Shown here: positions 1-51,459 of the stretch, one piece after another
Layout: every line of letters starts with the position of its first letter
Position numbering within the stretch: the stretch's first letter is position 1
Origin: a virus
Lineage: Duplodnaviria > Caudoviricetes
DNA length: 51,459 nucleotides
Virus record (IMG/VR): IMGVR_UViG_3300025585_000057
Coordinates: 1-51,459 of that record
Reading direction: 5' to 3' (one strand)
The notes under the pieces: generated by a model
What the model was told of the DNA's origin: nothing
Database searches by the model: none
What the model saw: only the letters and a program-made list of their open reading frames with translations
Position numbers and translations under genes: made by a program

Positions 1-2
1 CG

Positions 3-3000
3 ATGACCCTCGAACAGAAGCGACCTTTTCATGAACAATGGGCGCAGTCGTTTGAGCGCTACATCTTGGAAGGCAAAGCACCGACGGTCGAGATGCAGCC
101 GGTGTTCGCTCGATTCCGTGCGTGGATGATCAGCGTATACAAATCGATCAAAGAATTCCTTAAACAGAATCCGCTTGCCGGCAAGTTGAACGACGACGTT
201 CGCGCCATATTCGATCGATTGCTCGCAACCGAAGAGAAGATCACGGAAATGGAGCGTGCTCGCAGCATGATGCCGTTGTTTGCATCGGCTGATCAAGCGG
301 GAGTTACACAAGCGAAATTCGAAGCGTATCTCGCCGAAGGGCAAGCGGCTACCGACGAAGCTGTTTCACAACTCGCGGCTCGCAGTTTGCGCGATATGAA
401 ATGGGCCTCCGGTGCTCGTGACAAGGCGTTGCGCCAATTACAACGCGAAGCTAAAGCAAAGCGCAAAGCGTTGACCGAAGAGGTTGCCGCTGAGGTGGCG
501 CAGGAGCCGATCACACAGGCACGGAACTTCCTGCTGCGCGGAATTATCACCGGTGATGACGGAGTTAAGACGAAAGCCTCTACGACCTTCAAATTGGATC
601 GTGGCGCGATTAATGAACTTTACCCAGGCATAGACCTCACCCGGATCGAGAAAATGGTTTCTGACGCGGGTATGACGCCCGATGCTGCCGCCCAGATGTT
701 CGGCTTCAGCAGCGGACAGGAACTGATCGATGCGCTGCTCAATGAAGAGTCTACAACAGATAAAATTCAAGGGTTGGTCGATCAGCGGATGCTCGAACGC
801 TACGGCGATCTGGTTGACGACAGAGCGATCGAGGCAGCAGCGGACAAGGCGATACACAACCGGGTACGGGCGAAGTTCTTGGCTACCGGTCTGGCTATCC
901 TGAAGAAGCAACCCGGCGGTGCGGCAGCGCTCAATAAAGCTGCGAAGCTTGCAGCGGAAGGGGCTCTGTCGCGTAAGAAGCTCCGTGATATTACTCCAGG
1001 ACAATATGCCGCAGCAGAACGTCGGGCAAATGCTGAGGCGCTCAAACGGGTATCGGGTGACGAGAAAGCAGCTATAGAAGCCCAACGGGCGGCCTTGCTC
1101 AACAACCACCTAGCACGGCTATCCCGTGATATCCGCGAGGAAGTTGACGCGGCTCTGAAGTACCTCAAGAAGTTCGATAAGGTAGAACTGCGCAAGAAGC
1201 TGGGCCCAGACTACATGGAACAGATCGATGACCTGTTGCAGAACTTCGACTTCCGTAAGGGCACTCCGTTGTCTAAGATCGACAAGCAGCAAGCGTTGCG
1301 CGACTGGATCGAGGATCAACAGGCAGAAGGTTTCGAGCCAGCCATAGACGATTCCTTGTTAGATTCTCTGAAACTCAAGAGCTACAAGGAAATGACTCTC
1401 GACGAGTTTCGCGGCATCGTTGACGCCGTGAAGCAGATCGAGCACCTGGGGCGTTTAAAGGACAGGCTGCTCACGGCCAAAGAGGCCAAAGAGTTCAACG
1501 CCTCAGTTGAGAAGGCGACAGAATCCATCAAGGCGAACGCTAACAGAGTGGTGACGGAACACGAGACCCCGACTGACCTCTACGGTAAAACGAAGAAGTG
1601 GTTCCGTCAGATGTTCGCCGCGCACCGCAAATTCAACTCCGTTATCCGTGAGATGGACGGGTTCAAGAATGCCGGTGTTATGTGGGAGATGCTGGCTCGC
1701 CCGATGAATGAAGCCGGGGATGCCGAAGTTGAGATGCGCCAGAAGGCAGCCGAGGAACTCGGTCGGCTGTTCGGTATGCTAGAGAATACGGACACGGTTC
1801 CGGGCAACTTGTACTCTAAGAAACGCCTAGTGCCGGGGACAGATATCTCAATGACTCAGGAACAGCGGATCATGTTCGGCATGAACTGGGGCAACGAAGG
1901 AAACCGGCAACGGTTGATGGACGGCGGGCTGGCGGGGCGTAAGGCGCTCTCTATGCAGGAGGCCCAAGCTATTCTCGATACGCTCACCAAGCCCGAATGG
2001 GATTTCATACAATCCGTGTTGGATTTCGTGGGTTCCTATAAAGAGCAGATCGCAGCACTCGAGAGACAGGTAACAGGCATCGAACCGAAGTGGATCGACG
2101 CCATGCCGATAGAGACGAAGTTCGGAACCTACCGTGGAGGGTACTTCCCAGCAAAGTACGACGCGGACCTGTCTACCAGATCCGAGGTATTGGAAGCGGT
2201 CAACGACATGCGCATGGGCATGAAGGGGGCGTTTCAGTCTGCGGCTACAAAGAACGGATATACGAAAGAACGTTCTAAACAGGTTATAGGTCGCCCGATT
2301 CTCCTGAGCTTCAACACGATAGCTCAGCATGTGAGCGAGGTGACCCACCGCCTAGCGTGGCAGCCGTGGTTGATAGACGCGAATCGTCTATTACGTGCGC
2401 TGGATGAACCAATCCGAGAGCACTACGGAACTGAACTCCTGCGAGAACTACGCAATACTGTTTTAGATATCGCCACGGGTGACGTGGGCGCTAAGAACGC
2501 TATGGAAGCCGGTATCAATCACCTACGGACGGGATCGACTATCGTTGGCATGGGCTGGAGGGTGACTACCGCGTTATTGCAACCGAGTGGTCTGGCTCAA
2601 AGCTGGTCGCGTATCGGTAGCAGATCGATAGCTGCAGGGCTGGCCCAGTATCTTAAAAACCCGATAGTAGCCGGTAAGTTCGTAGACGAGAAATCGAGCC
2701 TGATGCGTAACCGCGGAATCACGATGCAGCGTGAGGTGAATGAGGTGTTGAATACTCTGAGATCCGGCAGTAAGGTGTCCGCCGTTACGGGGTCGTACTT
2801 CACCCTGATCGGCAAGATGCAACGCACCGTGGACATCCCAACATGGATCGGGGCTTACGAAAAGGATCTCGCGGAGCAGGGTTACGAGGCTGCAGAGAAC
2901 GAGGAAGAACGTGCTAAGATGGAAGCACGAGCCGTAGCAGTAGCCGATCAAACGGTAATCGATACGCAATCCGGGGGGCAGATAAAAGACCTTGCGAGCA

Positions 3001-3584
3001 TCCAGCGGGGGTCGCCTGTACAGAAATTGTTTACTAACTTCTACTCGTACTTCAGCGCCACATATAACTTGAATGTCGAAACGGTACGCAAAACAAACTT
3101 CCGTGATCCTGCCAGTGTTGGCCTGATGGCGGTAGACCTGTTGCTATTGAATACGGTTCCGGTGCTATTCGCCCTGGCTCTCAAACAAATGACGAAAGGT
3201 GAATGTGAATGGGATGATACGGAATGCCTATTAGAGAAAGCGGGGCAGGAGCAGATAAACTTCCTCATGGGGCAGATGATTATACTGAGAGAGGTCGCCG
3301 TGGCGGGACAGGCGTTGATAGGCGCGGATACCTACGGGTATCAAGGCCCGGCGGGGTTGAGGTTCTTCAGCGATCTGTATAAGTTAGGTACACAGGTAGA
3401 ACAAGGCGACGCGGATCTTGCGGCTTTCAAAGCTGCGAACTCGGTAGCGGGGGCGCTCTTTCATTACCCAGCCGGGCAGATTAATTCAACGCTCGATGGT
3501 ATACTCGCCATCGAAGACGGTAGAGTGGAAGGGGTAAGCATATTGCCAGCACTAATCGCGGGAGCACCGAAAGATGCTAGATAA
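3..3584 (+). CDS. C-terminal part of giant internal virion (ejection) / large polyvalent protein; 5' truncated, continues from 44180..51459
   Basis: Frame is open from the window edge. It begins with HEQWAQSFERYILEGKAP...VFARFRAWMISVY, the second half of a zincin-like domain whose HExxH half (IHEGGHFYLE) is at the other window end. The rest is long and helical with hydrophobic C-terminal helices, as in podovirus ejection proteins. Confidence 0.8.
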   Translation: MTLEQKRPFHEQWAQSFERYILEGKAPTVEMQPVFARFRAWMISVYKSIKEFLKQNPLAGKLNDDVRAIFDRLLATEEKITEMERARSMMPLFASADQAGVTQAKFEAYLAEGQAATDEAVSQLAARSLRDMKWASGARDKALRQLQREAKAKRKALTEEVAAEVAQEPITQARNFLLRGIITGDDGVKTKASTTFKLDRGAINELYPGIDLTRIEKMVSDAGMTPDAAAQMFGFSSGQELIDALLNEESTTDKIQGLVDQRMLERYGDLVDDRAIEAAADKAIHNRVRAKFLATGLAILKKQPGGAAALNKAAKLAAEGALSRKKLRDITPGQYAAAERRANAEALKRVSGDEKAAIEAQRAALLNNHLARLSRDIREEVDAALKYLKKFDKVELRKKLGPDYMEQIDDLLQNFDFRKGTPLSKIDKQQALRDWIEDQQAEGFEPAIDDSLLDSLKLKSYKEMTLDEFRGIVDAVKQIEHLGRLKDRLLTAKEAKEFNASVEKATESIKANANRVVTEHETPTDLYGKTKKWFRQMFAAHRKFNSVIREMDGFKNAGVMWEMLARPMNEAGDAEVEMRQKAAEELGRLFGMLENTDTVPGNLYSKKRLVPGTDISMTQEQRIMFGMNWGNEGNRQRLMDGGLAGRKALSMQEAQAILDTLTKPEWDFIQSVLDFVGSYKEQIAALERQVTGIEPKWIDAMPIETKFGTYRGGYFPAKYDADLSTRSEVLEAVNDMRMGMKGAFQSAATKNGYTKERSKQVIGRPILLSFNTIAQHVSEVTHRLAWQPWLIDANRLLRALDEPIREHYGTELLRELRNTVLDIATGDVGAKNAMEAGINHLRTGSTIVGMGWRVTTALLQPSGLAQSWSRIGSRSIAAGLAQYLKNPIVAGKFVDEKSSLMRNRGITMQREVNEVLNTLRSGSKVSAVTGSYFTLIGKMQRTVDIPTWIGAYEKDLAEQGYEAAENEEERAKMEARAVAVADQTVIDTQSGGQIKDLASIQRGSPVQKLFTNFYSYFSATYNLNVETVRKTNFRDPASVGLMAVDLLLLNTVPVLFALALKQMTKGECEWDDTECLLEKAGQEQINFLMGQMIILREVAVAGQALIGADTYGYQGPAGLRFFSDLYKLGTQVEQGDADLAAFKAANSVAGALFHYPAGQINSTLDGILAIEDGRVEGVSILPALIAGAPKDAR

Positions 3585-4794
3585 ACTCAAACGACCTTAT
3601 GGTTACGAATATATCGGGGATAACGACCCCCTACTAGAGGCACGAAGGGTGGACCGCTGCCCGAACTGTTCGCCCCCTTCGGCGGATGGTAGCACGGGAG
3701 GAGACCCTGTGTGCACCGAACCTATATGGGCTGTTGTGTACGATTCCTGGTATCTGGCGACTAGAGAGTTCGCGGGTATGATTTTCCAGGATGCTCTGAT
3801 ATGGATCCCCGGTGGGGATAGCGGCAACATTGTAGCGCTCAGTATGGCAGATGGTAGTATTTCACGCACTATCGACATTGCTACCGCTGTTGGTACGAAT
3901 GATTTCTGGGAGATGTCGTCTTTCGCTGGGGTGGGAGCGGATGGTGTGACGCTATTTTTTAGTGGATTCGATGGGCTTAATATCGATGGTGACCAGATAG
4001 TAATGGTTAATACCACTACAGATGCCGTTACTACAGGGTTGCCGGGGCTCGAATATACTACTCCAGGTTTGGTAGACAATACAAATGGTGTTTTGTGGCT
4101 GGCGGGTAGCGCGTCGTCCGCGACTCCTGGCACATTATTTGCACTAGATCAAACGACGTTAGCGGCAACGGGGGTATCAATCGCCTGGATTAACGACGGC
4201 GTTAACGCCCCGAAATTGGCACATGACACAACCAACAACCACTTGTGGCGGACTAACACCGCCCTTACCAACATTTACATATACTCTGCTGTTGACGGTT
4301 CTTTGGTTACTACCCTCTCCGCTGTTACCACAGCCCCTGACGTAATAACATCCCTTGAGTTCGTACCAACTAAAGGTTGGGTGATCGTCGGGATGCGTAT
4401 CGGCGCGTACCACGAGTTCGCCATCTATGACGCGACCACGTACACGTTAGTGGCTTCCATCGCCGATGTTGAGGGGGCCCTTATAAAATCCGGTTACGAC
4501 TTCAAGTACGTCCCAACGGCTGATGAATTTCTATTGTCCGCTCAATTAACTAATACGAGCAAGCCACATAAGATGTACATATTTGACGGTACGGATTTCC
4601 ACTATAAGGGAGAGATCCCGTTGACCTACTTTAGTCCTCTGACAGATTTAACGGTGCCCTCTCTAACGGCTGCGACGGACCTTAACGGTGGAGGGTTATT
4701 CGTGGTAGATCGTTGTGACATATTCATACAGGATATCTATGCCCACCCAGTAACGGGTAACGTAGACTTAGTACTATTCCGTTTCAATAGGTAA
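3574..4794 (+). CDS. Putative beta-propeller protein (YncE/YVTN-like), possible virion or receptor-binding protein
   Basis: 406 aa, with ~45 aa beta-rich repeats (ALSMADGSISRTI, ALDQTTLAATG, IYSAVDGSLVTTL, IYDATTYTLVASI, IFDGTDFHYKGEI) and an N-terminal CPNC. Overlaps the stop of the upstream gene. Confidence 0.55.
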   Translation: MLDKLKRPYGYEYIGDNDPLLEARRVDRCPNCSPPSADGSTGGDPVCTEPIWAVVYDSWYLATREFAGMIFQDALIWIPGGDSGNIVALSMADGSISRTIDIATAVGTNDFWEMSSFAGVGADGVTLFFSGFDGLNIDGDQIVMVNTTTDAVTTGLPGLEYTTPGLVDNTNGVLWLAGSASSATPGTLFALDQTTLAATGVSIAWINDGVNAPKLAHDTTNNHLWRTNTALTNIYIYSAVDGSLVTTLSAVTTAPDVITSLEFVPTKGWVIVGMRIGAYHEFAIYDATTYTLVASIADVEGALIKSGYDFKYVPTADEFLLSAQLTNTSKPHKMYIFDGTDFHYKGEIPLTYFSPLTDLTVPSLTAATDLNGGGLFVVDRCDIFIQDIYAHPVTGNVDLVLFRFNR

Positions 4795-4800
4795 GTAAAG

Positions 4801-4814
4801 GAAAACCGGTTTTC
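4801..4814. promoter_or_regulatory. Perfect 14-bp palindrome GAAAACCGGTTTTC upstream of the holin
   Basis: Seen directly in the intergenic gap. Function (operator or hairpin) is inferred. Confidence 0.35.
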
Positions 4815-4834
4815 TTTAACTAAGGACGCAGCTA

Positions 4835-5071
4835 ATGTTAATTAAGCTACTAGACGAGTACCAACTATTCCGAAGGGTAATAATCCTGGTACTAATCGTA
4901 CTCACAGCCTGGATCACGTACTGCTCACAGGCGTATGCTTTCGCAGCTCTGAACCACCCGGAGGTAACATGGCAGGGTGTCGTGGCAATCCTCGGAGCGA
5001 TGCAAGCCCCGATCCTAGGATTAACCGGATATGCTTTCAAGATATATTTGAACTCGCGCAAACAGGACTGA
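4835..5071 (+). CDS. Putative holin (two TM helices)
   Basis: 78 aa with two hydrophobic segments and a basic C-terminus, TAAGGA RBS, directly before the spanins. Confidence 0.6.
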   Translation: MLIKLLDEYQLFRRVIILVLIVLTAWITYCSQAYAFAALNHPEVTWQGVVAILGAMQAPILGLTGYAFKIYLNSRKQD

Positions 5072-5102
5072 CAGTATATAATCCGGTGAAAGGACTTCTA
5101 AC

Positions 5103-5621
5103 ATGCCATTAATTCTACTCAGATTACTCCCCTACATTCTGGCCGTTCTTGCTGTCGCTGCTATTCTCTTCTTCGCCTATGACACAGGCCGTAAGTACGA
5201 ACGCGGGGTATGGGCCCAACGGGAACTGCAATTGAACCAGGACATCGAGAAGCAACGACATGCAGCAGAGAAACGAATCCGAGACCTCGAGGAACACCGG
5301 CAGGTCGAACTAGCTGAGGTACAAAATGCACACCTTAAGAATATCGCAAATCTCAACAATACTATTAATAGCCTTAGTAGCCGTGGGTTGTACATCACTG
5401 CCTCAACGTGCCCCGATGATAGAGTGCCCAACGGTAGAACCGGCGAAGGTTCCGGCGGACCTCCTACCGGACATAGCAACCAGTCAAAGATACGACTTCC
5501 CGATGAGATTACAAGCGGTCTTTGGGACGTCATCCGAGCAGCCGAAGAAGTAAAAGACCTGTACTTGGCATGCCGACGGATAGTAACTAGCTCGGCCTGC
5601 AACATCGAATTTATCAACTAG
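5103..5621 (+). CDS. Rz: Inner-membrane spanin (Rz-like)
   Basis: N-terminal TM anchor, G...ERGVW, coiled coil, C-terminal LYLAC; contains an embedded lipoprotein gene. Confidence 0.8.
   Translation: MPLILLRLLPYILAVLAVAAILFFAYDTGRKYERGVWAQRELQLNQDIEKQRHAAEKRIRDLEEHRQVELAEVQNAHLKNIANLNNTINSLSSRGLYITASTCPDDRVPNGRTGEGSGGPPTGHSNQSKIRLPDEITSGLWDVIRAAEEVKDLYLACRRIVTSSACNIEFIN
5326..5553 (+). CDS. Rz1: Outer-membrane lipoprotein spanin (Rz1-like), embedded in Rz in the +1 frame
   Basis: Signal peptide and lipobox LIALVAVG-C, then a Pro-rich mature part (CPTVEPAKVPADLL); lies fully inside Rz. Confidence 0.8.
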   Translation: MHTLRISQISTILLIALVAVGCTSLPQRAPMIECPTVEPAKVPADLLPDIATSQRYDFPMRLQAVFGTSSEQPKK

Positions 5622-5636
5622 AAAGGGGGGTGATCC

Positions 5637-5825
5637 GTGTTTATTAATCCGATTAAGAAAGCTGAAGACGCAATCGAGAAAGGCAACAAGGAACTAGACA
5701 AAGAGGTTGACAGACAAGTGCGCAAGGCCACTCGTAGTCGCTTTACACTGGCCTGGTACTTACTCGGCGTCACAGTAATCGCCCTGCTCGGTGCGGGTGT
5801 CGGGATTCTGATACTGGAGTTATAG
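5637..5825 (+). CDS. Small membrane protein
   Basis: 62 aa, charged N-half and one C-terminal TM helix; G-rich RBS before a GTG start. Confidence 0.55.
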   Translation: MFINPIKKAEDAIEKGNKELDKEVDRQVRKATRSRFTLAWYLLGVTVIALLGAGVGILILEL

Positions 5826-5826
5826 C

Positions 5827-6039
5827 ATGTGGGCGGAATACGGGCCGATAGCAATGTTCGTCGTGGGTCAGATCGTAGTCGCAGCGGCAATCTGGGGCGG
5901 TATCAAATCTGATATCGCCGCTATCCATCGAGAACTCACACTGAGGCACGAGAGTTATACCAACAGATTCACCCTGTTGGAGTCCCACGTATACCACGCC
6001 TGGGGCGGGAGGCGTGAACCTCCTCATGCTGATGAATAA
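5827..6039 (+). CDS. Small membrane protein, holin/antiholin-like
   Basis: N-terminal TM helix followed by a short coiled coil; in the lysis cluster. Confidence 0.5.
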   Translation: MWAEYGPIAMFVVGQIVVAAAIWGGIKSDIAAIHRELTLRHESYTNRFTLLESHVYHAWGGRREPPHADE

Positions 6040-6442
6040 GTTCGAGGACTTTGTAGTCTACGCCGCTTACGTAGCCATAGTATCATTGGTAGTAAGCGGC
6101 CTATTTAGCCTACCCGCGCAATCGGCGCACGTGGAAGATCCTCGTTATTGCGGGGAGCCAAAGCGCACACCAGCGGGTAAGATCCTCCGCAACAAAACTC
6201 TACGCCTAAAATTTGAGGCGATGTACCCGCTACCCACTGGATGGGATCGCGCCTTATGGCAAGTAGACCATGTGATACCGTTAGCACACGGGGGTTGTGA
6301 TTCCATATCGAACATGCAATGGCTGCCGAAGTCGATCAAGACCTGCTCCGGCACCCTATGCAAAGATCGTTGGGAGTTAAAGCTCTACCCCGAATGGAAC
6401 GGGTCTGCCATCCCGGCAGAAGCCACAAAGCCCGCCAACTAA
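6014..6442 (+). CDS. HNH endonuclease-family protein with N-terminal signal peptide or TM segment
   Basis: VDHVIPLAHGGCDSISNMQWL HNH core; hydrophobic N-terminus ending LPAQSA. Real start may be an ATG near 6026-6032. Confidence 0.75.
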   Translation: MNLLMLMNKFEDFVVYAAYVAIVSLVVSGLFSLPAQSAHVEDPRYCGEPKRTPAGKILRNKTLRLKFEAMYPLPTGWDRALWQVDHVIPLAHGGCDSISNMQWLPKSIKTCSGTLCKDRWELKLYPEWNGSAIPAEATKPAN

Positions 6443-6604
6443 ACGCGGGTATTCGAAACCACAACCATCGCATTCCCCAGGCTCCCCTGGGTCCATGCTA
6501 ACAGCGTTTTGTCGTATGGCTGCTACGGCGTATTCCGTCTCCAGCGCCATGTGCTTATTAGCGAGATCCACCTCATCCGCGTAATGTTCAGTATCTCCTA
6601 CCAT
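6377..6604 (-). CDS. TraR/DksA family C4 zinc-finger protein
   Basis: ADEVDLA acidic tip motif (DxxDxA) and CDGC...CGFC zinc finger. Confidence 0.75.
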   Translation of the reverse strand: MVGDTEHYADEVDLANKHMALETEYAVAAIRQNAVSMDPGEPGECDGCGFEYPRLVGGLCGFCRDGRPVPFGVEL

Positions 6605-6861
6605 GTCAGTAACCCCTTCTCTTTCAGAAAATCGTGCAGATCCGCTCTTATCTCGCGCGGGTCCGCAGCCCAGTCATAAACCCCGACAATTTTCTCCGAC
6701 ACCGTTTTGGGGCTCCGGAACAGCCTTTCGTAGTTACTCGTACCGCTCTTCACTGCGCGCAGCACTTCTCGCTCCCAAACGATCAATACCGGTACTTCCA
6801 AGGACATCACCTTATCGATTACCCACTCCACCTGCTCTTTCAAATCTCGTTCCTTAAGCAT
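6598..6861 (-). CDS. Hypothetical protein
   Basis: 87 aa ORF overlapping both neighbours, with GGAGG RBS. Confidence 0.6.
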   Translation of the reverse strand: MLKERDLKEQVEWVIDKVMSLEVPVLIVWEREVLRAVKSGTSNYERLFRSPKTVSEKIVGVYDWAADPREIRADLHDFLKEKGLLTW

Positions 6862-8311
6862 TTCTGCCTCCCTGTTTCTTAATTGATCGCGCTTCCAGGA
6901 TCAGATCCTGCACGCTTTTCTTAGTCTCTACGCGCGCCATTACCAACTCGTCGACGGTATCTCGGGCGATTATGTTGATGATATAAACGTTCCTATTCAA
7001 CCCGGCTTGCAATTGCCGTACCGGGCCTATCCTTTCCATTACCTGCAACCGTTCTTCCAGGTTCCAATTGTGTCCGAAAAACACCAGCACGTACCCGCCG
7101 TACTGCAGGTTGAGCCCATGCCCGGCACTCTTAGGATGTACAAACAACAGCGGGATCTTGCCCTCGTTCCACTCCTGCTCAATCAGGTTCGTATTCTGCG
7201 GCGTGATAGCGCGCCCCTTTGGGAACGCCCTCAATAGCCTCTCACGATCCGATCTGAAATTGTACGCTACCAGAAGATTCGCCCCAGAGAATTCGTTCAC
7301 GATACTCTCTAGTGCCTGGATCTTGGTGTCGTGAACTTCCTTCCAGGCTTTCGCCATTGGGTCGTCATCCTCCCGTTTCAACGGGTCGACGTAACACGCC
7401 CCGTTTGCTACCTGCAGGAGCTTCTGAGTCAGTACCGCAGAGTTGGCTACCGCTATCGGGTGCTGCTCTATCTCTGCGTAAAACTGCTTCTCCAGCTCTT
7501 TGTAGAGATTACGAGCTTTCGGTGGCAGGTCAACGTATCTGTCTACGACGATCGGGTCCTTCAGATCGAACCAATCTTCAGGCCTGAGCGAAATACAGAT
7601 ATCTGACAATAGTTCGTTGATCTCTCCGGCTGTGTGCGCCATAGGTTTCGGCGTACCAAACTCCCCCGGAGGAATCTTAAACCAACGATCAATGAAACCC
7701 GAGAATGTTCTCCCGAGGCGCTCCCCCTTGTCTAGCATCCATATCTGCCCCCACAGGTCTAGCAACCCATTTGGTGACGGAGTACCCGTCAATTGGTGAA
7801 AATACTTGACCTGGGTGTGCGCCACCTTACCCAACGCAGCAGCGCGTACCCCGCCTTGTCGGATACGGAAACTCTTCAGCCGAGTGGACTCATCCGCAAC
7901 CACCCGGATGAAGGGCCACTTGTCGCCGTACTGCGCCACCAACCACGGAAGATTCTCGTAGTTGGTGACGTATACAGAAGACCGAATCTTCAACGCCGAG
8001 AACCGTTCCTTCTCGTTACCTACTATGGGTACGACTCGTAGGTGGCGGAGGTGATCCCATTTAAGCGGCTCGTTTACCCAGGTCGTTTTGGCAACGAGCA
8101 GAGGCGCTATAACGAGCGTGGGGCGGTCCTCCCCCATGCACTGATGGTAATCGATAGACGTGAGCGCAGAAACGGTTTTACCCATACCCATGCCAGCCCA
8201 AACCGCATACCGCGGATTGTCTATCATCCTATCAATTATGATCTCTTGATAGGGCTTCTTTATAAGCTTCTGCCGCACGTTTTCTCTCCTTGATACGTTG
8301 TTTGCTCTCAT
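6854..8311 (-). CDS. SNF2-family (SF2) helicase
   Basis: AGMGMGKT Walker A, VVADES motif II, LTGTP motif III, SAGHGLNLQ and QVMERIG..RQ motifs V/VI. Confidence 0.93.
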   Translation of the reverse strand: MRANNVSRRENVRQKLIKKPYQEIIIDRMIDNPRYAVWAGMGMGKTVSALTSIDYHQCMGEDRPTLVIAPLLVAKTTWVNEPLKWDHLRHLRVVPIVGNEKERFSALKIRSSVYVTNYENLPWLVAQYGDKWPFIRVVADESTRLKSFRIRQGGVRAAALGKVAHTQVKYFHQLTGTPSPNGLLDLWGQIWMLDKGERLGRTFSGFIDRWFKIPPGEFGTPKPMAHTAGEINELLSDICISLRPEDWFDLKDPIVVDRYVDLPPKARNLYKELEKQFYAEIEQHPIAVANSAVLTQKLLQVANGACYVDPLKREDDDPMAKAWKEVHDTKIQALESIVNEFSGANLLVAYNFRSDRERLLRAFPKGRAITPQNTNLIEQEWNEGKIPLLFVHPKSAGHGLNLQYGGYVLVFFGHNWNLEERLQVMERIGPVRQLQAGLNRNVYIINIIARDTVDELVMARVETKKSVQDLILEARSIKKQGGRNA

Positions 8312-8534
8312 TCATTTTCTGTAGATAGTGAAACCTACAATACGGGTACGGCACGAATCGCTTCCCCCCTTCTTTCGCGGGCATACGGGTTTCATTACAA
8401 CCTGGTATAGCGCAAGGGGACTTCTGCGTGTCCGACAGGACAACAGTTTGCTTCGTGTTCAACTTCAAGAGCATGTCGTACATGCTCCCAAGTCGTTCGT
8501 ATAGAGGGGCTAGGCCCCGATTGCTCTCAACCAT
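8232..8534 (-). CDS. Hypothetical protein with Cys/His zinc-binding motif
   Basis: CAIPGC...YCRFH and a basic C-terminus; sits in the operon. Confidence 0.55.
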   Translation of the reverse strand: MVESNRGLAPLYERLGSMYDMLLKLNTKQTVVLSDTQKSPCAIPGCNETRMPAKEGGKRFVPYPYCRFHYLQKMNESKQRIKERKRAAEAYKEALSRDHN

Positions 8535-8827
8535 TCATCTACCTCCCCTAACGTAAACAGTACCGCCACTCGGACGTCTTTCCCCATGAGTTCGTTGAGC
8601 TCGGCCACCTGCCCGAGAGAAAGCCTCCCGCCTCTGGGGCGTTTCAGCTCTACGAAACCCTGCCACTTCCCGGGTATTACCACAAACCGGTCCGGGCATC
8701 CCCGCCTTCCGATCCATTTTACTTTCCGTATGAAGCCTTTCCTCTCTTCCACTGCCCGCTTCAGGTACTTCTCGATTACCGCTTCCTTCGCGTTGTCCGT
8801 AACTTTCAAATCCTTCGTACCAGTCAT
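8510..8827 (-). CDS. VRR-NUC domain nuclease
   Basis: EAVIEKYL...GCPDRF...FVELKRP.GGRLS..Q PD-(D/E)xK signature. The ATG at 8827 has an AAAGGA RBS; the ORF track start at 8923 is probably too long. Confidence 0.9.
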   Translation of the reverse strand: MTGTKDLKVTDNAKEAVIEKYLKRAVEERKGFIRKVKWIGRRGCPDRFVVIPGKWQGFVELKRPRGGRLSLGQVAELNELMGKDVRVAVLFTLGEVDEWLRAIGA

Positions 8828-8936
8828 AGCACATATCCTTTTGTTGTTTGTTTTCCTTGACACCCTCGTATGGGTTGTCCCAAATGCGGCGGCCTTCCTT
8901 GGCCGCCTGTCGCCCTTCGGCAAAAGCCCCTCTCAT
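8535..8936 (-). CDS. Rmf/CrpP-like small domain protein with long C-terminal extension overlapping VRR-NUC
   Basis: First 46 aa fit AFxEGxxAxxxGxxxxxNPY...WxxG. Start overlaps the upstream stop (ATGA), and its stop abuts the ATG at 8534. Confidence 0.55.
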   Translation of the reverse strand: MRGAFAEGRQAAKEGRRIWDNPYEGVKENKQQKDMCYDWYEGFESYGQREGSGNREVPEAGSGREERLHTESKMDRKAGMPGPVCGNTREVAGFRRAETPQRREAFSRAGGRAQRTHGERRPSGGTVYVRGGR

Positions 8937-9460
8937 TGTACCGTACCACTATGCGGTGAAAAGGACCCTCCGTTACGCAGATCTTCCTCCGTTAGGTTCA
9001 CCTCGATAGGATCCCCGAGCCACCGGTGAAAGTACTGCGGCAACTCAGGTGGCCTAGGACCCGGCTCCCACATAGCAGTACCAATCCCGTACCCGCCATT
9101 CATCTCAAAGATATAAAACTGCGTTACGAAGTGAAGTGGTAGGGTCCGCAGGTCCTCTACCTCTTCTTCAACCTGATCCTTATCTGCCTCCTGTTGTGCG
9201 ATGTACTGGCGTATCACTTCGAAGTTATCTTCGAGTACTTTATGAACTTCTTGTCTCCTCTTCAGATGTTGTTGCACCGCCTCTTTCAGCGTCGTAACGG
9301 CGTCCGAGTAGTTGAGAGTGAAAGACCGATGTGCCGTGCATGTAACGACGATCCCAGACTCCAGGTGCACAATTTCTACCCCCTCCCATTTTCCGAAATC
9401 ATTGAGAATGTTCGCGGAGTACGCATCTTTTTCTTTGGTATGGAATAAACTGATTAACAT
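8933..9460 (-). CDS. Protein with peptide chain release factor (RF-1 domain)-like segment lacking GGQ
   Basis: GVEIVHLESGIVVTCTAHRSFTLNYSDAVTTL parallels the AVRITHLPTGIVVxCQxERSQxxNxxxAxxxL segment of class I release factors. Confidence 0.55.
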   Translation of the reverse strand: MLISLFHTKEKDAYSANILNDFGKWEGVEIVHLESGIVVTCTAHRSFTLNYSDAVTTLKEAVQQHLKRRQEVHKVLEDNFEVIRQYIAQQEADKDQVEEEVEDLRTLPLHFVTQFYIFEMNGGYGIGTAMWEPGPRPPELPQYFHRWLGDPIEVNLTEEDLRNGGSFSPHSGTVQ

Positions 9461-9477
9461 TTTTCCTTCTCCTAAAA

Positions 9478-11544
9478 TTATTTACGATACCGAAGCATCG
9501 TTTCCCCTGCTGCTGCTAGCGGTAGGCCAACAGACCAGTTACGAGGTTCTGACATTATTTCAGAAAGCCCCTCGGCTGTCAACTCCCGTCTGGACTCACA
9601 AACTAATTCATCGTGAACCCTTATCAATACCTGGTATCCAGCCTCTTCTGCGTGCGGCATTGCGTGGAACAGAACATCCCGAGCACCGGCCTGACAGATA
9701 TTCTCAAACAACTTCCCCCCGTGGGTATCGATACGGGTCCACTTCCGTGTGAACTGATTGACGCCCATATAACTGATCTTCCCTTCCGTGTCGATCCTCG
9801 GCGACGGGTAGCACAGATACCGGCCCGATTGCAGGCGTATGCGCAGCCAAGCGCCCTTGCGGTCTACGATCAGCCCTCGCACGTTCACGGTCGTCTGACG
9901 TCCTATCGCAACGCGGCAGGCGTTCTCAAGTTCCGCCCATAGGCTAGTGATAGCCGGGTGTGCTTCGCGCCATAGGCGTTTCAATACGTCACACGTCAGA
10001 AAGGCTTTGTCCGACAGGCCGTACCGATTCATTTTTTTCTTCTCAGCAAACGCCAAGAATTTCTTGGCCTCGTTCACTGTAGCCACCGGTAGGGTGTCGT
10101 AGATGTTCGACGCCAGATCCTCGACGCTGAACCCATAGGTAGCGGCCCCTGTTACGAACGCACCGACACCGCCTTGGTACTGCAACATCAATTCCTGAAC
10201 CTTACCGATCTGCCGTTGGTCCTTGGTGACGGTATCGGGTTCGACCCGGAACGATCTCGCGTAGGCTAATATGTACAGATCAGGTCCTAGCCCCGCGTCG
10301 AAATCGCGGAACGCCTGGAGCTTCCACTCCTCCCCGGCGGTCCATGCGGCGTAACGGCCTTCGATGTTCGAAAGATCCGATACATTCAATACCTTCCCGG
10401 CAGTTGGTACCAGCACGCCTCGCACGCACGATACCGCGAGCAGCATTGGGTCTTCGAAGAAATAATCCCGAACCGGCAAGCGCTCTTTGATACACTCCGC
10501 CCCGAAGTCTATTTCAGAGGCGGACAACAGCCCGCGACTCGGTAGGTTCTGCGGTTGGAACGTTCTACCAGCGTCACGCCCGGTTCGTTGTGCACCGCAA
10601 AACTGTAGTGTACCCCGGCAGCGCCCGTCGTCGTTAACTGCACGTGCCAATGCCTTATACTTACTTGTTGATGTAGAGGTCGCAGCGAGTCTGATACGCA
10701 CCAGTTCACGCACCTCGGCGGGCATGTTCTCGTCGTCAAGGGCCCGCTTCAGGGTATCTTTCTGTAGATCCTTGAAATGCCATCCATGCGCCTCAAATAT
10801 GTACGCCAACAACAGATCGCGTTTCGTGGCGCTTGATACCTCGTTGTTTGTTTGTTCTTGAATTTGTTGTTTCAGCAGGCGCTGCTCATCGTTAACCATT
10901 TGTATCGCGCCCTCGATCAGCTCCTGATCGGTATTGAAACCGTGATCGTTTATGCGCTGATCCAGGAACCAGAAATTCAGTTCGTCCGTATTGTTCGGGT
11001 AGTTCCATTTCGGCATTTTATTATGAAGTGCTCGCGTCGCCTCCACGTCACGGATCGCATACTCGCAGAATCGTTTCCATTCCTCCGGATGCGTCTCATG
11101 CGTGGCACGGCGAATCTTCACGTTTACCGGGCGAGGTTTGCAAAATAGATGGATAAGCTTCGATCCGTCTTTCATCTTCGCTTCTTCGGGGTTCAGGTTG
11201 AAGATCGTCCCGAGGGTGCCCATACTACCTGGCAGGCCGTGTGCAAGAGCCTGCACCATCGTGTCACGCCATCGCTTTATGGGAGCCGTTAACCCAAGAG
11301 CGTACCGGAGTACGGTACGGTCGAACATTGTATTATGCCCCCAGATCTCAACATCCGCGCTATAGATGAAGGCGTCGAGGAATTCTTGGTGGGTTTCGTC
11401 GCCTTTTGTATAATCAACCAGTTTCACTGGGCCATCATCAATCGCGTATGTGAGTATCATCACCTCGCAATCCTCCGCGTATCGGTAAGTTCCGTGTGCT
11501 ATTGGTGTCTCTGAATATGTTTCTGTGTCAAACCATAGTTTCAT
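9478..11544 (-). CDS. DNA polymerase, family A (phage type) with 3'-5' exonuclease
   Basis: FDTETYS ExoI, HNTMFDR ExoII, YAIRDV ExoIII, RTGRDAG, DLSNIEGR motif A, RQIGKVQELMLQY motif B, VHDELV motif C. Confidence 0.96.
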   Translation of the reverse strand: MKLWFDTETYSETPIAHGTYRYAEDCEVMILTYAIDDGPVKLVDYTKGDETHQEFLDAFIYSADVEIWGHNTMFDRTVLRYALGLTAPIKRWRDTMVQALAHGLPGSMGTLGTIFNLNPEEAKMKDGSKLIHLFCKPRPVNVKIRRATHETHPEEWKRFCEYAIRDVEATRALHNKMPKWNYPNNTDELNFWFLDQRINDHGFNTDQELIEGAIQMVNDEQRLLKQQIQEQTNNEVSSATKRDLLLAYIFEAHGWHFKDLQKDTLKRALDDENMPAEVRELVRIRLAATSTSTSKYKALARAVNDDGRCRGTLQFCGAQRTGRDAGRTFQPQNLPSRGLLSASEIDFGAECIKERLPVRDYFFEDPMLLAVSCVRGVLVPTAGKVLNVSDLSNIEGRYAAWTAGEEWKLQAFRDFDAGLGPDLYILAYARSFRVEPDTVTKDQRQIGKVQELMLQYQGGVGAFVTGAATYGFSVEDLASNIYDTLPVATVNEAKKFLAFAEKKKMNRYGLSDKAFLTCDVLKRLWREAHPAITSLWAELENACRVAIGRQTTVNVRGLIVDRKGAWLRIRLQSGRYLCYPSPRIDTEGKISYMGVNQFTRKWTRIDTHGGKLFENICQAGARDVLFHAMPHAEEAGYQVLIRVHDELVCESRRELTAEGLSEIMSEPRNWSVGLPLAAAGETMLRYRK

Positions 11545-11557
11545 AAATGCCTCCGGT

Positions 11558-11590
11558 AAAAAAAAGGGGGAGGAGCCTAAGCCCCCCCCC
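11558..11590 (-). terminator. Intrinsic terminator between the SSB and polymerase genes
   Basis: Minus strand reads G9-C-TTAG-GCTCCTCCCCC followed by T8. Confidence 0.7.
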
Positions 11591-11596
11591 GTACCT

Positions 11597-11713
11597 CTCT
11601 ACCTTTCCCGTGTTTAGTCAGTAGATCGCCGGGTTTGCGTAAGCTGCAGCGTGATTTGTGGGGCCACTGCAGGTGAACGAGGTAGAGTATCCGCGTTCCT
11701 GGTACTCGGGAAC
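11597..11713 (-). ncRNA. Candidate structured RNA in the SSB-polymerase intergenic region
   Basis: Nested stems CTCTACCT/AGGTAGAG, CTGCAG/CTGCAG and CCCG/CGGG, plus GTTCC/GGAAC, in a 200-nt gap. Confidence 0.35.
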
Positions 11714-11744
11714 CCTGGAGATGCGACCGCCCCTGTCATATTAG

Positions 11745-12329
11745 TTATGCATCCTGGAAGAAGTCGTCTTCCTCATCGGTTCCTTCAGAGAGATCGTCGA
11801 AATCACCATCGGCTACTCTAGCCGGTGCGGTAGTAAACGCCTCGCCATCTTGTGCGAACTGGACCGCGATTAATGTCGCGCGAATTCCCTGGTATGTTTT
11901 AGTCTGTATCCACAGATCCACGGTTGCGTTAACGTAGCAGCCTGGGTATGGGCGTCCATCTTTGGACGTCAGACGTACCTCTGGGTTGCGGTCGACGACC
12001 ATAGGAGCCCCGGAAGCTTCTCCACGGTGGCATCCCAGAACCATGTGTCCCTCGAACGATTCGTCTGAGCTGTCGCGCATATCACCGTCGGTATAGCAGC
12101 ATTTCTGATTCGAGGCCGACCAGGCCTTGATAGCCGCCTCGGCTTTCTTGCCCATCTTCTCTACTGCGAGATCGCTGATAGCCTTGGATAGTTCCTTATC
12201 TAGTGCGCTACCTTTCGGGATTAAGAACGTGGCGCTGTATCGTGGGTTGGAGTTTTCTTCGCCGTTGAATTTAACGGCTTCGAATAAATCTTCGTATTTC
12301 AATCTTACGTTCTTCAGTTTAATTTTCAT
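11745..12329 (-). CDS. DUF2815 family ssDNA-binding protein (gp2.5-like)
   Basis: LKNVRL.Y..LF, YSATFLIPK, DGD, YPGCYVNA, AVQFAQDGEAF and an acidic C-tail; lies between DUF2800 and the polymerase. Confidence 0.9.
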   Translation of the reverse strand: MKIKLKNVRLKYEDLFEAVKFNGEENSNPRYSATFLIPKGSALDKELSKAISDLAVEKMGKKAEAAIKAWSASNQKCCYTDGDMRDSSDESFEGHMVLGCHRGEASGAPMVVDRNPEVRLTSKDGRPYPGCYVNATVDLWIQTKTYQGIRATLIAVQFAQDGEAFTTAPARVADGDFDDLSEGTDEEDDFFQDA

Positions 12330-12345
12330 TTCTAGGTCCTCTATC

Positions 12346-13578
12346 TCATTTCTCTAAATTGTCGAAATCGCTCGACGGACTTACCTCTACCGCCGTTCGT
12401 TTATCCGACTCTGGTACTACAGTCAACTTCGCTGCCTCGCGTGTGATGTACCCTTCAACCTCGGACATCGACACTTTCGGCATCTTCAGTTTATCAACAT
12501 CCGCCGGTGAGATCAACTGCTGTTTGTATATCTCACGAACGGACAACCCTGCTAACTGAAGCGCTGCTGCGGCGCGTGCTTCATCGTTCCACTTGCGGTT
12601 GCCCTGACGACCGTAGACAGCCTTGAACCCAGGCACCTTCTCACCGTCCAGTACCTTACTCGTCACCAACGCTTCAACTGCATCGAAATACCCTCGGGCA
12701 ACCGGTATCTTCGCGGCGATCTCACTCAGCCGCTTGTTATCCATCCGCCCTTCAGCAGCTACTGACGCCTCCTCCGTAACAGCTAGGGCGTACTTCTGTA
12801 ATGCGGGACATGTGGCTCTCGCGTTGCAGAAATTGTCGATGCAATGCCCCCCAGCTTCCAAATACAGATCCAGGTTCGCCACCTCGAAATCTTGTACCAG
12901 ACTCAAAGCTACCGCGGCTTTGATCTTCACTAACTCACCGAACTCTAGGAGCTCCTCTATCGTGAGGACCCATTCCGGATGGTGGTTGAGTCGTGGTTGG
13001 TGAATCACTAGGCGAACGGTTTTGATCTCGCCGAACATCTGATACACCTCCCAAGCCGCAAGAGCATACAGCATTAACTGTTTGTTCTTCTCGGCCTCGA
13101 CTACCACTCCACGCCCATATTTCAGGTCGTGTACCTGCAGCTCGTCACCGACCAGGATAACCACATCGGCGGTGCCGAAGGCGTCCTCCTCCCCCGTCCA
13201 GGTCGTGAGCGGTAGACGTTGCTCAGAATCTATTACCGCTGCACCACCCGCTGCGTACTCTTGTATCACGTTGAACGTCCGCGTGATGTTATCGACCATT
13301 TCCATGTCTACCGTGAAGGTACGACGGTTGCCGGTATCCTCTAACTTCTTATTGGTCCAAGAAGCCTCACCGTTGATAACCTCAATAAACTCTCGGGCAT
13401 TAACCACTGGCGGCTCGTTTTTGTTGATACATTCTGACAACAGGAAATGCGCCGCCGTACCCTCATCCGCATACGCAGATGAACTGCTCGCTACCTTCGG
13501 CTCCAACACCACGGAGCCGGGGCAGTTCATCCACTTCTCGGCTTTTGATGGCCCGAGTAGGGCGTGTTTATTACTCAT
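12346..13578 (-). CDS. DUF2800 family PD-(D/E)xK (Cas4-like) nuclease
   Basis: HALLGPS...W..CPGS, ADEGTAAH, FGTAD, DLKYGRG, QLMLYA, IHQPR, C...FC...C. Confidence 0.9.
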   Translation of the reverse strand: MSNKHALLGPSKAEKWMNCPGSVVLEPKVASSSSAYADEGTAAHFLLSECINKNEPPVVNAREFIEVINGEASWTNKKLEDTGNRRTFTVDMEMVDNITRTFNVIQEYAAGGAAVIDSEQRLPLTTWTGEEDAFGTADVVILVGDELQVHDLKYGRGVVVEAEKNKQLMLYALAAWEVYQMFGEIKTVRLVIHQPRLNHHPEWVLTIEELLEFGELVKIKAAVALSLVQDFEVANLDLYLEAGGHCIDNFCNARATCPALQKYALAVTEEASVAAEGRMDNKRLSEIAAKIPVARGYFDAVEALVTSKVLDGEKVPGFKAVYGRQGNRKWNDEARAAAALQLAGLSVREIYKQQLISPADVDKLKMPKVSMSEVEGYITREAAKLTVVPESDKRTAVEVSPSSDFDNLEK

Positions 13579-14138
13579 GCTAAACCCTCTTTCGTGAGTA
13601 CGACATGCACGGCATCGTAGAACGCCTCGTACTGCTCGCTCTTCAACGTGGTCTCGTCGAGCACTTTTACACCAGTGCCGCAGAACTTGCCAAGCAGATC
13701 CATCCCGAGTTCACGAGCCTTCAACGCCCCGTGTTGCTTGCTGCCTCTGATAGTGTTCAGGGCGTCATAGAAATACGAGCGAACCTCGGAGAACTTCAAC
13801 TTGCCCTTGGCCTGTTGTTTAACCGGTTCTGCAACTGGTTCTGCAACTGGTTCTGCAACTGGTTCTGCAACTGGTTCTGCAACTGGCGTGGGGACCGGGG
13901 CGGTATCGGCCTCCGCCGGTAAGGATACGCCCGCGGCTAACTCTGCGATCTTCTTCGCCGCTTTCTTCTTTGTGTCCCCTTTAACTGCCGGGGGGTCCAC
14001 TTGTGCCGTTAATACCTTTAAGGCCCCTGCGATCTCATAGAGGCTCGTGGAGATATCACTAAGATACTCCGCCACATTCAACCTCTCCTCTACTCTGTTT
14101 AGCGAGCTCACTAACTCATCCAATTTATCCTCAAGCAT
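13575..14138 (-). CDS. Hypothetical protein with PVAE repeat linker
   Basis: Coiled N-terminus, Pro/Ala linker and helical C-domain; typical position upstream of DUF2800. Confidence 0.7.
   Translation of the reverse strand: MLEDKLDELVSSLNRVEERLNVAEYLSDISTSLYEIAGALKVLTAQVDPPAVKGDTKKKAAKKIAELAAGVSLPAEADTAPVPTPVAEPVAEPVAEPVAEPVAEPVKQQAKGKLKFSEVRSYFYDALNTIRGSKQHGALKARELGMDLLGKFCGTGVKVLDETTLKSEQYEAFYDAVHVVLTKEGLA
13825..13884. repeat. Perfect 12-bp tandem repeat GGTTCTGCAACT x5 (encodes VAEP on the minus strand)
   Basis: Seen directly. Confidence 0.95.
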
Positions 14139-14457
14139 GTCCTTCTCCCTCGTAATTTGTTTCGTTCTTATTGAATATGCCTCTCAATTTCCGTGCTAGC
14201 GCTGATTCCAGTACCGTCGGGAACTGTACGCCTTCGAGCAACACCAGCAGTTCTTCTAGGTCCCTAGTCTCAAGTGCTTTTATGCGATCTTCCCGTTCTG
14301 CGTTCGCCCTGTTAACGGCGGCCTGATAGTTCTTGTCGAAAGGGTTGACCTTGCCCTCTCGGGCCTTTTCCGCCTCAGCCAATATCTTCTCAGCAGCGCC
14401 GGGTGCGTTATGTGCGGCCAACTCGTTTAATTCTCTGATTTTCTCTAATCCGTGCAT
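14131..14457 (-). CDS. Hypothetical protein
   Basis: 108 aa, AGGAG RBS, overlaps the next gene. Confidence 0.65.
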   Translation of the reverse strand: MHGLEKIRELNELAAHNAPGAAEKILAEAEKAREGKVNPFDKNYQAAVNRANAEREDRIKALETRDLEELLVLLEGVQFPTVLESALARKLRGIFNKNETNYEGEGHA

Positions 14458-14467
14458 TTTAATACTC

Positions 14468-14704
14468 CTATTCGTGTTTGGTTCTGGTGTCAGTTATATA
14501 CAATCGATGGTATGTACTACGTTTCGGGGAGTAATACCCCTTTCCTTCAGCAGCTAAGTGTATCACCTGCGCGAGTCTCTCGCGCAATTCATCCGCATTT
14601 AGATCGACCAGACGAATAGCTTCATACCCTGGTTGATGTAAAACCAGTTCATCTACCTCTGGTATTGGGTTTGATCTTGATATTTCGAATCCGAATATTC
14701 TCAT
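14468..14704 (-). CDS. Hypothetical protein
   Basis: ATG at 14704 preceded by GGAG; first gene of the leftward arm. Confidence 0.6.
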   Translation of the reverse strand: MRIFGFEISRSNPIPEVDELVLHQPGYEAIRLVDLNADELRERLAQVIHLAAEGKGYYSPKRSTYHRLYITDTRTKHE

Positions 14705-14746
14705 TTCTATCTCCAAAAATTTAGTTAATTGAAAACAACAAAACGG

Positions 14747-14775
14747 ATGATCCTCTCATTTCGGTTCGCTGTCAA
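14747..14775 (-). promoter_or_regulatory. Leftward sigma70-like promoter in the divergent control region
   Basis: TTGACA-17 nt-GATCAT on the minus strand. Confidence 0.5.
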
Positions 14776-14842
14776 ATGTTTTTTTTCTATATACAGCGAA
14801 TAGTTTTATGGTAGTCTATAAAAAAGACACAGAGGAGCAACA

Positions 14843-15136
14843 ATGATACCTGACTATTACGACGAGGATAATATGCCGGAGAAGTACCAGAAAATCAGCC
14901 AGTGGATGCGAGCGGCAACTAGACAAGAGCGCGATATTGTTTGTTCAATGACTGGTACGACGAAAAACTACATATACCAGTTAGCCGGGGGGCATCGAAC
15001 AAACCCGTCCCTACGTTTAGCAGTGTCTTTAGTGAAGGCCATGAACAAAGTTCGTGAGCAGCGTATGTTGCCGGGGGAGCCCGATGCCCGCTGCGCACTG
15101 CCACGTATACACTTGGAAGATTTTATCCGGGACTAA
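14843..15136 (+). CDS. Cro/XRE-like helix-turn-helix regulator
   Basis: GTTKNYIYQLAGGHRTNPSLRLA HTH; GAGGAG RBS; between the divergent promoters and the primase. Confidence 0.75.
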   Translation: MIPDYYDEDNMPEKYQKISQWMRAATRQERDIVCSMTGTTKNYIYQLAGGHRTNPSLRLAVSLVKAMNKVREQRMLPGEPDARCALPRIHLEDFIRD

Positions 15137-15139
15137 ACC

Positions 15140-17119
15140 ATGAATAAAATTAACTGGGGAGCTACCGCCGACGAGTGGATGCTCTTCGATTTCGTATTGG
15201 AGTTGACGAGTGACCTGTTACCGGTGGTTAGTAACCCGCACGCAGAGATATCGCCGAATAGCAAGATGCAGAGGCTCGGGAAAACCCCGAGCTTTTACAA
15301 CCGGAATCGGCAGGTTGTCGGTTTTCCGGATTGGACATCGCATCACGCTACCGCTCAGGATATCGAGCGGTGGTCCGCCGAACCCGACAACGGTATTTGC
15401 CTCAGAGCTCGGGATGCCCGTGCTGCGGATATCGATATAACCGATCAACCTACGGCGGATCGGGTAGTCGCCCGCATTGACGATATAGTAGGATTCAAAC
15501 TGCCGAGGCGGTTTCGCAGTAATTCATCGAAAACCCTATTGTCATTCAGGATCTCGGATTACGCTGGAGTGTTGTTAAAACGTGTCATTCGTTGTGAGCA
15601 CGGGATAATCGAATTCCTCGGGGATAGGCAGCAGTTCATCGTCGCGGGACATCACGAGTCGGGTGTCAGGTACGAATGGGCTGAACTCGGCAACGGCATC
15701 CCAGAGATTTCGTTGGAAACTTTCGAGCGCATGTTCGCCACGTTGCAGGCAGAGTTCGGTATCGAGAAACCTCGCATCGGTAAAGAGCGCAAAGCTCCGA
15801 TCCTGATTGACTCTGAGGAGCCCGTGCTGGCAGCGTTATCCGAGAAGGGCATGGTTCTATCGAGCGAGCCTGATGGACGGGTGCACATAGTCTGCCCGTT
15901 TGAGCACGAACACACTACCGAATCAGTGGAGTCGGCCACGACATACTGGCCCGCACACACTGGCGGGTACGCCAACCCGGCAATAAAATGCCTACACGCG
16001 CATTGTGAGGCTCGGACGTTCGACGAGTATTCTGAGGCGTTAGGTATCTCGCCAGCGGACGATTTCGAGGACATATCCGACACGCCCCTGCGGCACAAAG
16101 ATGTTCTCGACGTTTACAAAGCACCTGAGCCCGAGCGGTTCGCGATCGTTAATTCTGTCGCATATTCCGAGATTCCGACGAACGATAATCACTATTGTCA
16201 AGGGGTCCTACCTCGGGACTCAATAGGTGTCTTATGGGGGGCATCCGCTGCTGGCAAGAGCTTCGTCACGTTCGATCTGATGGCGTCTATCGCACGTGGC
16301 CTCGAATGGAACGGGTGTCCTACAAATAGGACCAGAGTATTATATGTGTGCGCCGAGGGGCAGATAGGTTTCCGTAATCGTATCCGTGCGTATCTGATAG
16401 CTCGGGGAATCGACGCCCTCGACATTGATGTCATGGCCGGGGGGCCGGATCTGCTCACGAAGGGCGACATCCGCGCCTTCCTCGAAATGATACAGTCTAC
16501 CGGCTACCGCTACGGAGTCATAGTTATCGACACCTATGCCAATTGCATGTCCGGGGACGAGAACTCCGGCAAAGACGTAGGCGTTGCCGTCATGAGTTGC
16601 AAGCTGATCAATCGGGTGCTCGGTTCTACCGTGTTGCTGATCCACCACAGCCCCAAAGCCGGGGGTGGCGCTCGTGGGCATTCTGCCTTGAAAGCCGCCT
16701 GTGACTTCGAGCTCGGGGTTGAACGTGATGGCGACCTGCGGATGATACGAGTCACGAAAATGAAAGACGGGTTTGATGAGTTGTCATTCGGGTTCCAGTT
16801 GAAGGAAGTCGAAATACGTCAGCGGGACAACGGCTCTCCGGTTACGAGTTGTGTCGTCGAATACGTCGATGCGGTAATACTGAAAACCGAGAACAAGCGC
16901 GGCAGTACGCCAAGCCTGGGCACGAACGAGACGGTAGTACACAGTCTGATCCAGGATCTATTCGAGACGGATCAGTTGTGGCCGGATCGTGATTATGTAG
17001 TACAGGAAGTGAAACGGGTCTATAACCTGAAGGTTTCGAACATAAAACGGGCTATAGATAATTTGGTAGATAAACAGAGGGTTATAGACAACGATGGGAT
17101 TCTTTCAATCAATTGTTGA
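15140..17119 (+). CDS. Primase-helicase (Prim-Pol domain, Zn finger, RepA/AAA_25-type helicase)
   Basis: ADIDI primase motif, CPFEHEH...CLHAHC, GASAAGKS Walker A, IVIDT Walker B, IHHSPK...ARGHSAL. Confidence 0.9.
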   Translation: MNKINWGATADEWMLFDFVLELTSDLLPVVSNPHAEISPNSKMQRLGKTPSFYNRNRQVVGFPDWTSHHATAQDIERWSAEPDNGICLRARDARAADIDITDQPTADRVVARIDDIVGFKLPRRFRSNSSKTLLSFRISDYAGVLLKRVIRCEHGIIEFLGDRQQFIVAGHHESGVRYEWAELGNGIPEISLETFERMFATLQAEFGIEKPRIGKERKAPILIDSEEPVLAALSEKGMVLSSEPDGRVHIVCPFEHEHTTESVESATTYWPAHTGGYANPAIKCLHAHCEARTFDEYSEALGISPADDFEDISDTPLRHKDVLDVYKAPEPERFAIVNSVAYSEIPTNDNHYCQGVLPRDSIGVLWGASAAGKSFVTFDLMASIARGLEWNGCPTNRTRVLYVCAEGQIGFRNRIRAYLIARGIDALDIDVMAGGPDLLTKGDIRAFLEMIQSTGYRYGVIVIDTYANCMSGDENSGKDVGVAVMSCKLINRVLGSTVLLIHHSPKAGGGARGHSALKAACDFELGVERDGDLRMIRVTKMKDGFDELSFGFQLKEVEIRQRDNGSPVTSCVVEYVDAVILKTENKRGSTPSLGTNETVVHSLIQDLFETDQLWPDRDYVVQEVKRVYNLKVSNIKRAIDNLVDKQRVIDNDGILSINC

Positions 17120-17145
17120 CAGAAAACCGTTCGCTATGGCACACT
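17116..17145 (+). promoter_or_regulatory. Possible sigma70-like promoter
   Basis: Perfect TTGACA overlapping the primase stop; weak -10 (CACACT, 18 nt spacer). Confidence 0.3.
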
Positions 17146-17164
17146 ACGCACTGAGAGGTTAAGA

Positions 17165-17473
17165 ATGGAAACAGCAAGGGAAATTTTGAAGGCGGTAATC
17201 GAGCACAAGTTGGCACACAAAGGCCAACCACCGATCGCGTTGGAGTTGAATCACCAACATGTGTTGGATGTGCTGTCTGATGAGCACTACTGCATGAATG
17301 TGGAACTCAACAGCGATGGCAAGATCGAGGCTATGTGGGAAATTCCTGTGATACGCAGATACGATTGTTCTGAGGCCGCGCTGCACGATATAAACGGGAC
17401 CCGTCACATCATCCAGCCGTTGGCAGCCCCTGACCTCTCAATACCGATAGACCATTTTAGTAAAGGAGAATGA
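17165..17473 (+). CDS. Hypothetical protein
   Basis: GAGG RBS, 102 aa. Confidence 0.65.
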   Translation: METAREILKAVIEHKLAHKGQPPIALELNHQHVLDVLSDEHYCMNVELNSDGKIEAMWEIPVIRRYDCSEAALHDINGTRHIIQPLAAPDLSIPIDHFSKGE

Positions 17474-17476
17474 AGA

Positions 17477-17932
17477 ATGAATCTTTTTGAACCACAAACA
17501 TATACAACCGAGGAGGCAATACGCTCCTCAACCATTTACAACGCGGAAGGCAGTACCAAATGCTTCCACGGGCAGGAGGTATACGGTTTCGTAGGACACT
17601 TCGCGTATGCCGTGGGGTATAACGACGACGGGACCCTATCCGCCGGACCCCGAATAGCCTGCCCCTATTTTGAAGCTGTGTGGTGTTCCCCGCATGTTGG
17701 GACCTTGGACACCGCATTTATACAACCTGGCGAGTTCGCAGCTCCTTATTTTATTCTGTATGACTATTGCACGAATGACGTCGTTGGACGTTTCCTTTTC
17801 GATGAGCAGTATGGCTGGTGCCTGTCAGTGCGTAACGAGTTCGTTGATAAATTCGACTCCATACCCACTACTCTGTGGCCCGACGCACCCGCGCCTAGCC
17901 CCTGGCGTATCCTCCGGGAGTTGTTCAAATGA
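17477..17932 (+). CDS. Hypothetical protein
   Basis: AAGGAG RBS, 151 aa, aromatic-rich. Confidence 0.6.
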   Translation: MNLFEPQTYTTEEAIRSSTIYNAEGSTKCFHGQEVYGFVGHFAYAVGYNDDGTLSAGPRIACPYFEAVWCSPHVGTLDTAFIQPGEFAAPYFILYDYCTNDVVGRFLFDEQYGWCLSVRNEFVDKFDSIPTTLWPDAPAPSPWRILRELFK

Positions 17933-18276
17933 AGCCCGAGGATTTGAGGGAGGGGGTAGTACCCCCGAATGGTGTTTTACTTCAACCACCGGTCAGCATG
18001 TTGATACGGGAAACACCCCCGATCGTCTCCGAGGATTGGGCGTTCTACCGTATCAAGGCGAATCGAGAGGGCACCGTGGTGTCCCTGAAACTCGTGGCCC
18101 TGGAGCCCGTAGTGTTCAAGGCAAACTATCGGTTATACTACAATATGCCTGAGCGTAGGTTTATCCTAAGCTCCGACTACCTCAAGTTGCTGAAACATGG
18201 TAGGGAGAAATTGGCTTCATGCATAGAGGCATGCTACTTCGAACAACTAATAGGAGAACAGAATGTTAGTAAGTAG
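17929..18276 (+). CDS. Hypothetical protein
   Basis: ATGA overlap with the upstream gene, 115 aa. Confidence 0.6.
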   Translation: MKPEDLREGVVPPNGVLLQPPVSMLIRETPPIVSEDWAFYRIKANREGTVVSLKLVALEPVVFKANYRLYYNMPERRFILSSDYLKLLKHGREKLASCIEACYFEQLIGEQNVSK

Positions 18277-18694
18277 AAGAATCACAGATTTGGAACCCAA
18301 AACTCGCGCTTTGTGTGAGGCGTTTCTACTCGCCTGCAAGGCGCACAATATCGAGATCCTAGTCACCTGCACCTTGCGTGACAACGAAGCCCAGGCCGAG
18401 TTATATGCCCAGGGCAGAACGAAACCTGGGAAAATTGTCACCCACGTGCAACCTGGTAATTCAGCGCACAACCACGGTAGAGCATTCGATATCGTACCTC
18501 TCAGACAGGGCAAGGCGGTCTGGGGTACTACCGGTGAGGATGCCGTGTTGTGGGAGCGTATAGGGGCTCTGGGCGAGGCCCAAGGGCTTACTTGGGGCGG
18601 TAGGTGGCACATGGCAGATTTCGTGCACTTCCAATACGATGCCCCGAAGACGAAGCTTGAGGACATTGACATGTTTAAGGAGCAGGCGTTATGA
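18263..18694 (+). CDS. Endolysin, peptidase M15 family (L-Ala-D-Glu peptidase type)
   Basis: TLR...Q..LYAQGRT.PG, SAHNHGRAFD, WGGRW, DFVHFQ zinc ligands. Confidence 0.92.
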   Translation: MLVSRRITDLEPKTRALCEAFLLACKAHNIEILVTCTLRDNEAQAELYAQGRTKPGKIVTHVQPGNSAHNHGRAFDIVPLRQGKAVWGTTGEDAVLWERIGALGEAQGLTWGGRWHMADFVHFQYDAPKTKLEDIDMFKEQAL

Positions 18695-18725
18695 AATTGA
18701 TTGCTATGTGAATAACGGTAACGAC

Positions 18726-18752
18726 ACCCCGGAGAGACGGGGGTTTTTTTTT
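18726..18752 (+). terminator. Intrinsic terminator
   Basis: ACCCCG/CGGGGGT hairpin followed by a run of 9 T. Confidence 0.85.
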
Positions 18753-18760
18753 GCATCGGA

Positions 18761-18793
18761 TACTTGACATACGAAATATAAGTCAAGTATACT
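18761..18793 (+). promoter_or_regulatory. Strong sigma70 promoter overlapped by a palindromic operator
   Basis: TTGACA(18764)-18 nt-TATACT(18788); inverted repeat TACTTGAC-N13-GTCAAGTA covers the -35 box and the start of the -10 box. Confidence 0.75.
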
Positions 18794-18855
18794 TATCTCA
18801 AGTTGGTAATAATACTAACTACGACACCGACGGTAATCGGTAATTGGAGACTGAA

Positions 18856-19131
18856 ATGAACAAGATCGAACAATTAGCAATTGAAGCAAGTGACATCTGC
18901 ATGTATGACGAGGATGGATACCTAGAAAACCCAGGAGAGGTACAGAATATCGTATACGAGCGGGTGTGTGAGGTGTTCGCAGATAGACTACCACCCGATA
19001 ATCTGCTGGAGAGACACAGTACTGATTTCGAGGAGGATGCCATCGGTGAATGGGGAGATCGTTTGAATCGTGCCGCTAGAACGATGCAGACAATCTACAA
19101 TCGCTCTCTTGATATAGCCGAGGGTGTGTAA
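18856..19131 (+). CDS. Small acidic hypothetical protein
   Basis: GGAG RBS; 91 aa, 21 D/E versus 8 K/R by hand count. Confidence 0.7.
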   Translation: MNKIEQLAIEASDICMYDEDGYLENPGEVQNIVYERVCEVFADRLPPDNLLERHSTDFEEDAIGEWGDRLNRAARTMQTIYNRSLDIAEGV

Positions 19132-19134
19132 CCA

Positions 19135-19177
19135 AACCGGTAGATTTTCGGGGTATTTGAGGAAAAATCTACCGGTT
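19135..19177. promoter_or_regulatory. 14-bp perfect inverted repeat (hairpin) between early genes
   Basis: AACCGGTAGATTTT-N15-AAAATCTACCGGTT. Confidence 0.6.
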
Positions 19178-19194
19178 ATTATTAGGAGACTGGA

Positions 19195-19461
19195 ATGTAT
19201 AAATACTTAATAGTTACCGAACTTGGTACGGTAAAGGGGCAAGGGATGACGGTTCAAGAGGCCCTATTCACCGCTATCGAGGTAAAGATAGGGTTCGATG
19301 TTATTCATGGCGTGCATCAATGTTATTTCAATCGTCAATTAGACACCTTAGTTCTTGCGGGGGACCTCCCCCCGGGCGACATCTACCGAGTGGTACGCAT
19401 CCGGTTGTTGCAAATACTAGAGAGGGATTTCAGAATGTATCTATTTATAAGACATGACTAG
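19195..19461 (+). CDS. Hypothetical protein
   Basis: AGGAG RBS, 88 aa. Confidence 0.65.
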   Translation: MYKYLIVTELGTVKGQGMTVQEALFTAIEVKIGFDVIHGVHQCYFNRQLDTLVLAGDLPPGDIYRVVRIRLLQILERDFRMYLFIRHD

Positions 19462-19612
19462 ACCAAGGGCGTTTAAAACGCAAGAAGCGCTTGATGATAT
19501 CGAGCGCGGTATGACCCAGTATGCCGCTGCCAAAAAGCACGGCGTTAACCAATCAGTATTAAGCCGAATTAGGAGAAGAGAAAATGAGAAACGCAGGATT
19601 GAAAACCACTAA
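19454..19612 (+). CDS. Small HTH protein (52 aa, not in ORF track)
   Basis: Manual translation MTRPRAFKTQEALDDIERGMTQYAAAKKHGVNQSVLSRIRRRENEKRRIENH; classic HTH pattern. Confidence 0.7.
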   Translation: MTRPRAFKTQEALDDIERGMTQYAAAKKHGVNQSVLSRIRRRENEKRRIENH

Positions 19613-20036
19613 AGACGCTATCGTCGCCCTTAACGCAGGTAGGGTGTTCTATTACAAAGGGTACAGATTATACAAATCTGACGGGTATTTGTTTAACGGT
19701 AAATCACCCTACCGCCGTGAGCGTATGGGGTTCTTAGGGGCCCCGGAGCTTGTACGAGGCATCACTAAAGGGGTGTGGAACCACGTAGACCTCTGGACGG
19801 AGGAGCTCCCCTGGTTCGAGGGGGTCGCATTTACGCAAGGTATTTTATGTTGGGCAAGGTACGAGATCGACAGCATCCCGAAGTTGGTGAATATAACGTC
19901 GTATATCGAGGACAGCGGGTTCCCCTTCCGTACTGTTATCGGGCAGGATACTCTGCTATTCAAATACGCCGTGCCTGCTACTAAAGAGGAAGTTCTCCGC
20001 CACGTATTCGGGTGCCGCGCGGGGGACACCGTGTAG
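19584..20036 (+). CDS. Hypothetical protein
   Basis: AGGAG RBS, 150 aa. Confidence 0.65.
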   Translation: MRNAGLKTTKDAIVALNAGRVFYYKGYRLYKSDGYLFNGKSPYRRERMGFLGAPELVRGITKGVWNHVDLWTEELPWFEGVAFTQGILCWARYEIDSIPKLVNITSYIEDSGFPFRTVIGQDTLLFKYAVPATKEEVLRHVFGCRAGDTV

Positions 20037-20047
20037 ACCCCCAGGAG

Positions 20048-20338
20048 TCAATAATCAATACCGGCCCAGCGCACCGCTGGGTCTTTGCTATACGGCCTCC
20101 GGAGCAGGTAATGTATCCTGTGCATACTGCCCCGGGGCAACACATACCCCACCGCAAACTGTTTTTCTACGTTATCTAACAACCAAACGGAATAACAACC
20201 GTCGATCGGTATGAGTTCTTTTGTGCCCTTCACGTAGATTTTGGCCTTCAATTTCTGCAGATCCAGCAGCAATCTCCCTACGTCCGAGTAGGTTTTCTCC
20301 CCCATATAGGGGTCGTCTATGTAGAATTTGGCGGCCAT
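20048..20338 (-). CDS. Hypothetical protein
   Basis: 96 aa, protein-like composition, convergent with the upstream operon; weak RBS. Confidence 0.45.
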   Translation of the reverse strand: MAAKFYIDDPYMGEKTYSDVGRLLLDLQKLKAKIYVKGTKELIPIDGCYSVWLLDNVEKQFAVGYVLPRGSMHRIHYLLRRPYSKDPAVRWAGIDY

Positions 20339-20844
20339 CTTGGGAGAATATCATAATATTTCTAGCCCCTCAAATCGGCAGTTTTGTAGGCGCGTTCCTT
20401 CCCTTTTTGTAGGATATTGGAGGGGTGTGCTCGTTATGTTAATTTAACCTTAATGGTGGGAAATGTGTAGGAAAACAGGAAAAGTGTTGCGGGAATGGTA
20501 CACTCTGATGAGCCCGCCGAGGGGGTATTCGTGAGGGGCGCTTCTGGGGGTGGATTTGGGGGCGGTTTTGCAGGCCACCTAATATATAGGAGTGCGCGGT
20601 ATGGGGTGTTCGAGGGGTGAATTGCTAATGAAATCATGGTGTTAGGGGGTGGTTGGGGGTTGGTGGTTGGTGGTTCGAGGGGGGCGGGGCGTCAGGATGC
20701 GCTATGCGCGCTTAAAAACTTGTGGGACATACGAAACCATTCGGAACGAAATAAAATCGATTCTAGGGGCCAAAGAATCGAAATTAGACCCCCTGGCGGG
20801 GCAGATTGAGAGTGCAAAAACGGGATCTGGTAGAAAAATGCTAC

Positions 20845-21070
20845 CGAGTTGGGTAGGATCAGCTCACAGCTCATACCCAGCCCGGGGAGGGGATGAGGGG
20901 TAGGGGGGGTCCCCCTAGGGGGGCCCTATCCCCCACCCTCACCCAACCGGGAAATTGAGGTTTTTTAGGAAAACCGAAAGAGCCGAGTGAGCCGAGGATT
21001 CATGCGGGTCTTCGGGCGTTTGGCTCACTCGGCTCACAGCTCGAAAAAAGCGAAAGAGCCGGGCTTTTTT
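20845..21070. other. Putative replication origin: palindromes and inverted repeats
   Basis: CCCCCTAGGGGG palindrome (20911-20922) inside a longer imperfect hairpin; 14-bp IR GAGCCGAGTGAGCC/GGCTCACTCGGCTC (20980-21035); direct repeats GCTCACAGCTC and CGAAAGAGCCG. Confidence 0.5.
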
Positions 21071-21151
21071 GCCCCACAATCGGTGTCTCATTCCTGCAAC
21101 ACTATTGTGTAGGAAATGTCTGTTAAAGAATTAGTAAAGTGTCGGGGTCGC

Positions 21152-21340
21152 TTTACGTTTCAGGTGAGGTAGGTTTACGTTTAATGTGGGATATTTGAGC
21201 TTCAAGTGGGGGTCGCTTTACGTTTAATGTGGGGTATTTGAGCTTCAAGTGGGAGATGGGTACGTTTCAGGTGGGGTATTTACGCTTCAAGTGGGGCGGC
21301 CTTACGTTTAATGTGGGGTATTTGAGCTTCAGGTGGGAGG
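21152..21340. repeat. Nine degenerate tandem repeats, consensus TTT(AC/GA)G(T/C)TT(C/A)AnGTGGG, period alternating 22-23 and 20 bp
   Basis: Unit starts at 21152, 21174, 21194, 21217, 21237, 21259, 21279, 21301 and 21321. Confidence 0.9.
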
Positions 21341-21510
21341 AACTGACTTTTCTGTCCGCTGGTATTGACCTTTCCGTTCGCGTATGCGAATATAACGGGA
21401 AATGGGTTTTTTAAACGGTGTGGGTATAGATTTCCGTTATAAGAAACCCGTTTTATATAACTTTTAGTTATAACTATGATAAGTGATTAATTTTATAGGA
21501 GAAATGAGAG

Positions 21511-22314
21511 ATGGAACAGACACCGTGCGAGGAGTTGGGGTACAAGGTTGGTGACAAGTTTGAGGTGCTTACTGATAATCATGAGGTTTTTAAAGCGGGG
21601 GAGGTGGTGGAGTTGCATGTTGATGATGGATCGAATGTGCCATACTTCGTAAACGATACCAGCAGCGCAGGTATACAAGCTGTATTCTTAACCGATGTAC
21701 GGAAGATAGAACCTACCCCCGAGAAACAAACACCATGCGAGAGATTGGGGTACAAGGTTGGTGACAAGTTTGAGGTGCTTGGGTCGCTTGGGTCGCCGCT
21801 TATAAACGAAAGAACGGTATTTACGTTACGTGTTGATGATGGATCGGATTGTCCTCATTTTGAGGTAGGGCACCCCTGTATGGGCGTGCAGTGCATACAT
21901 TTAGATGACGTGCGGAAGATAGAACCGGCGGGATTCGCAGCCATACCCCCATCGGAATACTACGACGTGTATTTCCGTTGGAACGTGGATTCCGGGGTGT
22001 TGGTAGCGAAGCATGTAACGAAAGGCGATATCGGCAAGTACCCTAACGTGGATAGGACAGAACCCTCAACACCACGGCCCCCACAACGGAAGCACAGCCA
22101 CTATTTCAAGGATGTCCGGCACCTGGAAGAGATAGACGTGTACCGGGTATTGGAGTTATTTGAGGTGCGTGATAGTCGTGTGGCACATGCTGTAAAGAAG
22201 CTGCTGGTGTCAGGGGCCCGGGGAACGAAAGATCAGGAGCAGGACATCCAAGAGGCGCTGGACACGTTATTACGGCGTAAGGAGATGTTAGAGGAGGATG
22301 GGAGTCGGGGTTGA
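21511..22314 (+). CDS. Hypothetical protein: two tandem ~65 aa beta domains plus C-terminal DUF3310-like helical domain
   Basis: TPCExLGYKVGDKFEVL...VDDGS.P.F...DVRKIEP occurs twice; C-terminus HSHY...IDVYRVL...HAVKKLL..GARGTKD..QDI.EA. Confidence 0.7.
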   Translation: MEQTPCEELGYKVGDKFEVLTDNHEVFKAGEVVELHVDDGSNVPYFVNDTSSAGIQAVFLTDVRKIEPTPEKQTPCERLGYKVGDKFEVLGSLGSPLINERTVFTLRVDDGSDCPHFEVGHPCMGVQCIHLDDVRKIEPAGFAAIPPSEYYDVYFRWNVDSGVLVAKHVTKGDIGKYPNVDRTEPSTPRPPQRKHSHYFKDVRHLEEIDVYRVLELFEVRDSRVAHAVKKLLVSGARGTKDQEQDIQEALDTLLRRKEMLEEDGSRG

Positions 22315-22322
22315 AAACACCA

Positions 22323-22351
22323 TTGACCTCATAACGTTACTGTAGTAGTCT
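22323..22351 (+). promoter_or_regulatory. sigma70-like promoter for the terS/late operon
   Basis: TTGACC-17 nt-TAGTCT. Confidence 0.55.
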
Positions 22352-22361
22352 CTAGCGCATT

Positions 22362-22952
22362 ATGGCTATAGACTACTACAGAGACGACACCGACTTCGGC
22401 GACCTCTTCGGAGATATGCCGAATGAACTATCGCCCCTAGAAGCGAAGTGGTTCGCGATATTCAAAGAGACTCGAGGAGATCGGGTAGCAGCGGACAACG
22501 CCACGGGCAACCCGTTCCGGCATACCTCACCCTCATTAATGCTTCAGCACGAGCTGAGAGCCTATCGTAATTTCAGCAAATGCGATCCACTGTCACGGGA
22601 ACAACGCATCACCAACGAGACCGCCGACGTAGCATTCGCGGATGTAAGGGATCTTCTGGACCCCGATACGGGAGCTCCTAGACCTATTCAGGATTTACCC
22701 AGGCACGTAGCAGCAGCCATTTCTGCAGTCGACGTAACCACGGACGACACCGGCAGAGTCACTATAAAATACAAGATGCATAATAAGCTGGTAGCGTTGG
22801 ACGCGCTCGCTAAGCAGAATAATATGTACAAAGAAAACAACAAGATAGAAGCGGATATCAAGACGGAGGATGTCGGGGATAAGGATATCGCTCGACGGCT
22901 CGCGTTCGTGTTACGACGCGGGATAGAGAGCAAACAGAACTCGGAAGAGTGA
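22362..22952 (+). CDS. terS: Terminase small subunit
   Basis: VAFADVRDLLD..TG..RPI.DLP..VAAAIS.V...IKYKMHNKL.ALDALAK pattern of TerS oligomerisation regions; first gene of the late operon. Confidence 0.75.
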   Translation: MAIDYYRDDTDFGDLFGDMPNELSPLEAKWFAIFKETRGDRVAADNATGNPFRHTSPSLMLQHELRAYRNFSKCDPLSREQRITNETADVAFADVRDLLDPDTGAPRPIQDLPRHVAAAISAVDVTTDDTGRVTIKYKMHNKLVALDALAKQNNMYKENNKIEADIKTEDVGDKDIARRLAFVLRRGIESKQNSEE

Positions 22953-22996
22953 AGCACCACTAAGCATAGACGTTCAACTATTATAGGAGCATCACC

Positions 22997-23821
22997 ATGT
23001 CACGCATTCTAAAATCAATCATGGGCCGCAAGCTTGGCCTAGACCACGGAAACGTATTACTGTCGCAAAAGGGGTTTGTATCCGGCGACAACGGCAAACA
23101 AATCGCGCTACCGAGCCCGACTCGTGTAGCGCTATTCGACGATTTCATCGGCGATAGGGTATCAACTAGCGTATGGCAGTTCGTTGAGGGAACCGACTCG
23201 GCTACCTCCTCTGCGGCCATATTAACCGGCGGCATCGGCGGCGTATTACGACTCACAACCGGCGACGCTGGTACAGGTCTGGCTGCCGACACGGAACAAA
23301 TGACCGCGAATCAGTTGATGTGGCAGGCCAGCAATGGCGGGCTATCATTACAGGCGAGATTGAAACTGAGTCAGATTACTGAATGTTACGTGTTCGTCGG
23401 GTTCACCGACACCGTAGCCGCGTCTCTTGAAGCGCCTATCATGTCAGCCGGGTCAGCAGATACGTTCACAACCAACGCGAGCGATGCGGTAGGATTCATG
23501 TTTGACACCCGTATGACAACCGACAACATCTGGTTGACAGGGGTCAAGGCGGATGTTGATGCGACTCACCAGAACTCAGGCGTAGCACCAGTAGCGGCGC
23601 AGTACCTGACGTTACGAGTAGACGTAGATAGCAGCGGCAACGCCACTTTCTACATCAACGGCGTACAACGCGGTACGACTCTGGCCAACGCTATCACAGC
23701 AGCCACGGATCTCACCCCAGTCGTAACGGTATCCAAAACAGCAACCGCGTCTAGCATGACTCTGGACCTGGACTACCTCCATATCACGATGGATCGTGCT
23801 GCGGACGGCGGAGCGGTGTAA
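22997..23821 (+). CDS. Concanavalin A/LamG-like beta-sandwich virion protein (possible capsid decoration)
   Basis: FDDF.G, GG.LRLTTG, FVGF, VGFMFD, LRVDVD..G.ATFYING strand pattern; strong AGGAG RBS; followed by a UUCG hairpin. Confidence 0.6.
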   Translation: MSRILKSIMGRKLGLDHGNVLLSQKGFVSGDNGKQIALPSPTRVALFDDFIGDRVSTSVWQFVEGTDSATSSAAILTGGIGGVLRLTTGDAGTGLAADTEQMTANQLMWQASNGGLSLQARLKLSQITECYVFVGFTDTVAASLEAPIMSAGSADTFTTNASDAVGFMFDTRMTTDNIWLTGVKADVDATHQNSGVAPVAAQYLTLRVDVDSSGNATFYINGVQRGTTLANAITAATDLTPVVTVSKTATASSMTLDLDYLHITMDRAADGGAV

Positions 23822-23830
23822 CGTTTTAAC

Positions 23831-23846
23831 GGCCCCTTCGGGGGCC
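23831..23846 (+). terminator. GC hairpin with UUCG tetraloop (terminator-like or mRNA stabiliser)
   Basis: GGCCCC-TTCG-GGGGCC; no clear T tract. Confidence 0.5.
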
Positions 23847-23864
23847 TCACTATCGGGGGTTACT

Positions 23865-24107
23865 ATGGCACGACGTAAAGCAGTACTACCGGAAGAAGGA
23901 CAAGTGGGAGCGCCGACATTCGGGGGTCCTGTAGTGTTGGTGTGGTTGGAGCGACTTGAACGGCTATTCGGTATGCCTGAAGGGCACGAAGGAGTCGCGG
24001 AACGTATTCAGGTATACCAGGACAAAGTAAAAGAGGAACTCGGGCGTATTCCTGAGAATAAGGAAGATGTCCTCAACCTCATCTACGAAATCAGGAGCAA
24101 GCAATAA
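23865..24107 (+). CDS. Hypothetical protein
   Basis: ATG at 23865 after GGGGG RBS; TAATG overlap with the next gene. Confidence 0.6.
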   Translation: MARRKAVLPEEGQVGAPTFGGPVVLVWLERLERLFGMPEGHEGVAERIQVYQDKVKEELGRIPENKEDVLNLIYEIRSKQ

Positions 24108-24439
24108 TGAGCGCGCATCCAAGACAACGAAACGGGGTTATCACTCTGATCGCGAACCCATCGGCAGCGGCCACTGCAGAATTGTTAGCGGCACAAGGGA
24201 CGGGGATCAAGATCGAGGTAGTTTCGCTCAAAGTCGTGTCGACCGGGGCGAATACTGTCACGTTCAAATCCGCGACGACAGCCATCGGTTCCGCAGATGA
24301 TCTAGCCGCTAACGGCGGGTACGTTCTGCCGTATAACGAGAACGGTTGGATGGTAACAGCGGCAAATGAAGCGCTAAACGTAACCCTATCGGCAGCTACG
24401 AAAGTAGCGATCCATCTACAGTACAGGTTGACAAAATGA
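24107..24439 (+). CDS. Small beta-sandwich virion-like protein
   Basis: 110 aa, Ala/Thr/Val-rich alternating pattern, AGGAG RBS. Confidence 0.6.
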   Translation: MSAHPRQRNGVITLIANPSAAATAELLAAQGTGIKIEVVSLKVVSTGANTVTFKSATTAIGSADDLAANGGYVLPYNENGWMVTAANEALNVTLSAATKVAIHLQYRLTK

Positions 24440-24714
24440 CGAACGTAGCGAACCTAATTGACGCGGTACTGGACCAACCAACAACCAAAAGTGAGCTGCA
24501 AGCGCATCCAGTTGAGGTTGTTGTGGGGAAGTCGATACACGCGATAAAGGCCAAACGCGCTGCGTCACGATTGGCCCGGTTACTATCTGCACCCGCGACG
24601 ACTGAGATTACACAGGCGATCAACACGCACAAGCAGATCCTATTCGATCTCGGGTTCCGCCAACCTAACACGTTGAAAGAATGCAACGAATTGCTGGCAC
24701 GATTGGGGGATTAA
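24436..24714 (+). CDS. Hypothetical protein
   Basis: ATGA overlap, 92 aa. Confidence 0.6.
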   Translation: MTNVANLIDAVLDQPTTKSELQAHPVEVVVGKSIHAIKAKRAASRLARLLSAPATTEITQAINTHKQILFDLGFRQPNTLKECNELLARLGD

Positions 24715-24717
24715 GCT

Positions 24718-25173
24718 ATGGCAACAACATTAAATCTGTTTGATAATTGGCGTAAGATCGTTGCCGATCCGACAAGGGCGGCAGCGGTATCGGGTACGCT
24801 CAAGATCGCGCTATTTGCATCGTTCAGCCCGAATCAGAATACCTACGACTACTACGACGACTGCACCCCGGGTACAAACGAGGTGACGGGATCGAACTAT
24901 ACGGCGAGGGGTAATGCTCTGGCGTCACCAACCTGGACGGGACCGAGTGGTGCGGGGTTATTGACGTTCGACGCTGACGACCCGACGGCGTGGTCCCAAC
25001 ACGCATCGGGTTTTAGTAATGCCCGAAGAGCGGTTATTTACTACGATACCGGGGTCAACAGTACTTCGACATTGGTAGGCTATACAGATGATTTCGGTGC
25101 GGACGTGGGTAACGTGGCAGCGGATTTCTCTATAACGCTGAACGCCTCTGGCATTTACACCTCACCGAGGTAG
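24718..25173 (+). CDS. Conserved phage virion protein typically found before fibre genes
   Basis: LKIALF...NEVTG.NYTA.G..L...TFDA.D..W...AR.AVIY.DT...LV.Y.DFG pattern. Confidence 0.6.
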   Translation: MATTLNLFDNWRKIVADPTRAAAVSGTLKIALFASFSPNQNTYDYYDDCTPGTNEVTGSNYTARGNALASPTWTGPSGAGLLTFDADDPTAWSQHASGFSNARRAVIYYDTGVNSTSTLVGYTDDFGADVGNVAADFSITLNASGIYTSPR

Positions 25174-25176
25174 CGC

Positions 25177-26520
25177 ATGTACATACTCGCGAGTACGTCA
25201 GACGTCATTCGCGTTACCACCGATGCAGCCGCAGCGGTGGATTGTCACGCCACCTGGGTGGACAACAACGCGGGTACTATCACACCGGGGCGGACCAATA
25301 CCGCCTCGATTACTACAGCCACGACCACACCGGTCGTGAGTTCGCCAGCAGCCTCGACTTACCGAGGAATCAAGAAGTTAGCCATATTCAACACACACGG
25401 GAGCGTACGAACGTCCATCGACGTTGGGCATTACGACGGAACCACGGAAGAGACGATCTACTCGACGATTCTGGGACCTGGGGAATTCGTAATATACACC
25501 GAAGGGGTTGGCTGGCAACGTTTCAACGCCAATGGTGAATTGATGAAGGCCGGTGTCGCTCAGGCTGCGTGCGACAAACAGGCATTCGCGGCGGACGGAA
25601 CCTGGACTAAACCCACTGGGTTCACCCCGAAATTTGTTATCGTCGATCTATGGGGCGCGGGCGGGGGAGGTGGAGCCGGAGCTTCACTTGCTACTGCAGT
25701 CGCGGCTCACGGAGGCGGCGGAGGTGGGGGCGGGGCGTTCGTGCGCCAAGTATTTATGGCCTCGGATCTCACCAGTACGGTAGCTGTCACGATCGGGGTA
25801 GCGGGGACTGCGGGGACACCAGGAGCAGCAGGTGCGCTTGGCGGGGATGGCGGCGTCGGAGGTACAACCACTTTCGGAAGCTATTTATCTGCATACGGCG
25901 GCGGCGGCGGTAGAGGCGGTGCGATAACCGCAGCGATATCAGGAGGCGGCGGAGGCGGCGGCGGTGAAGGCGCTGGCGGTACAGGAACGACAGTCGGGGG
26001 GACCGGAGGCGTGCCTACTGCAACAACAGTAGCGATAGGGTTTCAGGGAGTTACAGGCAGCGCAGCGGCGAACCCGAATGGGGCCGACTGGGGCGGGGCC
26101 CCTGGCGGGAGCGCCTCTAGCGCGGCAACCCCGGTGGCGTTTCCTGGGGGTACTTCCATGCGCGGCGGCGGCGGCGGAGGTCAAGGGGGTTGCCATACCA
26201 GTACCCCAGCGGTAACAACCGGGTCGGATGGCGGGGCTTCTGGAACGTATTCAGCAACCGGCGGTGGCGGGGGCGCAGTTGGTACGAGTGGCCCGTCACC
26301 GACGGTGGGCACTGCGGGGTCTGATGGATCTTCTCTACGCGGCGGACACGGAGGAGGAGGTGGTGGCTCTACGGTAACAGCCGCGACTGCTGGTAAGGCT
26401 GGCGGAAACGGGGGGCGTGGAGGTGGAGGCGGAGGTGGCGGAGGTATTGGGCAAAACCCAGGATTGGGGGGCGCTGGCGGGGCTGGCGGAGCGGGATACG
26501 CGATAATTTACAGTTACTAA
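25177..26520 (+). CDS. Glycine-rich fibre/adhesin-like protein, paralogue 1
   Basis: ~130 aa beta N-domain, then F...GTWTKP...V.VDLWG.GGGGG glycine-rich domain ending GG.GYAIIYSY. Confidence 0.75.
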   Translation: MYILASTSDVIRVTTDAAAAVDCHATWVDNNAGTITPGRTNTASITTATTTPVVSSPAASTYRGIKKLAIFNTHGSVRTSIDVGHYDGTTEETIYSTILGPGEFVIYTEGVGWQRFNANGELMKAGVAQAACDKQAFAADGTWTKPTGFTPKFVIVDLWGAGGGGGAGASLATAVAAHGGGGGGGGAFVRQVFMASDLTSTVAVTIGVAGTAGTPGAAGALGGDGGVGGTTTFGSYLSAYGGGGGRGGAITAAISGGGGGGGGEGAGGTGTTVGGTGGVPTATTVAIGFQGVTGSAAANPNGADWGGAPGGSASSAATPVAFPGGTSMRGGGGGGQGGCHTSTPAVTTGSDGGASGTYSATGGGGGAVGTSGPSPTVGTAGSDGSSLRGGHGGGGGGSTVTAATAGKAGGNGGRGGGGGGGGGIGQNPGLGGAGGAGGAGYAIIYSY

Positions 26521-26521
26521 A

Positions 26522-27874
26522 ATGATAATACTTGCAAGCACTTCCGATGTAATACGAGTCATAACCGGTACAACCGGATCGGCTATCGATTGCCACGCCT
26601 CGTGGGTGGACAACTCATCGAGCACGATTACGCCGGGTAGGACCAACACGGCCTCGATAACGACCAACACGACAACCACGGTATGCGGATCGCCTGGGGC
26701 GTCGGCGTATCGGGTACTGAAGAACCTCACGATCTGTAACACTCATGCCTCGGTAGCCACCTCGATTGAGGTTGAACACTTCGATGGAACAACGGCGGAG
26801 ACTCTATACAAAACAACATTGCTGCCAGGGGAGTTCGTCGTTTATGACGACGACGCTGGCTGGCAGAGGTTCAACAGCGAAGGCTCGGAAGCTGGTGTAG
26901 GTCGCGCAGGAATAAATGTGGATGTCCAGGAATTCAGCGCGAATGGAACCTGGGTAAAGCCCACGACCTTTAAACCGAAGCAGGTAATAGTCGACATGTG
27001 GGGCGGTGGCGGTGGTGGGGGTAGTGGCGGTTTTGCTGCCTCCGCCGCCACGGTGCACAAAGGCGGGGGAGGTGGAGGGGGAGGTTGCTTTCGTCGGTAC
27101 ATAATAGATCCTTCTGTACTACCCGATACCGTGGCGGTTGTGGTAGGACTCGGGGGACAAGGAGGTATTGAGACCACGACCACCGCGCCACAAGCGGGAA
27201 CCGCCGGAGCGGTTGGGGGCACTACCTCTTTCAATGGGAACTATCTAGCCTACGGCGGCGGCGGCGGCGCTGGAGGAGTAAACACCGCCGCCAACTCGGG
27301 CGGCGGCGGCGGTGCGGGGTGGAACGGCGCGGGGGGCACTGGGGGGGCCACGGGGGGCTCTGGGGGGGTTCCTGCTGTTACAACTAACGCGACAAACGGA
27401 AACGGAGTAGCGTCAAGTGTAGCTACGGTGCCAATACCGGCCTATGAAGGTGGCGCGGGCGGCGGGGGTTCCTCAAACACACCCGCGGTATTCGCCGGTG
27501 GTACGTCTATGAGAGGCGGCGGCGGCGGAGGGGCCGGGGGGTGTACCGATGCAGTACCCGCGGTTGTTGCACCATCGGCGGGCGGCGCTTCAGGAACGTA
27601 CAGTCTATCCGGGGGAGGGGGAGGAGCAGCAGGAACCAGCGGCGCTTCTCCGACAGATGGCACAGCAGGATCGGCAGGAACTTCACTACGCGGCGGCCAT
27701 GGTGGGGGAGGTGGCGGGTCTACGGTTACTGCGGCTACTAATGCGGGTAAGGGGGGCAACGGAGGTGCGCGAGGAGGCGGCGGCGGCGGCGGGGGGACGA
27801 CCACTGCAGTTACAACCGACGGCGGAGCGGGGGGTAAAGGGGGAGATGGTTATGTTATTGTTTATACATACTAA
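26522..27874 (+). CDS. Glycine-rich fibre/adhesin-like protein, paralogue 2
   Basis: Same architecture as paralogue 1. Confidence 0.75.
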   Translation: MIILASTSDVIRVITGTTGSAIDCHASWVDNSSSTITPGRTNTASITTNTTTTVCGSPGASAYRVLKNLTICNTHASVATSIEVEHFDGTTAETLYKTTLLPGEFVVYDDDAGWQRFNSEGSEAGVGRAGINVDVQEFSANGTWVKPTTFKPKQVIVDMWGGGGGGGSGGFAASAATVHKGGGGGGGGCFRRYIIDPSVLPDTVAVVVGLGGQGGIETTTTAPQAGTAGAVGGTTSFNGNYLAYGGGGGAGGVNTAANSGGGGGAGWNGAGGTGGATGGSGGVPAVTTNATNGNGVASSVATVPIPAYEGGAGGGGSSNTPAVFAGGTSMRGGGGGGAGGCTDAVPAVVAPSAGGASGTYSLSGGGGGAAGTSGASPTDGTAGSAGTSLRGGHGGGGGGSTVTAATNAGKGGNGGARGGGGGGGGTTTAVTTDGGAGGKGGDGYVIVYTY

Positions 27875-27877
27875 AAT

Positions 27878-29239
27878 ATGATAATACTTGCAAGCACATC
27901 AGACGTAATACGAGTCATAACCGGTACAACCGGATCGGCTATCGATTGTCATGCTTCGTGGATAGACAACGCCTCGGGCGTAATGACTCCCGGACGAACG
28001 AATACCGCCTCGATAACAACCAACACGACTACGACTATTGTAGCCGCGCCAGCCGCATCGACCTATAGATCGATACGGCACATAACAATATTCAACACAC
28101 ACGCATCCGTAGCAACCTCGGTGGAGGTCGAACACTACGACGGCACAACGGCGGAATCCTTATACAAAATTACGTTAGCAGCCGGGGAATCGGTGCAGTT
28201 CATCGATGACCGCGGTTGGTTCGAGTACAACGCCAGTGGAGTACAGCAGCCTATAGACGACATTACTGCGATAGGTTCTGCGGTTGATAGACAAGAATTC
28301 TCGGGTACAGGAACCTGGACCAAACCAACGCACATGAAAGCAACGATGGTGGTTGTTGAGCTATGGGGTGGAGGAGGTGGAGGCGGCGGAGGAGGAGTGA
28401 ACAACGCGGTGGCTACGAAAGGCGGCGGCGGTGGGGGAGGTGGCGCTTATATGCAGCAGATCTTCGCAGCTAGTGATCTAACAGATACAGTTACCGTGAC
28501 GATAGGCAATGGCGGAACGGCTGGCACGAGCGTAGCAGGTAGCGGGGGAGCCGCAGCCGGGGGTAATGGGGGCACGGGCGGTACGACTACTTTCGGGAGT
28601 TATCTATCAGCATTCGGCGGCGGGGGTGGAGTGGGCGGGGCTAGTTCTGGCGTGGCGAGTGGAGGAGGGGGAGGCGCGGGTCTAGGTGCCGCTGGAAGCG
28701 TTGGCACAACTGTGGGCGGCGCGGCTGGATGGCCAACAGGGGTAGGGTTATTAGGCTCAGGGGAGCCGGGGCAAGCCACGGTGGTCTCGAATACTACAGA
28801 ATTCGGGGGGTGTGGTGGCGGGGGCTCCAGTGCCATCCCTGGAACGGGGGGTGCGGGGGGTGCCTCTCGGTACGGCGGAGCTGGCGGCGGGTCGGGCGGG
28901 GCGCATACCGCTACGCCTGCCGCCGTCGCGGCAGGACCCGGCGGGGCTTCTGGTTTCAGTGCAGGTAATGCTGGGGGAACAGCGGGGTTTATAGGTGGTA
29001 AAGGCGGCGGGGCGGGCGGACCTGGGGCCAGTTTGCTCACTACCGGAGGCGGGGGGTCCGGCGGCGGCGGTGGTGGTGCTAATGCCCTGGCGGTTACAGT
29101 GGATGCAGGAGCCGGAGGTGCTGGAGGTTTAGGCGGCGGGGGAGGTGGCGGAGGTGGGGCCAGCCTAGCCACGACAGGAACCAGCAGCGGAGCGGGTGGT
29201 CTGGGTGGGGGTGGGTATGCGATAATACATACCTACTAA
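27878..29239 (+). CDS. Glycine-rich fibre/adhesin-like protein, paralogue 3
   Basis: Same architecture; first 29 aa identical to paralogue 2. Confidence 0.75.
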   Translation: MIILASTSDVIRVITGTTGSAIDCHASWIDNASGVMTPGRTNTASITTNTTTTIVAAPAASTYRSIRHITIFNTHASVATSVEVEHYDGTTAESLYKITLAAGESVQFIDDRGWFEYNASGVQQPIDDITAIGSAVDRQEFSGTGTWTKPTHMKATMVVVELWGGGGGGGGGGVNNAVATKGGGGGGGGAYMQQIFAASDLTDTVTVTIGNGGTAGTSVAGSGGAAAGGNGGTGGTTTFGSYLSAFGGGGGVGGASSGVASGGGGGAGLGAAGSVGTTVGGAAGWPTGVGLLGSGEPGQATVVSNTTEFGGCGGGGSSAIPGTGGAGGASRYGGAGGGSGGAHTATPAAVAAGPGGASGFSAGNAGGTAGFIGGKGGGAGGPGASLLTTGGGGSGGGGGGANALAVTVDAGAGGAGGLGGGGGGGGGASLATTGTSSGAGGLGGGGYAIIHTY

Positions 29240-29248
29240 GAGGCGGCT

Positions 29249-30037
29249 ATGGCTATCGTAAAAGGGCTTTGGGACAAGACAGCGGTAAATAAGGGGTGGT
29301 TCGATCCACAACTTATAACCGTTGGTTGGTTTGATAAGCGCCTCATCGATGACCTGAATCCGCCAGTAGTCAAGGATCTGACAGCGGCCACGTTCACCTT
29401 TACTTCTGCCACACTGCAGAACCGATTGACTCTGAACCCGACAACAGGCGCGCTTACTTTTAGCCCTAAAACGACGCAGAATACCCAGACAAATAGGCCG
29501 ACAGCGGCTACATTCAACTTCAGCGGGCAGGCGTATAACAGCTTCCTTGCGATGTCTACCACAGCAGCGGTATTCAGCTTTACCAGCAATGCTATAGCGA
29601 GTGCCAACTCACACGGGCTATCTACGCCATCCTTTGGGTTCGATGGCACAGACGTTAGCCTCGCGATGAACAACACGCCAACCGCAGCGACATTCAACTT
29701 TACTGCAGGTGCTTTAACACAAACCCTCGATGCTACGCTTACGACACCGACAGCGACCTTCACAGCGAATACGATACAGAATCGGAATACCGTCACACCT
29801 ACCCCTCCAGAGTTTTTATTTGTGCCGCAGGATGTCACCTATGTCGCGAATGTTGTTTTAGAACTAACCGTGGCCACGCTTGCACTAACACCGGCAACTA
29901 CCCAGAATACGAATACGATAGAACTATCAGCAGCAACATTCCTGATTCAATCAGCGGGAGACCTGGAGCTGGTTATAGGCGGGGGCGTTCTGCCAGATCC
30001 GTTGAAAATACGACCACTAATTGGAGTTGGTTTATAG
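29249..30037 (+). CDS. Thr-rich protein with ten ~20-aa repeats (fibre shaft-like)
   Basis: LTAATFTFT / PTTGALTFS / PTAATFNFS / TTAAVFSFT / PTAATFNFT etc. at 20-aa period. Confidence 0.65.
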   Translation: MAIVKGLWDKTAVNKGWFDPQLITVGWFDKRLIDDLNPPVVKDLTAATFTFTSATLQNRLTLNPTTGALTFSPKTTQNTQTNRPTAATFNFSGQAYNSFLAMSTTAAVFSFTSNAIASANSHGLSTPSFGFDGTDVSLAMNNTPTAATFNFTAGALTQTLDATLTTPTATFTANTIQNRNTVTPTPPEFLFVPQDVTYVANVVLELTVATLALTPATTQNTNTIELSAATFLIQSAGDLELVIGGGVLPDPLKIRPLIGVGL

Positions 30038-30038
30038 A

Positions 30039-33000
30039 ATGTTTAGAGCAGATGATTTACTACAGATACTGAATGAGTTGTCACCGAGCGACAGGAAGGA
30101 GGCTATCGCGCTTGCTTCAGCAGTCACGGAGCATTTGCCGTGGGTACCGAACCCGGGTCCTCAAACGGAAGCGTTCTTCAGCCAAGCGGACGAGGTATTC
30201 TATGGCGGGGCTGCAGGTGGTGGAAAGCTTCAATCAATTCAATCACTTACACTAACCCCAACTGGTTGGCGCAAGATTGGCGACCTCAAAGTTGGGGATA
30301 AATTGTGCGCGACAGATGGCACCGTACAAGAAGTTATAGGGGTATTTCCGCAGGGTACGGTAAGTATATACCGGGTGACAATGCGAGACGGAGGTGCGAC
30401 TGAGGCGGGGTTGGACCACAACTGGCTGGCCTGGAGAACGCACGCGAACACCAAGAAGGGCAATAGGGTGACTTGCGGCGCTGAGTCAGCACGTAAGTGG
30501 ACAACCCGGCAGATGATAGCCGAGATGGAAAAGGGAACCCGCGATGATGGCAGGAGGAGAGGATTCGCGATACCAGTAACGGAACCTGTCAACTTCACTG
30601 TGGCGGGGCAGTTGAAAGGCCGAGGGGTGTTCGTTGGTCGAGAGATTGACCCTTATATATTGGGTTTGCTGCTTGGGGACGGGCATATTACAGAAAAAGG
30701 CATTGGACTAACATCTATGGACGCGGAGATCGCCTCCGCTTTTATGGCCTGGGCCGGTGAGGACTGTCGGGTTAAGGTAGAGCAAAATAAGCGTTCGGAT
30801 ACCTATGCGTTACGCGGACCTATGTTGAAGAAGCTTAAGGACCAGCTATCCGACCTGGACCTCCTCGGCTGTAAATCGCACGATAAGTTTATACCGAGGC
30901 AATACCTATTCGCACCGATAGAAGAGAGATGGGCTTTATTGCAAGGGCTTATGGATACTGATGGGTGGGTGGAGCCTAGAAGGGCCTGTTATTACACAAC
31001 GGTGTCGGAGGTGTTAGCCTCTGACGTTGAGCACTTGGCCCGCTCACTTGGGGCGGTTACGACTCGAACCGAGAAGAACCCGAACTATACTTATAAAGGT
31101 GAGAAGTTAACGGGGCAGAAAGCATATTGTATTCGTATCAAGCTGCCGAACCCCGAATGCGCTTTTAGACTCCCCCGCAAGATAGCGGTAGCGGCGAGCA
31201 TAGAACATCAAAGCGAAGGAAGGGTTATCGAGAGCATAACGTATGTACGGGAAGATGAGGCGGTATGTATCGCCGTATCAAACGCCAATTCTCTGTACAT
31301 AACCGACGATTTCATCGTAACACACAACACGGACCTACTACTCGGATTAGCGCTCACAGGGCATACCAAGTCGCTCGTGTTGCGAAGAACGAATCGAGAG
31401 GTTAACGGCCTAGTGGAGAGGATGACTGAAATCCTGGGAGCAAGAGAGGGCTACAACAGCCAATCAGGAATCTGGCGGTATTCGGACAAACTAATCGAAC
31501 TCGGGGGTTGTCAGTTAGAAGAAGATAAACAAAAGTATAAGGGCAACGCGAAGGATCTGTACTGTGTCGGGCCGGATACCGAAGTGCTCATGGCAGATGG
31601 ATGTTATCGGAGAATGGTAGAGATAGTACCAGGGGATCTTGTTGCCACCTTGGAGGGACCGAAACGGGTCAACAGAGTCTACACTATACCAAACAAAGAC
31701 ACGGTAGAACTTTCGGTACAGCACCCCGATGGTAGGAATATTAGACAGCTACAGTCCTCCGCTCACTATCTCTTTACAGGAAGTGGTTGGGAGGTGCCGA
31801 CGAACACCACCGAACGACTGGCGCTACTGTCTGCCGGGACGCGCACAGGTACAGAGTACCCCCACCCGTATACGGGTGGGTTACGAAAGGTACAGACGGG
31901 CCTTATATACACTACCGCCCCGACAGTAACTCCAATCGGGGTACGAACGCTATATGACATGGAAGTGGAAGAAGTCAATCACTTCATAACAAAGGGCGGA
32001 ATAGTTAATAAGAACTGTTTTGATGAGTTGTCAGATTTCACCGAATCACAGTACGTGTTTATTACCGGGTGGAACCGATCGACGAAACCCGGGCAACGTT
32101 GCCGGATCATCGGAGCGGGGAACCCACCGACGAGGCCCGAGGGGCAATGGGTTGTGAGGCGTTGGGCTGCCTGGCTGGACCCACGGCACCCGAGGCCCGC
32201 GAAACCCGGGGAGTTGCGTTGGTACACGACGAACAATAAAGGCGAAGAGGAAGAGGTCGACGGACCAGGGCCGCATTACCTGGACGGCGATAGGCCGCTG
32301 TACGCGAGATCCAGGACGTTCATCCCGGCAGCGCTGGCAGATAATCCGGATCTGGTAGGCACCGGTTACCAAGCGAGTCTGGATTCTTTACCGGCGGAGC
32401 TTAGGGCCGCGTACCGCGACGGCAACTTTCATACCGGTATCCAGGACGACCCGTATCAACTGATCCCGTCCGCGTGGGTTATAGCAGCTCAAGAGCGGTG
32501 GAGGCCGAATCCTCCAGTAGGTATCCCGATGTGCGCAATCGGTTGTGATGTAGCGGTGGCAAAAGACAAATTCGTAATAGCTCAAAGACACGATTCCTGG
32601 TTCGCTCCTCTGATAGTGATACCGGGAAAAGAAGTCGCGGACCCGAAGCAGGCAGCGGGCCGCGTACTCGCCCTACGGAGGGATAACGCGAAGGTTATCG
32701 TCGACGTCGGCGGCGGCTGGGGGGCAGATTGCTACGGGCAGCTTACGTCGAACCAGATTGACGCGCTCGCTTACATGGGGGTGAAAGCATCTAAGCGTAA
32801 AACATTAGACGGAAAATTCGGTTTCTCGAATGTGAGAACTGAGGCGCTATGGAAATTAAGAGAGGCGCTAGACCCCTCACAACCCGGGGGTTCGACGATG
32901 CAGCTTCCTCAAAGTGTTACGCTTCGGGCGGACTTATGTGCACCTTACTATGCTGTTAAGAAACAAGGTGATACAATAATGCTAGTTGCTGAGAGTAAAG

Positions 33001-33164
33001 AGGACGTGAGGGACAAACTCGGGAGATCCCCGGACGAGGGCGACGCGGTAGTGATGGCATGGTATGATGGATTCAGACTGGCTAACGTCCAAGGCGGCTG
33101 GGAGGATAACGTTTACAATAAAACGCGAACGATATCTGTGAATCGTGGAAGGCGGTATAACTGA
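30039..33164 (+). CDS. terL: Terminase large subunit containing two inteins (about 523 aa after splicing)
   Basis: PNPGPQ, YGGAAGGGK|T Walker A, DLY|CFDE Walker B, GAGNPP, IGCDVA and RSPDEGDA nuclease motifs. Confidence 0.93.
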   Translation: MFRADDLLQILNELSPSDRKEAIALASAVTEHLPWVPNPGPQTEAFFSQADEVFYGGAAGGGKLQSIQSLTLTPTGWRKIGDLKVGDKLCATDGTVQEVIGVFPQGTVSIYRVTMRDGGATEAGLDHNWLAWRTHANTKKGNRVTCGAESARKWTTRQMIAEMEKGTRDDGRRRGFAIPVTEPVNFTVAGQLKGRGVFVGREIDPYILGLLLGDGHITEKGIGLTSMDAEIASAFMAWAGEDCRVKVEQNKRSDTYALRGPMLKKLKDQLSDLDLLGCKSHDKFIPRQYLFAPIEERWALLQGLMDTDGWVEPRRACYYTTVSEVLASDVEHLARSLGAVTTRTEKNPNYTYKGEKLTGQKAYCIRIKLPNPECAFRLPRKIAVAASIEHQSEGRVIESITYVREDEAVCIAVSNANSLYITDDFIVTHNTDLLLGLALTGHTKSLVLRRTNREVNGLVERMTEILGAREGYNSQSGIWRYSDKLIELGGCQLEEDKQKYKGNAKDLYCVGPDTEVLMADGCYRRMVEIVPGDLVATLEGPKRVNRVYTIPNKDTVELSVQHPDGRNIRQLQSSAHYLFTGSGWEVPTNTTERLALLSAGTRTGTEYPHPYTGGLRKVQTGLIYTTAPTVTPIGVRTLYDMEVEEVNHFITKGGIVNKNCFDELSDFTESQYVFITGWNRSTKPGQRCRIIGAGNPPTRPEGQWVVRRWAAWLDPRHPRPAKPGELRWYTTNNKGEEEEVDGPGPHYLDGDRPLYARSRTFIPAALADNPDLVGTGYQASLDSLPAELRAAYRDGNFHTGIQDDPYQLIPSAWVIAAQERWRPNPPVGIPMCAIGCDVAVAKDKFVIAQRHDSWFAPLIVIPGKEVADPKQAAGRVLALRRDNAKVIVDVGGGWGADCYGQLTSNQIDALAYMGVKASKRKTLDGKFGFSNVRTEALWKLREALDPSQPGGSTMQLPQSVTLRADLCAPYYAVKKQGDTIMLVAESKEDVRDKLGRSPDEGDAVVMAWYDGFRLANVQGGWEDNVYNKTRTISVNRGRRYN
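30228..31328 (+). mobile_element. Class 3-type intein with LAGLIDADG homing endonuclease (367 aa) in TerL Walker A
   Basis: Starts LQSIQSLTLTPTGW and ends FIVTHN/T; DHNW (block B Trp), AVCIAV (block F Cys), Thr in block G; LGLLLGDG and LQGLMDTDG motifs. Confidence 0.88.
31563..32015 (+). mobile_element. Mini-intein (151 aa) in TerL Walker B
   Basis: Starts CVGPDTEVLMADG, block B SSAH, block F LYDMEVEEVNHFI, ends IVNKN/C; no endonuclease. Confidence 0.88.
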
Positions 33165-33174
33165 GGGGGAATAG

Positions 33175-33291
33175 ATGGAATCCTTGAAAACGATCGCGTG
33201 TATCATGCTTACTAGCGTAGCAGTAGTGGTAGTTCTATCGCTGGCGTTCACTTTCGGATCTTTATTAACCAGTGTAATGCAAACTCTATAG
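33175..33291 (+). CDS. Small single-TM protein (38 aa, not in ORF track)
   Basis: GAGGGGG RBS; MESLKTIACIMLTSVAVVVVLSLAFTFGSLLTSVMQTL. Confidence 0.45.
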   Translation: MESLKTIACIMLTSVAVVVVLSLAFTFGSLLTSVMQTL

Positions 33292-33299
33292 AGGTGATT

Positions 33300-33464
33300 A
33301 TGGGATTGTTGAAAAAACCTAAGATGCCGCCGCCGCCGAAAGTGATACCGATGGCGGACCCTATGGCGACAGCCGCAGCAAAACGACGTTCGATGCTGAA
33401 ACAGCAAGCCGGTAAGGGGCGAACGAGTACGATACTGTCCCAGGGGGACGCACTCGGAGGCTAG
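33300..33464 (+). CDS. Small basic virion assembly protein upstream of portal (T7 gp7.3-like position; 54 aa, not in ORF track)
   Basis: GAGGTG RBS; MGLLKKPKMPPPP...GRTSTILS...LGG. Confidence 0.65.
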   Translation: MGLLKKPKMPPPPKVIPMADPMATAAAKRRSMLKQQAGKGRTSTILSQGDALGG

Positions 33465-33465
33465 T

Positions 33466-35139
33466 ATGACCCTAGAATTCATCCTACACCAAGGGCATAA
33501 GCTCTTCGAAGAGAAGCGCCCTTTGTTACGGCTTTGGCAAGAGATCGCGGAGAACTTCTACCCCGAGAGGGCAGATTTCACCACACCGATACGAATCGGG
33601 AACGATCTTACCCCAGGCATATCGGCTAGTACACCCTTGCTGGTTCGCAGAGAACTGGCAAATGCTATCAGCACTATGCTGAGGCCGACGAATAAGAGCT
33701 GGATGCATCCTAGGGTGCAAGGCTATGATAAGCTGAGTCACGAAGCAAAAGTCTGGCTAGACGAAGCGGAACGAGTGCAGCGGGTAGCGATGTACCACAA
33801 ACCTACAGGATTCAACAAAGCTACGAAGCAAGCTGATAATGACTACGTGACCTTTGGCCAAGCGGTGATGCAGATCACAGATAATCGTGAGCTCAACGGA
33901 TTGCTATTCCGGACGTGGCACCTGCGTGATTGTGTGTGGTGCGAGGATGAGGAAGGCATCATTGATACCGTCTATAGGTTGTGGGATGATGTTACTCTGG
34001 CAGCTTTGAATCGCAAGTTCCCCAAGACGATGCCGAAGGAGCTCAAAGAGAAGATGGAGAAGAACCCCTACGACAAGGCGAAAGTCTGGCACGTAGAGCT
34101 ACCCTCCCACATATACACCTCGGAAAAGAACAAAGGGAACCGGTTTCCGTATGTGTCTCTGTACATTGAACTGAGTACAAAAACCATACTGGAAGAGGTG
34201 CCGATACCTGAGTGCACGTATATAATCCCTAGATGGCACACAGTCTCAGGATCTCAGTATGCGTACTCGCCAGCGGTAGTGATAGCCACACCGGATGCGC
34301 GTACCCTGCAAGAGATGACAGTGACATTGCTTGAAGCCGGAGAGAAAGCCGTTACGCCGCCGATGTTGGGAGTACAAGGGGCACTCCGAAGCGATGTGAA
34401 CGTCATGGCCGGGGGGCTCACCTGGGTAGATCGTGAGTACGACGAGAGACTCGGTGAGGTATTGCGACCGCTTACCATAGATAAAGGTGGCATCCCGCTC
34501 GGCATGGATATGCACGACAGGATCAAGAACGATCTTTATGAGGCGTTCTTCCTGAACAAGATTCAACTACCACCACCTACACCGAATATGACCGCTTATG
34601 AGGCGGCAGAACGAGTGCAGGAGTACATACGGGGCGCATTGCCCTTATTCGAGCCAATGGAGATCGAATATAACGGGCCGCTATGTGAGAAGAGCTTCAG
34701 CAACATGCTACGCGCGGGAGTTTTCGGTGTCTATGTAGGACCGATACCAGAAGATCTGCAAGGGGCGGATATTAAGTTTGAGTTTGAATCCCCGCTACAC
34801 GACGCCATTGAGAAAGCTAAGATGCAGAAGTACCTAGAAGCCACGGCGACATTGGCGCAGGCAGCGGCAGCCGATCCTAGTGTTATAAACCTATTGAACG
34901 TACCGAAGGCTACACGTGAGGCGTTGATCGCTTCTGGTGTACCGCCTGGATGGCTGCGTTCTGAAGGCGAGGTCGATGACATGGTGCGGCAACAACAGCA
35001 ACAGCAGCAGATCGCGCAATTGTTGGAACAAATGAAAACCGGTTCGGAGATCGCTAAAAATGTAGGATCGACACCGATGCCGGCGGGGACAATGGGCGGG
35101 GCGAATGCCGCGCCTAACGTGGGAGGGGTAGCAATTTGA
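33466..35139 (+). CDS. Portal protein (T7 gp8-like head-tail connector)
   Basis: WQEIAE.FYP, FGQA, PRW...GS.Y..SP, MTA.E..ER, FESPL..A motifs; 557 aa. Confidence 0.92.
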   Translation: MTLEFILHQGHKLFEEKRPLLRLWQEIAENFYPERADFTTPIRIGNDLTPGISASTPLLVRRELANAISTMLRPTNKSWMHPRVQGYDKLSHEAKVWLDEAERVQRVAMYHKPTGFNKATKQADNDYVTFGQAVMQITDNRELNGLLFRTWHLRDCVWCEDEEGIIDTVYRLWDDVTLAALNRKFPKTMPKELKEKMEKNPYDKAKVWHVELPSHIYTSEKNKGNRFPYVSLYIELSTKTILEEVPIPECTYIIPRWHTVSGSQYAYSPAVVIATPDARTLQEMTVTLLEAGEKAVTPPMLGVQGALRSDVNVMAGGLTWVDREYDERLGEVLRPLTIDKGGIPLGMDMHDRIKNDLYEAFFLNKIQLPPPTPNMTAYEAAERVQEYIRGALPLFEPMEIEYNGPLCEKSFSNMLRAGVFGVYVGPIPEDLQGADIKFEFESPLHDAIEKAKMQKYLEATATLAQAAAADPSVINLLNVPKATREALIASGVPPGWLRSEGEVDDMVRQQQQQQQIAQLLEQMKTGSEIAKNVGSTPMPAGTMGGANAAPNVGGVAI

Positions 35140-35411
35140 AGAAGATACCAGAAGCTTTCGCGCCGCCAGTATGGGAATTGGCCGATGTGATGGCGATACA
35201 GGCGTGTGTAGCAGGAACCGCAACACCGGAGCAACAGAAGCGGGCGATCGATTGGATCGTGTACCGGGCAGCCGGTACGGATGAGGTAGATTATCGCCCC
35301 ATTGAAAGGGAGCATGTATTCGTATCAGGTAGGCGTTTCGTGGGCCTACAGGTACGCAAACTGATGGCGTTGAGGCCACAGGCTTTTTCCAAGACTAACC
35401 AGGAGGACTGA
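35136..35411 (+). CDS. Conserved small protein between portal and scaffold (Bbp19-like)
   Basis: QQKRA.DWI...F..GRRFVGLQ motif and position. Confidence 0.65.
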   Translation: MKKIPEAFAPPVWELADVMAIQACVAGTATPEQQKRAIDWIVYRAAGTDEVDYRPIEREHVFVSGRRFVGLQVRKLMALRPQAFSKTNQED

Positions 35412-35413
35412 AA

Positions 35414-36403
35414 ATGGCAGGAACTGAAGGAAACGGAGCAACTATTCTTAATACGGAGAATACGCCAGATGCGAAAACGACAGATGCTGCGCCAGCAACA
35501 ATCACGACGCCTCCAGCAGATGAGGCGGCAGGAACTAATACGAATAGCAATGACTCCGGACAAGGGGCTACAGGAGGCGATAAGGACGGGGCTGCTGCTG
35601 GAGGACACGAGGACTGGGACGCCATGCGAACCCGACTCTCGAACGGGGACGATAAGTTACTCAAACGGTTGTCTCGTTACAGCACGCTAGACGATTATAT
35701 CAAGGCCGGGTATGAGGCTCAGAATAAGTTAAGTTCAATTAAAGCGAACTCCAAGCCTGGTAAGGACGCAACACCGGAAGAGATCGCAGAATATAGAAAA
35801 GCAAACGGGGTGCCAGATGACCCTACAGGGTACGACATCGCGCTACCCGACGGGCTGATTCTCGGGGACAATGACCGCCCGATAGCCGAGAGTTTCATGC
35901 AGGTGGCGCATAAACATAACTTGCCGAACGATGTTGTGAATGACATCATCGCACAGCATTTACAGTTACAGGAGCAATCGGTATCCGAACGGATAGACGA
36001 GGATAACCGGCAATACGAGGCCACGATGGAGACTCTAAGAAGCCCTGAAGTATGGGGCGGGGAATTCGCCCGAAACCGTAACATGATCCTGAACCTATTG
36101 AATGAGGCCCCTCCAGGCGTGAGCGATCTTGTTCAGGGCGCACGTCTACCGGATGGTTCCGCATTGGCAAACAATCCGGAAGTGCTGGTGTGGCTGAACA
36201 ACCTGGCACGTAAAATTAACCCAACGGCGACTCTGACGGACGGCAATCGTAGCATGGCTGTGAGCCAGATAGAGGACGAGATGGCCGATATTCAGAAGCT
36301 AATGGGCGATTCCAATTCCGAATACTGGAAAGGACCGAAGTCTGAAAAGATGCAGGCTCGGTTCCGTGAATTAACATCGGTCTTGCAAGATGCGAAAAGA
36401 TGA
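35414..36403 (+). CDS. Capsid scaffolding protein
   Basis: Low-complexity acidic N-terminus, GVP.DP.GY, WGGEF, YWKG; lies between portal and capsid. Confidence 0.8.
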   Translation: MAGTEGNGATILNTENTPDAKTTDAAPATITTPPADEAAGTNTNSNDSGQGATGGDKDGAAAGGHEDWDAMRTRLSNGDDKLLKRLSRYSTLDDYIKAGYEAQNKLSSIKANSKPGKDATPEEIAEYRKANGVPDDPTGYDIALPDGLILGDNDRPIAESFMQVAHKHNLPNDVVNDIIAQHLQLQEQSVSERIDEDNRQYEATMETLRSPEVWGGEFARNRNMILNLLNEAPPGVSDLVQGARLPDGSALANNPEVLVWLNNLARKINPTATLTDGNRSMAVSQIEDEMADIQKLMGDSNSEYWKGPKSEKMQARFRELTSVLQDAKR

Positions 36404-36451
36404 GGTAGACTACGCTCATTCATGTACTTTCCTTGCTTGTTGAGAGCATTT

Positions 36452-36481
36452 CACCACCGACACAATCGGTGGTGTTTTTTT
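36452..36481 (+). terminator. Intrinsic terminator after scaffold gene
   Basis: CACCACCGA-CACAA-TCGGTGGTG followed by T7. Confidence 0.85.
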
Positions 36482-36482
36482 G

Positions 36483-36511
36483 TTGCAATTACGCCACACA
36501 TGTGGTAAGTT
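36483..36511 (+). promoter_or_regulatory. sigma70-like promoter for the major capsid gene
   Basis: TTGCAA-17 nt-TAAGTT with extended -10 TG. Confidence 0.55.
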
Positions 36512-36521
36512 CGCCCTAGTA

Positions 36522-36605
36522 TTAAGTGAAGGCCCTGTGTAGGCTCCTTCCGACACCCCTCGCAAGAGGCCCGGAGCCAAGCTGAGAGGCACCCCTGAGA
36601 CTTGA
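36522..36605 (+). ncRNA. Candidate cis-regulatory structured leader RNA of the major capsid mRNA
   Basis: Long hairpin TTAAGT/ACTTGA, GGCTCC/GGAGCC, CCTC-GCAA-GAGG with two copies of an RCACC x CC internal loop. Confidence 0.55.
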
Positions 36606-36649
36606 TCGAGTATTAATTTACTTTATCATATTTTATAGGAGTGCCAAAA

Positions 36650-37486
36650 ATGGCTGAATCCGCATTTCAGATTCAATACCGACAAGAGTTTATCGCCGGT
36701 TTTGAACAAACCCAATCCCTCGTAAGAGACACCGTAACTACCGAAGCCGTTATTAGCGGAAATCAGGCTGTGTTCCTGGTAGCCGATTCAGGTGACGCTT
36801 CCGCTGTTACTCGTGGCCTGAATGGTTTGATTCCAGGTCGTGCAGACAACTTGAACCAGAACACTGCGACACTTGTTGAATGGCATGACAAACCTGTCAA
36901 GACCAATTTCAACATCTTCGCCTCACAAGGCAATCAGCGCCAAATCATGCAGTACACCTCTATGGCCGTGATGAACCGTCGTATCGACGCTGACATCATC
37001 AACGAACTGAACGGTGGTAGCGTGACACAGGATACCGGTGCTACAGCACAGGCATCGCTGGATCTGGCCATGTATGCTCTGACTATCCTCGGCAACAACG
37101 CGGTGCCTCTGGATGGCAATATCAGTGCCCTGATTACCCCAGCTTTCTGGGCGTATTTGATGCAGACCAAAGAGTTCACCAACGTCGACTACGTGAACAA
37201 CAAGCCGTTTACGAACAGCTTGACAATGTTCCGCTGGGCGAACGTGAACTGGATCGTGCACCCGAACCTGCCTGGTAAAGGCACGAGCGCAGAGAAATGT
37301 TTCATGTTCCACAAATCCGCAATGGGCCATGCTATTGACCGGGCCGGTGTCCAGTCAGAAGTAGGCTACAACGGCGAGAACAACTACTCTTGGGCTCGTT
37401 GCAGCGCTTACATGGGTGCGAAACTTCTGCAGGCAGAAGGCGCGGTTATTATTAATCACGACGGTTCTGGCTACGCAGCCCAGTAA
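36650..37486 (+). CDS. Major capsid protein
   Basis: AFQIQYRQEFI..FEQ..S.VR.TV, A.MNRRID.DII..L, FMFHKSAMGHA; position after scaffold; AGGAG RBS. Confidence 0.88.
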   Translation: MAESAFQIQYRQEFIAGFEQTQSLVRDTVTTEAVISGNQAVFLVADSGDASAVTRGLNGLIPGRADNLNQNTATLVEWHDKPVKTNFNIFASQGNQRQIMQYTSMAVMNRRIDADIINELNGGSVTQDTGATAQASLDLAMYALTILGNNAVPLDGNISALITPAFWAYLMQTKEFTNVDYVNNKPFTNSLTMFRWANVNWIVHPNLPGKGTSAEKCFMFHKSAMGHAIDRAGVQSEVGYNGENNYSWARCSAYMGAKLLQAEGAVIINHDGSGYAAQ

Positions 37487-37513
37487 TCCTGACATTGAAT
37501 AGGAGCATTTAAC

Positions 37514-37810
37514 ATGGCATACGCAACTACTGATCCTCTGATCTGTTTAACAACCGCCGCACTCGGTGGCTCCGGCCCTCGTTTGTGGTACCACGAATCC
37601 GCTGATGCACTGGCCGCAGCTAATACCTCGGGGTTTATTACCGATGGTGGTAGTAAGGGTTTGCGAGTTGGCGATTACGTCTGGCATCAAGACACACAGA
37701 CCGACGGTGATCTGTCTATGCACCGAGTTATTACGGTAAGTGCTACTTACCCAGGGGCAGTCGACTTATCTGATGGCACCGCTATCTGCGAGAAGGCTAA
37801 CGCCGACTAA
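37514..37810 (+). CDS. Small capsid-associated protein
   Basis: Directly after the capsid gene with a strong RBS; W.HES.D...SGFITD..GLRVGD.V. Confidence 0.6.
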   Translation: MAYATTDPLICLTTAALGGSGPRLWYHESADALAAANTSGFITDGGSKGLRVGDYVWHQDTQTDGDLSMHRVITVSATYPGAVDLSDGTAICEKANAD

Positions 37811-37812
37811 GC

Positions 37813-37879
37813 TTGACTGAGCACCGAATAGGTGACAGAATTGAGGGGTTGTGGTGTCACCGCAACCCCTTATATTTTT
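37813..37879 (+). promoter_or_regulatory. Possible promoter (TTGACT-17-CAGAAT) and terminator-like hairpin
   Basis: AGGGGTTGTGG/CCGCAACCCCT hairpin followed by a T-rich tract. Confidence 0.5.
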
Positions 37880-37890
37880 AGGAGAATCAC

Positions 37891-38322
37891 ATGCCGGAAA
37901 TGAAACTACTGCCAAACCAGCTTAAAGAAGCAGCATACCAACGCCCGCATTACGCGGCGACACCTGTGGAAGGCACTACAAAGGAAGACATTCTGAATAA
38001 CAGCTATTGGACCCATATAGCACGCAAGGTAACTCCGGGGTCGATTATCGATGTAGTACCCGAGGACATGGCGTTTTTCGCGCAGTTGATAGTTACCTGG
38101 GTGGGGCACTTCGACATCCGTGTGAAACTATTGAATTACGTGGATCTGGCGGACGAGATGCCGATGCCCAACGGCGCGGACTTCACCCCGGTGTGGCGTA
38201 ACAGTAGAAAGTGGTGTGTCCAACGAGCCAAAGATGGTGCTATAATAGCGGAAAATCTGCCCTCGAAGAAGGACGCGGCAGTCTGGATCGCTGAGTACGA
38301 AACCAACCAAATGACGGGGTAA
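37891..38322 (+). CDS. Hypothetical protein in the morphogenesis operon
   Basis: AGGAG RBS, 143 aa. Confidence 0.7.
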   Translation: MPEMKLLPNQLKEAAYQRPHYAATPVEGTTKEDILNNSYWTHIARKVTPGSIIDVVPEDMAFFAQLIVTWVGHFDIRVKLLNYVDLADEMPMPNGADFTPVWRNSRKWCVQRAKDGAIIAENLPSKKDAAVWIAEYETNQMTG

Positions 38323-38325
38323 GCA

Positions 38326-38964
38326 ATGGCCACGAAGCTGGGTATCTGGAACGAAGCACTTGCAGCGCTGGGTCTGCGTATCGTGACGGCAGCACAGGTC
38401 ACGACACCGAATGACGAGCCGAGTAGAGTACTCAATGAGATCTACGATAGCGCGGTGGCTACTTGCCTAGAAACAGGACACTGGAAGTTCGCCTCGAAAG
38501 TAGCAGCACTCACGCCATCACTCACAGAGATACCCACCTTCGGGTACACGAACGCATTCGCTAAACCTACCGATTACGTTCGAGCAAACCAAATAGCAAC
38601 CGACGAATACTTCAATTCACCGCTATCTCGATATGCAGATAGGGGTGGCTACTGGTACGCGGAAGAGGAGACGTTATACGTTGAGTACGTCTCGAACGCT
38701 ACCACACTGGGGCTGGATCTTACGTTATGGCCTCAGACATTCGCAGATTATGTGGCGCTGTATCTGGCGCATAAAGTCTCACGCCGCCTACAACCCGACA
38801 AGGAGACCGACGTAGAGGACAAGGTGGAGAGAGCAAAACTCAATGCCTTGGCAAAAGATGCTGTCCTGGGGCCGACTCAGTTTCTGCCTCCAGGACGGTG
38901 GTCTTCTGCTCGTGTAGGTAACAGGCAATTCCGGCAATCTAATAGTTCACTATATGGCAGCTAA
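38326..38964 (+). CDS. Tail tubular protein A / adaptor (T7 gp11-like)
   Basis: TKL.I.N.AL..LG, W.FA, F..P.DY.R, F.DYVA..LA. Confidence 0.85.
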   Translation: MATKLGIWNEALAALGLRIVTAAQVTTPNDEPSRVLNEIYDSAVATCLETGHWKFASKVAALTPSLTEIPTFGYTNAFAKPTDYVRANQIATDEYFNSPLSRYADRGGYWYAEEETLYVEYVSNATTLGLDLTLWPQTFADYVALYLAHKVSRRLQPDKETDVEDKVERAKLNALAKDAVLGPTQFLPPGRWSSARVGNRQFRQSNSSLYGS

Positions 38965-41632
38965 AGATTACCAGATCGCGTTCAACCGCGGTATCGTTGA
39001 TAAGAAGGCAAAGGCCCGGGGGGATGTAAAACGCATCGCCATGTCTGCTGAAGAGCAGATGAACTGGGTTCCGCAAACACTCGGAGCGATGACGTTACGC
39101 CCGGGGTGGGAGTACATAGGGGCCGCCGCTACGGAGATCGGGGCAATCCGTTATATACCATTTGTGTTCTCACTGACGGATACGGCGTTAATCGAGGTAA
39201 CGGACGAGGCGCTCCGGTTCTGGGTAGATGACGAACTGGTGACACGCCCCTCGGTGGCGACTGCTTTCTCAAATGGCACTTTTGCCACGGCCCTGACGGA
39301 TTGGACCGACAACGATGAGGGCGTCGACGCAATATCGGATTGGTATACGGGCGGGTACATGCGGCTCACCGGTGGTGGCGCGAATGGGGCTAAACGCTCC
39401 CAGACGCTGACAATCGCAGCCGGGGACCAGAACATGGAACACGCAATCCGGATAAATGTTACGACGGGCTCGTGCCTGCTGCGCGTTGGCAGTACTACCG
39501 ACCTGGATGATTACATTACCGAAACCGAATTGGGGCCGGGGGTTCACTCCCTGACGTTCACCCCTACGGGCGCATCGGCTTTCGTGCACCTGATAAACCG
39601 GAGAACAGTGTATTGCCTCATCGATTCCGTTGCCATAGAGAGCGCCGGAGTATTGTCTATCGCGACAGGGCTCTTGCCCGAGGAAACGTTGGACGAACTG
39701 CGGTATGCACAGTCTGGTGACATACTTTTCATTGCGAGGGGTACGACACGTCAGCACGTAAAGATCGAAAGGCGCAGCACCCGATCGTGGTCTGTAGTCT
39801 ATTACTTGACAGAGGACGGGCCCTTCAGGGTCCCGAACACTACGGGTACGACTATCACACCATCGGCTATAAGTTCATCCGCAGCGGCACCTACTATCAC
39901 GCTCACCGCTTCCAAAGGGATATTCAAAGAGACCAACGTAGGATCTCTCTACCGGTTGACCTCTAAGGGACAAACGGTGTTTGAGGACAACGCTGCAGCA
40001 GCCCCCACGTCATCGAACTCGGTACGGGTATTCGGCATAGAGGCGGGGCGGACGATAACCATAACACTGGTGGGAACCGGTTTTACGGGGACCGTCGACT
40101 TGGAGCAGTCAATCGGGGAAGAGGGTTCCTGGACTGTTGTGCAGTCGTGGACCGCAGATGTGACTACTACGTATAACGACGCACTAGACAATCAGGTGGT
40201 CTACTACAGATTGACCCTGAGTGCGTATACCGCCGGCAGTATTGACATGACGATCACATTCTCGACGGGCTCGATTACCGGAGTGGCCCGTGTGACTGCG
40301 TACACAAGCCCGACAGTGGTTACCGCGGTCGTGCTTGAGGACTTCGGCGAGGCTACGGCGACAGATGACTGGTCTGAGAGCGCGTGGTCCGATAGGCGTG
40401 GGTACCCGTCAGCAGTAGCGCTGTACCAATCCCGTTTATACTGGGCAGGCAAGGACAAAATATGGGGCTCTGCAGTCAACGATTACTACAGCTTCACCGA
40501 CTTGAATGAGGGCGACGCGGAGCCGATATCACGAAGTATTGGAGCAGGCCCAGTTGATTCTATCAATTGGCTTCTGGCTTCGAGGCAGCTATTGGTAGGG
40601 GCGCAGGCAGCGGAGATCCTGGCGCGGTCGAATTCTATAGACGAGCCTTTGACTCCTTCCAACTTCAACTTGAAGGAAGGCAGCACGAACGGAACCTCGG
40701 CAGTCGATCCGATGAAGGTGGACGAGATAGCGTTCTTCGCAGATCGTGTCGGGCAACGGGTGTTTCAGGTATTGGCCTCCTCAGAGAATTTCGAAGTCAA
40801 CGAACTTACAGTAATGGTTCCGGATTTATGCTACCCGAAAATCGTTAGAACAGCCGTGCAACGTAGACCAGAAACCCGCTTGTACCTACTCACCTGTGAT
40901 GGGCGTGTGGTTGTAGTAACGTTCGACAAAGCGGAGGAGGTGAAGGCCTTCTGGACTATGGAAACAAGGGGCATTGTTGAGGATGTAGTCGTACTACCCG
41001 GTGCCTGTGGGGAGGATTTAGTTTATTTCTCTGTAGTGCGGGTTATCGACGACACGGTAGTTCGATACCTGGAGAAATCCGCGAAGATGACGGAGGCACG
41101 GGGTGGCGCGACATGTAAGCTCGCGGATTCTTTTGTCACCTATGACGGGGGTCTGACGAATATAATAGCCGGGTTGGACCATCTTGAGGGGCAGACAGTA
41201 GTCGCCTGGGGGAATAGTAAGGACCTCGGTGAATATCTTGTGAGCTCTGGAGTTGTTTATCTATCGGAGGAGGTCGAGCAGGCTTGCGTAGGGTTGTCTT
41301 ATTACGCGATGTTCGTGAGCAATAAGCTGGGCTTCTCTACATTCGGCTTACCAGCAATGGGCCCGAACACGAGAGTTTCGGAGGTATCGTTATTGTTGGT
41401 CGACACCGATGCAGATGGACTGGAGTACGGAACCGATGAGAACTATCTCGACACGTTACCGACTATTGACGACGGTACTGAAACCGAGGTAGGCTATCTA
41501 TGGAATTACTACGACAAACAGCCGCTGCCAGTAAACGGTGCTAATAGCACCGATGCGGTATTATATCTGAGAGCTACGGCACCTAGACCGTGTACGGTAC
41601 TGGGCGCTATTGCACAAGTGGAGGGACTATGA
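38954..41632 (+). CDS. Tail tubular protein B / nozzle (T7 gp12-like)
   Basis: AFNRG, N..P...G....RPG, YAQSGD.LF, GYPSAV..YQ.RL, HLEGQTV, VGL.Y. Confidence 0.88.
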   Translation: MAAKDYQIAFNRGIVDKKAKARGDVKRIAMSAEEQMNWVPQTLGAMTLRPGWEYIGAAATEIGAIRYIPFVFSLTDTALIEVTDEALRFWVDDELVTRPSVATAFSNGTFATALTDWTDNDEGVDAISDWYTGGYMRLTGGGANGAKRSQTLTIAAGDQNMEHAIRINVTTGSCLLRVGSTTDLDDYITETELGPGVHSLTFTPTGASAFVHLINRRTVYCLIDSVAIESAGVLSIATGLLPEETLDELRYAQSGDILFIARGTTRQHVKIERRSTRSWSVVYYLTEDGPFRVPNTTGTTITPSAISSSAAAPTITLTASKGIFKETNVGSLYRLTSKGQTVFEDNAAAAPTSSNSVRVFGIEAGRTITITLVGTGFTGTVDLEQSIGEEGSWTVVQSWTADVTTTYNDALDNQVVYYRLTLSAYTAGSIDMTITFSTGSITGVARVTAYTSPTVVTAVVLEDFGEATATDDWSESAWSDRRGYPSAVALYQSRLYWAGKDKIWGSAVNDYYSFTDLNEGDAEPISRSIGAGPVDSINWLLASRQLLVGAQAAEILARSNSIDEPLTPSNFNLKEGSTNGTSAVDPMKVDEIAFFADRVGQRVFQVLASSENFEVNELTVMVPDLCYPKIVRTAVQRRPETRLYLLTCDGRVVVVTFDKAEEVKAFWTMETRGIVEDVVVLPGACGEDLVYFSVVRVIDDTVVRYLEKSAKMTEARGGATCKLADSFVTYDGGLTNIIAGLDHLEGQTVVAWGNSKDLGEYLVSSGVVYLSEEVEQACVGLSYYAMFVSNKLGFSTFGLPAMGPNTRVSEVSLLLVDTDADGLEYGTDENYLDTLPTIDDGTETEVGYLWNYYDKQPLPVNGANSTDAVLYLRATAPRPCTVLGAIAQVEGL

Positions 41633-41967
41633 CATTGATGGTTAGAAATTCGAATAACAGTGATCTGACGGTGTTCTTCGGGGCGGGGGTGCCGATCTCT
41701 TTTCGGGGGGTAACGGTGACGGAAGATGACACTCCTATCGCGATCACGGGTATTTATTCCTGGGGCGGGAAGCGGATCATATTCTCGGATATACGAGCCG
41801 CTGGACGCAAATACAAACGAGAGATCATACGCTTCGCCAGACAATACCTGAACAGTATTCAAGGAGAATTGTTCGCGCTTGAGGACGAGAACGAACCGAC
41901 ATCGGCTGGGTTCCTCGAACACTTCGGATTTGTGAAAGTTAAAGACGGGATTTATAGGAGAGAATGA
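41629..41967 (+). CDS. GNAT-fold protein (T7 gp13-like position)
   Basis: PIAITG...EPTSAGFLEHFGF; lies between nozzle and ejection proteins. Confidence 0.65.
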   Translation: MTLMVRNSNNSDLTVFFGAGVPISFRGVTVTEDDTPIAITGIYSWGGKRIIFSDIRAAGRKYKREIIRFARQYLNSIQGELFALEDENEPTSAGFLEHFGFVKVKDGIYRRE

Positions 41968-41968
41968 C

Positions 41969-42445
41969 ATGGCGCAGATAATGATGCCTATGTTGGCCAT
42001 TGGCGGCGCGGGGATCTCGGCGCTTAGTAGTATCCAGGCAGGGCGGCAACAGAAAGCTGCGGCCAAATATGAAGCGAGGGTGCTGGATTTTAACGCCAAG
42101 CAGCAAGAAGCCGCCGGGCAGCAGGAGGCTATCAAGGCGCATCGTGAAGCGGACCTCATGGCTTCGAGGGCCTTGGCTATAGCAGGGGCTTCGGGTGCGG
42201 GAACTGTCGACCCGAATGTGCTCAATATCGTAAGCGGCATCCAACGTGAGGGCGAATACAACGCCCAACAAGCACGATACAACTACGGCTCTCAAGCCGC
42301 GAGCATGAGAGCTCAAGCGGGGGCCAGACGCCTGGAGGGTAAGAACGCAGCCAAAGCTGGGTGGATCAACGCCGGGGCCACCGTATTGAGTGGGGCAGCA
42401 ACCGCCGGGGATATGTTCTACGGCATGACTAGACCGAATGCTTGA
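41969..42445 (+). CDS. Internal virion (ejection) protein, gp14-like
   Basis: Ala/Gly-rich hydrophobic N-terminus, A.AGASG, Gln/Ala coiled coil. Confidence 0.75.
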   Translation: MAQIMMPMLAIGGAGISALSSIQAGRQQKAAAKYEARVLDFNAKQQEAAGQQEAIKAHREADLMASRALAIAGASGAGTVDPNVLNIVSGIQREGEYNAQQARYNYGSQAASMRAQAGARRLEGKNAAKAGWINAGATVLSGAATAGDMFYGMTRPNA

Positions 42446-42458
42446 GAGGAATTCAATA

Positions 42459-44180
42459 ATGCCTGTATTACCCACAGCAGCGGATATCACGAGAGCACCA
42501 GCGAGACCGTCTTCAGCGGTTGCGCAGTATAACCCAGGTGCAGTCGAAGAAGCGACAGCCAACTTAGGGCGCACGATAACCCGCACGGCAGATGCTGTTG
42601 TCGACATACAACACCGGCTGGCGCGATTGCATGCGCAGGATGCGCTGCTCGATCTCAAGAGGGCGCATAACGAACTTACCTACGGAGAGAACGGTTACGC
42701 CCGCTTGCAGAACGGAGCGGCTGCGGCTCCTGGGGTCTATAAGAAGTATGAGGATCTACACCGAGCAACGGCTGCAAAGTTCGCAGAGAAACTGAACCCG
42801 CTGGCTCGACAATATTTCGAAGTCGAGGCAAAAGACCTCGGCGATAATTTTCAGGCAGGATTTCTCCGACACGCGATGTCAGAAGAGCTTAAGCATCGCG
42901 GTGCGGTGTTTAAATCTTCCATCGACGTGTCAGCACAGACGGCAGCGTTGAACTACAACAACCCTGAGGTGCTGGCGCGAGAGAAGACATCCCGCGACAA
43001 ACTGCTGGCGGATTACTTTGCGGAGAACATTCCAGGCAACGACGAAGGGGATCAGAAACTACGGCTCTCTATAATGCACTCTGTACACGGCGAGGCGCAC
43101 GAAGCTGTCGTTAGAGCGATGTTGTTAAACGATAGGGTGCAAGACGCCAAGGAGTACCTGACCGCGAACAAGGATGAAATGTCCGGCAATCGGTTCCAGG
43201 CATTGCAGGACACGATGAAGAGCGAGGTCGCCGCAGATGAGGCGAGGGATATCGCCACCGAAATGTATAACATGCGTATCAAAGGCGCGTCGGAAATACA
43301 GATACAACAGCGGAAATTGGAACTCACGAAAGGGAAAAGCTCAACGACATCGAACTTCGTTGATAACGTTTACGGCGATCTGGTACGTGCACGCGAAACG
43401 GACGAACGCCGAGCTGTGGGCTCGCTGTTAATGGAAGCCGCGAACGGCGGCCTCAGCCCGAAAGATCCGAGGCTATTGGATCTCAAGATAAACAACCCGG
43501 CTTTGGCGCTGCAGGTACAGAAAGCCATGCAGAGACAGGCGGGGGGCGGCGGGGGCAAGGGCAGTAAGATGACGGATATGGCTTTGTACGCCGACATCGC
43601 AGACAAAATACGTACAGGCAAAGCTGTAGACGCGAACGATATCTACGGCTACGCGGGGGGCGGGTTGAGTGATGCTGACGCGAAGAAGCTCGTCGGTATG
43701 TTGGAGAAACGCGACACCGCAGCCGGCAAGTTCAAGATAAGTTCCGTACTGATCAAGGCCAACAAGCCGAAAAGCGCCAGCGGGAATAAGGAGCGCGATG
43801 CGGCTTACGCAGGATTCGTCGAATCCCAATTGGCGGAATGGAAAGAACAGAACCCAGGGAAGATCCCTACGCGGCAGGAGCAGATGGAAATCGTACAGTC
43901 GGCCAGCGAAGAGTATGTCGGGGTAGACCATGGAATGCTCTGGAGGGACATCACTGAGGAGTCTTACCGAATGGAGAATTTTAGCAATATCTACCCGAAA
44001 CGTTACGACAAAATAGAGGGGTTAAAAGGCCTCGGCCCTAATCAGAAGGTATACATCTACGAAGCCTGGAAGAAAGAAAAAGCACTCCCGGCAAAAGAAC
44101 GCAAGTATAATAGCGAAGCGGAATTTATAGTAGAAGGAGTCCCTTCGATACTCGAAGCGTTTAATAAGGCGAAAAAATAA
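42459..44180 (+). CDS. Internal virion (ejection) protein, gp15-like
   Basis: MPVLPT start after GAGAGGA RBS; helical; positioned before the giant gene. Confidence 0.7.
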   Translation: MPVLPTAADITRAPARPSSAVAQYNPGAVEEATANLGRTITRTADAVVDIQHRLARLHAQDALLDLKRAHNELTYGENGYARLQNGAAAAPGVYKKYEDLHRATAAKFAEKLNPLARQYFEVEAKDLGDNFQAGFLRHAMSEELKHRGAVFKSSIDVSAQTAALNYNNPEVLAREKTSRDKLLADYFAENIPGNDEGDQKLRLSIMHSVHGEAHEAVVRAMLLNDRVQDAKEYLTANKDEMSGNRFQALQDTMKSEVAADEARDIATEMYNMRIKGASEIQIQQRKLELTKGKSSTTSNFVDNVYGDLVRARETDERRAVGSLLMEAANGGLSPKDPRLLDLKINNPALALQVQKAMQRQAGGGGGKGSKMTDMALYADIADKIRTGKAVDANDIYGYAGGGLSDADAKKLVGMLEKRDTAAGKFKISSVLIKANKPKSASGNKERDAAYAGFVESQLAEWKEQNPGKIPTRQEQMEIVQSASEEYVGVDHGMLWRDITEESYRMENFSNIYPKRYDKIEGLKGLGPNQKVYIYEAWKKEKALPAKERKYNSEAEFIVEGVPSILEAFNKAKK

Positions 44181-47100
44181 TGGCGGACATACTGGAACAA
44201 CCCGAAGACAACAACGATATCCCACCAGTACCTAGGATTAAACCTCTAAGTGCCAAAGCGCTGCAAGCCGACCGAGTGTCGGTTGCGATTAATCGGGGGC
44301 TTATGGGCAACCCGGCGGACGCCGCGAAGCGCAAAGAGTACTCGAAGGAACTCGGGGTAGAGCCACACGAGATCAGGGACTTGAACGAAGCGAAAGCGGA
44401 GGTGATCAAGAAACGGTCGCAGATGGACCAACTCATTGAGACGAATCCGGGGTTAGCCCGGTATTTGTTAAACAATCCGATTACTCCCGAATTGGCTTCT
44501 GAAGATCTGCCGGCGTTACATAAGATCGCCCGCATGTGGCGGCGTACTGCTCTCGATCCTATCGTGCAAGTTTTTGGCAAGGGCAGTTCGATGTTGGCGC
44601 AGGGCGCTGTTGGTGCCGCTGATATAGCGACCAGATTTGTTCCAGGTAAAACACAGGATCTGGGTAAGACGCTCGAAGACGCCGGGTTCAAGTTTAAAGA
44701 ACTCGATCAGATTCTCGAGGGGATGCTCTCGCCCGAACAACAGCTCGCGAACATGAAACGCGCAGAGCAAAAAACATTCACCGGTGCTTTGGAAGCGATG
44801 GTGGAAAGCCCGAGCGCGGCATCCGACATGGTGTTGAGTAGTCTGGCTGCGATGTACGGCGGCGGGGCACTTGGCGCTGTGCTGAAGAAGGTCGCGCCAG
44901 CAGCCAGCGCGGCTGTAGCGGCGGCACTTGGGGAGAGCGTGGTGATAACCGGCGGGTTGCAAGAGAAGATCCGCCAGGAATCTAAGACGGGCACCACAAC
45001 CGAGGCACAAAAATCAATAGCAACCTTGGCGGGCACGGCAGCCGGTGGGGTAAGCGCGATATCGAACGTCATAGCACGCAAACTGGGGCTACCGGATATC
45101 GATGCGTACATAGCCTCTGGCGGTCTTAAAAACGCCCTGAGTACCTCCGGCGTTCCTCCTTCTTTGGCCAAAGTGATCTTATCAGGCACCGTTGTGGAAG
45201 GGGCCGAGGAGATGTCACAATCGGCCTTGGAGAGTGTGGCCGAAAACGTAGCACTAGGCAAACAATGGGACGACGGTCTCGGTGCAGCCGCAGCTCAGGG
45301 CTTGGTAGCGGGGTCGCTGACTCAGCTCGGTTTCTCGCCGATGATGATTCGTGATGCACAGAATACGATCGAGGATAACATCTCGAGGGAGCGCCACAAG
45401 GCGGCTTCGGATGCGCTTCAGAATACTTTCAAAGCGATGCGTGCCGAGGGCACCCGCGACATGCTGGCGAAAGTCGGAGAGGCGGTATCGGAATCTAATC
45501 TGAGAAACTTATCCACAGATGCGTTCGCCGAATTCGTCGATCACATGACAGAGGATTCTGACGTGGATGCGGTCTACGTTCCGGTCGAGAAACTCGACGA
45601 AGTGCTGTTGCAGAGCGGCATGTCTGAGTCAGAACTTACTGACAAGATGCCAGAAGTTGCTGACAACATCCGTATCGCTCGTGCGACGAAAGGCGACGTT
45701 CGGATACCGGTCAAGGATTACCTGGTGAACTTCGCCGGAACACCAACAGAGAAATCCCTGCTCGATCACCTGAAGATCGATCCGGAAGGCATGACCTTCG
45801 CCGAATCCCAGGAGTTCATGCAATCGCAGAAAACCGAATTTGAAGCGCAGGCACAGCAAATCATAGCTGCCGATCAACCGGTATTGAGCGCGGAAGAGTA
45901 TGCGAAACAACCGGTGGAAGGTAAGACTTATAAACAATACCTGCAGGAACACCCCGATCAGAACGCCGTAATCGAGGCAGATTCAAAAAATGTTGAGCGG
46001 GTAATAGTAGGGGAACTAAATAAAGCCGGACGCTTTAATAGAGAGGCTAACGCGGTTTACGCGGTACCGTTCCGTGAGTTCTTCAGAACTGCGGCTATTC
46101 GAGAAACCCGGAGCACGGGTAAATTGGTAACGCCGACTGAAATATATGAACGCTATCCGCTCAAGTACCAAATGCGGGGCGAGACCCCAACGGCAACACC
46201 GGATACGCTGACGCAGCCGGTTACCGCTGCTACGCCCGAGGATTTCAAGACCGAGAACATTCAGGACATTCTGGAGAACGGCAACTGGATGATCGTCGCG
46301 GCGACCAATCCGAACGCCAGCACTTTGACTGACGAAGAGAATGAGAAGTTGCACGCGAAATTGTTGGCAGATCTTGATGCTCGCGGGTTGAAGTATGAAG
46401 TCGTGTACGGCAGATATCCCGGAGACGCGACAGAAATGCCCTCCGTGTTGGTATACGACGTTGACAACGCAACCGCTCGGGATTTCGCGAACAGATATGA
46501 TCAGGACTCAGTCCTGGTTCGTGATGGCTTTATCTACCGTGACGGGCAGGTTAAACCCCATCTAGGCAATGTGACGACGTATAGCGACACCGCGTCTGCG
46601 TTTTCCGCCGGCGGGTACACGAGAGTACCATCAACCGGTGCGATTTTCTCTGTTGATTTCGATTGGGATGCTAACGACAGGTATACACCCGGAGCTGATT
46701 TTTACACGCAACCTACGATACAGAAACCCGGATCGATGACCTTGGTCGGCGTGCACTACTCGCATGAGAAGAGAACTGTTCTCGACGGCATGAAGTACGG
46801 AACAGGGCTGACGGGCAAAGAAAGGGATCGGGTGTTGTACGGTGCTAATACCGATGACAATATCAAAACCAGAGTAGATTTCTACACCGACACCGGTAAC
46901 GGTGTTACTCCGGAGAGTGGCTTAGGTGGGGTTAAGCATGAAGTGCTGTTGACCGACATCTATGACGCATCGGTAAACCCGCTGAATCTCAGCTATCCGC
47001 CGACGTGGGACGGGGGCAATACCTTCGAGCAACAGGTACTCGCGAACGGGTTCAAAGGATACTTCGTAAATCAAGGCAAACAAGGTCGAGTGGTACTGCT

Positions 47101-50100
47101 GGGCGAAGCCGCTCGCGCCGTGCCGGTGCCAACACCGGAACAACTGGAGGAACAGAAATATGAACAACGCAGAAGAAGTGGGTTTCCATCGGCAGAGACA
47201 AGGGCGTATCAGGGCACTCGTGAAGCAGATGGAAGTCTCAAAGGGCTCCCCCGACAAGTCGGGGGATTCAACGCCGCGCACTACCGCAAAGCGGAAGAAG
47301 TAACCCGTAAATATATGGCCGATGCGGGGTTACCTTATAACCCGCCTAGTCAGTATGTCACCGTCGATCCGGAACGCGCAAAACGCATAGCGTCTGCATT
47401 CGACGCGATGAAGCACGATCCGCAAGATCCGCTGGTTAAGGAAGCCTATGCGGCGCTCGCAGCAGAAACTATAGCACAGTACAAAGCGGTGTTGGATTCA
47501 GGGCTCGTCATTGAGTTCATCGATTTCAGTAAAACGGGCGACCCGTATGAGGGCAACCCGCGCAAAATGACTGAGGATGTTATCAACAACAACCATATGT
47601 GGGTCTTCAGTACTCGCGAGGGTTTCGGATCTGATGCCGCCTTTGACCCTACAGATAACCCGCTGTTGGCAGAAACTGAATTTGAGATAAGCGGGCAGAA
47701 GGCTTTAGTTAACGATCTTTTCCGTGTTGTGCATGATTATTTCGGCCATGTAAAAGAGGGCGTTGGCTTCCGGGCCTCGGGCGAGGAGAACGCTTGGCGG
47801 GCGCACATGAGCATGTTCAGCCCACTTGCGGGCAGAGCTTTGACCACCGAGACTAGAGGGCAAAATTCTTGGGTGAATTTCGGACCTTACGCGGAGCACA
47901 ACAAAACGGCCAGCGGAGCTGACACGCATTACGCGGATCAGAAGATCGGGCTGTTACCCGAATGGGTCTCGGCTGATGGAGTCAACGATTCTGTAGGAGC
48001 GGAGGGGTACCAGCAATCGGCTCGTCGTTTGATGCTGAAGACGGAGAACCTCAAAAAGTATGGTTTGAAACCCGGCGGTAAATACACCACACGGGAAGTC
48101 GTCGCGGCTCTCGAGGCGCGTCAACGCGATAAATACGGGATCATCGAAAAGGGCGATTATTCTGAAGAAGCTATAAATAAAATCTCTAGTTGGATAGCGG
48201 AAGAGGTTCGCTTTGAAATGTCGGACCCCGACAACTCCGGTCTCGGGTGGTATTCGTGGAAATACCAGAGGGCGCTCGATATCATGGGGGAAAAATACCC
48301 CGAATTGCTAACAGATAAAAACGCTCGCAGCACATTTACCGCGTTGTTAGCGATAACGTCTGACGGTAACCGTCCGAGTATCAACACGATATTGGCGGAC
48401 GTCGCTTACGCGGAGTACCGCAAGACGGGACGTTTTGGGTCTCTGGAGGGCAAAACTGCACGCACAAATATACCTGTCGTAATCTCCCGCCTACAGTCCT
48501 TATACGACGAGTTCGGCGGAGATGTAGAAAAGGTGCACCAATACCTGATGTCTGAAAAGACCTTAGGGGAGCTGAAGCGCGAAGCGGAAGCAGCGGGTAA
48601 AACACTGTCCTCGCCGTATGAAGTATCTACTATGCTGCCTATGGCGGCGCTGGAATTCGGGCCGAAACTTGGCGCTTTCTACGCGAATCTCATGGGCTCA
48701 CATGGGTACCTCACGATGGATCGGTGGTGGTCTAGGACTTTTAATCGGTATCGTGGGTTGTTACTGACGGCACCTACCAAGGAAGGGCTCAACACGTTCA
48801 GGAACCTGATAGGCCAACCGGAGTTAAGCGACGACGAGGTTGTGTCGGCGGTAGTACCGTTCGCGGAAAGACTAGGGGCACGTAAGTTCAAAACCCGCTT
48901 GGCGCAATTGGTTGGCAAGTCCGAGCCTTCGAAAAAGGCGGATGCTGAAAAGTGGATGAAGATTGCGAGAGAGAAAGCGGGTGACGCTTTCGAAGAGTTG
49001 CTCGCGGAGCACAACATAGAGAGGGCTGCTAACACTATATATAAAGCAGCTTTTATCAGCATAGAGGATTCACCTTTCGGCGCAAAGGATCGTACCTTCA
49101 TGATCAATGCGACAAAGAAAGCACGGCGTAAATTGAAGGCGACCGGGTTGGACATAAGCATATCCGACATCCAGGCGGTTTTATGGTTCTTCGAGAAAAA
49201 ACTATACGGAGAACTTGGTACTAAATTTTCAGGAACGGTATCCTATGAAGACACAGCAAGAAAAATTATCAGTGGACAACTCACTGCCTCCGATCTCGGA
49301 TCCGAAGACGATGGAGCTATTGACGGGGTTGATGAGGAAGAAGTTTCTGTCGGGGACGAAGACTATGCCGATGAAGGGGGCTACCAACAGTCCTCCTTCT
49401 ACTCAGCCCTAGAACGCGAAATCGGCGGACTCAATAAGATCGCGAATAAGGAAGGCTCGGTAAAACCCGACCAAGCGATCAAGTGGATCGAGGCGCGACA
49501 GAAAGAGGGCAAGTTTAAGAAAGAGGAAGTCGAGGCTGTCGGCGTCCTCGATTGGTTACAGACGAGAACGGGCGACGTGAAGGTCGCCGCTGTCGAGGAT
49601 TTCGTTCGCCAGAACGGTGTGCAGTTAGAAGTAATGGTGTTAGGTGATAATCCCATAGACGAGGATCGTGTTTACGAGGTCGCTAGAGAGAGCTTCTTTA
49701 ACAACTTCGATGTGTACCAACACCCCTACTATGAAAGTTTGATCGAAAATGCGGTTCGCGACACTGCGCGGGAGATGCTGGACGACCCTGAGCATCTGGT
49801 TTGGGAACTCTACGGGGAGAATTGGCACGACACTGAGGACCTCGAAAGTTACTCCCGAGACGATGTATCCGAGTTAGCGCGTCGTCTGCAGGAGTCTCTG
49901 TCTGTTTACGAGATAATAGGAGAGGACGTCGAGGATGATATCAGGGATGAAGTGTACACCCTCGTTTGGGACGAGGAGTCAGATTATTATCTGGATGACG
50001 CCCGAACGTTCCTTCAGGAACAAGAAGGGAGCTACCCGGCAGAATTCGAGGACTACCAACTAGACGGCGGGGAGAATTACCGAGAGATCCTCTTCCGGTT

Positions 50101-51459
50101 GCCTTATCTCGACCTCCGAAGCAGTTTCGACGCCCCCCATTTCAGGGAAGAATTATCGGAAAACCTTATAGCACACACACGGGTCAATGAGCGCTTCGCT
50201 AAGAACTACACGCCTGAGGAACAGGCACAACTAGATGAATTTAAAAAACAGCACGCGGAGTGGGTTGCGGGTAATAGAACCCAGGAGATACAAGACCTAT
50301 TCGCCGCGTTGAATAAGGCCTACGAGGATCTTCGCAACGCGGCTAACGGGCGCATCATTACGCCTGAATTAGAGGCTGAAGATCCCGTACTTGCAGAAGC
50401 TGCGGATCGCGATCGTAGGCTGTCCGCAGAAATCAAAGCACTACAAGAAACCCGCCGAGCGGCAGAACCCAAGCGCCCCGATATAAAACCCAAAACGGAG
50501 AAGGTGCTCTTTGTCGAGGAAGTGCAATCAGATTGGGCGCAGCAAGGACGGGACTTCGGGTTCATCTTGAAAAACCCACCTAAACTCACAGCGGACGAAC
50601 TTGAGTACGAAGCGATAATCGCCCGTATATCTAGTCCCGAAAATTCTGAATTGAATAAAATAGCAGGGCTCCCTCCAACGAGAGAGGAACAGGAGCGACT
50701 GGAAGAACTCCGCGCACATAATGTCGACAAGTCATATAAGAAGAAGATTAAACCGGATATTAAAGCTGCACCCTTTGTTACCGACACCCAGGCATGGGTG
50801 ACGCTAGTAACTAAGCGCCTCTTACGTTATGCAGCCGAAAACGGATTCACCAGGATTAGTTGGACTACAGGAGCCCAGCAGGCGGAGCGGTACCGTGCCG
50901 CTCTGTTAGCTCAAGTTGATGAGATACTCTACTCTAAGAATAAATACGGTACCTATAGCTTCGAACTGTACAAGAACGGCAATCCGTCGAACCAAAGGAT
51001 ATGGGAGGAAAACGTTTCCGCAGACCGTATCATGGCGGTGTTCGGAAAGGATATCGGCGAGAAGATAGTAAACGGCCCTGTTACTGAGGGCGACAATAAG
51101 AATGTTATATCTGCCGACGGCTTAACCGTCGGGGGTCAGGGCATGAAGGACTTCTACGACAAACTGCTGCCTTCAGTGGTATCTAAAGTAACGAAGTCCC
51201 TCGGGGGATCCGGTAAGATTGAAATTATCGATTTCACCGGTAAGGGCAAAGTCTACGATGACGAAATCGGTGTGCAGCAGTCGATAGCCATTACCCCTGC
51301 TATGGTTGAGAAGATCATGTCGGGGCTGCCGCTGTTCAAGGGCGAGAGGGGTAGTTTTAACCCGAACACCTTCATTACCACGTTGACCGATGGCAGCGAC
51401 AAATCAACGGTAATCCACGAAGGCGGGCACTTCTACCTGGAAGCTCTTGCGGATATGGC
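44180..51459 (+). CDS. Giant internal virion / large polyvalent protein, N-terminal 2426 aa (3' truncated; absent from ORF track)
   Basis: ATG overlaps the previous stop (TAATG). Manual translation stays open to the window end (...DKSTVIHEGGHFYLEALADMA). Ala/Gly hydrophobic helices near the N-terminus, then several enzyme-like domains. Confidence 0.9.
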   Translation, partial: MADILEQPEDNNDIPPVPRIKPLSAKALQADRVSVAINRGLMGNPADAAKRKEYSKELGVEPHEIRDLNEAKAEVIKKRSQMDQLIETNPGLARYLLNNPITPELASEDLPALHKIARMWRRTALDPIVQVFGKGSSMLAQGAVGAADIATRFVPGKTQDLGKTLEDAGFKFKELDQILEGMLSPEQQLANMKRAEQKTFTGALEAMVESPSAASDMVLSSLAAMYGGGALGAVLKKVAPAASAAVAAALGESVVITGGLQEKIRQESKTGTTTEAQKSIATLAGTAAGGVSAISNVIARKLGLPDIDAYIASGGLKNALSTSGVPPSLAKVILSGTVVEGAEEMSQSALESVAENVALGKQWDDGLGAAAAQGLVAGSLTQLGFSPMMIRDAQNTIEDNISRERHKAASDALQNTFKAMRAEGTRDMLAKVGEAVSESNLRNLSTDAFAEFVDHMTEDSDVDAVYVPVEKLDEVLLQSGMSESELTDKMPEVADNIRIARATKGDVRIPVKDYLVNFAGTPTEKSLLDHLKIDPEGMTFAESQEFMQSQKTEFEAQAQQIIAADQPVLSAEEYAKQPVEGKTYKQYLQEHPDQNAVIEADSKNVERVIVGELNKAGRFNREANAVYAVPFREFFRTAAIRETRSTGKLVTPTEIYERYPLKYQMRGETPTATPDTLTQPVTAATPEDFKTENIQDILENGNWMIVAATNPNASTLTDEENEKLHAKLLADLDARGLKYEVVYGRYPGDATEMPSVLVYDVDNATARDFANRYDQDSVLVRDGFIYRDGQVKPHLGNVTTYSDTASAFSAGGYTRVPSTGAIFSVDFDWDANDRYTPGADFYTQPTIQKPGSMTLVGVHYSHEKRTVLDGMKYGTGLTGKERDRVLYGANTDDNIKTRVDFYTDTGNGVTPESGLGGVKHEVLLTDIYDASVNPLNLSYPPTWDGGNTFEQQVLANGFKGYFVNQGKQGRVVLLGEAARAVPVPTPEQLEEQKYEQRRRSGFPSAETRAYQGTREADGSLKGLPRQVGGFNAAHYRKAEEVTRKYMADAGLPYNPPSQYVTVDPERAKRIASAFDAMKHDPQDPLVKEAYAALAAETIAQYKAVLDSGLVIEFIDFSKTGDPYEGNPRKMTEDVINNNHMWVFSTREGFGSDAAFDPTDNPLLAETEFEISGQKALVNDLFRVVHDYFGHVKEGVGFRASGEENAWRAHMSMFSPLAGRALTTETRGQNSWVNFGPYAEHNKTASGADTHYADQKIGLLPEWVSADGVNDSVGAEGYQQSARRLMLKTENLKKYGLKPGGKYTTREVVAALEARQRDKYGIIEKGDYSEEAINKISSWIAEEVRFEMSDPDNSGLGWYSWKYQRALDIMGEKYPELLTDKNARSTFTALLAITSDGNRPSINTILADVAYAEYRKTGRFGSLEGKTARTNIPVVISRLQSLYDEFGGDVEKVHQYLMSEKTLGELKREAEAAGKTLSSPYEVSTMLPMAALEFGPKLGAFYANLMGSHGYLTMDRWWSRTFNRYRGLLLTAPTKEGLNTFRNLIGQPELSDDEVVSAVVPFAERLGARKFKTRLAQLVGKSEPSKKADAEKWMKIAREKAGDAFEELLAEHNIERAANTIYKAAFISIEDSPFGAKDRTFMINATKKARRKLKATGLDISISDIQAVLWFFEKKLYGELGTKFSGTVSYEDTARKIISGQLTASDLGSEDDGAIDGVDEEEVSVGDEDYADEGGYQQSSFYSALEREIGGLNKIANKEGSVKPDQAIKWIEARQKEGKFKKEEVEAVGVLDWLQTRTGDVKVAAVEDFVRQNGVQLEVMVLGDNPIDEDRVYEVARESFFNNFDVYQHPYYESLIENAVRDTAREMLDDPEHLVWELYGENWHDTEDLESYSRDDVSELARRLQESLSVYEIIGEDVEDDIRDEVYTLVWDEESDYYLDDARTFLQEQEGSYPAEFEDYQLDGGENYREILFRLPYLDLRSSFDAPHFREELSENLIAHTRVNERFAKNYTPEEQAQLDEFKKQHAEWVAGNRTQEIQDLFAALNKAYEDLRNAANGRIITPELEAEDPVLAEAADRDRRLSAEIKALQETRRAAEPKRPDIKPKTEKVLFVEEVQSDWAQQGRDFGFILKNPPKLTADELEYEAIIARISSPENSELNKIAGLPPTREEQERLEELRAHNVDKSYKKKIKPDIKAAPFVTDTQAWVTLVTKRLLRYAAENGFTRISWTTGAQQAERYRAALLAQVDEILYSKNKYGTYSFELYKNGNPSNQRIWEENVSADRIMAVFGKDIGEKIVNGPVTEGDNKNVISADGLTVGGQGMKDFYDKLLPSVVSKVTKSLGGSGKIEIIDFTGKGKVYDDEIGVQQSIAITPAMVEKIMSGLPLFKGERGSFNPNTFITTLTDGSDKSTVIHEGGHFYLEALADM

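What the first reader, a model, noticed from the sequence alone, without database searches (positions are those of the whole stretch)
8790..9460. Adjacent GGQ-less release-factor-like and Rmf-like genes: a possible ribosome-targeting pair
Seen: 8933..9460 contains the VxIxHxxSGIVVxCxxxRSxxxNxxxAxxxL segment but no GGQ upstream. The next gene, coupled by an ATGA overlap, starts with an AFxEG..A...G.....NPY...W..G pattern. Established: GGQ is the catalytic motif of class I release factors and ArfB, and RMF drives ribosome hibernation. Inference: two mimics of translation factors inserted after the DNA polymerase gene may block termination, rescue or hibernation, or act as decoys against translation-targeting defences. 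Rmf-like folds in phages may also have unrelated roles.
Basis: partly seen in the sequence, partly recalled or inferred. Interest (0 to 1): 0.7.

Follow-up and report, generated by a model that had tools for sequence, protein, structure and literature searches.

The report
Dead release-factor domain beside Rmf-like gene
An uncultivated phage carries, right after its DNA polymerase gene, a small cassette whose first protein is a release-factor catalytic domain without its catalytic GGQ motif and whose last protein faintly resembles the ribosome-silencing factor RMF; the genes are real and stay together in related phages, but what they do is untested.

Summary
ORF 8933-9460 (minus strand, 175 aa) carries the quoted segment, has no GGQ, and overlaps the next ORF by ATGA.

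Residues 28-76 match Pfam RF-1 (E 5e-7, 30.1 bits, below the 35-bit cut-off). A 7-member family profile hits only release factors in the PDB (45 of 45 sequences, best 6e-6). The AlphaFold N-domain (pLDDT 73-84) retrieves release factors with Foldseek.

The Rmf likeness is weak. The window protein scores 17.7 bits against a cut-off of 27.9, only one helix plus the NPY loop aligns, and the net charge is -1 against +7 for E. coli RMF. It fits the Rmf/CrpP fold class at best and is not RMF.

The C-terminal 70 aa (here called X) is a separate 63-aa gene in four relatives, so the cassette is RF-like, X, then Rmf-like.

All 5 metagenome loci that hold the RF-like gene hold the Rmf-like gene downstream. 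The 16 more distant polymerase relatives hold none of the three.

All three genes are under purifying selection (dN/dS 0.03-0.49).

My best guess, at about 0.33, is a non-catalytic module that binds the ribosome. I rate it a new variant of a known kind, with moderate interest. Earlier notes of this scan had recorded phage release-factor mini-proteins and Rmf-fold proteins separately on other DNA.

The parts
9478..11544 (-). Family A DNA polymerase gene (688 aa), immediately upstream of the cassette
   Evidence: Pfam DNA_pol_A and the 3'-5' exonuclease domain. There are 16 relatives in IMG/VR.
9461..9477 (-). 17-nt spacer between the polymerase TAA and the RF-like ATG, with a purine-rich Shine-Dalgarno-like stretch
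   Evidence: Read directly from the sequence.
9275..9460 (-). RF-N: release-factor domain-3-like module (residues 1-62), no GGQ. Relatives encode it as a stand-alone 71-74 aa protein.
   Evidence: Pfam RF-1 E 5.1e-7, 30.1 bits, residues 28-76. phrog_20323 E 3.8e-6. Family profile against the PDB: RF2 at 6e-6. AlphaFold strands 13-19, 25-32, 37-41 and a helix from residue 47, pLDDT 73-84. Foldseek returns release factors.
9146..9274 (-). Acidic helical linker (residues 63-105) joining RF-N to X. Present only in the window and in L018.
   Evidence: The AlphaFold helix runs from 47 to 92. L019-L022 have no such linker; RF-N and X are separate ORFs there.
8933..9145 (-). X: small conserved beta-rich domain of unknown family (residues 106-175, plus stop). 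It is a separate 63-aa gene in L019-L022.
   Evidence: Alignment A6 has 16 invariant columns. tblastn identity 41-48%. dN/dS 0.03-0.36. No Pfam, NCBIfam, PHROG, PDB or Atlas match.
8933..8936 (-). ATGA stop/start overlap between the RF-like gene and the Rmf-like gene
   Evidence: Read directly from the sequence.
8793..8936 (-). Rmf/CrpP-fold-like conserved domain (residues 1-48 of the 133-codon ORF)
   Evidence: Pfam RMF 17.7 bits, E 0.0039, residues 4-25. NCBIfam CrpP_rel 0.0045, Rmf_CrpP_fam 0.0054, Rmf_like_phage 0.08. 63-aa homologues P0009-P0011. 29 invariant columns. dN/dS 0.03-0.10.
8535..8792 (-). Non-conserved tail of the Rmf-like ORF. From 8827 down it overlaps the VRR-NUC gene in another frame.
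   Evidence: Relatives stop after 63 codons. The window has a 9-nt insertion and no stop until 8535.
8510..8827 (-). VRR-NUC nuclease gene. Its ATG lies inside the conserved C-terminal codons of the Rmf-like domain.
   Evidence: phrog_93 endonuclease E 1.7e-19. Pfam VRR_NUC E 0.0046. DNA alignment.
8232..8534 (-). Conserved 100-aa basic Cys/His-containing ORF downstream of VRR-NUC (context)
   Evidence: Relatives in L019, L021 and L022 at 30-42% identity. No family hit.
6854..8311 (-). SNF2-type helicase gene, the end of the syntenic block (context)
   Evidence: Pfam SNF2-rel_dom E 2.3e-14. 75-76% identical in L019, L021 and L022.

Best explanation
What is shown: this is a lineage-specific, translationally coupled accessory cassette in the replication operon of an uncultivated tailed phage. 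It consists of RF-N, X and an Rmf/CrpP-fold protein.

RF-N descends from the peptidyl-tRNA-hydrolase domain (domain 3) of bacterial class I release factors. It keeps the strand-strand-strand-helix core and the motif after the catalytic loop: H-L-P-T/S, then an invariant R-S at the start of the helix, then N...A...L. The GGQ loop region is replaced by a family-specific conserved segment, Y-x-A-x-V-L-N-D-H-G-L-W-D-G, which is predicted to form a beta hairpin.

What is inferred: RF-N cannot release peptides by the known mechanism and acts as a binding module. The single most likely mechanism is docking on the large-subunit A-site side of host ribosomes as a non-catalytic plug or competitor of release or rescue factors. 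X, which is fused to RF-N in this phage and separate in its relatives, would act as its partner or anchor. The Rmf-fold protein would act on the same target. This is a viral counterpart of the catalytically dead RF-like proteins that bacteria encode next to hibernation factors. The confidence given applies to this inferred ribosome-directed mechanism, not to the anatomy.
For: Homology to release-factor domain 3:
- Pfam RF-1, E 5.1e-7.
- 7 of 7 members hit RF-1.
- The family profile matched 45 PDB sequences at E<=10, all of the release-factor family (RF1, RF2, mtRF1, C12orf65, PrfH), best 6e-6.
- NCBIfam prfB, E 4.2e-5.

Fold:
- The AlphaFold N-domain has pLDDT 73-84.
- Of 45 Foldseek PDB rows listed, 42 are release-factor family proteins, and so are all 40 rows up to rank 45. 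Best E is 0.009 at probability 1.0. One match covers 58 columns at 1.6 A on a 63-residue RF2 GGQ-domain fragment.

GGQ is absent in all 7 aligned members and in all 5 locus copies.

Retained RF positions (H32, L33, R45, S46, N50, A54, L58) are invariant in the family.

Linkage and coupling:
- The order PolA, RF-N, X, Rmf-like, VRR-NUC holds in 5 of 5 metagenome loci.
- Genes overlap by 4-80 nt.
- The fusion of RF-N and X in the window and L018, against separate genes in L019-L022, argues that these two act together.

Purifying selection acts on all three genes (dN/dS 0.03-0.49).

Precedent: Burroughs and Aravind 2019 (PMC6514570; passages found, section 8 read). They describe catalytically inactive RF-like (baeRF-1) families in persistent operons with the hibernation factor HPF/YfiA, and propose that these insert into the A site as non-catalytic negative regulators. 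They also describe an inactive bacterial-type RF domain recruited as a mitoribosomal protein.
Against: - No known ribosome anchor is present. There is no codon-recognition domain and no ArfB-type basic tail. ArfB needs that tail to bind ribosomes (PMC3950681, abstract and sections 14 and 16 read).
- The proteins are acidic to neutral: -13 for the whole 175 aa, -3 for RF-N, -5 for X and -1 for the Rmf-like domain, against +7 for E. coli RMF.
- The Rmf likeness is below all curated cut-offs. It is almost nil against E. coli RMF itself: hhalign probability 2.2% over 22 columns.
- The retained RF positions may simply be needed for folding.
- All linked loci come from one lineage in which the whole operon is syntenic.
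- Another GGQ-less phage RF mini-protein (Acinetobacter phage Morttis) has neither X nor an Rmf-like gene within 2.5 kb on either side.
- The cassette sits among replication genes.
Confidence: 0.33

Rival explanations
1. The folds are the same but the target is different. The RF-derived domain and the Rmf/CrpP-fold protein are small binding scaffolds that phages reuse for host takeover or counter-defence against non-ribosomal partners. The two genes may act independently and be neighbours only because they share one variable slot.
For: - RF-N and X evolve fast (41-48% identity) while PolA and SNF2 stay at 75-78%, as host-interaction genes often do.
- The proteins are acidic or neutral.
- The slot between PolA and VRR-NUC holds unrelated small ORFs in more distant relatives.
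- There were 0 profile hits in 2761 ORFs of L002-L017.
- Rmf/CrpP-fold proteins are catalogued by NCBIfam as a phage/MGE family.
- Earlier notes of this scan found such proteins acidic and without RMF's basic residues. Those notes are leads, not evidence.
Against: - No similarity to any PADLOC defence model for RF-N relatives, X or the Rmf-like protein.
- No alternative partner is indicated by any result.
- The Rmf-like gene is as conserved as the core replication genes (71-79% identity, dN/dS 0.03-0.10), which is unlike an arms-race gene.
- The RF-specific positions after the loop are invariant.
Confidence: 0.3
2. The cassette is an accessory to replication or recombination. The three small proteins would assist the polymerase, VRR-NUC nuclease or SNF2 helicase encoded around them, with the RF and Rmf likenesses being only fold reuse.
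For: - The cassette lies inside the PolA, VRR-NUC, 100-aa ORF, SNF2 operon.
- It is coupled to the VRR-NUC gene, whose ATG lies inside conserved Rmf-like codons.
- The Rmf-like gene keeps pace with PolA and SNF2 in conservation.
Against: - Phages whose polymerase is 29-53% identical have PolA and, in most cases, VRR-NUC and SNF2, yet none of the three genes. That is 0 of 16 loci, 2 of which end inside PolA. The replication machinery therefore does not need them.
- No DNA-binding or nuclease family hit.
Confidence: 0.15
3. RF-N is still a peptidyl-tRNA hydrolase that uses other residues of its conserved N-D-H-G-L-W-D-G segment in place of GGQ.
For: The replacement segment is strongly conserved. 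N20, D21, G23, W25 and G27 are invariant, which shows that it is functional in some way.
Against: - There is no Gln and no Gly-Gly at the equivalent place in any member.
- The segment is predicted as a rigid hairpin rather than the flexible 15-residue loop described for GGQ domains (PMC3950681 section 14).
- The catalytic glutamine defines all active families (PMC6514570, passages).
Confidence: 0.03

Closest known systems
Domain 3 (GGQ / peptidyl-tRNA hydrolase domain, Pfam RF-1 PF00472) of bacterial class I release factors RF1/RF2, ArfB, PrfH and C12orf65
   Same: The strand-strand-strand-helix core is shared. The conserved positions after the catalytic loop (H-L-P-T/S-G-like turn, R-S at the helix start, N...A...L) are also shared. 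Profile and fold searches retrieve only this family.
   Different: No GGQ is present. The N-terminal 27 residues do not align. The score is below the Pfam cut-off (30.1 against 35 bits). There are no codon-recognition domains and no ArfB tail. The domain is fused to, or followed by, an unknown acidic domain.
GGQ-less 'RF-1 domain peptide chain release factor' mini-proteins of T4-like Acinetobacter phages (phrog_20323; for example the 78-aa gene CPT_Morttis_151 of phage Morttis, MW388004.1)
   Same: They have the same size class and are stand-alone, with no GGQ. The second half is shared: hmmscan E 3.8e-6 and hhalign probability 96%, E 3.5e-9 over 43 columns.
   Different: The first halves are unrelated. 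The Acinetobacter gene lies in the tRNA island, with no X and no Rmf-like gene within 2.5 kb on either side. The hosts and phage types differ.
Stand-alone GGQ-containing RF-1 mini-proteins of phages (annotated 'peptide chain release factor'). BFVD examples are Pseudomonas phage phiPsa347, Acinetobacter phage Henu6 and an uncultured Caudovirales phage. PHROG 3122 is named only in earlier notes of this scan.
   Same: They are isolated release-factor domain-3 folds in phages. Four of 50 BFVD rows carry release-factor names, E 0.02-0.22.
   Different: According to earlier scan notes, which I did not check here, those proteins keep GGQ. This family does not.
Catalytically inactive baeRF-1 proteins in operons with the hibernation factor HPF/YfiA (Burroughs and Aravind 2019, PMC6514570)
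   Same: The logic is the same: an RF peptidyl-hydrolase domain without the catalytic Gln lies next to a gene of a ribosome-silencing factor type, with a conserved Arg at the start of the helix after the strands.
   Different: The fold is unrelated (archaeo-eukaryotic RF, RNase H-like, rather than the bacterial RF domain). The partner is HPF/YfiA, not an Rmf-like protein. Those operons are cellular, not viral. Both cases rest on prediction only. That paper's main text does not contain the word 'phage' (0 occurrences). Its supplementary lists could not be seen.
Ribosome modulation factor RMF (Pfam PF04957) and the Rmf/CrpP family (NCBIfam NF041886, NF041856, NF041887)
   Same: They share a short helix, loop, helix protein with the G..A...G-R.....-P-Y motif. 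The first helix and the loop align. The predicted helices are 2-14 and 30-43.
   Different: All scores are below cut-off. The hhalign probability against E. coli RMF is 2.2%. Net charge is -1 against +7. The family has its own conserved C-terminal motif, C-Y-x-W-Y-E-G-F-E-S.

Membership tests
Class I release factor / RF-1 domain (PF00472) | Score at or above Pfam's gathering cut-off (35 bits) | tested here: not met
   30.1 bits, E 5.1e-7, residues 28-76 on profile positions 34-84 of 116. For the N-domain alone, 29.4 bits.
Class I release factor / RF-1 domain (PF00472) | GGQ catalytic motif in the loop between the first two core strands | tested here: not met
   No GGQ in the window protein, in the 7 aligned members or in the 5 locus copies. 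The conserved segment Y-x-A-x-V-L-N-D-H-G-L-W-D-G stands there instead.
Class I release factor / RF-1 domain (PF00472) | Domain-3 fold: antiparallel strands followed by a long helix | tested here: met
   AlphaFold strands 13-19, 25-32 and 37-41 and a helix from residue 47, pLDDT 73-84 for residues 11-70. 42 of 45 listed Foldseek PDB rows are release-factor family proteins, best E 0.009 at probability 1.0. The E-values are modest and the model rests on 8 sequences.
Class I release factor / RF-1 domain (PF00472) | Conserved positions after the loop (H-[LI]-P-[TS]-G turn, R-S-Q at the helix start, N, A, L) | tested here: met
   H32, L33, R45, S46, N50, A54 and L58 are invariant in 7 of 7 members. 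They align to the same positions of RF2 and C12orf65. Q is not kept, and G is replaced by R in the relatives.
Class I release factor / RF-1 domain (PF00472) | A ribosome-anchoring part (codon-recognition domains 2/4, or an ArfB-type basic C-terminal tail) | tested here: not met
   Pfam and NCBIfam hits cover only the domain-3 segment. The rest is an acidic helix plus the acidic X domain (net -13 overall).
Class I release factor / RF-1 domain (PF00472) | Peptidyl-tRNA hydrolysis on the ribosome | not testable with these tools
   This needs a reconstituted release assay.
Ribosome modulation factor RMF (PF04957) | Score at or above Pfam's gathering cut-off (27.9 bits) | tested here: not met
   The window protein scores 17.7 bits, E 0.0039, residues 4-25 on profile positions 12-33 of 53. 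6 of 6 members hit at E<=10, best 4.9e-5.
Ribosome modulation factor RMF (PF04957) | Alignable over the whole length to a bona fide RMF | tested here: not met
   hhalign of the family against E. coli K-12 RMF: probability 2.2%, E 0.022, 22 columns only. The profile search of the PDB found nothing.
Ribosome modulation factor RMF (PF04957) | Strongly basic protein. That RMF's basic residues are what bind 16S rRNA is recalled knowledge. | tested here: not met
   The 48-aa domain has 8 K+R against 9 D+E. E. coli RMF has 12 against 5.
Ribosome modulation factor RMF (PF04957) | Two-helix fold with the P-Y loop | tested here: inconclusive
   AlphaFold gives helices 2-14 and 30-43, but mean pLDDT is 54. 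Foldseek against the PDB gave 0 matches.
Rmf/CrpP family (NCBIfam NF041886, NF041856, NF041887) | Score at or above the NCBIfam cut-offs (28, 35 and 40 bits) | tested here: not met
   16.3, 16.9 and 12.4 bits (E 0.0054, 0.0045 and 0.08) for the window protein. The scores are weaker for P0009.
Phage GGQ-less RF-1 mini-proteins (phrog_20323) | Significant match to the PHROG profile and to a named member | tested here: met
   hmmscan E 3.8e-6 for the window protein and 1.6e-4 for P0005. hhalign against the phage Morttis protein gives probability 96%, E 3.5e-9. Only positions 26-67 of the 73-position profile align, so this is a sister group rather than a member.

The most novel reading that the evidence does not exclude
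The cassette is a phage-encoded system for silencing or reprogramming ribosomes without catalysis. The dead release-factor domain, helped by X, would plug the large-subunit A site or compete with host release and rescue factors, while the Rmf-fold protein would act on the small subunit. That would make it a viral analogue of the predicted bacterial pairs of inactive RF and hibernation factor, and the first evidence that Rmf/CrpP-fold phage proteins work with a ribosomal partner.
Probability: 0.2. Interest if true: 0.8.

Novelty: new variant of a known kind. Interest (0 to 1): 0.5.

Why it matters
Phage-encoded release-factor domains and Rmf/CrpP-fold proteins are both catalogued but have no tested function. 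Here a catalytically dead release-factor domain with its own strongly conserved replacement motif is genetically tied to an unknown domain by fusion and fission. It also lies in one coupled unit with an Rmf-fold gene.

That yields a small, well-defined set of three proteins (72, 63 and 63 aa, or 175 plus 63 aa) that can be tested directly on ribosomes. A positive result would reveal a new way for phages to manipulate translation, and would give a first functional handle on two widespread orphan phage families. A negative result would show that these folds are reused for non-ribosomal targets. That would warn against the database names 'peptide chain release factor' and 'peptidyl-tRNA hydrolase' that such genes now carry (seen).

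Tried and rejected
- **Complex prediction** of the 175-aa protein with the Rmf-like protein: score 0.00, no verdict, so it says nothing for or against binding.
- **Foldseek of the Rmf-like model** against the PDB: 0 matches, on a low-confidence model.
- **Profile of the Rmf-like family against PDB sequences:** 0 hits.
- **X domain:**
  - The PDB profile search gave only a chance-level hit to a glucanase, E 0.88.
  - The Atlas gave no usable hit.
  - Pfam, NCBIfam and PHROG gave nothing for X.
- **GenBank phage collection:** megablast of 8000-12000 and tblastn of the RF-like and Rmf-like proteins found no match. Only at E up to 10 did the relative P0007 touch the Acinetobacter phage genes.
- **IMG/VR scans** with the RF-like protein and with the RF-N, Rmf-like and X profiles found no relatives.
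- **GTDB genome scan** with the RF-N profile found none, so no prophage copy was seen.
- **PADLOC** gave no meaningful hit. Three weak hits (Orf5, Cas4, Cas4a; E 0.0014-0.04) fall mainly on the helical region of the 175-aa protein.
- **Alignment A5** placed the X sequences under the N-domain. I discarded it and did not use it.
- **A frameshift fusion** of the Rmf-like protein with VRR-NUC was considered. I rejected it because relatives end the Rmf-like ORF after 63 codons, and both frames are conserved only in the short overlap.
- **A decoy for the release-factor methyltransferase** was considered. I rate it unlikely because the substrate GGQ loop is missing. This is inference only.
- **Earlier-findings look-up by place** returned nothing.
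Full report
**Setting.** The window is a complete-looking virus record of 51,459 bp from IMG/VR (CheckV completeness 100%). PHROG hits to tail proteins, terminase, exonuclease and primase-helicase show a tailed phage. There is no close relative in the GenBank phage collection.

The finding lies in a minus-strand operon. The gene order is family A DNA polymerase (9478-11544), a 175-aa ORF (8933-9460), a 133-codon ORF (8535-8936), a VRR-NUC nuclease (8510-8827), a 100-aa ORF (8232-8534) and an SNF2 helicase (6854-8311).

**Observation.**
- Residues 28-58 of the 175-aa protein fit the quoted pattern exactly, and the 27 residues before it hold no GGQ.
- The start codon is 17 nt after the polymerase stop, behind a purine-rich Shine-Dalgarno-like stretch.
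- The stop TGA overlaps the next ATG as ATGA.
- The next ORF begins with the A-F-x-E-G ... N-P-Y ... W-x-x-G pattern.

**The first protein is a true relative of release-factor domain 3.**
- Pfam RF-1 matches residues 28-76 at E 5.1e-7. The score of 30.1 bits is below the 35-bit cut-off.
- PHROG 20323, 'RF-1 domain peptide chain release factor', matches at 3.8e-6.
- NCBIfam prfB matches at 4.2e-5.
- A full scan of 1.84 billion representative proteins found only three relatives at E<=0.001. A profile search of the 5.8-billion set found six stand-alone proteins of 71-74 aa. These correspond to the first 62 or so residues.
- All 7 aligned members hit RF-1.
- The profile of these 7 matched 45 PDB sequences at E<=10. 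All 45 belong to the release-factor family (RF1, RF2, mitochondrial RF1, C12orf65, PrfH), and the best is RF2 at 6e-6.
- An AlphaFold model built on 8 sequences is poor overall (mean pLDDT 53) but acceptable for residues 11-70 (73-84). It gives strands 13-19, 25-32 and 37-41 and a helix from residue 47.
- Foldseek against the PDB listed 45 rows, of which 42 are release-factor family proteins. All 40 rows up to rank 45 are. Best E is 0.009 at probability 1.0. One match covers 58 columns at 1.6 A on a 63-residue fragment of the RF2 GGQ domain.
- In the viral structure library, four of 50 rows carry release-factor names.

**The catalytic part is gone and something else is conserved in its place.**
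- No member has GGQ.
- The published GGQ-domain topology is strand, 15-residue flexible GGQ loop, strand, strand, helix (PMC3950681, section 14).
- In this family the corresponding stretch reads Y-x-A-x-V-L-N-D-H-G-L-W-D-G. D12, Y14, N20, D21, G23, W25 and G27 are invariant. The stretch is modelled as a hairpin.
- After it, the positions typical of all release-factor domains are invariant: H32, L33, R45, S46, N50, A54 and L58.
- The protein therefore cannot work as a peptidyl-tRNA hydrolase in the known way. It has nevertheless been kept under selection (dN/dS 0.08-0.49 for this part).

**A third component.**
- Five metagenome contigs encode relatives.
- In four of them (L019-L022) the release-factor-like protein is only 72-74 aa. 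An overlapping 63-aa gene follows it, and that gene is homologous to residues 106-175 of the window protein.
- In the window and in its close relative L018, the two are joined by an acidic helix of about 45 residues.
- I call the second part X. It has 16 invariant columns and dN/dS of 0.03-0.36.
- X has no detectable relative in Pfam, NCBIfam, PHROGs, PDB sequences or the ESM Atlas.
- Fusion in one lineage and separate genes in another is the classical sign that two proteins work together. That step is an inference.

**The Rmf-like protein.**
- Its relatives are 63 aa long and share 29 invariant columns with the window protein.
- All 6 aligned members hit Pfam RMF at E<=10. The window protein reaches only 17.7 bits against a cut-off of 27.9, and only residues 4-25 align.
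- NCBIfam gives weak hits to CrpP-related (E 0.0045), Rmf/CrpP (0.0054) and phage Rmf-like (0.08) models, all far below cut-off.
- Against E. coli RMF itself the family profile gives 2.2% probability over 22 columns.
- The conserved 48-residue domain has 8 basic and 9 acidic residues. E. coli RMF has 12 and 5.
- The AlphaFold model shows two helices at low confidence and finds nothing in the PDB.
- This is therefore not RMF. At most it is a divergent member of the broad Rmf/CrpP fold class, with its own conserved C-terminal motif.
- In the window its ORF runs on for 133 codons, because a 9-nt insertion and other changes removed the stop that relatives have after codon 63.
- The ATG of the VRR-NUC gene lies inside the conserved last codons of the Rmf-like domain, and that stretch of DNA is almost invariant.

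**Linkage and distribution.**
- All 5 metagenome loci found with the RF-N profile hold the RF-like and Rmf-like genes in the order PolA, RF-N, X, Rmf-like. The four that reach further continue with VRR-NUC, and three continue with the 100-aa ORF and SNF2.
- Neighbouring genes overlap by 8, 23 and 80 nt in L021.
- Two of the 63-aa Rmf-like proteins and two of the 72-74-aa RF-like proteins report the same longest-contig lengths, 33,698 and 12,221 bp. This suggests further co-occurrence but does not prove it.
- The 16 IMG/VR loci with polymerases 29-53% identical have none of the three genes. phmmer found none, and profile searches of their 2761 ORFs gave 0 hits at E<=10. Two of these loci end inside the polymerase gene.
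- Most of those loci carry VRR-NUC and SNF2, with other small ORFs in the slot.
- Scans of IMG/VR and of one genome per prokaryotic species found no further copies.
- The cassette is therefore a lineage-specific insertion in a variable slot.
- Between the window and L019-L022, identities are as follows:

| Gene | Identity to the window |
|---|---|
| PolA | 75-78% |
| SNF2 | 75-76% |
| Rmf-like | 71-79% |
| VRR-NUC | 58-64% |
| RF-N | 41-44% |
| X | 41-48% |

**How it may work.** The anatomy above is shown. The function is inferred.

The most specific hypothesis is a non-catalytic, ribosome-directed module. It rests on four points:
- RF-N descends from a domain whose only known role is to enter the large-subunit A site.
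- The invariant positions shared with all release factors are retained.
- RF-N is coupled to a gene of the Rmf fold class.
- A published parallel exists. Inactive archaeo-eukaryotic-type RF domains in bacteria stand in persistent operons with the hibernation factor HPF/YfiA, and were proposed to insert into the A site as non-catalytic negative regulators. A bacterial-type RF domain without the glutamine has also become a mitoribosomal protein (PMC6514570; passages, section 8).

Against it:
- The family lacks every known ribosome anchor. ArfB binding depends on its basic tail (PMC3950681, abstract).
- All three parts are acidic or neutral.
- The Rmf likeness is marginal.
- Conserved neighbourhood within one syntenic lineage is weak evidence for a joint function.
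- The other GGQ-less phage RF mini-protein I examined, in Acinetobacter phage Morttis, sits in the tRNA island without X or an Rmf-like gene.

I put the ribosome-directed reading at about one third. A non-ribosomal binding role, possibly with independent functions for the two genes, is nearly as likely. A replication accessory role stands at about 0.15. Residual catalytic activity is very unlikely.

**Novelty.** Phage RF-1 mini-proteins, including GGQ-less ones, and phage Rmf/CrpP-fold proteins are already catalogued. They appear in PHROG and NCBIfam and under GenBank product names such as 'peptide chain release factor'. Earlier notes of this scan recorded both kinds on other DNA.

Three things are new here:
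- a separate GGQ-less subfamily with its own conserved replacement segment;
- its fusion/fission partner X;
- the coupled Rmf-fold neighbour.

My literature searches did not turn up this combination in a phage. They were 'release factor / GGQ / bacteriophage / lacks the GGQ', 'CrpP / ribosome modulation factor' and the release-factor evolution search. The supplementary lists of PMC6514570 could not be read. I class the finding as a new variant of a known kind, of moderate interest, with a clear and inexpensive experimental test.

Noticed in passing
window 44180-51457 (+) and 3-3584 (+): Two giant ORFs sit at the record ends: 2426 aa, open at the 3' end, and 1193 aa. The second matches positions 1019-2216 of the 2231-position phrog_9880. 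Joining the ends naively leaves them in different frames; the first would stop 11 codons past the junction, overlapping the start of the second. The record was probably cut within or next to a very large virion-protein locus.
   Followed up: partly
window 30021-33164 (+): A terminase large-subunit ORF of 1047 aa has separate terminase matches at residues 63-441 and 667-1021. It also has primase, helicase and endonuclease-like PHROG hits at residues 59-348. It is unusually long and may carry an inserted element or an extra domain.
   Followed up: no
window 25177-29239 (+): Three consecutive paralogous genes of 447, 450 and 453 aa each match phrog_863, 'tail fiber assembly'. They lie in the most GC-rich part of the genome (0.58-0.62).
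   Followed up: no
window 8535-8792 (-): The Rmf-like ORF has lost the stop codon that relatives have after codon 63. It stays open for 85 more codons, and from 8827 down it overlaps the VRR-NUC gene in another frame. Whether this tail is translated is unknown.
   Followed up: partly
L018 1117-1170: In the closest relative (polymerase 98% identical) the fused RF-like gene ends 18 codons earlier at a stop. The DNA after the stop still translates like the window's tail, at 86% over 70 aa by tblastn. The last residues of X therefore seem dispensable, or that copy is truncated.
   Followed up: partly
L019-L022, RF-N genes: The stand-alone RF-N genes are mosaic. L022 resembles L019 and L020 in its first half and L021 in its second half. 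RF-N differs far more between L020 and L021 (pN 0.33) than the adjacent X gene does (pN 0.013). This suggests recombination within the cassette.
   Followed up: no
window 8232-8534 (-): A basic 100-aa ORF with a Cys/His pattern lies between VRR-NUC and SNF2. It is conserved in relatives at 30-42% identity and has no family assignment.
   Followed up: no
L023 (Acinetobacter phage Morttis MW388004.1, 76204-76440): The 78-aa gene annotated 'peptide chain release factor' has no GGQ. Related records name it 'putative peptidyl-tRNA hydrolase' or 'prfB'. These product names probably overstate the function.
   Followed up: partly

What the first reader, a model, noticed from the sequence alone, without database searches (positions are those of the whole stretch)
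44180..51459. Unlisted giant ejection protein carrying five cargo domains separated by a repeated (Y/L)xQ linker
Seen: one frame is open from 44180 to the end. After the scaffold region (...TPTEIYERYPL) come five unrelated-looking blocks. Each is preceded by a similar short motif: LTQP (46208), FYTQP (46700), KYEQR (47156), EGYQQS (48002) and GGYQQS (49376). The array closes at LPLFKGERGSF (51326) just before an HExxH zincin. Established: podovirus internal virion proteins are ejected into the host, and large polyvalent proteins combine effector domains with metallopeptidases. Inference: this is a modular injected toolbox. The linker may be both a cassette exchange boundary and a cleavage site for the protein's own zincin, releasing anti-defence effectors at infection.
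Basis: partly seen in the sequence, partly recalled or inferred. Interest (0 to 1): 0.85.

Follow-up and report, generated by a model that had tools for sequence, protein, structure and literature searches.

The report
Punctuated cargo array in ejection protein
A podovirus's giant injected virion protein carries five swappable enzyme modules, each ending in a short hydrophobic-x-glutamine mark that recurs at the same junctions in relatives and may be a cutting site, though cutting is untested.

Summary
The frame 44180-51457 is open (2426 aa), and all six motifs and the HExxH sit at the stated coordinates. The gene does not end at the window's edge. It continues in ORF 3-3584 (1193 aa), because the record is broken inside the gene. 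It occupies the T7 gp16 / BPP-1 Bbp10 position. Its layout is N scaffold, five mutually unrelated modules, an HExxH module, then a helical C-terminal module. Among the 150 best of 9689 relatives the modules come, go and change order.

The loose (Y/L)xQ pattern is not enriched in this protein alone (15 seen, 11 expected). Across relatives, however, hydrophobic-x-Gln marks the junctions:
- after the scaffold: 80 of 87
- before HExxH: 133 of 141
- at well-supported indel ends: 67 and 69 of 82

The last module ends PLF-Q in 30 of 33 fused copies but in 20 of 97 free-standing ones. Junction DNA is not conserved.

Cleavage is unproven. The HExxH module matches no peptidase family or solved fold, and N4's analogous protein is reported as packaged uncut. 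The carrier class is known, and this scan has met it before on other DNA. The junction mark appears undescribed. Only module 1 (SAM-lyase-like) suggests anti-defence.

The parts
44180..46216 (+). N-terminal scaffold (aa 1-661) plus an 18-aa linker that ends in junction mark J0, L-T-Q (aa 677-679, nt 46208-46216).
   Evidence: It matches phrog_9880 profile positions 56-658 of 2231. Of 150 relatives, 134 hit it. Anchored on the conserved YPL motif, 80 of 87 relatives have hydrophobic-x-Q here, 14-18 aa after the anchor in 67 of them. Shuffled windows give 39.7 +/- 4.4.
46217..46711 (+). Cargo module 1 (aa 680-844): DUF3293 / SAM-lyase-like. It ends in Y-T-Q (nt 46703-46711).
   Evidence: Pfam DUF3293 scores 45.1 bits against a cut-off of 25. 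S-AdoMet_lyase scores 31.5 bits against a cut-off of 28 when the segment is scanned alone, but 25.7 bits in the whole protein. The module is present in 27 of 150 relatives.
46712..47167 (+). Cargo module 2 (aa 845-996): the 'GVHYS' module of unknown function. It ends in Y-E-Q (nt 47159-47167).
   Evidence: No Pfam, NCBIfam or PHROG hit. It is present in 38 of 150 relatives, often fused directly behind module 1 or 3 without the mark.
47168..48016 (+). Cargo module 3 (aa 997-1279): a phage-specific domain of unknown function with invariant H-D-x3-H and E residues. It ends in Y-Q-Q (nt 48008-48016).
   Evidence: It has 942 relatives of 154-492 aa, none of the 120 listed carrying a family for it. 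The AF2 model has pLDDT 89.2, with both termini below 50. Foldseek found no PDB match at E <= 0.001 and 21 BFVD matches, all unnamed or polyvalent proteins. It matches phrog_3170.
48017..49390 (+). Cargo module 4 (aa 1280-1737): DUF7178-like. It has an acidic tail ending in Y-Q-Q (nt 49382-49390).
   Evidence: Pfam DUF7178 scores E 0.0034 and 17.7 bits, below the cut-off of 27. In the Atlas, 25 of 30 hits fall in DUF7178-bearing clusters with scores up to 0.94. It is present in 16 of 150 relatives.
49391..51340 (+). Cargo module 5 (aa 1738-2387): one large module (FYSALERE ... EEVQSDW ... ITPAM..GLPLF). It ends in L-F-K where relatives have L-F-Q (nt 51332-51340).
   Evidence: Free-standing proteins of 709-809 aa cover 100% of it at 25-27% identity, with no Pfam family. 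It holds a 100-aa insertion at aa 2007-2107 relative to 4 partners. It is present in 22 of 150 relatives at 50% coverage or more.
51341..51459 (+). First part of the HExxH module (GERGSFNPNTFITTL...HEGGHFYLEALADM; HExxH at nt 51416-51430), cut off by the end of the record.
   Evidence: HExxH lies upstream of the C-terminal module in 141 of 150 relatives. H, E and H are invariant in alignments of 61 and 38 sequences. In the AF2 model of relative P0275 the pattern is strand, strand, then the HExxH helix, at pLDDT 85-96.
3..3584 (+). The rest of the same gene. It holds the second half of the HExxH module (MTLEQKRPFHEQWAQSFERY, carrying the invariant H-E...E) and the roughly 1150-aa helical C-terminal module.
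   Evidence: It matches phrog_9880 profile positions 1019-2216 of 2231 at E 2.7e-302. It has 9689 relatives at E <= 0.001. It is 39.6% identical to BPP-1 bbp10 over 100% of its length. In relatives L003 and L004 the gene is continuous and lies between the same 580-aa and 406-aa genes.
42438..44180 (+). Upstream neighbour: a 580-aa protein with weak lysozyme-type PHROG matches. Its end overlaps the giant gene's start by one base.
   Evidence: It matches phrog_10475 at 4.7e-16. The same 580-aa gene precedes the giant gene in L003.
41969..42445 (+). Small internal virion protein, at the T7 gp14-like position.
   Evidence: It matches phrog_418 'internal virion protein' at 1.4e-26.

Best explanation
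This is the largest internal (ejected) virion protein of a BPP-1/epsilon15-type podovirus. It exceeds 3650 residues and is encoded across the two ends of the record.

Layout: an N-terminal scaffold and a helical C-terminal module of about 1190 aa are constant. Between them lie a cargo slot and a small HExxH module. Here the slot holds five unrelated modules: SAM-lyase-like, unknown, unknown metal-site domain, DUF7178-like, and a 650-aa unknown.

Each module carries a short hydrophobic-x-Gln mark in a flexible linker at its C-terminal end. Cargo-free relatives have one such mark, directly between the scaffold and the HExxH module. Cargo therefore looks to have been inserted at that mark, each cassette bringing its own copy.

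Most likely reading (inferred, not shown): the mark is a processing site, and the polypeptide is cut there in the capsid or after ejection. That would separate scaffold, cargo enzymes and the C-terminal module. The embedded HExxH module is the first candidate protease.

Shown: the architecture, the modularity, and the position and context-dependence of the mark. Inferred: cleavage, the protease, the timing, and any anti-defence role beyond module 1.
For: Identity and position:
- Gene order is portal, major head protein, tail tube A and B, internal virion protein, a 580-aa protein, then the giant gene.
- The C-terminal piece is 39.6% identical to BPP-1 bbp10 over its full length. Hardies 2016 lists Bbp10 as an IVP-D (T7 gp16) homologue (Table 2 passage).

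Modularity:
- Among the 150 best of 9689 relatives, 124 have both anchors, with 73 to 1902 aa between them.
- Modules occur in other orders. In P0062 the order is 4, 3, 2.

The mark:
- An unbiased EM motif search on 121 post-scaffold windows returned [LFMY]-x-Q, with Q at 0.74.
- 80 of 87 anchored windows carry it, against 39.7 +/- 4.4 in shuffles.
- 133 of 141 relatives have it 17-48 aa before HExxH, whatever module precedes.
- BLAST alignments end exactly on Q at a rate of 0.045 per position, against about 0.012 nearby.
- In the cargo slot there are 416 insertions in 111 proteins. The mark lies within 12 aa of the left, right and both ends in 292, 291 and 208. Random placement in the same slot gives 185, 170 and 97 (sd 8, 7, 4). 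For the 82 insertions seen with 3 or more partners the counts are 67, 69 and 59.
- In two full genes from other genomes, read by eye, 6 of 7 junctions (P0303) and 6 of 6 (P0304) carry it.

The mark belongs to the junction, not to the fold:
- After the conserved 'ITPxM..G.PLF' end of module 5, the next residue is Q in 30 of 33 copies fused to HExxH. It is Q in 20 of 97 free-standing copies (Fisher P = 5e-13).
- Only 2 of 50 free-standing module-3 proteins that end within 25 aa of the domain have it.
- In AF2 models the mark lies in low-confidence linker. 'GLPLFQGEEE' of P0275 is below pLDDT 50, between a helix and the first strand of the HExxH module. The last six residues of the module-3 model, which stop at the Tyr of Y-Q-Q, are below 50.

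Protease candidate:
- H, E, H and a downstream H-E...E are invariant.
- HExxH is kept even in cargo-free relatives such as P0105, P0124 and P0148.
- No S78, S77 or ClpP prohead protease was found in the record.
- Iyer 2017 proposed autoproteolytic release for polyvalent proteins (passages).
Against: - No data on the protein itself exist, so cleavage is untested.
- Iyer 2017 reports that the N4 virion RNA polymerase is packaged unprocessed. The 2026 N4 paper describes its tail as an HExxH subdomain C1 followed by a helical C2 of about 110 kDa. I read that as the same layout as here.
- The HExxH module matches no peptidase family. Pfam found nothing on P0003, P0105 or P0007. MPTase-PolyVal, LPD1 and MuF_C were absent from three relatives' records at E <= 10. 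No PDB fold matched at E <= 0.001.
- The mark is not universal. Module 2 is often fused directly behind module 1 or 3. It follows the module core in only 16 of 27, 22 of 39, 15 of 21, 16 of 17 and 22 of 27 relatives for modules 1 to 5, in windows long enough that roughly half or more would be expected to hit by chance (my estimate).
- A scoring matrix trained on the post-scaffold site does not single out junctions. In this protein the five sites rank 1, 4, 5, 15 and 23, and hit density in cargo is not above that in the scaffold.
- Q is followed by Pro at two of the five sites here, and in 10 of 80 post-scaffold sites. Many proteases do not accept this (recalled).
- The last site here reads K, not Q.
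- Only the 150 closest of 9689 relatives were examined.
Confidence: 0.45

Rival explanations
1. The mark is a conserved but uncut joint. It is a short element at the end of each module that keeps neighbouring modules independent, for example for folding or for threading the chain through the tail channel. The whole protein is ejected and works as one polypeptide. The HExxH module acts on a host target or the cell wall.
For: - N4 vRNAP, which has a like layout, is reported as packaged unprocessed (Iyer 2017 passage; layout).
- The mark is missing at a share of junctions.
- It reads K at the last site here.
- Pro follows Q at two sites.
- The phi24B authors propose a cell-wall role for the metallopeptidase domain of their giant ejection protein (passage).
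Against: - It gives no reason why Gln in particular should be selected at the junction. Q follows PLF in 30 of 33 fused copies but 20 of 97 free-standing copies of the same module.
- It does not explain why the same three-residue pattern serves unrelated folds.
- The mark lies in predicted disordered linker, not in a structural cap.
Confidence: 0.3
2. The mark is a cleavage site, but the cutter is not the protein's own HExxH module. It could be a host protease, another phage protein, or a self-reaction of the Gln side chain of the kind seen with Asn/Gln at intein ends.
For: - The pattern of a hydrophobic residue two before an acidic or amide residue resembles the L/I-x-E sites of T4-type head proteases (recalled, not tested).
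- The HExxH module has no detectable kinship to known peptidases.
- Zincins usually select the residue after the cut, not before it (recalled).
Against: - No S78, S77 or ClpP-type protease was found in the record.
- The mark sits at a fixed short distance (mode 26 aa) before HExxH in 133 of 141 relatives, and the two are kept together even without cargo.
- No precedent was seen for such a self-reaction in phage proteins.
Confidence: 0.15
3. The mark has no function. It is carried along because cassettes are copied together with a piece of their old linker, or it is a by-product of a recombination signal in the DNA.
For: - The motif is short and degenerate.
- It is not enriched in this protein alone.
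- A matrix for it finds equal-scoring non-junction sites.
Against: - The six junctions share no DNA sequence: mean column identity 42%, 3 invariant columns.
- The mark is kept at about 40% protein identity across the family, at fixed positions.
- Q is context-dependent for the same module.
Confidence: 0.1

Closest known systems
Bordetella phage BPP-1 Bbp10 and its relatives (Caulobacter phages Jess A, SR18 and RapA; Xanthomonas phage CP2; Pseudomonas phage AF). GenBank annotates them 'crystallin beta/gamma motif-containing protein', 'lysis protein' or 'hypothetical'.
   Same: They share the C-terminal module: 39.6-40.0% identity over 100% of the 1193 aa for the BPP-1 and Caulobacter phages, and 43 of 49 phage records cover 80% or more. 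The gene position is the same. The N scaffold part is shared with the Caulobacter phages (aa 427-667). Hardies 2016 lists Bbp10 as a T7 IVP-D homologue.
   Different: The cargo differs. No phage record covers 80% or more of the 2426-aa part (0 of 227). The five-module array seen here occurs only in uncultured relatives (P0003, P0007, P0010).
Polyvalent proteins of phages and conjugative elements (Iyer, Burroughs, Anand, de Souza and Aravind 2017, PMC5512222).
   Same: Many unrelated effector-type domains sit in one virion-delivered polypeptide together with a metallopeptidase-like motif. Relatives carry LPD22 (12 of 14), LPD23, LPD37 and ART-PolyVal (3 of 14). That paper proposes autoproteolytic release.
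   Different: The window's own protein hits none of the LPD or MPTase-PolyVal Pfam families. The word 'linker' occurs 0 times in that paper's main text, and none of the passages I saw mentions a junction motif. Its supplementary alignments could not be seen.
Coliphage N4 gp50, the virion RNA polymerase (3500 aa; PDB 9pnr and 9pnt).
   Same: The order is the same: N-terminal part, cargo (the polymerase), an HExxH subdomain C1 (res. 2124-2375), then a helical C2 of about 110 kDa with no structural relatives (N4 paper passage). Locally, 'TIYLV...ETLIHELVH' resembles 'TFITTL...STVIHEGGH'.
   Different: There is no significant sequence similarity: best blastp E = 0.015, and that lies outside these parts. 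Foldseek gave only E = 0.31. N4 has one fixed cargo, not an array, and is reported as uncut. No hydrophobic-x-Q lies just before its HExxH.
Demarcation motifs of polymorphic toxins (VENN in CdiA, DPxGL in Rhs). Recalled, not tested here.
   Same: A short conserved motif marks the border between a constant carrier and exchangeable cargo.
   Different: Those motifs precede a single C-terminal toxin. Here the mark repeats after every module of a multi-module array inside a phage virion protein.

Membership tests
T7 gp16 / IVP-D type internal (ejection) virion proteins | The gene lies after the tail tube genes and the small internal virion protein, in the late structural block. | tested here: met
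   PHROG matches of the neighbours: phrog_394, phrog_376, phrog_418, then a 580-aa protein, then the giant gene. Gene order is the same in L003 and L004.
T7 gp16 / IVP-D type internal (ejection) virion proteins | Homology to an accepted member. | tested here: met
   39.6% identity over 100% of the 1193-aa piece to BPP-1 bbp10. Bbp10 is listed as an IVP-D homologue in Hardies 2016, Table 2 (passage). Homology to T7 gp16 itself was not tested.
T7 gp16 / IVP-D type internal (ejection) virion proteins | Present in the virion and ejected into the host. | not testable with these tools
   This needs proteomics of particles, and the phage is uncultured.
Polyvalent proteins (Iyer et al. 2017) | Several unrelated effector-type domains in one polypeptide of a phage or plasmid. 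| tested here: met
   Five segments show no mutual similarity and each has its own set of relatives.
Polyvalent proteins (Iyer et al. 2017) | Carries the Pfam families built from that work (LPD families, ART-PolyVal, MPTase-PolyVal). | tested here: not met
   The window's protein hits only DUF3293 and S-AdoMet_lyase. Relatives do carry LPD22 (12 of 14), LPD23 (3), LPD37 (2) and ART-PolyVal (3).
Zincin metallopeptidases | An HExxH motif on a helix. | tested here: met
   HEGGH lies at aa 2413. H, E and H are invariant in 61 and 38 aligned sequences. The motif is on helix 229-248 of the P0275 model.
Zincin metallopeptidases | A third metal ligand downstream and a zincin fold (mixed sheet plus active-site helix). 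| tested here: inconclusive
   Invariant H288, E289 and E296 lie on a later helix, and two strands precede the HExxH helix. No PDB fold match at E <= 0.001.
Zincin metallopeptidases | Match to a curated peptidase family (MPTase-PolyVal PF18818, MuF_C PF18819, or LPD1 PF18796 as an Atlas lead). | tested here: not met
   Pfam found no peptidase family on P0003, P0105 or P0007; the only hits were LPD22 in the N-terminal scaffold of P0105 and P0007. There were 0 of 3 records with a match at E <= 10 for each of the three families. Atlas scores were only 0.80-0.85.
SAM lyase family (Pfam PF23780) / DUF3293 (PF11697), for module 1 | Score above the curated cut-off. | tested here: inconclusive
   DUF3293 is met (45.1-45.6 bits against 25). 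S-AdoMet_lyase scores 31.5 bits against 28 for the segment alone but 25.7 for the whole protein. Catalytic residues were not checked.
DUF7178 (PF23802), for module 4 | Score above the curated cut-off. | tested here: not met
   17.7 bits against 27. The Atlas places it beside DUF7178 clusters: score 0.94, with 64% of that cluster's members carrying the family. It is a probable distant relative.
Head-protease processing of internal proteins (T4 gp21 type, L/I-x-E sites) | A prohead protease gene in the genome. | tested here: not met
   No match to Peptidase_S78, Peptidase_S77 or CLP_protease at E <= 1 in the record. The 329-aa gene between portal and head protein has no Pfam hit.

The most novel reading that the evidence does not exclude
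The giant ejection protein is a self-processing polyprotein of a tailed phage. Its small HExxH module, of no known peptidase family, cuts at every hydrophobic-x-Gln mark. One gene would thus deliver a scaffold piece, a channel-forming piece and up to five or more free enzymes into the host. New cargo would become releasable simply by landing at a mark with its own copy of it.
Probability: 0.3. Interest if true: 0.85.

Novelty: new variant of a known kind. Interest (0 to 1): 0.62.

Why it matters
Giant polyvalent virion proteins are common: the C-terminal module alone has 9689 representative clusters. Yet nobody has shown how a chain of several thousand residues carrying unrelated enzymes is put to use after injection. 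Autoproteolytic release was proposed in 2017 without a site.

A short mark that sits at module borders, and whose Gln depends on the fused context, gives that idea precise and cheap tests. These are neo-N-termini next to the marks, Q-to-A and HExxH mutants, and a three-part recombinant construct.

If the mark is a cut site, it would also give a rule for parsing such proteins into their working parts. It would further provide a way to load foreign cargo into phage particles for delivery in laboratory strains.

If the protein is not cut, the mark still defines module borders better than sequence searches do for these mostly unannotated domains.

Tried and rejected
- **Closing the record by a direct join of its ends.** The join is out of frame. 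Two metagenome contigs that hold the window's last 26 bases have 98 further bases (34 codons) there, but their C-terminal part is only 80% identical in DNA. A protein 100% identical to the window's 1193-aa piece has 64 different residues upstream that are not in the window. The size of the missing piece therefore stays open.
- **Scoring matrix trained on the post-scaffold site.** It was too weak to find junctions.
- **First count of the post-scaffold mark.** It used a misplaced window and is void. One search replaces it.
- **Counting the mark in long stretches after each module core.** The windows are long enough that chance alone gives roughly half or more (my estimate), so I did not use it as support.
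- **Sequence searches of solved structures.** Cargo, module-3 profile and C-terminal profile gave nothing relevant.
- **Foldseek against the PDB.** Neither model gave a match at E <= 0.001. The weak top hits for module 3 are aromatic amino-acid hydroxylases (E 0.2-1.8, TM below 0.2), which is a lead only.
- **Complex prediction of the HExxH module of P0003 with the 40-aa junction 3 stretch.** No verdict (score 0.07, mark 0.34).
- **The search for related loci with the scaffold alone.** It found only a 26-residue match at the end of a contig.
- **Literature.** I found no report of processing of Bbp10-type proteins and no description of the mark (searches; passages 20, 29, 35, 36, 43, 94, 96).
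- **N4 gp50.** There is no hydrophobic-x-Q just before its HExxH. Two such triplets (VNQ, IKQ) lie near residues 975-990, before the polymerase part. This was not followed up and may be chance.

Full report
**What is there**

The window is a whole IMG/VR virus record of 51459 bases, classed as linear. A frame opens at 44180 and runs to the last base (2426 aa).

The gene does not stop at the window's edge. ORF 3-3584 (1193 aa) and the 2426-aa piece match the two ends of one PHROG family, phrog_9880. The matches are to profile positions 56-658 and 1019-2216 of 2231, the second at E 2.7e-302. In two related genomes the gene is continuous, at 3238 and 2884 aa, and lies between the same 580-aa and 406-aa neighbours as here.

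The record is therefore a circularly permuted genome cut inside this gene. A direct join of the ends is out of frame. Two metagenome contigs that hold the window's last 26 bases have 98 more bases (34 codons) before 'MTLEQKRP', as does the protein P0003. However, their C-terminal part is only 80% identical in DNA to the window.

A protein whose last 1193 residues are identical to the window's (1193 of 1193) has 64 other residues upstream. These are not encoded anywhere in the window. The missing piece is thus either 98 bases or a further cargo module.

**What kind of gene it is**

The neighbours are, in order: terminase, portal-type adaptor, major head protein, two tail tube proteins, a small internal virion protein (phrog_418) and a 580-aa protein with lysozyme-type matches. 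The giant gene follows. This is the place of T7 gp16.

The 1193-aa piece is 39.6-40.0% identical over its full length to Bordetella phage BPP-1 bbp10 and to Caulobacter phage genes. Of 49 phage records, 43 cover at least 80% of it. Hardies and co-workers list Bbp10 as a homologue of T7 internal virion protein D. They state that such proteins host domains destined for the cytoplasm (abstract and Table 2 passages).

Iyer and co-workers described the wider class as polyvalent proteins (passages). This scan has already reported two such proteins in other genomes. The carrier is therefore of a known kind.

**The cargo**

After the scaffold (aa 1-661) come five segments with no similarity to each other.

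| Module | Residues | Assignment |
|---|---|---|
| 1 | aa 680-844 | DUF3293 (45 bits against 25); reaches the SAM-lyase family cut-off when scanned alone (31.5 against 28) but not in the whole protein (25.7) |
| 2 | aa 845-996 | No match in any library |
| 3 | aa 997-1279 | 942 relatives of 154-492 aa, none of the 120 listed carrying a family for it |
| 4 | aa 1280-1737 | Probable distant DUF7178 (17.7 bits against 27; Atlas 0.94) |
| 5 | aa 1738-2387 | One module, not one domain |

Further detail on module 3. An alignment of 53 of the 120 listed relatives gave a confident model (pLDDT 89.2). Foldseek found no solved relative at E <= 0.001. It did find 21 matches among predicted viral structures, all in unnamed, polyvalent or head-morphogenesis proteins. 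The invariant H-D-x3-H and Glu residues suggest a metal site.

Further detail on module 5. Free-standing proteins of 709-809 aa cover all of it at 25-27% identity, again with no family.

Only module 1 suggests counter-defence. That suggestion rests on what is known of phage SAM lyases (recalled), not on a test here.

**Is the cargo exchangeable?**

A HMMER search of 1.84 billion representatives with the 1193-aa piece gave 9689 hits at E <= 0.001. I worked with the best 150.
- In 124 of them both anchors could be placed. The stretch between the anchors is 73 to 1902 aa, median 769.
- The window's modules occur in 27, 38, 20, 16 and 22 of the 150.
- They occur in other orders and with other partners.
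- A Pfam census of 14 of the 150 found LPD22 (12), DUF3293 (8), LPD23, ART-PolyVal, LPD37, DUF7178 and ParB_N. It also found single cases of zeta toxin, SLT, GGDEF, nicotianamine synthase and methyltransferase domains.

Seven relatives carry a second cargo slot between the HExxH helix and the 'W..M.L..KRP.HE' helix. Many have a third variable stretch about 200 residues into the C-terminal module.

**The linker mark**

In this protein alone the loose pattern is not above chance (15 seen, 11 expected). In the family it is clearly present.

1. An EM motif search that was told nothing about the pattern returned [LFMY]-x-Q from 121 post-scaffold windows. Anchored on the conserved YPL motif, which was found in 87 of 124, 80 of 87 have it. 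It lies 14-18 residues after the anchor in 67. Shuffled windows give 39.7 +/- 4.4, with a maximum of 53 in 1000.
2. Of the 141 relatives with HExxH near the C-terminal module, 133 have the mark 17-48 residues before it (mode 26). This holds whatever module precedes.
3. Cargo-free relatives (P0105, P0124, P0148) have a single mark, directly between the scaffold and the HExxH module. The two conserved marks are therefore the same site split by insertions.
4. BLAST alignments between cargo regions end exactly on Q about four times more often than on nearby positions.
5. All-against-all comparison of 152 proteins gave 416 distinct insertions of 80 aa or more inside the cargo slot of 111 proteins. 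The mark lies within 12 residues of the left, right and both ends in 292, 291 and 208. Random placement in the same slot gives 185, 170 and 97. For the 82 insertions seen with three or more partners the counts are 67, 69 and 59.
6. The six junctions of the window share no DNA sequence.

Two results show that the mark belongs to the junction rather than to the modules.
- Module 5 ends in a conserved helix and 'G.PLF'. The next residue is Q in 30 of 33 copies fused to an HExxH module, but in 20 of 97 free-standing copies. There it is mostly A, T or S (P = 5e-13).
- Of 50 free-standing module-3 proteins that end within 25 residues of the domain, 2 have the mark.

In the models the mark lies in low-confidence linker.

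There are also limits.
- The mark is absent from many junctions, above all in front of module 2.
- A matrix for it cannot pick junctions out of sequence.
- Here the last site reads LFK.
- All counts come from the 150 closest relatives.

**The HExxH module**

H, E, H and a later H-E and E are invariant in alignments of 61 and of 38 sequences. The model of a relative shows two strands, the HExxH helix and three further helices at pLDDT 85-96.

It is not a member of any curated peptidase family that I could test. It also has no solved structural relative at E <= 0.001.

The nearest studied analogue is N4 gp50. The 2026 structural paper (three passages seen) describes its C-terminal domain as an HExxH subdomain followed by a large helical subdomain without relatives. 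I found no significant sequence similarity to it. Iyer 2017 reports that protein as packaged uncut.

**Reading**

The architecture and the junction mark are shown. That the mark is a cut site is the best available explanation for three facts: a Gln selected only in the fused context, its place in flexible linkers, and its fixed position next to a conserved metal-hydrolase-like module in a genome with no head protease.

It remains an inference, and I put it at about 0.45. I put cutting by the protein's own HExxH module at about 0.3. The main rival is an uncut joint. A cut by another agent and a functionless hitch-hiker are less likely.

**Novelty**

The carrier and the idea of autoproteolytic release are in print. 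I found no description of a repeated junction mark. 'Linker' occurs 0 times in the main text of Iyer 2017. 'Linker', 'junction', 'conserved motif' and 'cleav' each occur 0 times in Jamet 2017.

Noticed in passing
window 30021-33164 (+): The large terminase gene is 1047 aa and holds an intein-type insert. LAGLIDADG_3 matches at aa 304-356 (42 bits against a cut-off of 22.5), and there is a weak Hom_end-associated Hint match at aa 84-123. The terminase PHROG matches are split around it.
   Followed up: partly
window ends (51459 | 1): The record is broken inside the giant gene. Relatives link the two ends by 98 bases. However, a protein identical to the window's 1193-aa piece has 64 unrelated residues upstream ('...GELPKLSTPEEIWAA'), like relatives that carry a second cargo slot after HExxH. 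The break may reflect strain variants at this spot.
   Followed up: partly
window about 555-660 (aa 185-220 of the 1193-aa piece): Many relatives match the C-terminal module in two stretches with a break here. They hold insertions of 110-150 aa at this point that are not flanked by the mark. This is a third variable slot with other rules.
   Followed up: no
window 47168-48016 (+): Module 3 gives a confident model with no solved relative. Its invariant H-D-x3-H and Glu residues, and its weak top Foldseek hits to aromatic amino-acid hydroxylases (E 0.2-1.8), hint at a metal-dependent enzyme.
   Followed up: partly
window 50198-50500 (aa 2007-2107): Module 5 carries an acidic, helical insertion of 100 aa between 'LIAHTRVNER' and 'VLFVEEVQSDW' relative to four partners. 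It has no mark at its ends.
   Followed up: no
window 26522-27874 and 27878-29239 (+): These are two adjacent proteins of 450 and 453 aa. Both have weak Gly_rich_2 matches (E about 5e-4, below the cut-off), so they may be paralogous fibre-type proteins.
   Followed up: no
L006 (phage N4 gp50), residues about 975-990: Two hydrophobic-x-Q triplets (VNQ|S, IKQ|P) lie in a low-complexity stretch just before the polymerase part of N4 gp50. This may be chance.
   Followed up: no
window 44180: The 580-aa upstream gene ends at base 44180 and the giant gene starts at the same base, a one-base overlap. This suggests coupled translation.
   Followed up: no
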